NCBI GenBank assembly: GCA_964615185.1
Contig: CAZTOS010000001.1
Coordinates: forward strand, 1-26,378
Source: an uncultured Thermococci archaeon
GTDB lineage: Archaea > Methanobacteriota_B > Thermococci > Thermococcales > Thermococcaceae
Direction: 5' to 3'
DNA length: 26,378 nucleotides
In this document: positions 1 to 26,378 of the stretch, piece after piece
Layout: the number at the start of each line of letters is the position of its first letter
Numbering within the stretch: the first letter of the stretch is position 1
Translations under genes and position numbers: made by a program
The notes under the pieces: model-generated
What the model saw: the letters and a program-made list of their open reading frames with translations, nothing else
Told to the model about the DNA's origin: nothing
Database searches by the model: none

Positions 1-155
1 TGCCTTGAAGGGCGAGCGGATTAACCCCTCGCCATGGGTGGGGAGGTTTGAGGGGCTTCATTAAAGTCCATCAAGATTTTCAGCCCCTCGGGGAGGGTCT
101 TCCCCCGGTTACCCCTACCTCCCGCTAAAACGGGAAGGCTCGGGGTTATCGTTCT
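1..155 (-). ncRNA. TnpB omegaRNA/reRNA scaffold (3' end and guide outside window)
   Basis: GC-rich hairpin series overlapping the tnpB 3' tail: ACCCC..GGGGT, AAGACC-loop hairpin, GAGGGGCT/AGCCCCTC, GGCGAG/CTCGCC. Colinear with 15820-15977, with compensatory changes. 5' boundary approximate. Confidence 0.75.
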
Positions 156-1307
156 CACAACTTCTTCAAAATGTTGAAAGCTCCAACTAAATCAGCGTTC
201 ATTACAACGCCCTCTCTGCGGCACTTAAACAAACCTCTAAAGATTCTACCATTCGAATGGCGTTGGCCGCAGAGAGGGCAGGTCTGAGAAGTGAAAGCCT
301 CATCAACAAGCAGGACTCGAATACCATACTCTTCCGCAACCTCAGTTAAACGTTTTATTACAGTGTTAAAACACCAAACGTGAGAAAGAATGAAGTTTTG
401 CTTTTTACCCTTATTAGGTTCTCTTGCAATTTCTTTAGGATACCCAACGACAATTCTGCTAACGCCCAACTGATAGAGCCTTTCAACAGTCCGCCTCACT
501 GCAGTGTTGATGTAGTGTTTTGCTTGGAGTTTAGCCTTTTCATGCATTCTCTTTAATTTCCTACTCTTTCTACAACCCGACTTGTTGAGTTTAGACTGGT
601 ATCCCGCTATCTTTTTCTGCCAGTAGAATGCAATGCTCTTTAGTGGCCTACCATTCACGAGGAGACTCTCACCATTCTCGACATAAACAGCCATTAAATT
701 GTTCACTCCCAAGTCAATACCAGCCGTGAGGTTTCCTTTCGGCTGTCTTGGAACTTTAACCCAACCATTTTTGGATAGTCTCTCTTCAACATTAAAACTA
801 ATGTGAGCATACCATTTCCGCTTTACATCGTCGTAAATAATTTCAAGCCTCCCCTGCTTGCCCTTCAAATGTATTCTGCCCTCGACTTAGCCTGCCGAAT
901 TTTCCAAGACGCTTCAACTCGATTACGTTGCCGTCAATTCTGTACTGGTCGTTCCTAAGCGGAATGATGAAGAGCTTTCTCCCATTCTCCTCCTTGACGA
1001 ATTTTGGTGGTTTTGGCTTGAACCAGGTGGGCAGTTTTTTCTTCCTGTTCAGGGAGAAGAATGAACGCCAGGCTTCAGCGTTCTTTCTAGCCAGTTGTTG
1101 GACTGTCGAGCCACCAACCCAGTCTTTTAAGGCGTAGTATGCTTCTTTTTCCGTGGTGGCAAAGTCCACTACTCCAAACTTTTTAAACTGCTTCAGCCTC
1201 TCGTAGTTGATTTTGTTCCAGATTGTGGCTGTGGCTTGGGCTAGTTCGAAGAGGGTTTTCTCTTGGGCTTTTGAGGGCTGGAGTTTGACTGTTGCAGAAC
1301 GCTTCAT
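21..1307 (-). pseudogene. tnpB: RNA-guided endonuclease TnpB, two frameshifts (~885 and ~160)
   Basis: ORFs 843-1307 and 155-868 join as ...FGRL/EGRIHLKGKQGRLEI. Motifs: RuvC-I GIDLG, VDEAFTSQTCPLC zinc finger, RuvC-III NADLVGAFNIL. Adding 1 nt at ~160 extends the frame (KKVVRTITPSL..GRGNRGKTLPEGL..MARG*) to TAA at 21-23. Confidence 0.9.
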
Positions 1308-1459
1308 TTCTTTTCCCGTTCGATTTTTTCAATCCAGAGTTTCATGGCCTCAGTTACCGCAACTCCCAGTGCCCCCCTAATCCGCCCATATTTCCCCACC
1401 ACGAGCTCCCTAAACCTTTTCTCAACTCTATCGTCAACGGAGACAGTTATTACTCCCAT
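1304..1459 (-). CDS. 51-aa ribbon-helix-helix (CopG/Arc-like) DNA-binding protein, not in the ORF track
   Basis: MGVITVSVDDRVEKRFRELVVGKYGRIRGALGVAVTEAMKLWIEKIEREKK*: alternating beta strand followed by two helices. RBS GGTGGGAG. Its TGA overlaps the tnpB ATG (ATGA). Confidence 0.85.
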   Translation of the reverse strand: MGVITVSVDDRVEKRFRELVVGKYGRIRGALGVAVTEAMKLWIEKIEREKK

Positions 1460-1470
1460 GCTCCCACCAT

Positions 1471-1506
1471 TAAGTATTAGTACAGCTTAGTATTTAAACC
1501 TTTCTC
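1471..1506 (-). promoter_or_regulatory. BRE/TATA promoter of the RHH-tnpB operon with three TACT(A/T)A direct repeats (candidate RHH operator)
   Basis: Minus strand GAGAAAGG-TTTAAATA, with TACTAA (1492-1487, overlapping the TATA end), TACTAA (1482-1477) and TACTTA (1476-1471). Confidence 0.55.
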
Positions 1507-1582
1507 TTGCTTTCCTGCTCAAAAACCAAATTTTCGAACACTGCACCCCACCCTAAAGGGCAAGGCTTGAAAAAAGAAAAGT

Positions 1583-1615
1583 CACCTCCATGAAGTAGCC
1601 GACACCAGTGTATGG
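1583..1615 (-). pseudogene. Remnant second copy of the extreme C-terminus of the large zincin protein (PYTGVGYFMEV)
   Basis: Translates PYTGVGYFMEV versus PYTGVGYYLRV near the end of ORF 2222-3337. Six of the 7 identical residues use different synonymous codons. Confidence 0.7.
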
Positions 1616-1628
1616 GCTATTGAAATAT

Positions 1629-2225
1629 CTATCTGCCTTTCATTCTTGTTAGTAGGGGAACCAATGCTAATCCAATTAACAGCGTTGGCCCGCAGATTGT
1701 CTTGTTACCCTCGTTTGGTGTGTATTTTCGAGGGGAGTGGAATTGGGAATAGCATGAGAGGTTCTTTGGTCCGTAGCAGTCAAACTCACTGTAAATTCCA
1801 TCATCCATGAATACTGTTACACCAATGTCAAAATTTGTAATTTCAAGAGTCCATTTCTTGATAGGAGCGTTATTGTATATCTTGATGTATTCATAGTATT
1901 TCTCCAGAAATGCATCTATATCCCAGTCTGAAATCCTAAAGGGGCTGATGTTCTTTGTAGGAATCATTCTTTTGGTTGTTCTATTTTTTGTGTACTCTAC
2001 AAGGATATCATGAGTTTTGTTGTACGGATATATTATCCTCACCTTCATAATGCTTGAATCATTGAACGGATTAGTTGGGATATTTGGGCCAGTTCCATCA
2101 ATGAGGATATACTTAATGCTTTGATTTTCTTCTAGCACGTCCCATAGACTAACTGCCTTTAGGAGGTGAATAGCTGGAGTTAATACCAAGGAAAAAAGAA
2201 AAATTGTTATGAACAATCTTTTCAT
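1629..2225 (-). CDS. CGP-CTERM sorting-domain cell-surface protein
   Basis: N-terminal signal peptide MKRLFITIFLFSLVL. C-terminal KTICGPTLLIGLALVPLLTRMKGR fits the Thermococcales CGP-CTERM pattern. ATGA overlap with the upstream gene. Confidence 0.85.
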   Translation of the reverse strand: MKRLFITIFLFSLVLTPAIHLLKAVSLWDVLEENQSIKYILIDGTGPNIPTNPFNDSSIMKVRIIYPYNKTHDILVEYTKNRTTKRMIPTKNISPFRISDWDIDAFLEKYYEYIKIYNNAPIKKWTLEITNFDIGVTVFMDDGIYSEFDCYGPKNLSCYSQFHSPRKYTPNEGNKTICGPTLLIGLALVPLLTRMKGR

Positions 2226-3337
2226 TGTGATCCCTCCTGATATAGAACTCTTAGATAATATCCAACTCCAGTATACGGTCCAGTTCTGGGTATATAATCA
2301 AAAGGCAACCTCTCATCTCTTGTATTATTGAAATCCAGATCAAGTTCTAAGCCCGCATTGATATTTTGTACCCCATTGAAGGACACAAGATAGTCTTTTG
2401 AGAGGATGTCAAATACCATTTCCCATGCTGAAGTATGTGTCACCCCCTGGCTGTTTATTTGGAATTTAATCTCCCAGTGTGCCGTTGTAAAGTTTTCCCA
2501 TGAGTTTACATCCCACCCATAGTCGGTGTATATTTGGATTAGCGTGTTCTGCAGTTCATACAATTGTTGATTGAACCATTGGTAATTGTGGGGAATACTT
2601 AATTCACTGAATTTTTCTGCTTTGTTCATGATAGTAGGCAACTGTATAAAGTTGATGTCCCTCTTGGAGAGCTCTGCTGTCATGTTATCATAACTAATAC
2701 ACTCCCATTCACGAGATTCTATGATATACCTGCATGTATGGGTTATGTACTCATCCCCTATACCAAAAACAAAGTGTCCGAGCTCGTGGGCTATTCCCCG
2801 ATAGTACTCGTCTGGGGTTTTATCTCCGAACTCCCTGAAGAGCAGGACATATCCACCCTCCTTGCCTGGAAGGTTCTTCACCCACTTCCAGTACCAGAAA
2901 CCGTGGTAAGTTAACAGAGTATCATTAGACTCGGGTTTAACTCTCACCATATAGCTCTCCCACTCTTCACTGCCTACCTGCACGTTGTTCTTTATGCTGA
3001 TCTCCGTTATCATCGCATACCCATCCGTGTAATCGTAAACCACCTGACTCGCCCTCTGGAAGCCCTTAATGAGCTGAGTAAGGTAAGTCTGGTTGGCATT
3101 AAATCCGACGGCAACCGTCAGTTTTATTCCGAGAACATCTGGCTTTGCAGGATCCTTCCCAATAAACAGCTCTACACTGTTTGGAACTCCATCACCGTCG
3201 TAATCTCCGTACATGTCATTCTCCTTTGGATTGAACCTTTCACTGTAGCCTCTCTCCTCAAGCTCTTTGTTAAGCTCTAACTCTTTGTAGAATGGTATTC
3301 CATCCCCATCAGCATCGTTCAGCTTGATGAGGAACAT
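2222..3337 (-). CDS. C-terminal part of the large surface protein: DxDxDG Ca-binding repeats plus zincin metalloprotease domain
   Basis: DADGDGIP and DYDGDGVPNSVE repeats. HELGHFVFGIGDEY at 2788-2747. No signal peptide. One added G at 3334/3335 joins it to the upstream ORF. Confidence 0.75.
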   Translation of the reverse strand: MFLIKLNDADGDGIPFYKELELNKELEERGYSERFNPKENDMYGDYDGDGVPNSVELFIGKDPAKPDVLGIKLTVAVGFNANQTYLTQLIKGFQRASQVVYDYTDGYAMITEISIKNNVQVGSEEWESYMVRVKPESNDTLLTYHGFWYWKWVKNLPGKEGGYVLLFREFGDKTPDEYYRGIAHELGHFVFGIGDEYITHTCRYIIESREWECISYDNMTAELSKRDINFIQLPTIMNKAEKFSELSIPHNYQWFNQQLYELQNTLIQIYTDYGWDVNSWENFTTAHWEIKFQINSQGVTHTSAWEMVFDILSKDYLVSFNGVQNINAGLELDLDFNNTRDERLPFDYIPRTGPYTGVGYYLRVLYQEGSQ

Positions 3338-6174
3338 ATCTCGGCGTCATCTTCATCACTATCTTCTGAGGTCGCTAGGGCATCAAAGGTTAACGCAGTA
3401 GGAGTGCTTTCAGTTTCACTGTCGCTTAAAGCTTGGATTTCTCGCTCCTTTGCATCCTCATTCTGTTCCTTGAAGACAAAGACTGCTTCATATCTTACAC
3501 GTTTTCTTGCTGTTGCATTTTGTTTAACTGTAATATTTCCATTACTCGCTTCACTATCCGTGGACAGTACTTTAACATCTTCACTTGGAAGGTTCTGCAC
3601 CTGAACTTTAGCGTTTCTCTTGTTGATTACTAAGACCTTCCTCTCAGTTCCGTTTGGCAAAGCTAGGGTGAATAAAACTGCCTCTTCAGGCTTGGAATAC
3701 TGATAGAGCTTCCCTTTTTGATAATCTTTGACCTCTACACTCTCAATTCCATCCCATCCCCTAGCATCTGTGATGTTAACAATGCTTAAATCATAACCCA
3801 TGGCTTCAAGCTCATCGTAGTACTTGACGAATGGTTCAATGTCAGTGCTTGAGTCTAAATCACCACAGGAACCATCACCGCAACCGCTCAGATGACCATA
3901 GCCAAAGTAGACTCTGTGATCATTTGGATAATCATGGAAGCCCCACGTACCACTCTTTACAGAGAACATAACTTTAGCCATCTTGTCTTCCTCATCTGTC
4001 CCGCTTTCTGGAGATATATCGAGCATATCCCAAGACGACAGAGTATCTCTGTCAAAGAGCTTGAAGTAAATCCATATAAACTCAAAGTACTCTGGGATAT
4101 CAACTGTAAACTTGGCTATCTGCTGAAGCTCCATATTTACAAGCGTGTCGTTAGTTAGTATTATTGATTTCTCAGCATCATCCTGATTATCTGATATTGT
4201 AAAACTCTGCCATACAATGTTACCATGTCCGAGATTAGCTTCAATCTCCAAGGTCATGTCAGCTTTCTGATAATCAGCGGAAAGCCATTCATCAACTGGA
4301 TCGAGAACTCTTGCACGAAAGACATACACCGTTAATGTTAAGTTCCTTGTTAGTGGGTCCACATCTTTTGAATCTTTTATACCATCCCCATCAGTGTCCC
4401 ATTTATATGGGTCTGTCTTGTACTTTTCTATTTCTTCAATATCACACCAGCCATCAAAGTCAGTGTCCAGTTTAACAAGAACAGTCCTCTCTTCGGGTGT
4501 CCCAACGTTACCCCTCTCATCCACTGGGACAAACATAAATCTAAGCTCCTCGGTACAGTTGTTTATCACTGGATAATAATAGTAGCTTGCAGTTTCTTCA
4601 GAGGCAATTGGACCTATTGTGAACTTATACTCATCATTAACGTAGACTCTGACATATACCTCATCACTCTCCTCGTCGTACACCGTTACTGTCCCATCAA
4701 ATCTATACCCGGAATATGCTTCTTCAGGAATTGTTATGTTAGTTATTTTTGGAGGTAAGTTAGGTTTCACGTAGATTGTCTTCTTCCATGTATCTCTGAG
4801 TTCACTATCTTCCCAGAGCTCAATAGTGACATTGTGAGTTCCAGGTGTAGGATCCTTCCAAATTAGATAGAATTGATAACTTTGCTCAGGCAATACATAT
4901 CCCGAAAAGCTCCATTTTTGTTCATTATCAACTAACAGCTTTAGGGTAACATCCACTTTTTCAGAGGCAGGATTATTGACTAAAACATCAAATTTAATAT
5001 CCCTACCTTCAATAACTGGGGAAGGATAATTTACACTGGTTATGCTCACAGTGGGTACAGAAATCCAAGTAATTTCCGTTGACTCTTTCCCTCCTGAATA
5101 AGAAGGAATAAACTTTGCAACTACAACATGGGTGCCAGGCTCTGCAGTCCATGCATCATAGAAGCGGAAATACTTGATTGAGTATTTTTCCACATAAACA
5201 CTCTCACTTTTGAGTATCTCTCCATCTATAACAAGCTGAAGGGTTCCAGCGCCTCCCAATGCTCCTCTGTTATCAAGCTTTATTGTGAAATCTACTGGAG
5301 TTCCGGGAGAAGGTTTGCTTGGATAGTAATAGATATCCTCTACAGTTATCTCAGGAGAAGATGAATAATGGTATGTGCTAATAACGTTTCCCAGTGAATC
5401 AACTAAATACACAGTGTCTCCATCATTATTAAGGATAGCATCCTCCGGGCTTGAAGCAACTTTTACAATATATGTTCCAAATGGGGCAATTGTGCCATAA
5501 ACCCTGATTATGTGTTCTCTACCATAATATTCACATGAGTCTTTTGGTGTTCCATCATAGTTCCAACATTCGTTATTATTGTAGGCAAAGCTATCCATTA
5601 TGTACCAACCTGGAATATTCGCTGAGGAACTACTTGGATTGTAAAGGATTACATACTCGCCATTTCCATCATTTGTTAGATAATCGATGTCCTTTATCAC
5701 AACGCTGTAAGGTATTGATAAAGGAACAACTTGTAAATCCTTAGAAAGTTCTTTAATCTCGGAATCTGTAATATTGCCGTCTGTTTTTAACCTTTCTATA
5801 GTATGAAGAGCTTTTTCTGGATTTTTCCATTCATAATACCTGATTTTTATCGGGTTAGTGTTATTAAGATACCACAACTCAAACTTTAAGCCCTCACTAG
5901 TCCTTGTAATGTTTGTAATTTTCATGTTTTCTGAAACTACTATTGTTCCATTAATCATTTCCTTAATCATCAGTTCAAGTGCACTGAGAAGAACTTCTCT
6001 GTCTTCATATGTCAAGTTTTCTAATAACTCTAAGAGAGGAGCAAAAAAGGGATTTACTGTTTCGTCTCCTTGTACTTCGCTCTGATCTTTCTCCTGTTGT
6101 ATATCCGCCTGTGACAATGTGGAAGATATTAGTAAAACTAAGAGCAGCATTACTATAATAGATTTTCTCCTCAT
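3319..6174 (-). CDS. N-terminal part of a large secreted protein (signal peptide, lamin-tail-like domain, CARDB/Ig-like domains, Ca-binding repeats); probably frameshifted
   Basis: RBS GGAGGTG before ATG 6174. Signal MRRKSIIVMLLLVLLISS. LTD-like EYVILYN..GWYIMD..LNNDGDTVYL. CARDB-like beta repeats. DTDFDGWCD/DTDGDGIKD repeats. Confidence 0.8.
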   Translation of the reverse strand: MRRKSIIVMLLLVLLISSTLSQADIQQEKDQSEVQGDETVNPFFAPLLELLENLTYEDREVLLSALELMIKEMINGTIVVSENMKITNITRTSEGLKFELWYLNNTNPIKIRYYEWKNPEKALHTIERLKTDGNITDSEIKELSKDLQVVPLSIPYSVVIKDIDYLTNDGNGEYVILYNPSSSSANIPGWYIMDSFAYNNNECWNYDGTPKDSCEYYGREHIIRVYGTIAPFGTYIVKVASSPEDAILNNDGDTVYLVDSLGNVISTYHYSSSPEITVEDIYYYPSKPSPGTPVDFTIKLDNRGALGGAGTLQLVIDGEILKSESVYVEKYSIKYFRFYDAWTAEPGTHVVVAKFIPSYSGGKESTEITWISVPTVSITSVNYPSPVIEGRDIKFDVLVNNPASEKVDVTLKLLVDNEQKWSFSGYVLPEQSYQFYLIWKDPTPGTHNVTIELWEDSELRDTWKKTIYVKPNLPPKITNITIPEEAYSGYRFDGTVTVYDEESDEVYVRVYVNDEYKFTIGPIASEETASYYYYPVINNCTEELRFMFVPVDERGNVGTPEERTVLVKLDTDFDGWCDIEEIEKYKTDPYKWDTDGDGIKDSKDVDPLTRNLTLTVYVFRARVLDPVDEWLSADYQKADMTLEIEANLGHGNIVWQSFTISDNQDDAEKSIILTNDTLVNMELQQIAKFTVDIPEYFEFIWIYFKLFDRDTLSSWDMLDISPESGTDEEDKMAKVMFSVKSGTWGFHDYPNDHRVYFGYGHLSGCGDGSCGDLDSSTDIEPFVKYYDELEAMGYDLSIVNITDARGWDGIESVEVKDYQKGKLYQYSKPEEAVLFTLALPNGTERKVLVINKRNAKVQVQNLPSEDVKVLSTDSEASNGNITVKQNATARKRVRYEAVFVFKEQNEDAKEREIQALSDSETESTPTALTFDALATSEDSDEDDAEICSSSS

Positions 6175-6346
6175 GTACACACCTCCAACTTAAGTTTATA
6201 TAAACTATCTTGAATAGTTAGTTTTTAAAATTTATAATTTTTATTCTGCCATTATAAGTGGTACATAAAGGAACAAGAATAGAAAAATTAGGGCAAACTA
6301 ATAGTTTCTAGGATATTTTTATAGTTTATGTTATGCAAAGTTAGAT

Positions 6347-7390
6347 TTAAATCAACTCTCTCTCCATCTTTGTGAGCCTCTTAGCTCCATCTTTCGTTAT
6401 AACAACTGTATCCTCAATCCTGACGCCACCAAGCTTTGGAATGTAAATTCCTGGCTCAATCGTTATGACAATTCCTTCCCTGAGGACAGTCTCATCGTAC
6501 TGGCTTATTCTCGGAGGCTCATGAATTTCCAACCCAACCCCGTGACCGAGGCTGTGGATGAAGTAATCTCCATAGCCATATTCCGCTATGATGTCCCTTG
6601 CTATGCTGTCGAGTTCTTTCGCAGTCATTCCTGGCTTAGCTTTTTCAACAGCTGTCTTTTGAGCCTCAAGAACTATCTCATAAATCTCCTTCTGCTTCTC
6701 ATTGGGTTTTCCAATAACTATGGTTCTTGTTATGTCAGAATTGTAGTGCCTGTAAAGTGCTCCTAAATCTATGACAACTAAATCTCCTCTCTCAATCCTC
6801 TTATCGCTTGCAACTCCATGGGGGAGAGCTGACCTGTGACCGCTGGCAATGATTGTATCAAAGGCTGGCTTTTCAGCACCGTTCATCTTCATAACATACT
6901 CAACCTTTGCTGCTATTTCCCTTTCTCTCTTCCCTTCACTGATTTCTTCAATAGCCGCCATAACAGCCATGTCAGCCAATTCACACGCACTTTTGATTAT
7001 CTCGATTTCTTCTTTGGTTTTTACGATTCTAAGGTCTTTTATAACATCATCAATACTCCTAAATTCCTTTATCTCAGCTTTTTCTTTAAGTGCATTCATG
7101 AAGGAAAAGCTTGTTGAACCTTCAATTCCCAAAACACTATAAGGTTTGAGCTTTTCATAAAGTTCTGGCAGTTTCTTGAACTTTTCAACTGGTAGTTCAG
7201 TTTCTTCCCTTGTTGCCTCATATTCAAGTTCAGGAACGTAAATTATAGCCCCATCGGGAGTAACAACTAAATATCCCCCAGCTAACGGAGAAGCTCCAGA
7301 AAAGTAGAACAGGTTTTCACGTTTAGAGATGAGCGCTGCATCAATTGAGTTCTCGTTTATAAACTTTTGAAGCTTCTTTATTCTTTCCAT
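6347..7390 (-). CDS. pepQ: Xaa-Pro dipeptidase (prolidase, M24B)
   Basis: DLG..YNSDITRT, HSLGHGVGLEIHE, TIEPGIY and GVRIED metal motifs. RBS GGTGGTGATC favours ATG 7390 over the 7471 track start. Confidence 0.95.
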   Translation of the reverse strand: MERIKKLQKFINENSIDAALISKRENLFYFSGASPLAGGYLVVTPDGAIIYVPELEYEATREETELPVEKFKKLPELYEKLKPYSVLGIEGSTSFSFMNALKEKAEIKEFRSIDDVIKDLRIVKTKEEIEIIKSACELADMAVMAAIEEISEGKREREIAAKVEYVMKMNGAEKPAFDTIIASGHRSALPHGVASDKRIERGDLVVIDLGALYRHYNSDITRTIVIGKPNEKQKEIYEIVLEAQKTAVEKAKPGMTAKELDSIARDIIAEYGYGDYFIHSLGHGVGLEIHEPPRISQYDETVLREGIVITIEPGIYIPKLGGVRIEDTVVITKDGAKRLTKMERELI

Positions 7391-7514
7391 TTTCATGATC
7401 ACCACCAAAGCTGAATAGCTGAGGGAGGATAAAACTGTTTCTATTACCTGGTGCATTTTCATCAAGATCAATAAATTTAAAAGCTCTCTTCAATAGGCAT
7501 TAACGGTGAGAGCG

Positions 7515-7772
7515 ATGAAGGGGATAGTGTTAAGCTACATGAGGAGTAAGGAAAATCAGCACAACCACCACATGATTATCAAGCCTCTTGGAATTGAGAG
7601 CAGAGAAGAGGCAGCAAAGCTCATAGGAAAGAAAGTCATTTGGAAGAGCCCGAGCGGAAAAATCATTGCTGGCAAAATTATCAAGCCACATGGAGTTAGG
7701 GGCGAAGTTAAAGTAAGGTTTGAAAAAGGTTTACCCGGACAAGCTCTTGGGGATTACATCGAAATTCTCTGA
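7515..7772 (+). CDS. rpl35ae: 50S ribosomal protein L35Ae (eL33)
   Basis: [47 protein letters not shown] before ATG 7515. Confidence 0.95.
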
Positions 7773-7820
7773 TTTCTTTTCTTCCTAACCTAAGCTTTTT
7801 GTAAATAAATTGGTGGTACC

Positions 7821-8960
7821 ATGGAGCTGATAGAAATAAGTGAAGGAAAAGCAAGGGTTCTTGTTCCAAAAGCTGAACGTATTTATGATGCTCCAGTTTT
7901 TTACAACCCCATGATGGCTCTGAATAGGGATTTGAGCATCCTTCTCCTTAAGGTTGTTAAAGCGAAGAGAGTTTTAGATGCTCTAAGTGCTACAGGGATC
8001 AGGGGAATTAGGTATGCTTTAGAGACACCAGCAACTGAAGTTTGGATGAACGACATAAATCCAGATGCCTTTGAGCTGATAATTAAAAATCTGAGGCTCA
8101 ACTTCTCCGGTAAAATTGAGATACATGAGAAGAAAGCAATTTTAAAAGGGAACAAGGTTTTAGTTGCAACAAACTTAGATGTCAACAGATTAATGAATGA
8201 GCAGTTTAGGTATTTTGACTTCATTGATTTAGACCCCTTTGGTTCTCCAATGGAGTTCTTAGACTCTGCCTTGAGGAGTGTAAAGCGAAAAGGAGTTTTG
8301 GCAATCACTGCAACAGATACAGCACCCCTCTGCGGAGCTCATCCAAGGGCATGTCTAAGAAAATACAACACAGTGCCAATAAGGGGCGAGCTCTGCCATG
8401 AAGCTGGGCTGAGGATTTTAATAGGAACCGTTGCGAGATATGTTGCAAAGTATGATATGGGCTTTGAAGTTCTTTTTGCGTATTACAAAGACCATTACTT
8501 TAGGGCCTTCTTAAGGTTTAAAGGTGGAGCAAAGAAAGGAAATGAAACTTTAGAAAAGCTCGGTTATCTGTATTTTGATGAAAATAACGGAAAGTTTGAG
8601 ATTGAGAGAAGCTTTTTACCGAGTAAACCTAAAGCTTATGGACCTTTGTGGCTTGGGGAGCTTAAGAATCAAGAAATTGTTGAAGAGATGCATAAGCTAT
8701 TGGAGAAAGAAGAGATTGCAGAGAAAAAGAAAGTGCTGAAGTTTTTAGGAATAATCAAAGAGGAGCTTGACGTTCCATTTTTCTACGACACTCATGCATT
8801 AGCGAGGAGAAACAATCTTGAGGTTAGGAAAATTGCCAAAATCATCGAGATTCTTGAAAAAGAGGGCTACAAAGCAACGAGAACTCACTTCTCACCAACG
8901 GCTCTAAAGACAAATGCTCCTTTTGAGGAAGTGCTTGAGGCTTTAGAATCATTACAGTAA
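7821..8960 (+). CDS. trm1: tRNA (guanine(26)-N2)-dimethyltransferase Trm1
   Basis: [45 protein letters not shown] motifs. Confidence 0.96.
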
Positions 8961-9002
8961 CCTTAATTAAACCCTTTTGTTCAGCTTTTTAAGGGATGAA
9001 AG

Positions 9003-10097
9003 ATGAATGAGATGGTAAAGTCTGCTCTTCAATTCTACAGAGATGAATATTCAGACTCAGTTCTTTATGCTCAGCTTGCTAAGATTGAGAAAGACGAGGC
9101 TTTAAAGAATGAATTTCTAAGGCTTTCAAACATTGAGGCAAAGCATGCAAAGTTCTGGCACGATTTCTTGGCAAGGAGAGGCGTTAAAATATCTAAAGCA
9201 AAGGTTAGCAAGTTCTCGCTCTACAGCACAAGACTCCTAAGGAAAATTTTAGGGCCTGGTGCTGTTGCTTCGCTCCTTGAGATGGGAGAAAACAGTGCAA
9301 TCCAAAAGTACTTCAAATTCCTCACAACATATCAAGAGAAGCTCGATGAGGAAGAGAGAAGAGAGTTAAGTGAAGTCATCTTAGACGAGCTTGAACATGA
9401 GAAGTTCTTCTACGAGAGCAAGCAGAGGTTCCATGTTGAAAACATCCGAGATTTGGTTCTCGGTATGAATGATGGATTAGTTGAGATTCTTGGTGCAGTC
9501 ACTGGATTGTCAGCGGTTTACGTTTACAACCCAAAGCTTGTCGGAATTAGCGGTCTCATCGTTGGAGTTGCCGGGGCTTTATCAATGGCAATTGGGACTT
9601 TCATATCAGTCCGCTCTCAGAGACAAGTAAACGAGAGCATTAGACAAAGAATGGAAGTCCTGTTCAGGGTTTCCCCGGATAGAGCGAAAGATGAACTTTT
9701 AGACAAGCTCCTAGAAAGCGGAATGCCTGAGGAAGTTGCAAAAGAGGTTGCTGAGAAGCTTTCCTCAAATCACGATGCAATAATTAAGTTGCTCGTTCAA
9801 GAAGAGGACGAGAATGAGGTGAGGGCAGCACTATACACCGGAATTTCCTACCTCATTGGTGTAGCATTTCCAGTTACACCTTATTTCTTTGCGTCTTCAT
9901 CTCTAATTGCCCTGCCTTTCTCGGTGCTACTGGCTGGAACAGCACTGGGGGTAGTTGCGACTTTTATATCGGTACTCTCAGGAATCTCAATAAAGAAGAA
10001 AGTCACGGAGATGGTCACCACAGGATTAGGAGCCGCATTTGTTAGCTATCTCTTCGGAAGACTTATGGAGGCTCTATTCCACGTTTCAACACTCTAA
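9003..10097 (+). CDS. Rubrerythrin/ferritin-like domain fused to a VIT1/CCC1 transporter (MbfA-like)
   Basis: Two ExxH di-iron motifs (EAKH, ELEH), then IRDLVLGMNDGLVE and GALSMAIG VIT1 motifs and TM helices. Confidence 0.88.
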   Translation: MNEMVKSALQFYRDEYSDSVLYAQLAKIEKDEALKNEFLRLSNIEAKHAKFWHDFLARRGVKISKAKVSKFSLYSTRLLRKILGPGAVASLLEMGENSAIQKYFKFLTTYQEKLDEEERRELSEVILDELEHEKFFYESKQRFHVENIRDLVLGMNDGLVEILGAVTGLSAVYVYNPKLVGISGLIVGVAGALSMAIGTFISVRSQRQVNESIRQRMEVLFRVSPDRAKDELLDKLLESGMPEEVAKEVAEKLSSNHDAIIKLLVQEEDENEVRAALYTGISYLIGVAFPVTPYFFASSSLIALPFSVLLAGTALGVVATFISVLSGISIKKKVTEMVTTGLGAAFVSYLFGRLMEALFHVSTL

Positions 10098-10501
10098 AGG
10101 TAGAACACCACAATGCCAAGCTTTTCTGCAACTTTTCCCTGTTTTTCATCGCTGGTTGCTAACTTTCCATATTTGAGAGCCTGAGCGATGTAAAGAGAAT
10201 CATAAACGGTAACGTTATTCTCAAGGGCAATTTCTTCCGCCTTAGGCAAGTATTCAATCGGATTCTCATATATGATTATGCCTTTAGTTGAGTGAAGATA
10301 ACCAAGCAATTTCTCTGCCGTTTTGAGAGGAATATCTTGGTGAAGAACACAGCGCTTCCAAATCGCATTTGCGCCTTCAATCAATGCCATTTCTAAGGAA
10401 ACCAACTGATTCTGACGGAGGAACTTCGAAACGTCACGCCAGCCCTCTTCGCGAAGGAGGTATTTGATTAAAGACGAGGTGTCAATTACTATCACGGGCA
10501 T
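10094..10501 (-). CDS. vapC: PIN-domain toxin VapC
   Basis: VIDTSSL..E..NAIWK..VYDSLYIAQA..LATSD PIN acidic residues. Overlaps the antitoxin gene. Confidence 0.92.
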   Translation of the reverse strand: MPVIVIDTSSLIKYLLREEGWRDVSKFLRQNQLVSLEMALIEGANAIWKRCVLHQDIPLKTAEKLLGYLHSTKGIIIYENPIEYLPKAEEIALENNVTVYDSLYIAQALKYGKLATSDEKQGKVAEKLGIVVFYL

Positions 10502-10706
10502 CCCTCACAAGCTTCACTGCTTGTCCCTTTTTCATGGGAGGAACTTCCTTTTCGAGAAAAGCATCTATCTCATCAAGCAACTTTCTTTTTTCCTGCTCCC
10601 GTATTTTCATCTCAATAAACCTCCGTATCTCTTCGCTCCAGTTTATATTAACCTCCTTCATTTTCGCTTTAAGCTCATCGGGGATACGAATGCTGACAAC
10701 AGCCAT
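10482..10706 (-). CDS. vapB: RHH antitoxin VapB
   Basis: MAVVSIRIPDELKAKM..INWSEEIRRFI. RBS GGTGATG before ATG 10706. Lies upstream of vapC. Confidence 0.88.
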   Translation of the reverse strand: MAVVSIRIPDELKAKMKEVNINWSEEIRRFIEMKIREQEKRKLLDEIDAFLEKEVPPMKKGQAVKLVRDARDSN

Positions 10707-10715
10707 AACATCACC

Positions 10716-10745
10716 GTATATATAGGCGTCATACATACTTATAAA
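10716..10745 (-). promoter_or_regulatory. vapBC TATA box and inverted-repeat operator
   Basis: Minus-strand TTTATAA (10745-10739) directly followed by GTATGTAT-N7-ATATATAC (7/8 inverted repeat). Confidence 0.6.
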
Positions 10746-10752
10746 CATTGTG

Positions 10753-12117
10753 TCATACTTTTATGTACTTCCACTTCCCCCTCTTAAACACCCACCAGAA
10801 AAAGCCAGCGGTTGTGAATGTCTCAAGGCTCATTGCAATCCAAGCGGCAATAACTCCAAGCCCCTCAAAGCGGAATGAACCTATTGCAAATCCAAATCCC
10901 AAAAGATAGGCTGGGAGAATTCTAAAGAGCAATTTGCTAACAGCTGTTATATACATCGGACTTTTTGTATCTCCTGCACCTCTTAAAGCTCCGCTGAGAA
11001 CAAAAAGCCAGCCTAATGGAATTTCACTTATACCCACAATCATGAGATAGATTGCAGCCAAGTGAATAACTTGCCAATAATTGGGGTCGCTTTTTGTTAT
11101 GAAAGGTATGACAAGGTATTTTGGAAAAGCAATCAAAACCACAGCCATGACGCTCATGAAAGCCGTTACCATTTTCAGTGATTCATATACAACCTTCTCA
11201 GCTTTTTCTGGGTTTCCTTCACCTAAGCTCTGTCCAACCAAAGCTGATGTGGCAACATTAAAGCCAAAAGCTGGCATATAGGCTATGCTTTCAACCCTTA
11301 AGCCAACCTGATGAGCAGCTAAAGCTACTGTACCAAATCTTGTAACGATGCTTATGTAAATGAAGTTGTAAACGCTGAAGATTATTCTCTCAATCGTTGC
11401 TGGAATTCCAATTCTGAGGATTCTTTTAACCAGTGAAATATCAAATCTAAAGCTGGGTTTAAACTTCAAAACAAGCTTGTCACTTAAGAAGAGGAACATG
11501 CCAATAATAAACGCCGCTACAATTGAAAGTCCAGAAGCTAATGCAGCTCCCTTGACTTCTAATCTTGGAAAACCAAATTTTCCAAAAATTAAGAGATAGT
11601 TTAAAATAACATTCAGCACATTCATCAAAAGGCTTAACTTCATTGGCGTTTTTGTGTCACCAGCACCTCTTAAAGCTGAAAAAGCCGCAAAACCCATGAA
11701 GTTAATGGGATAAAATAAGAAGTATACCCTGATGTATTCGTAGCCCAGTCTAATTACGTCCTCACCAGCACCCATTACTCTAAGTGCATCATCCCCAAAG
11801 AATAAGCCAATTAACATAACAGGTATCCCAACAAGAAAGGCAAGATAAATCCCCTGCTCCAAAGTTTGATTTGCCATTTCGTAATCTTTAGCACCAACAA
11901 AACGAGCAACCAATGCTAAAACTCCAGTTGAGACTGCAAACATTATTGGCATCATGAACCATGAAAGCTGAGCTCCTAATCCCACGCTGGCAATCGCGAG
12001 AGCACCAAGCTGTCCGACCATTATCATGTCAACTAAGTTAACAAGGGTTTGAGAGATGTTTGCCAATATTGCCGGCCATGCAAGCTCCCATAACTTCTTC
12101 CTTAATTCGCCATCCAT
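10753..12117 (-). CDS. MATE family efflux transporter
   Basis: About 12 TMs, two LRGAGDTK(T/S)PM repeats, D in TM1 (LVDMIMVG). Start 12117 chosen from the GTGA RBS. Confidence 0.95.
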   Translation of the reverse strand: MDGELRKKLWELAWPAILANISQTLVNLVDMIMVGQLGALAIASVGLGAQLSWFMMPIMFAVSTGVLALVARFVGAKDYEMANQTLEQGIYLAFLVGIPVMLIGLFFGDDALRVMGAGEDVIRLGYEYIRVYFLFYPINFMGFAAFSALRGAGDTKTPMKLSLLMNVLNVILNYLLIFGKFGFPRLEVKGAALASGLSIVAAFIIGMFLFLSDKLVLKFKPSFRFDISLVKRILRIGIPATIERIIFSVYNFIYISIVTRFGTVALAAHQVGLRVESIAYMPAFGFNVATSALVGQSLGEGNPEKAEKVVYESLKMVTAFMSVMAVVLIAFPKYLVIPFITKSDPNYWQVIHLAAIYLMIVGISEIPLGWLFVLSGALRGAGDTKSPMYITAVSKLLFRILPAYLLGFGFAIGSFRFEGLGVIAAWIAMSLETFTTAGFFWWVFKRGKWKYIKV

Positions 12118-12163
12118 AGTAATCACTTAGATGAATGTCTAAGCGATAAAAGAGAAATAGAAG

Positions 12164-13168
12164 TTAAAAATCTTGCGATAAGAAGAGCTTTTCAAGATTG
12201 AATACTTTGAGACCAAATCGATTTAGCATTTCTTCAACTTGCTTTTTTGTAAGTCTGTAATCATAGACAAATCCTCCGAAGCTTTCCCTTACAAGTTTCT
12301 CCTCAAATCCCATAACCTCAACCATAAGCTCTATAGCTTGCCCTTTTCGTTTCTCCAGGTTTTCAGTATTCTCTTTGAATTTCTCTAAAAATTCATAGAA
12401 CAGGTTTTTGTTGAGATCCAAAAAGCTCAAATTAACTCCCAAAGCGCAGCAGGGATATTTCCCAAAATAATCAGAGTAATGGTAGACATTGAAGCCCTTC
12501 TTTTTAAGCAGACTTAGATACGGCTCCCAGATGCTTATCCCATCTATCTCTCCTCTAAGGAAAGACTCCACAGCATTTTCTGGATTTTTAAAGTATGTCA
12601 CTTTTATATTCTTCAATCCCTTTTTCTCAAGGAACAACTTTAGCATGGTTTCCATTGTAGAAAGCTCAGAAGAGGCAATGGTTTTTCCTTCCTTGAGCTC
12701 TCCTCTCACAACGAGTCCGCTACCAGAAAATCCACATCCAGAAACAACTTTAATGCTTTTCATCAACAATGCATAAAGGATTTGAGTAATTAACGGCGAG
12801 CACGCTAAATCAACCTTTCCTATTGCAAGAGCATTCGTAAGCTCAAGGGCTGAGTTGTAAACCAAAACTCTAACATTGTACTTTTCTTTTAAATCATGAG
12901 CCGCCAAAAGGGCATGAGGATATTCAACAGCCCTTAAAAGTCCGAGTCTAAGAGTGTTTTTAATGGGAAAGGGCGCCTCATCAATAATCCATATTCTGTA
13001 TGCTTTTTTCCCAATGTTTCTTTTTACAATAAGGTTCTCTTCTTCAAGACTTTCTAAGGCCTCAGCAATTGTCGAACGGGAATACCCCAACTCATACAGC
13101 TCACTTTGCAAAGCACCATCATGCCCCTTTGACTTTAAATAGCGCAAAATGTCATCTTTTGCACTCAT
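12164..13168 (-). CDS. Winged-HTH domain fused to an SsuA/NMT1-type substrate-binding domain
   Basis: N-terminal LQSELYELGYSRSTIAEALESLEEENLIVK wHTH. C-terminal GEIDGISIWEPY and YPCCAL typical of class II SBPs. No signal peptide. Confidence 0.75.
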   Translation of the reverse strand: MSAKDDILRYLKSKGHDGALQSELYELGYSRSTIAEALESLEEENLIVKRNIGKKAYRIWIIDEAPFPIKNTLRLGLLRAVEYPHALLAAHDLKEKYNVRVLVYNSALELTNALAIGKVDLACSPLITQILYALLMKSIKVVSGCGFSGSGLVVRGELKEGKTIASSELSTMETMLKLFLEKKGLKNIKVTYFKNPENAVESFLRGEIDGISIWEPYLSLLKKKGFNVYHYSDYFGKYPCCALGVNLSFLDLNKNLFYEFLEKFKENTENLEKRKGQAIELMVEVMGFEEKLVRESFGGFVYDYRLTKKQVEEMLNRFGLKVFNLEKLFLSQDF

Positions 13169-13249
13169 AGTTTAGAATTCAAAGCAAGGATTTATAGAGT
13201 TATCCCCCACACAGTTAACTTAGTACAGAAAAGCAAAATAAAAAAGAAA

Positions 13250-13438
13250 TCAATGGACGTTCTTAGCTTTCTTCCACTTCTTTGACCAGCTGTACTTCCT
13301 CAACCTTCTGCTCTTTCCAAAGCCACAGGCAGCACAGTAGCCCTTTCTAACATTGTAGGCTTTCTTCCCACATCTTCTGCACTTTATGTGAGTAGGAGTC
13401 CTATTTCTCTTTCCATGGGGCGCTGTTCCGCTTCCCAC
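13250..13438 (-). CDS. rpl37e: 50S ribosomal protein L37e (eL37)
   Basis: [18 protein letters not shown] zinc ribbon. Follows the Sm gene. Confidence 0.97.
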
Positions 13439-13449
13439 CGAGAATCACC

Positions 13450-13680
13450 TCACTCAGTTTCTACTGGTGAAATAGCCAACACATTGTCTCCTCTAATTAC
13501 AATCTTACCATACTTCTTTGTTACCTCGCCGCCCTCAATAAGCTGAGCATCTGCAAGGACAACATTCAGGTGAATGTCATAACCGATAAGCTTGCCTCTA
13601 AACTCGAATCCTTTCTTAAGTATAACCAACACATCCTTGTCCAGGGACCTGTGTATAACATCAAGTGGTCTTTCCGCCAT
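13450..13680 (-). CDS. Archaeal Sm/Lsm protein (SmAP1)
   Basis: Sm1 motif GKLIGYDIHLNVVL and Sm2 motif IVIRGDNV. Conserved Sm-L37e pair. Confidence 0.97.
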   Translation of the reverse strand: MAERPLDVIHRSLDKDVLVILKKGFEFRGKLIGYDIHLNVVLADAQLIEGGEVTKKYGKIVIRGDNVLAISPVETE

Positions 13681-13861
13681 TTCTCTTCCCTCCTAAATAA
13701 TCAAAGCTAAAGCTCACATTCATAACGGAAAAATTGGTTTATAACTCTTTCGTATCACAGCCCTAAAATGTTCTATTAGGCACCAACTTTGATAAAACAT
13801 CAAAGGATATTCCACAAAGTTTTTAGGATTTTGAAGTATCACACCTTAAGGTGGTGAAGGC

Positions 13862-15574
13862 ATGAAGATAGACAAGTATGAAATCCTTTCAGATTTGATG
13901 AGAAGAAGGGGCTTTGCATGGGGGAGCTTTGAAATTTATGGTGGAGCGAGAGGTTTTTACGATTACGGTCCTCTTGGAGCAACGATAAAGAGAAAGATTG
14001 AGCGTAAAATCAGAGAAGCCTTTCAGAGAGAGGGCTTTTTTGAGCTTGAAACCCCGGACATAACTCCTGAGGAAGTCTTCATAGCTTCAGGTCACGTTGA
14101 GAAGTTCGTTGATCCCTTAGTTGAGTGTACCAAGTGCCACGCAAGATACAGAGCAGACCATCTCATCGAGGAGAACTTGGACATTGATGTTGAAGGCTTG
14201 AGCGCTGAAGAGCTCACTAAGATAATAAGAGAAAATGGTATAAAATGCCCTCAGTGTGGCGGAGAGCTAAGCGATGTGTGGTATTTTAACTTGATGTTCG
14301 AGACGTATATCGGCCCTTACAAGGATAAGAAAGGGTATTTAAGGCCGGAAACTGCCCAAGGTATTTTTGTGAACTTTAAGAGGCTCAACGCATTTGCAAG
14401 AAACAAGCTCCCATTCGGCGTGTTCCAGATTGGAAAAGCATACAGAAATGAAATTTCACCAAGGCAAGGGATGATTAGACTTAGAGAGTTCACCCAGGCT
14501 GAGGTTGAAATATTCTTCAACCCAAAAGAGACCGAGCATCCACACTTTGATGAAGTCAAAGACGAGGTTGTAAGGCTCTACCCCATTGAACACCAGCTTA
14601 AGAACTTGGGGATGATTGAGATAACTCTTGAAGAAGCTGTTAAGAAAGGCTATGTCATGAACACATTTTTTGCCTACTACATGGCTATGGTGAAAGGAAT
14701 CCTTCTCGACATAGGCATTCCAGAAAAGGCAATACGATTTAGACAACAACTCCCGGAGGAAAGGGCACATTATTCAAGCGACACATGGGACGTTGAAATT
14801 TACAGCGAAAGATTTGGATGGATTGAGTGTGTTGGTATTGCATACAGAGGAGATTACGACTTGAGCAGACACATGAAGATGAGTGGTGCTGATTTGACAG
14901 TCATGATTCATTATGATGAGCCGAAGATTGTGAAAAAGCTTAAAGTAAGCCTAAATATGAAAAGAGTTGGTCCAAAGCTTAAGAAAGACGCAAAAAGAAT
15001 AAACGAGAAGCTCAAAGAAATGAGCGAAGAGGAACTCAAAAAACTTGTCAAGAGCTTAGAAGTAACTGGAAAGGCCATAATTGATGGGTATGAGCTTGAG
15101 AGGGAGGACTTTATAATCAAAGAAGTTGAAGAAAAGATAACAGGTGAAAAAATTGTCCCTCACGTCTTAGAGCCAAGTTTTGGTATTGACAGACCATTCT
15201 ATCTCCTCCTTGAGAACTCACTGACGATTGATGAGGACGGAAGAATTTACCTTAAGATAAAGAAGGACATGGCTCCAATAGAGGTCGCCGTTCTGCCATT
15301 AGTTGCAAAGGAGCCACTAATAACGATAGCCTACAACGTCTTTAGAACATTGCAAAAAGCTGGGTTCATAGCAGTTTATGATGAAAAAGATACAATTGGG
15401 AGGAGATATGCGAGATACGACGAAATTGGAACTCCATACTGTGTGACCATTGACAATCAAACACCGGAAGACAACACCGTAACAATCAGAGACAGAGATA
15501 CGAGGGAGCAGATTAGGGTCAAGATCGGCGAATTACCAGAGAAGCTGAAGGAGCTCATCTTTGGCTCCTCTTGA
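13862..15574 (+). CDS. glyS: Glycine--tRNA ligase (alpha2 type)
   Basis: LRPETAQGIF, YRNEISPRQGMIRLREFTQAE, EPSFGIDR, IGRRYARYDEIGTP. Confidence 0.98.
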   Translation: MKIDKYEILSDLMRRRGFAWGSFEIYGGARGFYDYGPLGATIKRKIERKIREAFQREGFFELETPDITPEEVFIASGHVEKFVDPLVECTKCHARYRADHLIEENLDIDVEGLSAEELTKIIRENGIKCPQCGGELSDVWYFNLMFETYIGPYKDKKGYLRPETAQGIFVNFKRLNAFARNKLPFGVFQIGKAYRNEISPRQGMIRLREFTQAEVEIFFNPKETEHPHFDEVKDEVVRLYPIEHQLKNLGMIEITLEEAVKKGYVMNTFFAYYMAMVKGILLDIGIPEKAIRFRQQLPEERAHYSSDTWDVEIYSERFGWIECVGIAYRGDYDLSRHMKMSGADLTVMIHYDEPKIVKKLKVSLNMKRVGPKLKKDAKRINEKLKEMSEEELKKLVKSLEVTGKAIIDGYELEREDFIIKEVEEKITGEKIVPHVLEPSFGIDRPFYLLLENSLTIDEDGRIYLKIKKDMAPIEVAVLPLVAKEPLITIAYNVFRTLQKAGFIAVYDEKDTIGRRYARYDEIGTPYCVTIDNQTPEDNTVTIRDRDTREQIRVKIGELPEKLKELIFGSS

Positions 15575-15575
15575 C

Positions 15576-15977
15576 TTTTCTTTTTCAAGCCTCGCCCTTT
15601 AGGCTGGGGGCACAGAACACCGCCCAATCAGTCTTTAAGCATCGAAACCCTTTTAACCTCTTGCAACGTAATAGGGCTTCGGAGAGGCCACCAAAGAGCA
15701 ACCCAATGAGACGAGGGGTTTCATCCGTGTCCCTCCCGTTGGGAGGGATAACGCTGTTAAGTATCCTTTCAAGACTGCTCACTCTGGCAGTCAAAAACTC
15801 CAATGGGTGGCCTTTGAGCGATAACCCCAATCCGCTCTGCGGTAGGGGTAACGGGCCGAAGACCCGGCCTGCGGGCTGAACCAAAACCGGCAACGGGAGT
15901 AGGAGATGATTGCCCGCAAACCTCCCCGTCATTAGCGAGGGAGTTAAGCCAAACCCTCGCAAAGGGGAGGAGGTCAG
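15576..15977 (+). mobile_element. 402-bp non-autonomous IS200/IS605 derivative lacking tnpA and tnpB
   Basis: Left end TGAC|TTTTCTTTTTCAAG-CCTCGCCC-TTTA-GGCTGGGG matches the element at 1584-1546. The 3' half is homologous to 1-155. Ends GGGGAGGAGGTCAG|. Confidence 0.88.
15643..15656 (+). promoter_or_regulatory. Internal BRE/TATA promoter of the mini-element RNA
   Basis: CGAAA-CCC-TTTTAA about 20 nt upstream of the first base-paired segment (15676). Confidence 0.55.
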
Positions 15978-15995
15978 TTTTCTCCAAATTATTCT
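15675..15995 (+). ncRNA. Stand-alone TnpB omegaRNA: extra 5' domain (15676-15819), scaffold (15820-15977), guide (from 15978)
   Basis: Stems: GGCCACC/GGTGGCC, ATGAGAC/GTTTCAT, TCCCTCCC/GGGAGGGA, GACTGC/GCAGTC, ACCCC/GGGGT, GGGCCG/CGGCCT, GCGGGC/GCCCGC, CCTCCCC/GGGGAGG, GCGAGGG/CCCTCGC. Ends are inferred. Confidence 0.72.
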
Positions 15996-16058
15996 TGCCA
16001 CAGTGAAAAGGACAACACCACTCAAGAAGCCAGAGAGATAAATTAATCCTGCATCCAT
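15978..16058 (-). CDS. Small single-pass membrane peptide gene interrupted by the mini-element (33 aa at the empty site; reads through to 157 aa here)
   Basis: RBS GGTGAG and TATA palindrome at 16107-16120. MDAGLIYLSGFLSGVVLFTVARIIWRK ends on a codon boundary at the element junction. The empty site adds VKRSQR*. Confidence 0.55.
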
Positions 16059-16140
16059 CTTTACTCACCATGCTTTATTAGGCTTCAATACTTCTGTGCA
16101 TGGCTGAGGTTTTTAAACCTAAAATGCTACATAAAATTAT

Positions 16141-16653
16141 ATGAACCAAAAGATCCACCTCATCTACAAGCGCATTCCAAACAGAGTCCTTGAAAGATAC
16201 GATGAACTCATAGCGAACTTAGGAGACATCATCGTTGCCAAATCCAGATTTTATGGAATGCTAACGCCTCTTTACGTAAATGGAGTTAAAGTAATTGAAA
16301 ACGGCTACACAATGATATACTTCGCCTTTATCGGCAGAAATTATGATGTTTTGAAAGTTTATGATGAGGAAGGGAATTTTAAAGGGTTCTACGTAGATGT
16401 TCTGGCATATACAAAGCGCTACAACAATACCTTAGAGATGCTCGACCTATTTTTAGACATATTCATCTTCCCAAACGGCGAAGCTTTCTTGTTAGATGAA
16501 GACGAGCTTGAAATGGCTCTCAATTATGGTCTAATCGACAAAGAGACCTTTGATTTCGCCTACAAAGTTGCAGATGAAATAATGAACGCTGTGAAGGAAA
16601 AGATGTTTCCTCCAAAAATCGTTTGGGAATATGGTATGGAGGGAAGAGAATGA
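16141..16653 (+). CDS. DUF402 family protein
   Basis: YDEEGNFKGFYVDV..MLDLFLDIFIFPNG..LLDEDELEMAL..GLID pattern. Probably leaderless (TATA about 24 nt upstream). Confidence 0.85.
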   Translation: MNQKIHLIYKRIPNRVLERYDELIANLGDIIVAKSRFYGMLTPLYVNGVKVIENGYTMIYFAFIGRNYDVLKVYDEEGNFKGFYVDVLAYTKRYNNTLEMLDLFLDIFIFPNGEAFLLDEDELEMALNYGLIDKETFDFAYKVADEIMNAVKEKMFPPKIVWEYGMEGRE

Positions 16654-16928
16654 TAAAGCAGACAAAAGATGGTGTTGTTCTCCTCGTCCATGTCCAGCCA
16701 AATGCAAAAAAGAACAGCATTGAGGGAATTGACAAGTGGAAGGGAAGGATTAAAATAAAAGTTAGCGCTCCCCCAGTTGGCGGAAAAGCTAACAAAGAAT
16801 TAATAAAGTTCCTCTCAAAGCTACTTGGGAGGGAGGTTGTTATACTCAGGGGAGAAACCTCAAGGGAGAAAGACTTGCTGATTAAAGGAGCAACAATAGA
16901 GGAGGTAAAGGAAAAATTGGGAATTTAA
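16650..16928 (+). CDS. DUF167 / UPF0235 (YggU-like) protein
   Basis: VHVQPNAKKN..IKVSAPPVGGKANKELIKFL..GETSREK. ATG 16650 overlaps the DUF402 stop. Confidence 0.92.
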   Translation: MIKQTKDGVVLLVHVQPNAKKNSIEGIDKWKGRIKIKVSAPPVGGKANKELIKFLSKLLGREVVILRGETSREKDLLIKGATIEEVKEKLGI

Positions 16929-17569
16929 TCCTCAAGCCATATCTCCAGCCTCTGCTTTCCTTTCCCTATGCTTGAGCGCTTCAGCTTTTTGATATGCCCA
17001 ATCTCCTTAATGTCCTTTACATGGGTTCCACCGCATGGAAGGACTTCAAAGTCCCTGATTTGTGTGAGCCTTTTCTCTCCTTCCCACCAAATCTTAACTT
17101 CTCCGCCTTCGTCCACATACTTATTGAAAAGCTCAATAATCTGCCCTTTGTATTTGTTAACGTTTTCTGGATAAAGAATGTCATATCTCCCCTTTTCGAC
17201 ACTCATTCCACTACCGTAAAGCTGCCATTTGCCCTTACCGAGAATTTCATTCAGCACATGGTCTAAGAGGTGCATTGCTGTGTGGATGCGCATGAGCTTA
17301 TAGCGGTAATCCCAGTCTATCCTAAGCTCAACTTCATCTCCCACCTTAAACTTCTCTGGTCCCTCCACAACATGCCAGACATTACCTTCCTCGTCTTTGT
17401 AAACATCTAAAACCTGAACACCATTTATTGTTCCCCTGTCATGTGGCTGTCCTCCACCTGTTGGATAGAAAATGGTCTGATCCAAAAGTAAAGAATTGCC
17501 TTTTATTTCAACGACCTTGGCTTTTGCTTCTTTTAAATAAGCGTCTTCATAGTAAAGTTTCCTTGTCAT
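16925..17569 (-). CDS. alaXM: Alanyl-tRNA editing protein AlaX-M
   Basis: LDQTIFYPTGGGQPHDRG, HTAMH and CGGTH zinc motifs. RBS GGTGA before ATG 17569. Confidence 0.93.
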   Translation of the reverse strand: MTRKLYYEDAYLKEAKAKVVEIKGNSLLLDQTIFYPTGGGQPHDRGTINGVQVLDVYKDEEGNVWHVVEGPEKFKVGDEVELRIDWDYRYKLMRIHTAMHLLDHVLNEILGKGKWQLYGSGMSVEKGRYDILYPENVNKYKGQIIELFNKYVDEGGEVKIWWEGEKRLTQIRDFEVLPCGGTHVKDIKEIGHIKKLKRSSIGKGKQRLEIWLED

Positions 17570-17648
17570 GTTAATCACCTGAAGAAAAATTTACATGCGA
17601 GTATAAATGCTTATCGTAACGTTAAAAGCATTAAAAGAAAAGAAGAGG

Positions 17649-19085
17649 TCATCTTCTCCTAATCAAAAAGACTGCCAAACCTATAAGCACAAGTGCACCA
17701 ACTGCTGCCCCTACCTGCTTATAGTTAAGTCCCTGAGAAGTTTCCGGAAGCGTAAATCTGATGTATGCTCTGCTAACATTTGCAAGAAGTTTTTGAACAT
17801 CTTCCTGAGGTGCACCATATCTGATAAAGACATTTGCGGTTATTGAGATTTTATTGTCATTTACCAGTGTAGTTAAAGTGAACTTGTTGCCTTTGAGTTC
17901 CCTCGTTATATTTTTGGGAACTTCAACGATTTTGGCATCTTTTGGAAGAACAAACTCAATTTTTAGAGTTTGGTTTATCTCACTCTGAGCCCTGTAGCCT
18001 ATATTGTAAAGTGAGTATCCAAGAGTTGGATCAAAAGAATATTCATATGTCTCATTAACTTTCTTTGTAAAGTTCTGAACAACATAATTGGCTTCAATGA
18101 TAAGGGGACCAGTTTCATTTAACCCAATAATTTTTGCATCAGCCTTTTCTACTTTAATCCCCTGTCCTCCGAGGGCTTTGATGTTATTTTGGAGAATTAA
18201 ATCCGTAACATTTTGGACACCCATTAGCTTTATCTGCATTTTCATGAGCTCAATTTGATCTGCAGGTTCAATGTACTTATCTTGAATTAGGAGCTTCATT
18301 GTGCTATTTGGAAGAACTTGTGCTTTCAAGTATTGCTCAGAAACTACTTTTTGATACTGTCCCTCTTCTCCCGGTTGAGGAGTTGTGTATCTAACGTAGA
18401 ATGTGTTGTAATCGCCAAAAAGTGCTCTAAATCCTTCTGGCTTTAGATAAGGTTCAAGATAAATATCCGAGGTCACAATTATTTTGTTCCCTTCAACTTT
18501 TGATCTCACATAGAACTTGCTCTGGTTGTACTCCCTTGTTATGGGTTTTGGATATTCTAAAAGCTTTGCATCTTGAGGAAGCTCAATTATGAAGACATTA
18601 TGAAGCTCAGCCTTATATGGAAGACCAGTATCGGGTATTGGAGCAGTTCCATACCCTCTGGTTGGATCAACTATAATTTCCCAATATTCATCATATGAGT
18701 AATATTTGGCAAACTTCTCTGCAACAGCAGTAAACACGACAGTTAAATTCTTTCCTTCATCAATTCCCAAAATTTTCAGAGTTTGATTAGTGGTCCTTAT
18801 GCCGTAGTTGGCAAGACTTGCTATATACCTCTCAAGCTGCTCTTTTTCATACTTCTTTATAGCTTCTTCTTTTGTTAGGTTTGTTTGATTTAAGATCTGC
18901 TCAACCTGCTTCTGTATCTCATCCTTAGGTTCAAGCCAAGAGGTTTTCAAGGTTATTTGAGCATTCCCATTGTCCAAAACCTTAATTGTGAATACGAACT
19001 CCTCCTTATAAAACGGAACTTCCTGAGCATAAGCCATAGAGATTCCCAAAAGGAGAACTATTAACAATACACCCAACTTTCTCAT
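17649..19085 (-). CDS. Secreted, C-terminally membrane-anchored protein with two tandem homologous domains (DUF4897-like, tentative)
   Basis: Signal peptide and C-terminal TM plus RRR. Internal duplication DPTRGY/DPTLGY and LPQDAKLLEYPKPITRE/LPKDAKIVEVPKNITRE. Many NxS/T sequons. Confidence 0.7.
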   Translation of the reverse strand: MRKLGVLLIVLLLGISMAYAQEVPFYKEEFVFTIKVLDNGNAQITLKTSWLEPKDEIQKQVEQILNQTNLTKEEAIKKYEKEQLERYIASLANYGIRTTNQTLKILGIDEGKNLTVVFTAVAEKFAKYYSYDEYWEIIVDPTRGYGTAPIPDTGLPYKAELHNVFIIELPQDAKLLEYPKPITREYNQSKFYVRSKVEGNKIIVTSDIYLEPYLKPEGFRALFGDYNTFYVRYTTPQPGEEGQYQKVVSEQYLKAQVLPNSTMKLLIQDKYIEPADQIELMKMQIKLMGVQNVTDLILQNNIKALGGQGIKVEKADAKIIGLNETGPLIIEANYVVQNFTKKVNETYEYSFDPTLGYSLYNIGYRAQSEINQTLKIEFVLPKDAKIVEVPKNITRELKGNKFTLTTLVNDNKISITANVFIRYGAPQEDVQKLLANVSRAYIRFTLPETSQGLNYKQVGAAVGALVLIGLAVFLIRRR

Positions 19086-19198
19086 TCCACATTACCTCCA
19101 TTATTAGTGCTTAAGAAGTAGCGCTATGTTTGAGTATTTAACATTATCCCCTAAACTCTGAGGCAAAACAGAAAAGTGACAAAAAGAAAGAAAAATAA

Positions 19199-20485
19199 TC
19201 ACTCCCACTTGCTTAGATCAACTTCTCCTTCTGTCTTTGCAACGATTGTAGTACCTGCAAGGTCTCCTGTAACATTGACCATTGTTCTGCCCATGTCCAA
19301 GATGGCGTCAATACCGAGAATCATTGCATAAGCTGCGGCAACACTTGGGTCTGTTAATGGCAGTCCAACGCTCTGAAGAACCATTGCAAGCATTATCGCA
19401 CCAGCTCCGGGAACACCAGCTGTACCAATTGATGCAAGAACCGCTGTGAGAACTATTGTAAGTTGCTGTCCGAGAGTAAGGTGCTGACCTATTGCAAGGG
19501 CGATGAAGAACGTACAGACACCCTGGTACAGAGCGGTACCATCCATGTTGATTGTTGCACCAAGTGGAAGTGTGAATGAGTAAATACCCTTGCTTATTCC
19601 CATCTCTTCATCAGCCACTCTCATTGTAACTGGTAAAGTACCGCTTGAGCTCCTTGTAACGAATGCTGTAATCATGGCGTCTTTAGCTTTCTTAATGAAC
19701 TTGATTGGGTCAAGTCCAAAGACCTTGAGGAGCACAAAGTAAACCAAGACAATCTGAAGGATCAAACCAAGATATACTGCGACAACCACCTTTGCCAGCT
19801 GGCCAACGACCTTAACTCCCTGCTCTGCCATAACATAAGCAATCAATGCAAAAACACCTATTGGTGCATACTGCATGACACCGCCGACAATCCTGTACAT
19901 AGCCTCTGCGAGACCGTTTATCGCCTTGAAAAGTGTGTTAGCACTGTCTTTCACAAATTCGTCCTTGCTGGTCATGAGGTAAGTTAAAGCAATACCCAGA
20001 ACTATTGCAAAGAATATGGTTGGCAATACTTGTCCGCTTGCTAAAGCTCCAAAGGGATTCTTTGGAATTATGTTGAGGAGTGTTTGAACCATAGAAGGTG
20101 CTTGCTTTGCTTGGAATTTAGCTCCTGTAGCCAATTGGAGTCTAAGTCCCGGTTTGAATATCCTTGCCATTATTATACCAAGTGTCACTGCAAATGCTGA
20201 TGTAAGCAGGTAATAGATGACGATTTTAACTCCAACCCTCCCAAGTCTTGCTGGACTTATGCTTGCTGCACCCACAACAAGAGATGCGAAGACTATGGGC
20301 ATCACTAACATCTTCAGCAGTCTGACAAAGATGTCACCGAAGGGCTTGATGTATGTCTTAACGGCACCTGCATACCCCAGGTGTCCCATAATCAAACCGA
20401 AGATAGCACCAAGAATCAAACCAGCAAAAATCTTTTGAAGCACTGGGATGTCCAAATAAGTTCTTAAAATACCTTTTTGTGCCAT
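19199..20485 (-). CDS. glt: Na+/aspartate symporter, GltPh/GltTk orthologue (DAACS family)
   Basis: [33 protein letters not shown] and [16 protein letters not shown] motifs. Start 20485. Confidence 0.95.
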
Positions 20486-20605
20486 GCTTGTTTCCCCCCA
20501 ACTCACTGCCCATTGATGGACAGCAATTAAGGATTATGCACATTTGGTATATTAAATTTTCCATTCTGCCTAATGGGGACTCGACAATTGACTTTAAATA
20601 TCAGG

Positions 20606-21355
20606 TTATGAGAGCTTGAGTGATAAATCCCCATAGTAGATTTTTTTCAATGTGCCATTTTTCAGGGCTATGATAAGAGAACCGTCATCGCTTACATCAA
20701 CTGCAGTGCCGATAATTTCCTCCTCATCCCCTATGATCTTGACCTCATTTCCAATAACTGCACTATGGGCTTTCCATTTCTCCAATATTATGCTGTGTTG
20801 ACCGTCAAGATATTTCAAATACCATCTATCCAGCTTCTCCACAAGCTTCTTGAAAACTTCAACAATTGGAACCCTAAATCCTAAAATCTCCCTCATAGAA
20901 GTTGCGATATTCGAAAGATCTTTGGGAATTGGATTATTGACATTCAGCCCTATACCAAGAACCACATACTCCACACTATCCACTGAATATTTTCCTTCAC
21001 TTAAAATTCCACAGATTTTCTTCCCATCAACAAGAACGTCATTTGGCCACTTAATTTTTCCCTCAATTCCAAATTCTTCTAAGGTCTCAACAACAGCAAG
21101 TGCAGAGAGAAACACAAGTTTTGTGATGTGCTTTGGATGAAGATTGGGCTTAAGGATAACACTCATCCACAGCCCACCCTTTGGAGATGACCACTTTCTG
21201 AGTTTCCTTCCTTTACCCTTTTTCTGAACATCTGCAATAACAACTGTACCATCACTTTCCATCAGAGCTATCTTTTTGGCAAACTCATTTGTGGAATCCG
21301 TTTCTTGAAGATAGATAATCTTTTTCCCAATTATCCTGGTGTTCAGATTAAGCAT
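20606..21355 (-). CDS. birA: Biotin--protein ligase (class I, no HTH)
   Basis: DSTN, GKGRKLRKWSSP, KWPNDV, KICGIL, GIGLNV. Confidence 0.94.
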   Translation of the reverse strand: MLNLNTRIIGKKIIYLQETDSTNEFAKKIALMESDGTVVIADVQKKGKGRKLRKWSSPKGGLWMSVILKPNLHPKHITKLVFLSALAVVETLEEFGIEGKIKWPNDVLVDGKKICGILSEGKYSVDSVEYVVLGIGLNVNNPIPKDLSNIATSMREILGFRVPIVEVFKKLVEKLDRWYLKYLDGQHSIILEKWKAHSAVIGNEVKIIGDEEEIIGTAVDVSDDGSLIIALKNGTLKKIYYGDLSLKLS

Positions 21356-21428
21356 AAAACCACCACTTATGAGTTCTTGAATGTAGAATTTTAAATTAAC
21401 GGCAAAGCTTAAATTTACAAAATTGTTA

Positions 21429-21445
21429 TATCACCCAAGGTGATT
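21429..21445 (+). promoter_or_regulatory. Thermococcales glycolytic motif (TGM; TrmBL1/Tgr operator)
   Basis: TATCAC-CCAAG-GTGATT versus consensus TATCAC-N5-GTGATA. Downstream of the TATA (CTTAAA ~21408-21413) and overlapping the fba RBS. Confidence 0.85.
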
Positions 21446-21448
21446 AGT

Positions 21449-22294
21449 ATGGAAGCATTTCAAAATGTTGGGATTAGGAGAAGGCTTAGAAGGTTTTTCA
21501 GAAGAGATGGCAGAGCTTTAATATTTGCCATGGATCATGGATTTGAGCATGGACCAGAGGACTTCAATGAAGTCTGGGAGCATATAAAGCCGAAGATAAT
21601 CATAAGAAAGGTCGTTAGAGCAGGCATTGATGGCGTTATGATGCTGCCAGGAATTGCAAGAATTGCTGCCGATGAGTTGAAACCAGATACAGGTTTGATG
21701 GTCAAGCTCACGAGTAAGACAAATTTAAGACCAAAAGAAGACCAATTTTTACAGAGCCCTCTCGGCTTTGTTGAAGATGCAATTAAACTTGGAGCTGATG
21801 CAGTCGCTGCCACTGTTTACTGGGGCTCACCCTATGAGGACATAATGATGAAGCAGTTTGCTGAGGTTGCGAGCATCGCACATGATTTTGGGTTACCTGT
21901 TGTTCAGTTTGCCTATCCAAGAGGGCCTTATATCAACGAAAAATATGGCAAAAAAGAGGATTATAGGGTTGTTATGTATGGAGCAAGAGCAGCGGCAGAA
22001 ATGGGTGCTGACATGATTAAGACTTATTGGACTGGCTCAAGAGAGACATTTGCCAAAGTTGTTGACGCTGCTGCTGGTGTTCCTGTCCTTCTAAGTGGGG
22101 GAGCAAAAGCTAAGAACCCTCTCGACTTCTTAAAGGTTGTTTACAATGTTATTGAAGCTGGCGGAGCTGGAGCAGTCGTTGGCAGAAACATATTCCAGCG
22201 TGAAAACCCAGAACCCATGATTAAAGCTCTGCTTAGAGTAATCCACCGCAATGAAGAACCTGAAGAGGCTGCAAAAGCTGAAGGACTAATTTAA
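21449..22294 (+). CDS. fba: Archaeal class I fructose-bisphosphate aldolase
   Basis: [25 protein letters not shown] (Schiff-base Lys), LSGGAK, GRNIFQ. TGM upstream. Confidence 0.95.
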
Positions 22295-22382
22295 AGTGCT
22301 CTTCTTTATTTTTATCCAAATTTGCCCAAAAACACATAAAAACCCACAAGTTGATTCTTTAGTTGACAAGAAAATTTCAAAG

Positions 22383-22402
22383 TTGAACAAAAGTTTGTTC
22401 AA
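22383..22402 (+). promoter_or_regulatory. Perfect 9-bp inverted repeat immediately upstream of the oadA BRE/TATA
   Basis: TTGAACAAA-AG-TTTGTTCAA followed by AGGTATTTTATA. Confidence 0.55.
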
Positions 22403-22451
22403 AGGTATTTTATACCCCGTGTTTTTAAATTGAGTCACAAGGTGAGTAAAA

Positions 22452-24212
22452 ATGGTAGAGATAATAGATACAACTTTTAGGGATGCTCACCAATCACTAA
22501 TAGCAACAAGAATGAGCACAAAAGACATGCTTCCAATAGCTGAAAAGATGGACAAGATTGGTTTTTACTCAATGGAAGTATGGGGAGGAGCAACTTTTGA
22601 TGCTGCCTTAAGATTTCTGAGAGAAGACCCCTGGGAAAGACTGAGAAGTCTAAGAGAACATATAAAAAAGACAAAACTTCAGATGCTTCTAAGAGCTCAG
22701 AATGTCGTTGGATATAAACATTATCCCGATGACGTTGTAGAAAAGTTCGTGGAGTTAGCATATAAGAATGGAATTGACATTTTTAGAGTTTTTGACGCTC
22801 TAAATGATGTTAGAAACATGAGAACAGCAATTAAAAAAGCTAAGGAGGTTGGGGCAGAGGTTCAAGGGGCAATATGCTACACTACAGGACCAATTTTTAC
22901 GGTGGATTATTACATGGAGAGGGTTGATGAACTAATAGAGCTTGATGTTGATTACATAACAATCAAAGACATGGCGGCTCTTTTGGATCCTCAAATGGCA
23001 TATGAACTCGTGAAGGAAATCAAAGAACGCTATGGTATTAAAGTTAATGTTCACACTCATGCAACAAGCGGCTTGGCTCCAGCAACGTATTTAAAAGCCG
23101 TAGAAGCGGGGGCAGATTTTATAGACACCGCAATCTACCCCTTAGCCAATGGGACAGCACAACCGGCAATACAAACAATATATCATACATTAAGGGACAA
23201 GCCTAAGATAGACATGAAGCTTATCTTCCAGATTTCCCGCTACCTGAGGAAAATTCTTGATGAGAAATATGAGCACTTGATGAATAAGAGAGCCCTTCAT
23301 GGAGACCCAAATGTTCTGCTTCATCAGATTCCCGGTGGAATGTATTCTAATCTGCTAAAGCAACTAAGTGAGCTTAAGGCGTTGGACAAACTCGATGAAG
23401 TCCTTGAGGAAGTACCAAGGGTTAGAGAAGAACTCGGATATCCTCCTTTAGTTACTCCCACTTCACAGATAGTCGGAACTCAAGCAGTTTTCAATGTCTT
23501 ATTCGGACGATACAAAATGATTACTAAGGAAACCAAGAATTACGTCAAAGGGCTGTATGGAAAGCCACCAGCCCCAATAAAGGAGGAAATTAGGAAGCTT
23601 ATCCTTGGAGATGAAGAACCAATAACAGTTAGACCTGCTGATTTACTTGAACCTATGCTTGAAAAATGCAGAAAAGAACTTGAGGAGAAAGGATACCTTG
23701 AGAAAGAGGAAGACATATTAACTTACGCTCTCTTTCCACAGGTTGCCCTTGAGTTCTTTGAGCTAAGAAAGAAAGGAGAGCTTAAACCTGTCGAAGAAAA
23801 GCCAAAAGGCAAAATCATCAAGATTTACATTGGTGGAAGAGAATATGAAGTTGGAATCGAAGGAATAAAGCTTGAAAATCTTGTAATGCCAGCATATGCT
23901 CCCCAAGTAACGCAAGAAGAAGTTGTACAACCAACAACAGTGGCTCCTGCTCCTTCAGTAGCTCCTGTTTCAACTCCAACTCCAACGCCGGCGGTGGGTG
24001 AGAATGTTGTTTCAGCGCCAATGCCTGGCAAGATTTTGAGGATTCTTGTTAATGAGGGGGATCAGGTAAAAGTTGGTCAAGGTTTGCTTGTTTTGGAGGC
24101 AATGAAGATGGAGAACGAGATTCCATCACCAAAAGACGGTGTTGTAAAGAAAATCCTCATAAAAGAAGGCGACACAGTAGACACAGGACAACCCCTTGTT
24201 GAAATAATTTGA
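22452..24212 (+). CDS. oadA: Pyruvate/oxaloacetate carboxyltransferase with C-terminal biotinyl domain (OadA/PycB-like)
   Basis: RDAHQSL, WGGATFD, IKDMA, HTH, HQIPGGM, VTPTSQIVG. Pro/Thr/Ala linker. EAMKM biotinylation site. Confidence 0.92.
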   Translation: MVEIIDTTFRDAHQSLIATRMSTKDMLPIAEKMDKIGFYSMEVWGGATFDAALRFLREDPWERLRSLREHIKKTKLQMLLRAQNVVGYKHYPDDVVEKFVELAYKNGIDIFRVFDALNDVRNMRTAIKKAKEVGAEVQGAICYTTGPIFTVDYYMERVDELIELDVDYITIKDMAALLDPQMAYELVKEIKERYGIKVNVHTHATSGLAPATYLKAVEAGADFIDTAIYPLANGTAQPAIQTIYHTLRDKPKIDMKLIFQISRYLRKILDEKYEHLMNKRALHGDPNVLLHQIPGGMYSNLLKQLSELKALDKLDEVLEEVPRVREELGYPPLVTPTSQIVGTQAVFNVLFGRYKMITKETKNYVKGLYGKPPAPIKEEIRKLILGDEEPITVRPADLLEPMLEKCRKELEEKGYLEKEEDILTYALFPQVALEFFELRKKGELKPVEEKPKGKIIKIYIGGREYEVGIEGIKLENLVMPAYAPQVTQEEVVQPTTVAPAPSVAPVSTPTPTPAVGENVVSAPMPGKILRILVNEGDQVKVGQGLLVLEAMKMENEIPSPKDGVVKKILIKEGDTVDTGQPLVEII

Positions 24213-24355
24213 ATTTCCTCCTCTCGAATATTTTTCTCCAAATTCAAGTTATGGTTTAAGAAATCAGAAAAATCTTGAGTTCGAACGAAATTCTTCCGAA
24301 AGACATATAAGGACATTTTCCAAAATTTCACATTGGATACATTGGGGGTGTAGTT

Positions 24356-26074
24356 ATGAACTCAGCAGTTATTATTTTGGTGGGTGCCCTGATATATGTA
24401 GGGCTATATATGACCTATGGAAAGTCCCTCCAAAACAAGGTTGTTAGAGCAGACCCAAACAGACCAACACCTGCACACAAGTTCTATGATGGCGTCGACT
24501 ATGTTCCAGCCCACCCACTGGTGTTATATGGACACCACTTTGCATCAATAGCAGGAGCAGGTCCAATAGTAGGTCCAGCGGTGGCAATGGCATGGGGATG
24601 GCTCCCATCATTGCTGTGGGTATGGTTTGGAAATGTATTCATTGGTGCAGTACATGACTATTTAGCATTGATGGCATCTGTCCGTTACGATGGTAAGTCC
24701 ATTCAGTGGATTGCTGGAAAAATAATGAGCAAAAGAACTGGAATTGCATTTGAGCTTTACATATGGTTCGCTCTCTTGCTTGTAGTTGCAGCATTCACTT
24801 CAGTAGTTGCAGGCATATTTAGTGGAACTCCTGAAGCAGCAACAGCGGCAATACTATTCTTAGTCTCAGCGGTTATCCTTGGATGGCTTTTATACAAGGT
24901 GAAGATAAACTTCTACCTTGGAACTGCAATAGGGCTAATATTAGTTGCACTATCAGTGTTCCTTGGATTTAAATTCCCAATAGTTGCGAGCAAGCATGCT
25001 TGGATGCTGTTCTTATTAGTCTACATTATATTTGCATCATCACTACCGGTGTGGATATTGCTCCAACCAAGAGATTACCTGAATGCATATATACTGTGGT
25101 TCGGTCTCCTCTTAGGAGGTCTGGCATTCATAGTCGTAGGCCTCAAGGGTCTCGGAACATTTACGGCACCAGCATTCTCGACATGGTCAGCTAATGTTGT
25201 AGGTGGAAAGCCCTCACCGTTCTGGCCAACTGTTCCATTGGTAATCGCATGTGGTGCTCTGAGTGGATTCCACTCCATTGTAGGTTCCGGTACATCCTCA
25301 AAGCAATTGGACAATGAAATTCATGGACTATTGGTGGGATATGGAGGGATGTTTACAGAAGGATTCTTATCAACGATTGTCATTACATCAATAGCAGTTT
25401 ACGGCTTCACTGTCCTCAAGGACGCTGGAATTGCAATAACAGCGTCAAATTGGGGTGCAAAGTACGCAGTTGAAGTTGTGAAACATGGACTGAAAGTAGG
25501 GGTATTTGCCAGGAGTTATGCCCACGGGTTGGAAGATGCTTTCGGAATCAGCTACAAGTTTGGTGTGGTCTTTGCAAGCTTGTGGGTTTCAGCCTTTGCA
25601 TTAACATCACTTGATACTGCCACAAGACTTGGAAGGTTTGCATGGCAAGAAGTCTTTGGAATGGTTGTTGATACAAGCCAAGGGATATGGAAAACAATAA
25701 CCAATAGATGGGTAGCTTCAATCATAATTGCCGGACTTGGTGTCTACTTAGCATGGGGCGGGAGCTGGTTAATCATTTGGCCAGCGTTTAGTGGTATGAA
25801 CCAGCTTTTAGCATCAATAGCCATGATGACAGCTGCTCTATGGGTTTACAAGATACAGAAAGCCGGAGCATGGAGCTATGCAGTCGTTATACCAGCACTG
25901 TTCCTTTGGATTACGGTTACACTGGCACTCATATGGTTCTTAGTTGTGGTAAAACCAACACTTCCAATTGCGATAATTACAGCAATAGGCGTCTTGTTAA
26001 ACTTACTCTTAGCATACGACTTCTACCTTGCATGGAAGAGGCCCGCCGAGGAATACGAGGCAGCCCCGGCGTGA
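24356..26074 (+). CDS. cstA: Carbon starvation protein A family transporter
   Basis: TPAH..DGVDYVP, GHHFASIAGAGPIVGP, LLQPRDY, IACGALSGFHS, LTSLDTATRLGRF. Confidence 0.96.
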   Translation: MNSAVIILVGALIYVGLYMTYGKSLQNKVVRADPNRPTPAHKFYDGVDYVPAHPLVLYGHHFASIAGAGPIVGPAVAMAWGWLPSLLWVWFGNVFIGAVHDYLALMASVRYDGKSIQWIAGKIMSKRTGIAFELYIWFALLLVVAAFTSVVAGIFSGTPEAATAAILFLVSAVILGWLLYKVKINFYLGTAIGLILVALSVFLGFKFPIVASKHAWMLFLLVYIIFASSLPVWILLQPRDYLNAYILWFGLLLGGLAFIVVGLKGLGTFTAPAFSTWSANVVGGKPSPFWPTVPLVIACGALSGFHSIVGSGTSSKQLDNEIHGLLVGYGGMFTEGFLSTIVITSIAVYGFTVLKDAGIAITASNWGAKYAVEVVKHGLKVGVFARSYAHGLEDAFGISYKFGVVFASLWVSAFALTSLDTATRLGRFAWQEVFGMVVDTSQGIWKTITNRWVASIIIAGLGVYLAWGGSWLIIWPAFSGMNQLLASIAMMTAALWVYKIQKAGAWSYAVVIPALFLWITVTLALIWFLVVVKPTLPIAIITAIGVLLNLLLAYDFYLAWKRPAEEYEAAPA

Positions 26075-26076
26075 AA

Positions 26077-26106
26077 TTCTTTTCCCTTTTTAAATTTTTA
26101 ATTTTG
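26077..26106 (+). terminator. Oligo-T tract after cstA (possible terminator)
   Basis: TTCTTTTCCCTTTTTAAATTTTT directly after the stop. Confidence 0.35.
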
Positions 26107-26119
26107 TTGAGGTGATTCA

Positions 26120-26350
26120 ATGAAAACCTTCTTAAGGGGGATTCTCTACCGGGTTTTATGGGAATTCAATAAGGGGGTTAAGCCTTATTATCTTAGGGGC
26201 CTCCAATGGGAAGAAGAACTTCTTTTGCCTGGGAGTTATGTAGGACTCCCAAACCCTCATGTGAACCTCAGCTATAGGATTCTCCTATACATGACCAAGG
26301 GGTATATACTATATCAGGGGAATGGGGTGATTAAATGTTTGAAAATCTAA
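26120..26350 (+). CDS. Small CstA-associated protein, possibly degenerate
   Basis: RBS GAGGTGA. LLLPGSYVGLPNP..LSYRILLYM resembles, from memory, small proteins encoded after cstA. Confidence 0.5.
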   Translation: MKTFLRGILYRVLWEFNKGVKPYYLRGLQWEEELLLPGSYVGLPNPHVNLSYRILLYMTKGYILYQGNGVIKCLKI

Positions 26351-26378
26351 AAGCATTTTTTAAAGGATTTTTTAGTGC
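26335..26378 (+). CDS. Start of next small CDS (MFENLKAFFKGFFS...), truncated by the window
   Basis: GGGGTGATTAA-ATG RBS/start. Frame is open to the window end. Confidence 0.55.
   Translation, partial: MFENLKAFFKGFFS

Follow-up and report, generated by a model that had tools for sequence, protein, structure and literature searches.

A 402-bp insertion directly follows glyS

Can a short segment of DNA that encodes no protein be a mobile element that relies on the transposase and nuclease of others? The question is raised by a locus of an uncultured archaeon of the Thermococcaceae, for which we analyzed a stretch of 26,378 nucleotides (hereafter the window; contig CAZTOS010000001.1 of assembly GCA_964615185.1). 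The list of open reading frames includes one of 570 amino acids on the forward strand (13862..15574), which we take to be glyS, a putative name retained from the first-pass annotation. Right behind this gene, and oriented like it, lies a protein-free mini-element of 402 bp (15576..15977, forward strand). The TGAC immediately before the mini-element (15572..15575) serves as target and transposon-adjacent motif (TAM), and its TGA is at the same time the stop codon of glyS.

The boundaries of the mini-element are set by empty sites and by alignments of the family. All seven other genomes of the same genus carry the empty-site junction CTCTTGAC|TTTTCTCCAAATTATTC, with the 3′ end of glyS (query positions 1–482) joined directly to the downstream DNA (query position 879 onwards). 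The identical empty junction is present on another contig of the window's own assembly (C27; the empty sites of C27 and the seven relatives can also be rendered CTCTTGAC|TTTTCTCC), and a contig from DNA run X1 skips exactly 402 bp. As TTTTCT occurs at both junctions, the cut may lie up to 6 nt further to the right. The empty site is scarless, there is no target-site duplication, and insertion is 3′ of TGAC, all as for IS200/IS605 elements; TGAC also immediately precedes 12 of the 14 type-A left ends in the genome. The mini-element is thus a discrete 402-bp insertion 3′ of TGAC, and removing it leaves a TAM followed by the guide target, as the first-pass annotation had proposed. The insertion at glyS is absent from 96/96 genomes of other species, none of the family's genomes having a match that runs into the right end there, and it is polymorphic: within one deep-sea vent population, both the filled and the empty allele are present. 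A second copy (C4:35557-35939) was considered for an empty-site comparison; its flanks are found in 7/7 relatives, but the intergenic DNA between them has diverged so far that no clean junction can be read.

The ends and the promoter are those of a resident transposon family

The left end of the mini-element contains a subterminal hairpin of type A (TTTTCTTTTTCAAGCCTCGCCCTTTAGGCTGGGG, 15576..15615, forward strand). Over the first 38–39 nt, TGAC included, it shows 92% identity to positions 1546–1584, the left end of a tnpB element at the start of the window, bearing out the earlier claim of a common left end, and it aligns with the left ends of both a tnpA-tnpB element (on contig C16) and elements in which a small ORF precedes tnpB. 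At the other side, 11/11 copies that reach the right end are alike through GGAGGAGGTCAG and have divergent flanks immediately after it in the alignment. Across the genome, 23 right ends finish in GGAGGAGGTCAG or a one-base variant, followed each time by a different flank, and the right-end profile also matches the tnpA-tnpB element (C16:13842-14021). Ends with subterminal hairpins common to an element with a Y1 (HUH) transposase are characteristic of PATEs and MITEs, as is a lack of protein-coding capacity. Among 32 copies no ORF is conserved, the longest stop-free stretches ranging from 57 to 115 codons in differing frames, and neither of the two ORFs that the window has within the mini-element matches Pfam, in agreement with the earlier statement that tnpB and RHH genes are missing from it.

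A BRE/TATA-like promoter (CGAAACCCTTTTAAAC, composed of CGAAA CC CTTTTAAC; 15643..15657, forward strand) had also been noted, and its core positions are at least 90% conserved in 32 copies from 25 genomes. Judged from spacing, transcription would start near 15674–15677. Full-length elements have a left-end promoter in front of tnpA or of the small ORF; the promoter here is its positional homologue, the left-end promoter kept from the parent insertion sequence.

Which proteins could serve such an element? The genome encodes one Y1 TnpA (C16:12302-12652; Y1_Tnp, E = 2.6e-41), adjoining an intact TnpB of 388 amino acids whose domains are OrfB_IS605 and TNB. This protein is one of several intact TnpBs outside the window, which also include the C56 type. 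A possible relative within the window, the small-ORF-tnpB element at 1..1580 on the reverse strand, has lost its right end at the contig start; its tnpB is frameshifted and split into two frames (843–1307 and 155–868, reverse strand), and it includes a 52-amino-acid ORF (1304–1462, reverse strand; from the ORF list). Because this ORF has no Pfam match at E values up to 0.01, its label "RHH" is by analogy with the systems described in PMC10691335. By eye, the TnpBs of this clade are missing the usual RuvC-II ExL motif and read IGYPK instead, and their clade is similar to the RHH/MazE-TnpB clade of archaea, for which PMC10691335 gives activity as a prediction only. Our search of the literature found no published assay of any member of this TnpB clade.

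The predicted RNA has a covarying fold and a domain of its own

The mini-element would encode an RNA of two parts. The 3′ part, the omegaRNA core and right end (15819..15977, forward strand), closes with a terminal hairpin ending GGGGAGGAGGTCAG and includes a K-turn-like stem, recognized by eye (GCGGGC-UGA ... AUGA..GCCCGC, 15871–15917, forward strand). These last ~160 nt are homologous, at ~70% identity, to the DNA just past the tnpB stop codon, and the profile of the 3′ domain also matches directly past the stop codon of eight tnpB copies. A scaffold at the right end that is homologous to the scaffold downstream of or overlapping tnpB, and is followed by a guide derived from the flank, is what defines an omegaRNA; the flanks of the copies diverge after GGTCAG, and the earlier reading of a full omegaRNA scaffold holds.

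The 5′ domain (15671..15817, forward strand), in which a closing stem GGCCACC/GGTGGCC surrounds four hairpins and a loop contains GAUGA, is found in mini-elements only. Its profile of 145 nt matches 18 loci in the genome, none of them a tnpB 3′ end, and nhmmer --max (E up to 10) matches the 145 nt before the core to none of the genome's tnpB 3′ ends. We also considered a coding origin for this domain; no TnpB C-terminal motif is visible by eye in its frames and nhmmer finds no similarity to tnpB 3′ ends, although a very old coding origin is still conceivable. Most likely, the 5′ domain stabilizes or matures the RNA or aids in competition for TnpB.

Compensatory changes on both sides occur in 34 of 83 base pairs, and 90.6% of the cells of these 83 pairs are paired. 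None of 500 shuffles attains any of the observed covariation measures, and slid controls are 36–52% paired. Both parts of the RNA contribute, with 14 pairs that show compensatory change in helices 1–5 (the 5′ domain) and covariation in helices 6–15 (the core). The copy in the window folds at −131 kcal/mol (z = −4.27), which, like the number of BLAST matches in the genome given below, goes beyond chance. The default RNAalifold consensus pairs the 5′ end of the RNA with the last bases before the guide; we leave this helix undecided, since its columns are invariant.

Mini-elements are an old, multicopy family

The genome contains approximately 18 copies (41 BLAST matches in the search for copies that the first-pass annotation had suggested along with the search for empty glyS alleles), and the family is present in 42 of 97 Thermococcaceae genomes and five of six genera; the 41 other carriers include isolates. 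Among the best 29 loci from other genomes, 28 are gene-less and measure 332–416 bp, the remaining one is without a recognizable right end, and none has a TnpB within 1.5 kb. TnpB is encoded in 39 of the 42 genomes with mini-elements versus 33 of the 55 without them, a comparison in which related genomes are not independent. The mini-elements form a family that is old, structured, and multicopy.

The would-be guide has its match in the empty allele, and the filled allele carries a diverged flank

If the RNA is a guide RNA, what would it target? The would-be guide (TTTTCTCCAAATTATTCTTG, 15978..15997, forward strand) is the right flank of the mini-element. Its sole perfect match following a TAM in the assembly is its own empty allele at C27:26400, preceded by CTCTTGAC. 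Searching with all 23 right-end flanks for targets in trans gave no perfect TAM-following match besides this empty allele; the other matches contain one or two mismatches, and among those inspected none follows TGAC or TTAC, the TAMs expected for type-A and type-B left ends, respectively. The flank begins with TTTT, which might terminate archaeal transcription before the guide is complete. As for expression, the six RNA runs each share at most 0.08 of sampled words, and two of them (X15 and X17) derive from relatives that are ~90% identical and in whose contigs the 402 bp are missing; with the site empty in these relatives, these two runs are uninformative on expression of the glyS copy.

The filled allele is linked to a diverged, "foreign" flank of ~500 bp (15978..16476, forward strand). 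Over this tract, identity is 87.7% with the nearest relative (G005) and 88% with the C27 allele, as against 95.6% between the C27 allele and G005; the DNA upstream and further downstream is 95–96% identical to G005. The first difference lies 38 bp past the right end. A search for the donor lineage of the tract gave a best match of 90%, to a genome with an empty site (G002), and no match began before the flank.

Discussion

Our analysis favors, with a probability of close to 0.8, a non-autonomous, gene-less IS200/IS605 element of the PATE/MITE type with a guide RNA that would work with TnpB supplied in trans. The mini-element keeps the left-end hairpin, the archaeal left-end promoter, an omegaRNA scaffold, and the right-end hairpin. 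TnpA would mobilize it as single-stranded DNA, and the promoter would yield an RNA of ~300 nt that runs past the right end into the flank. TnpB from another element could then bind this RNA and, once loaded, would cut the empty site, TGAC+TTTTCTCCAAATTATT, whether on a sister chromosome or on DNA entering the cell. What speaks for mobilization by TnpA in trans is the polymorphic insertion together with the many insertion sites. Since the core is only ~70% identical to any tnpB-linked core here, compatibility with a resident TnpB is an assumption. The first-pass annotation had offered two readings, an RNA-only element that borrows TnpB in trans and a domesticated trans-acting guide. The anatomy and the logic of a TAM followed by the guide target are right, and the first, extended to the borrowing of TnpA, is the best-supported reading; the novelty that it implied was overstated, as elements of this kind are already in print. 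The second is not supported: the guide is the flank, its only TAM-following match is its own empty allele, and the insertion, rather than occupying a fixed locus with another target, is polymorphic, missing from the 96 genomes, and replaced by an empty site in every relative of the same genus.

How does the mini-element compare with known systems? PATE-like minimal IS200/IS605 elements that encode omegaRNAs have been described (Meers et al., 2023; PMC10055086). As described there, PATEs are likewise gene-less, have ends like those of resident tnpB elements and an omegaRNA that extends across the right end, and need both TnpA and TnpB in trans, as we propose here. Unlike the PATEs in that account, the present family is archaeal, spans five genera, retains a BRE/TATA promoter in its left end, and has the additional covarying 5′ domain that is missing from tnpB-linked copies. 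Stand-alone omegaRNAs of OMEGA systems are reported to work in trans (Altae-Tran et al., 2021, as summarized in PMC10691335). They too are mobilized loci that have neither effector nor transposase, and the genomes concerned contain effector-bearing loci as well. Those omegaRNAs were tested biochemically, whereas the present family is described from sequence, and the TnpB clade differs: the one here is archaeal, has a small ORF linked to it, and is apparently rearranged in RuvC-II. With the RHH/MazE-TnpB clade, the resident tnpB elements have in common a small upstream ORF that overlaps the start of tnpB and a long 3′ untranslated stretch with the guide scaffold; PMC10691335 regards that clade as non-mobile and raises the possibility of a toxin-antitoxin pair, whereas the copies here occupy several sites, have ends common with a tnpA-tnpB element, and spawned mini-elements.

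Promoter-driven analogues are the Pyrococcus abyssi RNAs sRkB/sRkC and sRk48/sRk52, whose own BRE/TATA promoters, Northern blots, and mapped 5′ ends were reported in 2011 (Phok et al., 2011; PMC3124441). These too are repeated intergenic loci of Thermococcales, with transcripts that match the sense 3′ end of an orphan OrfB (TnpB), sequences that diverge past a fixed terminal motif, and K-turn/L7Ae sites, and they were not interpreted there as guide RNAs. Compared by eye, their terminal motifs (…CCAGAACGG and …GGAGGAAACGG) differ from the …GGAGGAGGTCAG found here, so they belong to other TnpB/omegaRNA families. Rfam has no match anywhere in the window at gathering level. Below it, HgcC (RF00062) gives a weak full-length match (15.7 bits against a gathering threshold of 50; E = 0.11–0.41), the sole sensible one, and its consensus ends in the same GAGGAGGUCAG; five other E-value-level matches are noise. 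The HgcC consensus ends GgGGAGGAGGUCAG and then has a variable tail, like the right end here, both it and the omegaRNA core contain a GGC…GACC…GCC hairpin, and the UUCA "RE-like tetraloop" reported for HgcC (PMC4615843) corresponds to the …CCCTTCAGGG… hairpin of many mini-element copies. The HgcC model spans only the 3′ core; its relation to the mini-element is one of terminal motif only, and we do not count the mini-element as a member. The HgcC RNAs are likely to be TnpB guide RNAs, and so are the Pyrococcus sRk RNAs, which are RNAs of this kind.

A bolder version, which we regard as rather unlikely, is that mini-elements are a self-standing lineage of RNA-only guide parasites whose private 5′ domain of 145 nt, absent from every tnpB-linked omegaRNA, captures the TnpB of others, and that the glyS copy may have been caught homing. 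Three observations suggest homing: the population contains both alleles, filled and empty; the empty allele includes an exact match to the guide; and the element would have come with a one-sided foreign tract that begins where the cut would fall, the kind of trace expected if a break had set off gene conversion with a diverged donor.

It is rather unlikely that the mini-element is an inert relic, once mobile and now decaying without effective transcription or use of TnpB. No copy in the genome is more than 86% identical to that in the window, which gives no sign of a recent burst, and the neighboring tnpB is frameshifted. Orthologous copies are conserved no better than their flanks (92% versus 92–94% for one pair, 88.5% versus 98.5% for another). 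Two near-complete genomes, G015 (98%) and G011 (99%), contain mini-element matches and no TnpB at E values up to 1e-20, and so copies can persist without the nuclease. However, plain decay would erase a promoter and helices that have been kept, the latter by compensatory change, across 25 genomes and five genera; moreover, intact TnpA and TnpB are present, and the insertion is polymorphic in a living population.

We consider it improbable that the host uses the transcript as an L7Ae-bound regulatory or scaffolding RNA, independent of DNA cutting. Such a role would fit the conserved 5′ domain that tnpB-linked copies are missing and the K-turn-like motifs seen by eye, and has precedents in two studies: L7Ae binds the P. 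abyssi analogues, which build up late in growth (PMC3124441), and Halobacterium salinarum grew better when an RNA derived from a PATE was overexpressed (PMC4615843). It sits poorly with copies at differing, mostly non-orthologous sites, each with its own 3′ flank, with a glyS copy missing from the 96 other species' genomes and from part of its own population, and with the finding of no second target for any guide. Finally, a recent internal deletion of the 1–1580 tnpB element or a sister would account for the common left end, right end, and core and for the position of the promoter, but it is very improbable given the 5′ domain unmatched in any tnpB copy of the genome, the recurrent ~400-bp architecture with no TnpB nearby, and the ~70% identity of the core, from which it follows that any deletion is ancient, that mini-elements have since been a lineage of their own, and that the annotation was right to doubt a simple deletion.

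What, then, does the gene-less, TnpB-borrowing element add? Gene-less elements that carry an omegaRNA are a kind already described (Altae-Tran et al., 2021, 2023; Meers et al., 2023), as are promoter-driven analogues in P. abyssi (Phok et al., 2011), and the mini-element family reveals no new principle. Two features are new: the 5′ domain private to the mini-elements, and the presence side by side of a filled and an empty allele, with a foreign tract of 500 bp that begins at the insertion. Gene-less, guide-only elements test the modularity of TnpB systems, with transposase, nuclease, and guide on separate pieces of DNA, and this family is an archaeal, hyperthermophilic example with a clear promoter. 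Its large natural alignment defines the fold of the RNA, and the role of the 5′ domain is open to deletion tests. The filled and empty alleles, the perfect guide match, and the foreign flank together make the glyS locus a natural case for the model in which the empty site is cut and the element is copied back. If homing did take place, the locus would provide evidence, from a natural population, that TnpB can drive the spread of a gene-less element from one lineage to another.

Results

The mini-element, a 402-bp gene-less insertion (15576-15977), lies directly after a 570-aa ORF (13862-15574) that, following the first-pass annotation, we take to be glyS. All features described in that annotation were present when the sequence was read directly: TGAC (15572-15575), the TGA of which serves as the stop codon of the ORF; a left end with a T-rich start followed by a hairpin-forming stretch; a BRE/TATA-like promoter block, CGAAACCCTTTTAAC (15643-15657); a G+C-rich interior; and the right-end terminus GGGGAGGAGGTCAG (15964-15977), after which the flank reads TTTTCTCCAAATTATTC. 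Over its first 38-39 nt, the mini-element shares 92% identity with the reverse complement of the neighbouring minus-strand tnpB element at 1-1580. When 15100-16500 was used as a query against eight genomes of the genus, both flanks abutted without an insert in 7/7 other same-genus genomes, which sets the insert at 402 bp, with a 6-nt ambiguity because TTTTCT occurs at both junctions. The empty-site junctions consist of CTCTTGAC joined to TTTTCTCCAAATTATTC, with small variations; a further empty glyS allele lies on C27, a contig of the window's own assembly. Junction comparison with the same-genus empty sites revealed no target duplication.

The intergenic stretch 15998-16075 (containing CTTGCCACAGTGAAAAGGACAACACCACTCAAGAAGCCAGAGAGATAAATTAATCC) is, for non-coding DNA, well conserved across the genus, and a small minus-strand gene or RNA may lie within it. 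Two long minus-strand ORFs (15585-16058 and 15769-16071) run into the mini-element and were rejected as artefacts of the insertion.

A search for further copies revealed a family rather than a one-off. The genome contains 41 BLAST matches to the mini-element; 14 copies were aligned, and the 11 that reach the right end are alike up to GGAGGAGGTCAG and diverge directly after it. Using domain profiles built from 32 copies, we found the 5′ domain (145 nt; 15671-15817) at 18 genome loci, while the 3′ domain profile matched those mini-elements as well as the DNA that directly follows the stop codon in 8 tnpB copies. Each of the 23 right ends in the genome has a different flank. There are two left-end types: type A, found in the glyS copy and in tnpB elements with a small upstream ORF, is preceded by TGAC in 12/14 cases, and type B by TTAC in 8/16 (read by eye). 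Also present are two micro-elements of ~35-45 nt (C32:14420-14453 and C6:35765-35798), each consisting of a left-end-like start joined directly to the right-end hairpin ending GGAGGAGGTCAG; one is preceded by TTACA, and both resemble PATEs of this family reduced to the bare hairpin.

At the level of the taxonomic family, a 191-nt promoter-plus-5′-domain query matched 42/97 family genomes in 5/6 genera. Of the 29 best loci in other genomes, each from a different genome, 28 allowed a right end to be placed, giving elements of 332-416 bp; the exception, L172, has no recognisable right end, and TnpB was found within 1.5 kb of none of the 29. Orthologous mini-elements at L169 (G018) and L173 (G015) have the same flanks and guide and are only 88.5% identical, the flanks being 98.5-98.7% identical between the two species, a pattern suggesting that a different copy replaced or converted one of them.

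On named contigs, the right-end pattern occurs in Thermococcus/Thermococcaceae and also in Desulfurococcales, Ignisphaera, Archaeoglobi and Sulfolobales. A same-strand TnpB match was found at 19/54 right-end loci with at least 1400 nt upstream and at none of the other 35, which include a probable chance hit in Rhodanobacter and one locus with a weak opposite-strand match only. Some crenarchaeal loci hold mini-elements of ~290 bp that have a left-end hairpin and an AAAGCTTATAAAT promoter. Four gene-less examples of ~290 bp on Desulfurococcaceae/Desulfurococcales MAG contigs (L095, L119, L074 and L078) have the right end and omegaRNA core in common, and each carries the hairpin, the AAAGCTTATAAAT promoter and box C/D-like GATGA motifs.

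Consensus structures were computed for the two domains separately with RIBOSUM-weighted alifold and pairs were then counted on the 32-copy alignment. The fold has 83 pairs in 15 helices, with 90.6% of cells paired and both-side changes in 34 pairs, covering 141 cells; 0/500 shuffles reached any of the five measures. Sliding the partner by 1-3 columns left only 36-52% paired, a comparison that favours the actual structure since it was derived from the alignment on which it was counted. Helices 1-5 (the 5′ domain) covary, as do helices 6-15 (the core; 15819-15977), and the window's copy folds at -131 kcal/mol (z = -4.27).

The promoter had been described as the mini-element's own. A BRE/TATA block is indeed conserved (at least 90% at its core across 32 copies from 25 genomes), but in the left-end alignment it occupies the position of the tnpA or small-ORF promoter of full-length elements and is thus the parent's left-end promoter, kept after gene loss. 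Since a profile search of the genome found no counterpart of the 5′ domain in tnpB 3′ ends, and no reading frame is conserved among mini-element copies, the mini-elements are, by these sequence criteria, an old lineage of their own rather than a recent deletion product of the neighbouring element (1-1580), in line with the first-pass view that the interior is no simple deletion of that element.

Discussion

If the mini-element encodes only a guide RNA, what could supply the proteins? The genome has one Y1 transposase (C16:12302-12652), adjoined by a TnpB of 388 aa that is intact and carries OrfB_IS605 and TNB domains. Among several further tnpB copies, those on C42 and C56, like that on C16, are in one frame; the copy on C1, the window's contig (155-1307, minus strand), is broken across two overlapping frames (843-1307 and 155-868), and the C27 copy is frameshifted in the same way. 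By eye, the TnpBs at C16:12673-13836 and C56:235-1392 have IGYPK at the usual RuvC-II 'ExL' strand, followed by DEAFTS, an arrangement that may correspond to the catalytic-site rearrangement described in archaeal TnpBs of the RHH/MazE-TnpB clade. TnpB (E up to 1e-20) was detected in 39/42 genomes with the mini-element versus 33/55 without, the exceptions being G003 (75% complete), G011 (99%) and G015 (98%); since related genomes are non-independent, this co-occurrence counts as a tendency and not as a test.

Of 23 right-end flanks, only that of the glyS copy, its would-be guide, has a perfect match elsewhere in the assembly; the match lies on C27, in the empty allele, and follows CTCTTGAC. That the sole match is the element's own empty allele argues against a domesticated trans-acting guide, a suggestion that thus went unsupported, and fits a self-homing logic. 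The best reading is that the mini-element would borrow TnpB, a concept already in print.

Filled and empty forms coexist in one community. C27:10841-26405 corresponds to C1:21-15581, with all 61 differences within C1:36-287 and the 15.3 kb of C1:288-15581 identical. Beyond the site, identity between C27 and C1:15978-16476 drops to 88-89%, and the last 55 bases of C27 equal C1:16477-16531. Since this is the sole long duplicate in the assembly, and contig ends overlap by 55 bases, C1 and C27 are two paths through one assembly graph, that is, two haplotypes in the sequenced DNA. In X1, a hydrothermal-vent metagenome run and the DNA run that matched the stretch best (0.90 of the words), contigs cover both mini-element junctions, one contig has the exact 402-bp skip (its shorter side only 24 nt), and 16033-16462 has two variants at depths of 25.5 and 14.1. 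The coexistence applies to the community as a whole, and short reads leave the variants unphased over the shared 15.3 kb.

The compared haplotypes (1-16531 versus C27:10841-26964) differ at both ends. C1:36-287 comprises the tnpB 3′ end and right end, past which the DNA is wholly different (C114 versus C27:1-10806); at the other end are the filled/empty site and the diverged 500 bp. IS copies in the vent population thus appear to have been sites of recombination or rearrangement. An exact 55-nt direct repeat (26324-26378 and C1:26479-26533, 155 bp apart) lies at the very end of the window.

Over 500 bp downstream, the empty allele is 95.6% identical to the nearest relative, G005, matching its surroundings (96.4% upstream, 95.2% further downstream), whereas the filled allele shares only 87.7% identity with G005 and 88% with C27, with differences beginning 38 bp past the right end. 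Since no closer flank was found among the family's species genomes (best 90%), none of which has a mini-element at this site, a more distant, unsampled lineage appears to have contributed the mini-element and ~500 bp of its flank through recombination. On its left, the tract stops at the insertion, and break-initiated conversion at the empty site could have produced this one-sidedness. The same picture would result if a crossover fell within a copy already present, or if the 402-bp heterology had halted a conversion tract. As the reading rests on a composite assembly, we regard the tract as an unexplained lead that does not count as evidence for homing.

Parts of this picture have precedents. 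Meers et al. (PMC10055086) report gene-less PATE-like IS200/IS605 elements and describe PATEs as often encoding omegaRNAs that need TnpB in trans, and stand-alone omegaRNAs are noted as mobilised and functional in trans (Altae-Tran et al., via PMC10691335). In P. abyssi, Phok et al. (2011; PMC3124441) showed that intergenic repeats with similarity to OrfB 3′ ends give rise, from promoters, to processed RNAs that bind L7Ae; by eye, their alignments have the same layout as the mini-elements but other terminal motifs. Such RNAs, PATEs and HgcC were linked by Gomes-Filho et al. (PMC4615843). The Rfam HgcC consensus and the mini-element right end both terminate in GAGGAGGUCAG, although the Rfam HgcC score is far below threshold. 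In the open literature we found no paper on this particular Thermococcaceae family. New here are a well-defined family of Thermococcaceae mini-elements whose 5′ RNA domain is private to them, and a natural filled/empty polymorphism that has a suggestive flank tract.

Follow-up and report, generated by a model that had tools for sequence, protein, structure and literature searches.

The window (the whole 26,378-nt stretch of DNA analysed, from an uncultured Thermococci archaeon) carries a 402-bp protein-less element at 15576-15977 that lacks tnpB and is a non-autonomous, PATE/MITE-like miniature of the IS200/IS605 transposons, of the IS1341/TnpB type. Within it, a structured domain that is conserved and covarying lies between an archaeal-type promoter and an omegaRNA-like scaffold, in the place of the tnpB body. 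A sequence-only reading of the window had proposed a structured module fused to an omegaRNA, and homologue alignments of 35 and 77 copies uphold this with covarying helices. The fusion is not a one-off: it belongs to a protein-less IS200/IS605 derivative that is mobile and occurs repeatedly. Its parts follow one another as left-end hairpin, BRE/TATA promoter, 5' domain, omegaRNA scaffold with right end, and flank as presumed guide:

15572..15575, plus strand: TGAC target or transposon-adjacent motif, adjoining the 5' side of the element and overlapping the synthetase stop codon
15576..15977, plus strand: whole miniature element, absent from haplotype C27, repeated in its own genome and in relatives
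15576..15611, plus strand: left end with subterminal hairpin, also present in same-genome elements that carry tnpA and tnpB or tnpB alone
15643..15657, plus strand: BRE/TATA-like promoter (CGAAA at 15643-15647, CTTTTAAC at 15650-15657)
15683..15815, plus strand: 5' structured domain (~135 nt) with five helices, P1, H1, H2, H2b and H3
15820..15977, plus strand: omegaRNA-like scaffold to the right end (...GGAGGAGGTCAG), homologous to the 3' coding tail and right end of resident tnpB elements
15978..15997, plus strand: presumed guide, flank beyond the right end, with a length of ~20 nt assumed

The element is inserted directly after TGAC at the 3' end of an aminoacyl-tRNA synthetase gene. An empty-site haplotype from the same assembly (C27) reads ...CTTGAC followed directly by TTTTCTCC..., and its flanks are 99.65% identical to the filled haplotype upstream and 89% downstream. 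Mobility is indicated by the presence of filled and empty haplotypes in one assembly and by the copy numbers in this genome and its relatives. Both the element and the flank begin with TTTTCT, so that a target-site duplication need not be assumed. A TTAC, TGAC or TTAT motif (T[TG]A[CT]) occupies the equivalent site in 35 of 51 copies examined and is also found at copies in the same genome.

Over its first 35-41 nt and its last ~140 nt, the element matches the ends of a tnpA+tnpB element (C16) and of tnpB-only elements (C27, C42 and window positions 21-1581). The left-end hairpin (CCTCGCCC at 15590-15597, loop TTTA, GGCTGGGGG at 15602-15610) is slightly degenerate in the window copy; across 72 copies the left end has a mean majority frequency of 0.84. 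These shared ends, the insertion 3' of a short motif, the absence of coding capacity and the presence of a transposase elsewhere identify the element as non-autonomous. The same genome holds 18-19 copies of it (0-20 in relatives), together with 10 tnpB matches and a single tnpA match, the Y1 tnpA at C16, and one of the resident TnpB proteins carries both OrfB_IS605 and TNB domains.

Elements of this general kind have been described as PATEs, which often encode omegaRNAs used in trans by TnpB encoded elsewhere (Meers et al. 2023 preprint, PMC10055086). Like PATEs, the present element is protein-less, keeps its left and right ends, would depend on TnpA in trans and carries an omegaRNA-like scaffold. 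It differs in the conserved promoter and ~135-nt domain between left end and scaffold, features absent from the PATE descriptions in the available text of that preprint, and in its host, an archaeal hyperthermophile family; PATEs are also known from Haloquadratum, according to the portion of the literature covered here.

The promoter is conserved, with a majority frequency of 0.87 compared to 0.52-0.61 in the adjoining spacers. Of 77 copies, 60 have a strict TATA pattern and most of the others have CTTAAATA. Transcription is predicted to start near G15681, by analogy with the promoter-to-start spacing of 22-24 nt given for related loci in the accessible portion of Phok 2011 (PMC3124441).

Downstream of the domain, similarity to full-length tnpB elements, in both DNA and protein, starts at GATAACCCC (15820) in an alignment of seven tnpB 3' regions. 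The proposal that the domain ends where the scaffold starts is thus sustained, tnpB-element homology beginning at 15819/15820. The sequence that follows has the composition of an omegaRNA, namely a scaffold made of the tnpB 3' end and right end, then a flank-encoded presumed guide. Its predicted helices on the plus strand are as follows, and a compensatory change was found in 18 of 36 predicted pairs (48 copies):

15824-15828/15845-15849, plus strand: predicted scaffold helix
15832-15835/15839-15842, plus strand: predicted scaffold helix
15853-15858/15865-15870, plus strand: predicted scaffold helix
15872-15876/15912-15916, plus strand: predicted scaffold helix
15919-15975, plus strand: predicted 3' domain of the scaffold

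The flank presumably serves as the guide, as would be expected from the TnpB literature; positions 15978-16010 are identical (100%) to the empty-site haplotype right after TGAC. Two Rfam families of TnpB-tail RNAs, HgcC (RF00062) and sot0042 (RF02656) (Gomes-Filho et al. 2015, PMC4615843, in the text available), give matches to the scaffold, in miniature and full-length elements alike, that are significant yet below threshold. HgcC scores 15.7 bits in the window and 31.2-41.1 bits at seven other loci, short of its gathering score of 50, and sot0042 scores 27-36 bits, below its gathering score of 88; neither model reaches into the 5' domain. The scaffold is also comparable, by description, to sRk48 and sRk52 of Pyrococcus abyssi, repeated intergenic RNAs of Thermococcales resembling the 3' end of OrfB (TnpB), which have a BRE/TATA 22 nt before the start, covarying stems P0-P3 and an L7Ae-binding K-loop (Phok et al. 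2011, PMC3124441). The order of their stems resembles that of 15820-15977. In contrast to the present element, these RNAs of 130 and 177-180 nt start just before P0 and have no 5' domain, as far as the consulted sections of that paper describe them.

The domain itself comprises the following features, with pairing given as the share of helix cells in the alignments:

15683-15692/15806-15815, plus strand: P1 closing-helix core, AGAGGCCACC/GGTGGCCTTT, 89-94% paired, with compensatory change of C-G to U-A
15700-15704/15716-15720, plus strand: H1, AACCC/GGGTT, 94% paired
15705..15715, plus strand: H1 loop, family consensus GAUGAGAUGAG from a loop census of 77 copies
15730-15736/15742-15748, plus strand: H2, TCCCTCC/GGAGGGA, 92-98% paired, 4-6 pairs changed on both sides
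15750-15755/15760-15765, plus strand: H2b, GACGCY-loop-RGCGTC, 98-99% paired across the family, but with two mismatches in the copy from the window
15773-15778/15787-15792, plus strand: H3, GACTGC/GCAGTC, 89-90% paired

Folding of 15676-15819 on the plus strand gave a multibranch structure of -57.5 kcal/mol (z -3.42; equalled by 2 of 200 shuffles), and the minus strand folded less well (z -1.94; 7 of 200 shuffles). When 15640-16010 was folded, the domain formed a separate folding unit. The multibranch shape drawn from the sequence alone was therefore reproduced, but its count of three hairpins had overlooked a fourth, H2b. Two of the three, TCCCTCC/GGAGGGA and GACTGC/GCAGTC, were borne out. 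The remaining one, ATGAGAC/GTTTCAT, was paired in 86% of 200 cells but showed no compensatory changes, and it is better drawn as AACCC/GGGTT because copies without the 5' arm retain the latter. The closing helix stood in its core (15683-15692/15806-15815) and failed in its outer GCTT/GAGC extension (15676-15679/15816-15819), where only 65.7% of 140 cells paired and one pair was C.A in 31 of 35 copies. These outer pairs, starting at 15676, also fall upstream of the start predicted here, near 15681.

Other candidate contacts and motifs were weighed. A helix GAG/CTC (15696-15698/15798-15800) was paired in only 54.5% of cells and was left out of the model. For a long-range contact of the domain with the scaffold, the best candidate sets the P1 3' strand UGGCCUUU opposite the right-end GGAGGUCA; it is paired in 95% of cells over 8 columns but is not claimed, as the sequence is purine/pyrimidine-rich and varies little. 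A K-turn at the closing helix is not supported, the alignment having no consistent GA beside the P1 stem. The tandem GA motifs in the H1 loop are reminiscent of a K-loop: GAUGAGAUGAG fits the pattern stem-NNN-GA...GA-stem but for one extra G, and the motif is missing from about one quarter of the loop variants listed.

Covariation was measured in two alignments. In the first (35 copies, MAFFT), 90.6% of cells were paired and 65 cells carried changes on both sides, compared to 32 +/- 4.2 after shuffling (0 of 500 shuffles reached 65). In the second, 77 copies from matches in 52 genomes were aligned to a covariance model; 93.2% of 2507 cells were paired, compensatory changes occurred in 21 of 34 pairs, and double-change cells numbered 241 against 82 +/- 10.5, with 0 of 500 shuffles as good on each of the five measures, values to be read with the alignment being fitted to the model and the copies being related, which inflates the shuffle controls. 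Pairing fell to 38-50% in controls in which the second alignment was slid. Helix cells included 58 G-U/U-G and 39 A-C/C-A combinations, a modest excess.

The domain corresponds to no gene or RNA family in the searches made. The claim that it is not tnpB coding sequence agrees with tblastn, in which 10 TnpB frames matched the tail alone and found no TnpB similarity upstream of 15820, and a tnpB remnant in that region was discarded as an explanation. A protein-coding reading was also set aside, as no Pfam match was obtained for any of three overlapping ORFs (157, 102 and 100 aa) and all 76 of the 76 other copies have frameshifting indels relative to the window copy, even though the minus strand of 17 of 77 copies has a long run free of stop codons.

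The whole window had no match to Rfam at gathering score, and 15400-16200 searched against Rfam 15 at E up to 10 returned sub-threshold matches only, none of them to a ribozyme family. For the 5' domain the only match at E up to 10 was to Tymo_tRNA-like on the minus strand, at 16.5 bits (threshold 40), so that on the plus strand it matches none of the Rfam 15 families, and at E up to 0.01 no family covered the 5' domain in 20 related loci. ARAGORN found no tRNA gene in 15400-16200, in accord with the initial view, and a tRNA-like handle was rejected on the same result and because the 12-16 unpaired nt from H3 to the P1 3' strand break the contiguity of T-arm and acceptor. Within the part of the literature covered here, no published account of this 5' domain was found. 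IStrons, which combine a group I intron with TnpB/omegaRNA, are a related arrangement in which a second structured RNA module shares an IS605-type transposon and a transcript with an omegaRNA, according to the accessible portion of their description (Zedaveinyte et al. 2023 preprint); here, in contrast, there is no intron signature, no Rfam match and no tnpB.

With the covariance model, the domain was found in 52 of the 133 genomes of the class, all of one family, at up to 20 copies per genome and some 230 or more copies in total. It occurs in 25 of 28 genomes with tnpA, and 50 of the 52 domain-bearing genomes have tnpB. A pattern scan of genome contigs gave 22 loci, 17 in MAGs assigned to Thermococci, Thermococcaceae or Thermococcus and 5 chance bacterial matches, but was not used for distribution since complete genomes found otherwise were absent from its output; a pattern search of viral contigs gave no match. 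This scaffold variant has 42 matches in five complete genomes, and 39 of them sit just 3' of a domain match. Most candidates for scaffolds without the domain in the same genome lie at contig ends and are hence uninformative.

The reading we favour, which we regard as evenly poised between belief and doubt, is that of a gene-less element producing a promoter-driven, trans-acting omegaRNA with a cis-acting 5' leader domain. The BRE/TATA box would direct an RNA of ~300 nt beginning near 15681, whose 5' bases would pair with 15806-15815 to form a compact closed domain with four hairpins at a junction; the scaffold would follow directly, with the flank as guide. TnpA and TnpB would be supplied in trans by resident full-length elements, TnpA moving the element and TnpB, loaded with this RNA, cutting the emptied TGAC/TTAC-plus-flank site, upon which recombination would put the copy back. 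The leader, replacing the body of the tnpB mRNA, probably supports stability, folding or processing: it may bury the RNA 5' end in a helix, stop upstream sequence from mispairing with the scaffold in the heat and perhaps serve to recruit L7Ae or another protein, and it could remain attached or be trimmed near AUAAC (15821-15825). The two H2b mismatches and degenerate left-end hairpin of the window copy count against the leader reading, as does the only modest excess of G-U/U-G over A-C/C-A cells. A 5' leader is also not a general requirement, since the P. abyssi orphan RNAs begin just before the scaffold without such a domain. A more specific version, which we consider possible but doubtful, is that the domain represents an RNA family not described before, an adaptation of a "parasite of a parasite". 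Such a protein-less element would bring along its own promoter and a dedicated leader, allowing its guide RNA to be produced, to withstand near-boiling conditions and to be loaded onto TnpB proteins from other transposons; the leader would be needed for the biogenesis of the guide or for its loading in trans, possibly by way of L7Ae or of a defined processing step at the AUAAC junction.

Covariation cannot tell an RNA from single-stranded DNA, because the RNA and the transposed top strand are identical in sequence; the compensatory changes and the tolerance of G-T would fit equally if the hairpins acted in DNA, compacting the ~300 nt between the ends so that TnpA joins them at the replication fork. 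Four copies in the same genome (C6:21113, C38:18210, C2:79696 and C106:1285) keep the domain with no BRE/TATA box and a shortened scaffold, and these agree no less well with a role at the DNA level or one independent of the promoter. A DNA palindrome, GGCCTCGAAGAGGCC, also spans the predicted start (94.8% paired, two pairs with changes on both sides). We nevertheless consider this DNA role unlikely. IS200/IS605 transposition is described as requiring only subterminal hairpins and cleavage motifs (Meers preprint, PMC10055086, in its available text), the domain is tightly tied to one scaffold variant, and the closing helix beginning 2 nt past the predicted start and the domain ending exactly at the scaffold would both have to be coincidence.

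It is rather less credible that the domain is a cargo small RNA, released to act in trans as an L7Ae particle or regulator independently of TnpB. It is almost exclusively fused to the scaffold within a mobile element, its copy number of 0-20 among close relatives is unlike that of a host function, and a search for antisense targets in its own genome gave no convincing match (best 16 nt, E 0.057). A closed folding unit of ~135 nt whose H1 loop consensus resembles a K-loop would suit such a role, and there is a parallel in the sRkB and sRkC RNAs of P. abyssi. These are promoter-driven, 211-343 nt long, from repeats related to the OrfB 3' end, and yield stable 5' fragments of 137-145 nt with a processing site at +149; they bind L7Ae at two K-turns, and their 3' part extends into the flank (PMC3124441, in the sections available). 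Compared by description, they differ from the present domain in being P. abyssi-specific as reported and in having five stems in ~216 nt.

That the domain is functionless, a captured hitch-hiking sequence conserved only through recent spread, appears improbable. All copies belong to one element family, whose kinship inflates the shuffle controls, and some copies have broken helices, H2b being affected in the window copy and helix 1 in both C6:21113 and C2:79696. However, copies of only 68-86% identity still pair in 93% of helix cells, with compensatory changes in 21 of 34 pairs, and the domain retains a majority frequency of 0.75-0.84 while the adjoining spacers have decayed to 0.52-0.61. Least probable of all is a self-cleaving or nuclease-recruiting module, cut at about 15816-15822 to define the omegaRNA 5' end; the junction AUAAC (15821-15825) hardly varies among 77 copies and is kept in full-length elements, the multi-helix junction has conserved unpaired bases and sRkC of P. 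abyssi is processed 149 nt past its start (PMC3124441, in part), but no ribozyme family of Rfam 15 matched even at E up to 10. ARAGORN also finds no tRNA-like gene. TnpB is reported to trim its own omegaRNA, and there would then be no need for a ribozyme.

The guide RNAs of TnpB are normally cut from the mRNA of the nuclease itself. The elements described here provide a natural and widespread example of the loss of that gene: a promoter and conserved folded RNA domain stand in its place, and the domain stays joined to the guide scaffold across dozens of genomes. If the domain aids guide production, persistence or loading in trans, it would show how non-coding hitch-hikers exploit the RNA-guided maintenance of transposons, and guide-RNA expression would gain a leader that is naturally heat-stable. 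If its action lies instead in the single-stranded DNA intermediate, the domain would represent a new requirement for IS200/IS605 transposition.

G+C content is ~34–45% around the locus and 50–64% in the stretch 15550-15950. The locus holds a 402-bp tnpB-less element of the IS200/IS605 type. The insertion could be delimited using contig C27 of the same assembly, a second haplotype of the region: C27:10841-26405 corresponds to window 21-15581 at 99.65% identity and, past the equivalent of 15581, the contig runs straight into window 15978 onward at 89% identity. Because the empty site in C27 reads ...CTTGAC followed directly by TTTTCTCCAAATT..., the insertion was placed at 15576-15977, 3' of TGAC; element and flank both start with TTTTCT, so a target duplication need not be assumed. 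The TGAC target motif overlaps the stop codon of the neighboring synthetase gene, and 35 of 51 copies examined have TTAC, TGAC, or TTAT in the corresponding position (TTAC in 26). The features of the locus are:

13862-15574: class-II aminoacyl-tRNA synthetase gene (Pfam tRNA-synt_2b and HGTP_anticodon), one neighbor of the element
15576-15977 (+): the miniature element
~15683-15815 (+): 5' structured RNA domain of the element
15820-15977: omegaRNA-like scaffold, with the presumed guide in the flank from 15978
16141-16653: DUF402 gene, the other neighbor

A blastn search with 15575-16000 gave 41 matches in the window's own assembly, with near full-length copies at 68–86% identity on contigs C4, C6, C31, C112, and C3. 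The element is part of a mobile family of omegaRNA-bearing, protein-less IS200/IS605 derivatives, a known kind. When window 1-16531 is compared with C27, divergence jumps at the element's site (99.65% identity over the 15.6 kb before it, 89% from the first base beyond it); a recombination boundary or mixed strains may be responsible. The empty haplotype also carries a small hydrophobic ORF (MDAGLIYLSGFLSGIVLFTVARIIWRKVKRSQR; window 15978-16050, minus strand) that converges on the synthetase gene. The insertion in the window swaps out the last residues of this putative gene after ...IIWRK, and the presumed guide lies antisense to the 3' end of the ORF.

In the own assembly, the TnpB zinc-ribbon (TNB) domain is matched ten times, one TnpB frame has both OrfB_IS605 and TNB domains, and there is one Y1 transposase gene. 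Over its first 35–41 nt, the element matches the left ends of a tnpA+tnpB element on contig C16 and of tnpB-only elements (C27, C42, and window 21-1581); this shared stretch contains the hairpin CCTCGCCC-TTTA-GGGCGGGG, slightly degenerate in the window copy. The full-length elements, too, have a BRE/TATA-like box ~85–90 nt from the left end, where the miniature has its conserved CGAAACCCTTTTAAAC box (window 15643-15657). Alignment with the tnpB 3' coding tail and right end begins at GATAACCCC (15820) and extends to the element's own right end, ...GGAGGAGGTCAG (15977). Matches of ten TnpB frames to the copies by tblastn were confined to this tail (11–12 residues in the window copy, E 0.002–0.01), and 5' of 15820 neither the tblastn search nor alignment with tnpB elements found protein or DNA similarity to tnpB. 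Judged from these alignments, the element runs from a left end through a promoter, the domain, and a tnpB tail/omegaRNA scaffold to a right end, and the sequence-only reading that the domain stands in place of the tnpB gene was accurate. The tnpB-only element at window 21-1581 (minus strand) has its tnpB split over three ORFs (843-1307, 155-868, and 21-158) and is therefore probably frameshifted. A 51-aa ORF (1304-1459) without a Pfam match precedes it; similar sequence follows the left ends of the IS elements on C27, the other haplotype of the window region, and C61.

Mean majority frequency, calculated over 72 copies, is 0.87 in the BRE/TATA box, compared to 0.61 in the spacer before it and 0.52 in the stretch after it; the left-end hairpin reaches 0.84, and the domain 0.84 in paired and 0.75 in unpaired columns. 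A strict TATA pattern is found in 60/77 copies, and most others read CTTAAATA. Applying the 22–24 nt spacing measured for related Pyrococcus loci (Phok et al. 2011, PMC3124441) to the box, we infer a transcription start near G15681, 2 nt 5' of the closing helix. A DNA palindrome, GGCYTC-GRA-GAGGCC (15675-15689), spans the predicted start, with 94.8% pairing in 35 copies and both-side changes at two pairs. Its 3' arm doubles as the 5' strand of the closing helix, which means that an RNA starting upstream of the predicted site could form just one of the two pairings at a time.

The plus strand of 15676-15819 is predicted to fold at -57.5 kcal/mol (z -3.42; 2/200 shuffles as good) into a closing helix enclosing several hairpins, the multibranch shape described in the sequence-only reading; the fold of the minus strand is weaker (z -1.94). 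When 15640-16010 is folded, the domain forms a self-contained unit (z -3.93; 0/100 shuffles). We aligned 35 copies with MAFFT, fitted to no structure; seven, among them the window copy, came from the own genome and 28 from relatives' genomes. RNAalifold on this alignment recovered the closing helix (15683-92/15806-15) and three hairpins fully and a further hairpin (15700-04/15716-20) partly. When a six-helix structure written from the window copy was scored on the alignment, 90.6% of 1278 cells were paired, compared to 33–51% when partners were slid by 1–3 columns, and 65 cells showed both-side changes against 32 ± 4.2 in shuffles (reached by 0/500). A second alignment, made by a covariance model from 77 stored sources, comprised 77 copies, 75 of them distinct. 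It had 93.2% of 2507 cells paired (slid controls 38–50%), both-side changes in 21/34 pairs, and 241 double-change cells against 82 ± 10.5 in shuffles; all five measures were exceeded by 0/500 shuffles. The second alignment was shaped by the model, and kinship among the copies bears on both, so the shuffle-based figures overstate significance; the alignment fitted to no structure points the same way.

Several details of the fold required revision. The outer GCTT/GAGC pairs first proposed for the closing helix are paired in only 65.7% of 140 cells, with one pair being C.A in 31/35 copies. The proposed hairpin ATGAGAC/GTTTCAT is paired in 86% of cells but shows zero compensatory change, and copies without its 5' arm form AACYC/GRGTT (94% paired). 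A fourth hairpin, GACGCY/RGCGTC, had been missed because of two mismatches in the window copy; it is 98–99% paired, with a C-G/U-A switch in 13/35 and 28/75 copies of the two alignments. A helix GAG/CTC was dropped from the structure, as 54.5% of its cells were paired in the 35-copy alignment. Positions 15808-15815 (UGGCCUUU), in the 3' strand of the closing helix, are complementary to 15969-15976 in the right-end GGAGGUCA beside the guide, the eight columns being 95% paired in 48 copies; this may be an alternative pairing or mere low-complexity complementarity.

A coding reading of the domain region is rejected, as each of the 76 other copies has, relative to the window copy, one or more indels of a length not divisible by three, and Pfam returned zero matches for the three ORFs that overlap the region. 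Rfam 15 gave zero matches in the window at gathering score. With E up to 10, the domain had nothing beyond one minus-strand match at chance level, and the scaffold weakly matched HgcC (15851-15990; 15.7 bits, gathering score 50). At 20 related loci, miniature and full-length scaffolds match HgcC at 31–41 bits and sot0042 at 27–36 bits (gathering score 88), with zero Rfam matches to the domain. ARAGORN found zero tRNAs at the locus. The original statement that the domain resembles neither tnpB coding sequence nor tRNA held in these searches.

BLAST with 15641-15830 found matches in 42/97 family genomes. The covariance model placed the domain in 52/133 genomes of the class, all within the window's family (51/96 without the own genome; 0/36 in five other families), at 1–20 copies per positive genome and 18–19 in the own genome. 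Within the family, tnpA is present in 28/97 genomes, 25 of which have the domain, and tnpB in 83/97, including 50/52 domain-bearing genomes; these co-occurrences are descriptive and carry no test, as kin are not independent. The scaffold that follows the domain also has structure of its own, with compensatory change in 18/36 predicted pairs across 48 of 61 scaffolds (two near-duplicates and eleven shorter ones left out). GACC in its first hairpin loop (15859-15864) is complementary to GGUC at the right end (15972-15975), both nearly invariant, a possible pseudoknot. In five complete genomes, at least 39 of the 42 sites matching the window's scaffold variant (15846-15935) are immediately 3' of a domain match. 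Together with the covariation of the domain, this supports in outline the sequence-only reading of an unrecognized structured module fused to an omegaRNA, with its function something we infer; the domain itself is real, its details now refined. A few copies join the domain to other scaffold variants matching different resident tnpB elements (e.g., C112, of the C83/C42 type; C4:5585, of the C56 type). Four own-genome copies (C6:21113-21252, C38:18210-18350, C2:79696-79838, and C106:1285-1430) keep the domain almost directly 3' of the left-end hairpin; they lack the BRE/TATA box and retain just the last 65–95 nt of the scaffold.

Related RNAs have been described in part. Sense-overlapping RNAs occur at tnpB gene 3' ends, and these and a PATE-derived RNA were linked to HgcC (Gomes-Filho et al. 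2015, PMC4615843). In P. abyssi, promoter-driven RNAs arise from repeats like OrfB 3' ends: sRk48/52 (130 and 177–180 nt) have stems P0–P3 and an L7Ae-bound K-loop, and sRkB/C (211–343 nt) have 137–145-nt 5' fragments and two K-turns (Phok et al. 2011, PMC3124441); sRkB/C were compared with the domain by their published description. PATEs frequently carry an omegaRNA, which TnpB must then use in trans (Meers et al. 2023, preprint, PMC10055086). In the portions of the literature covered by our search, we could not find a description of a domain between promoter and scaffold comparable to this conserved 5' RNA domain.

We propose that the element would be moved by TnpA supplied in trans. Its own promoter would produce an RNA comprising the folded domain, then the scaffold, then the flank, the domain standing where an mRNA body normally precedes the scaffold. 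With that RNA, TnpB of a resident element would cut the vacated TGAC-plus-flank site, and recombination would restore the element; a site of the vacated type exists for the window copy in the C27 haplotype, where the 33-nt flank is identical. The rival we take most seriously is that the domain acts in the transposon's single-stranded DNA intermediate: the strand that transposes is identical in sequence to the proposed RNA, variants without a promoter retain the domain, and G-U cells outnumber A-C cells modestly (58 vs 39). Most likely, the domain serves the RNA in cis, where it may protect the 5' end, insulate scaffold folding, act as a protein platform, or provide a trimming handle at the nearly invariant AUAAC.
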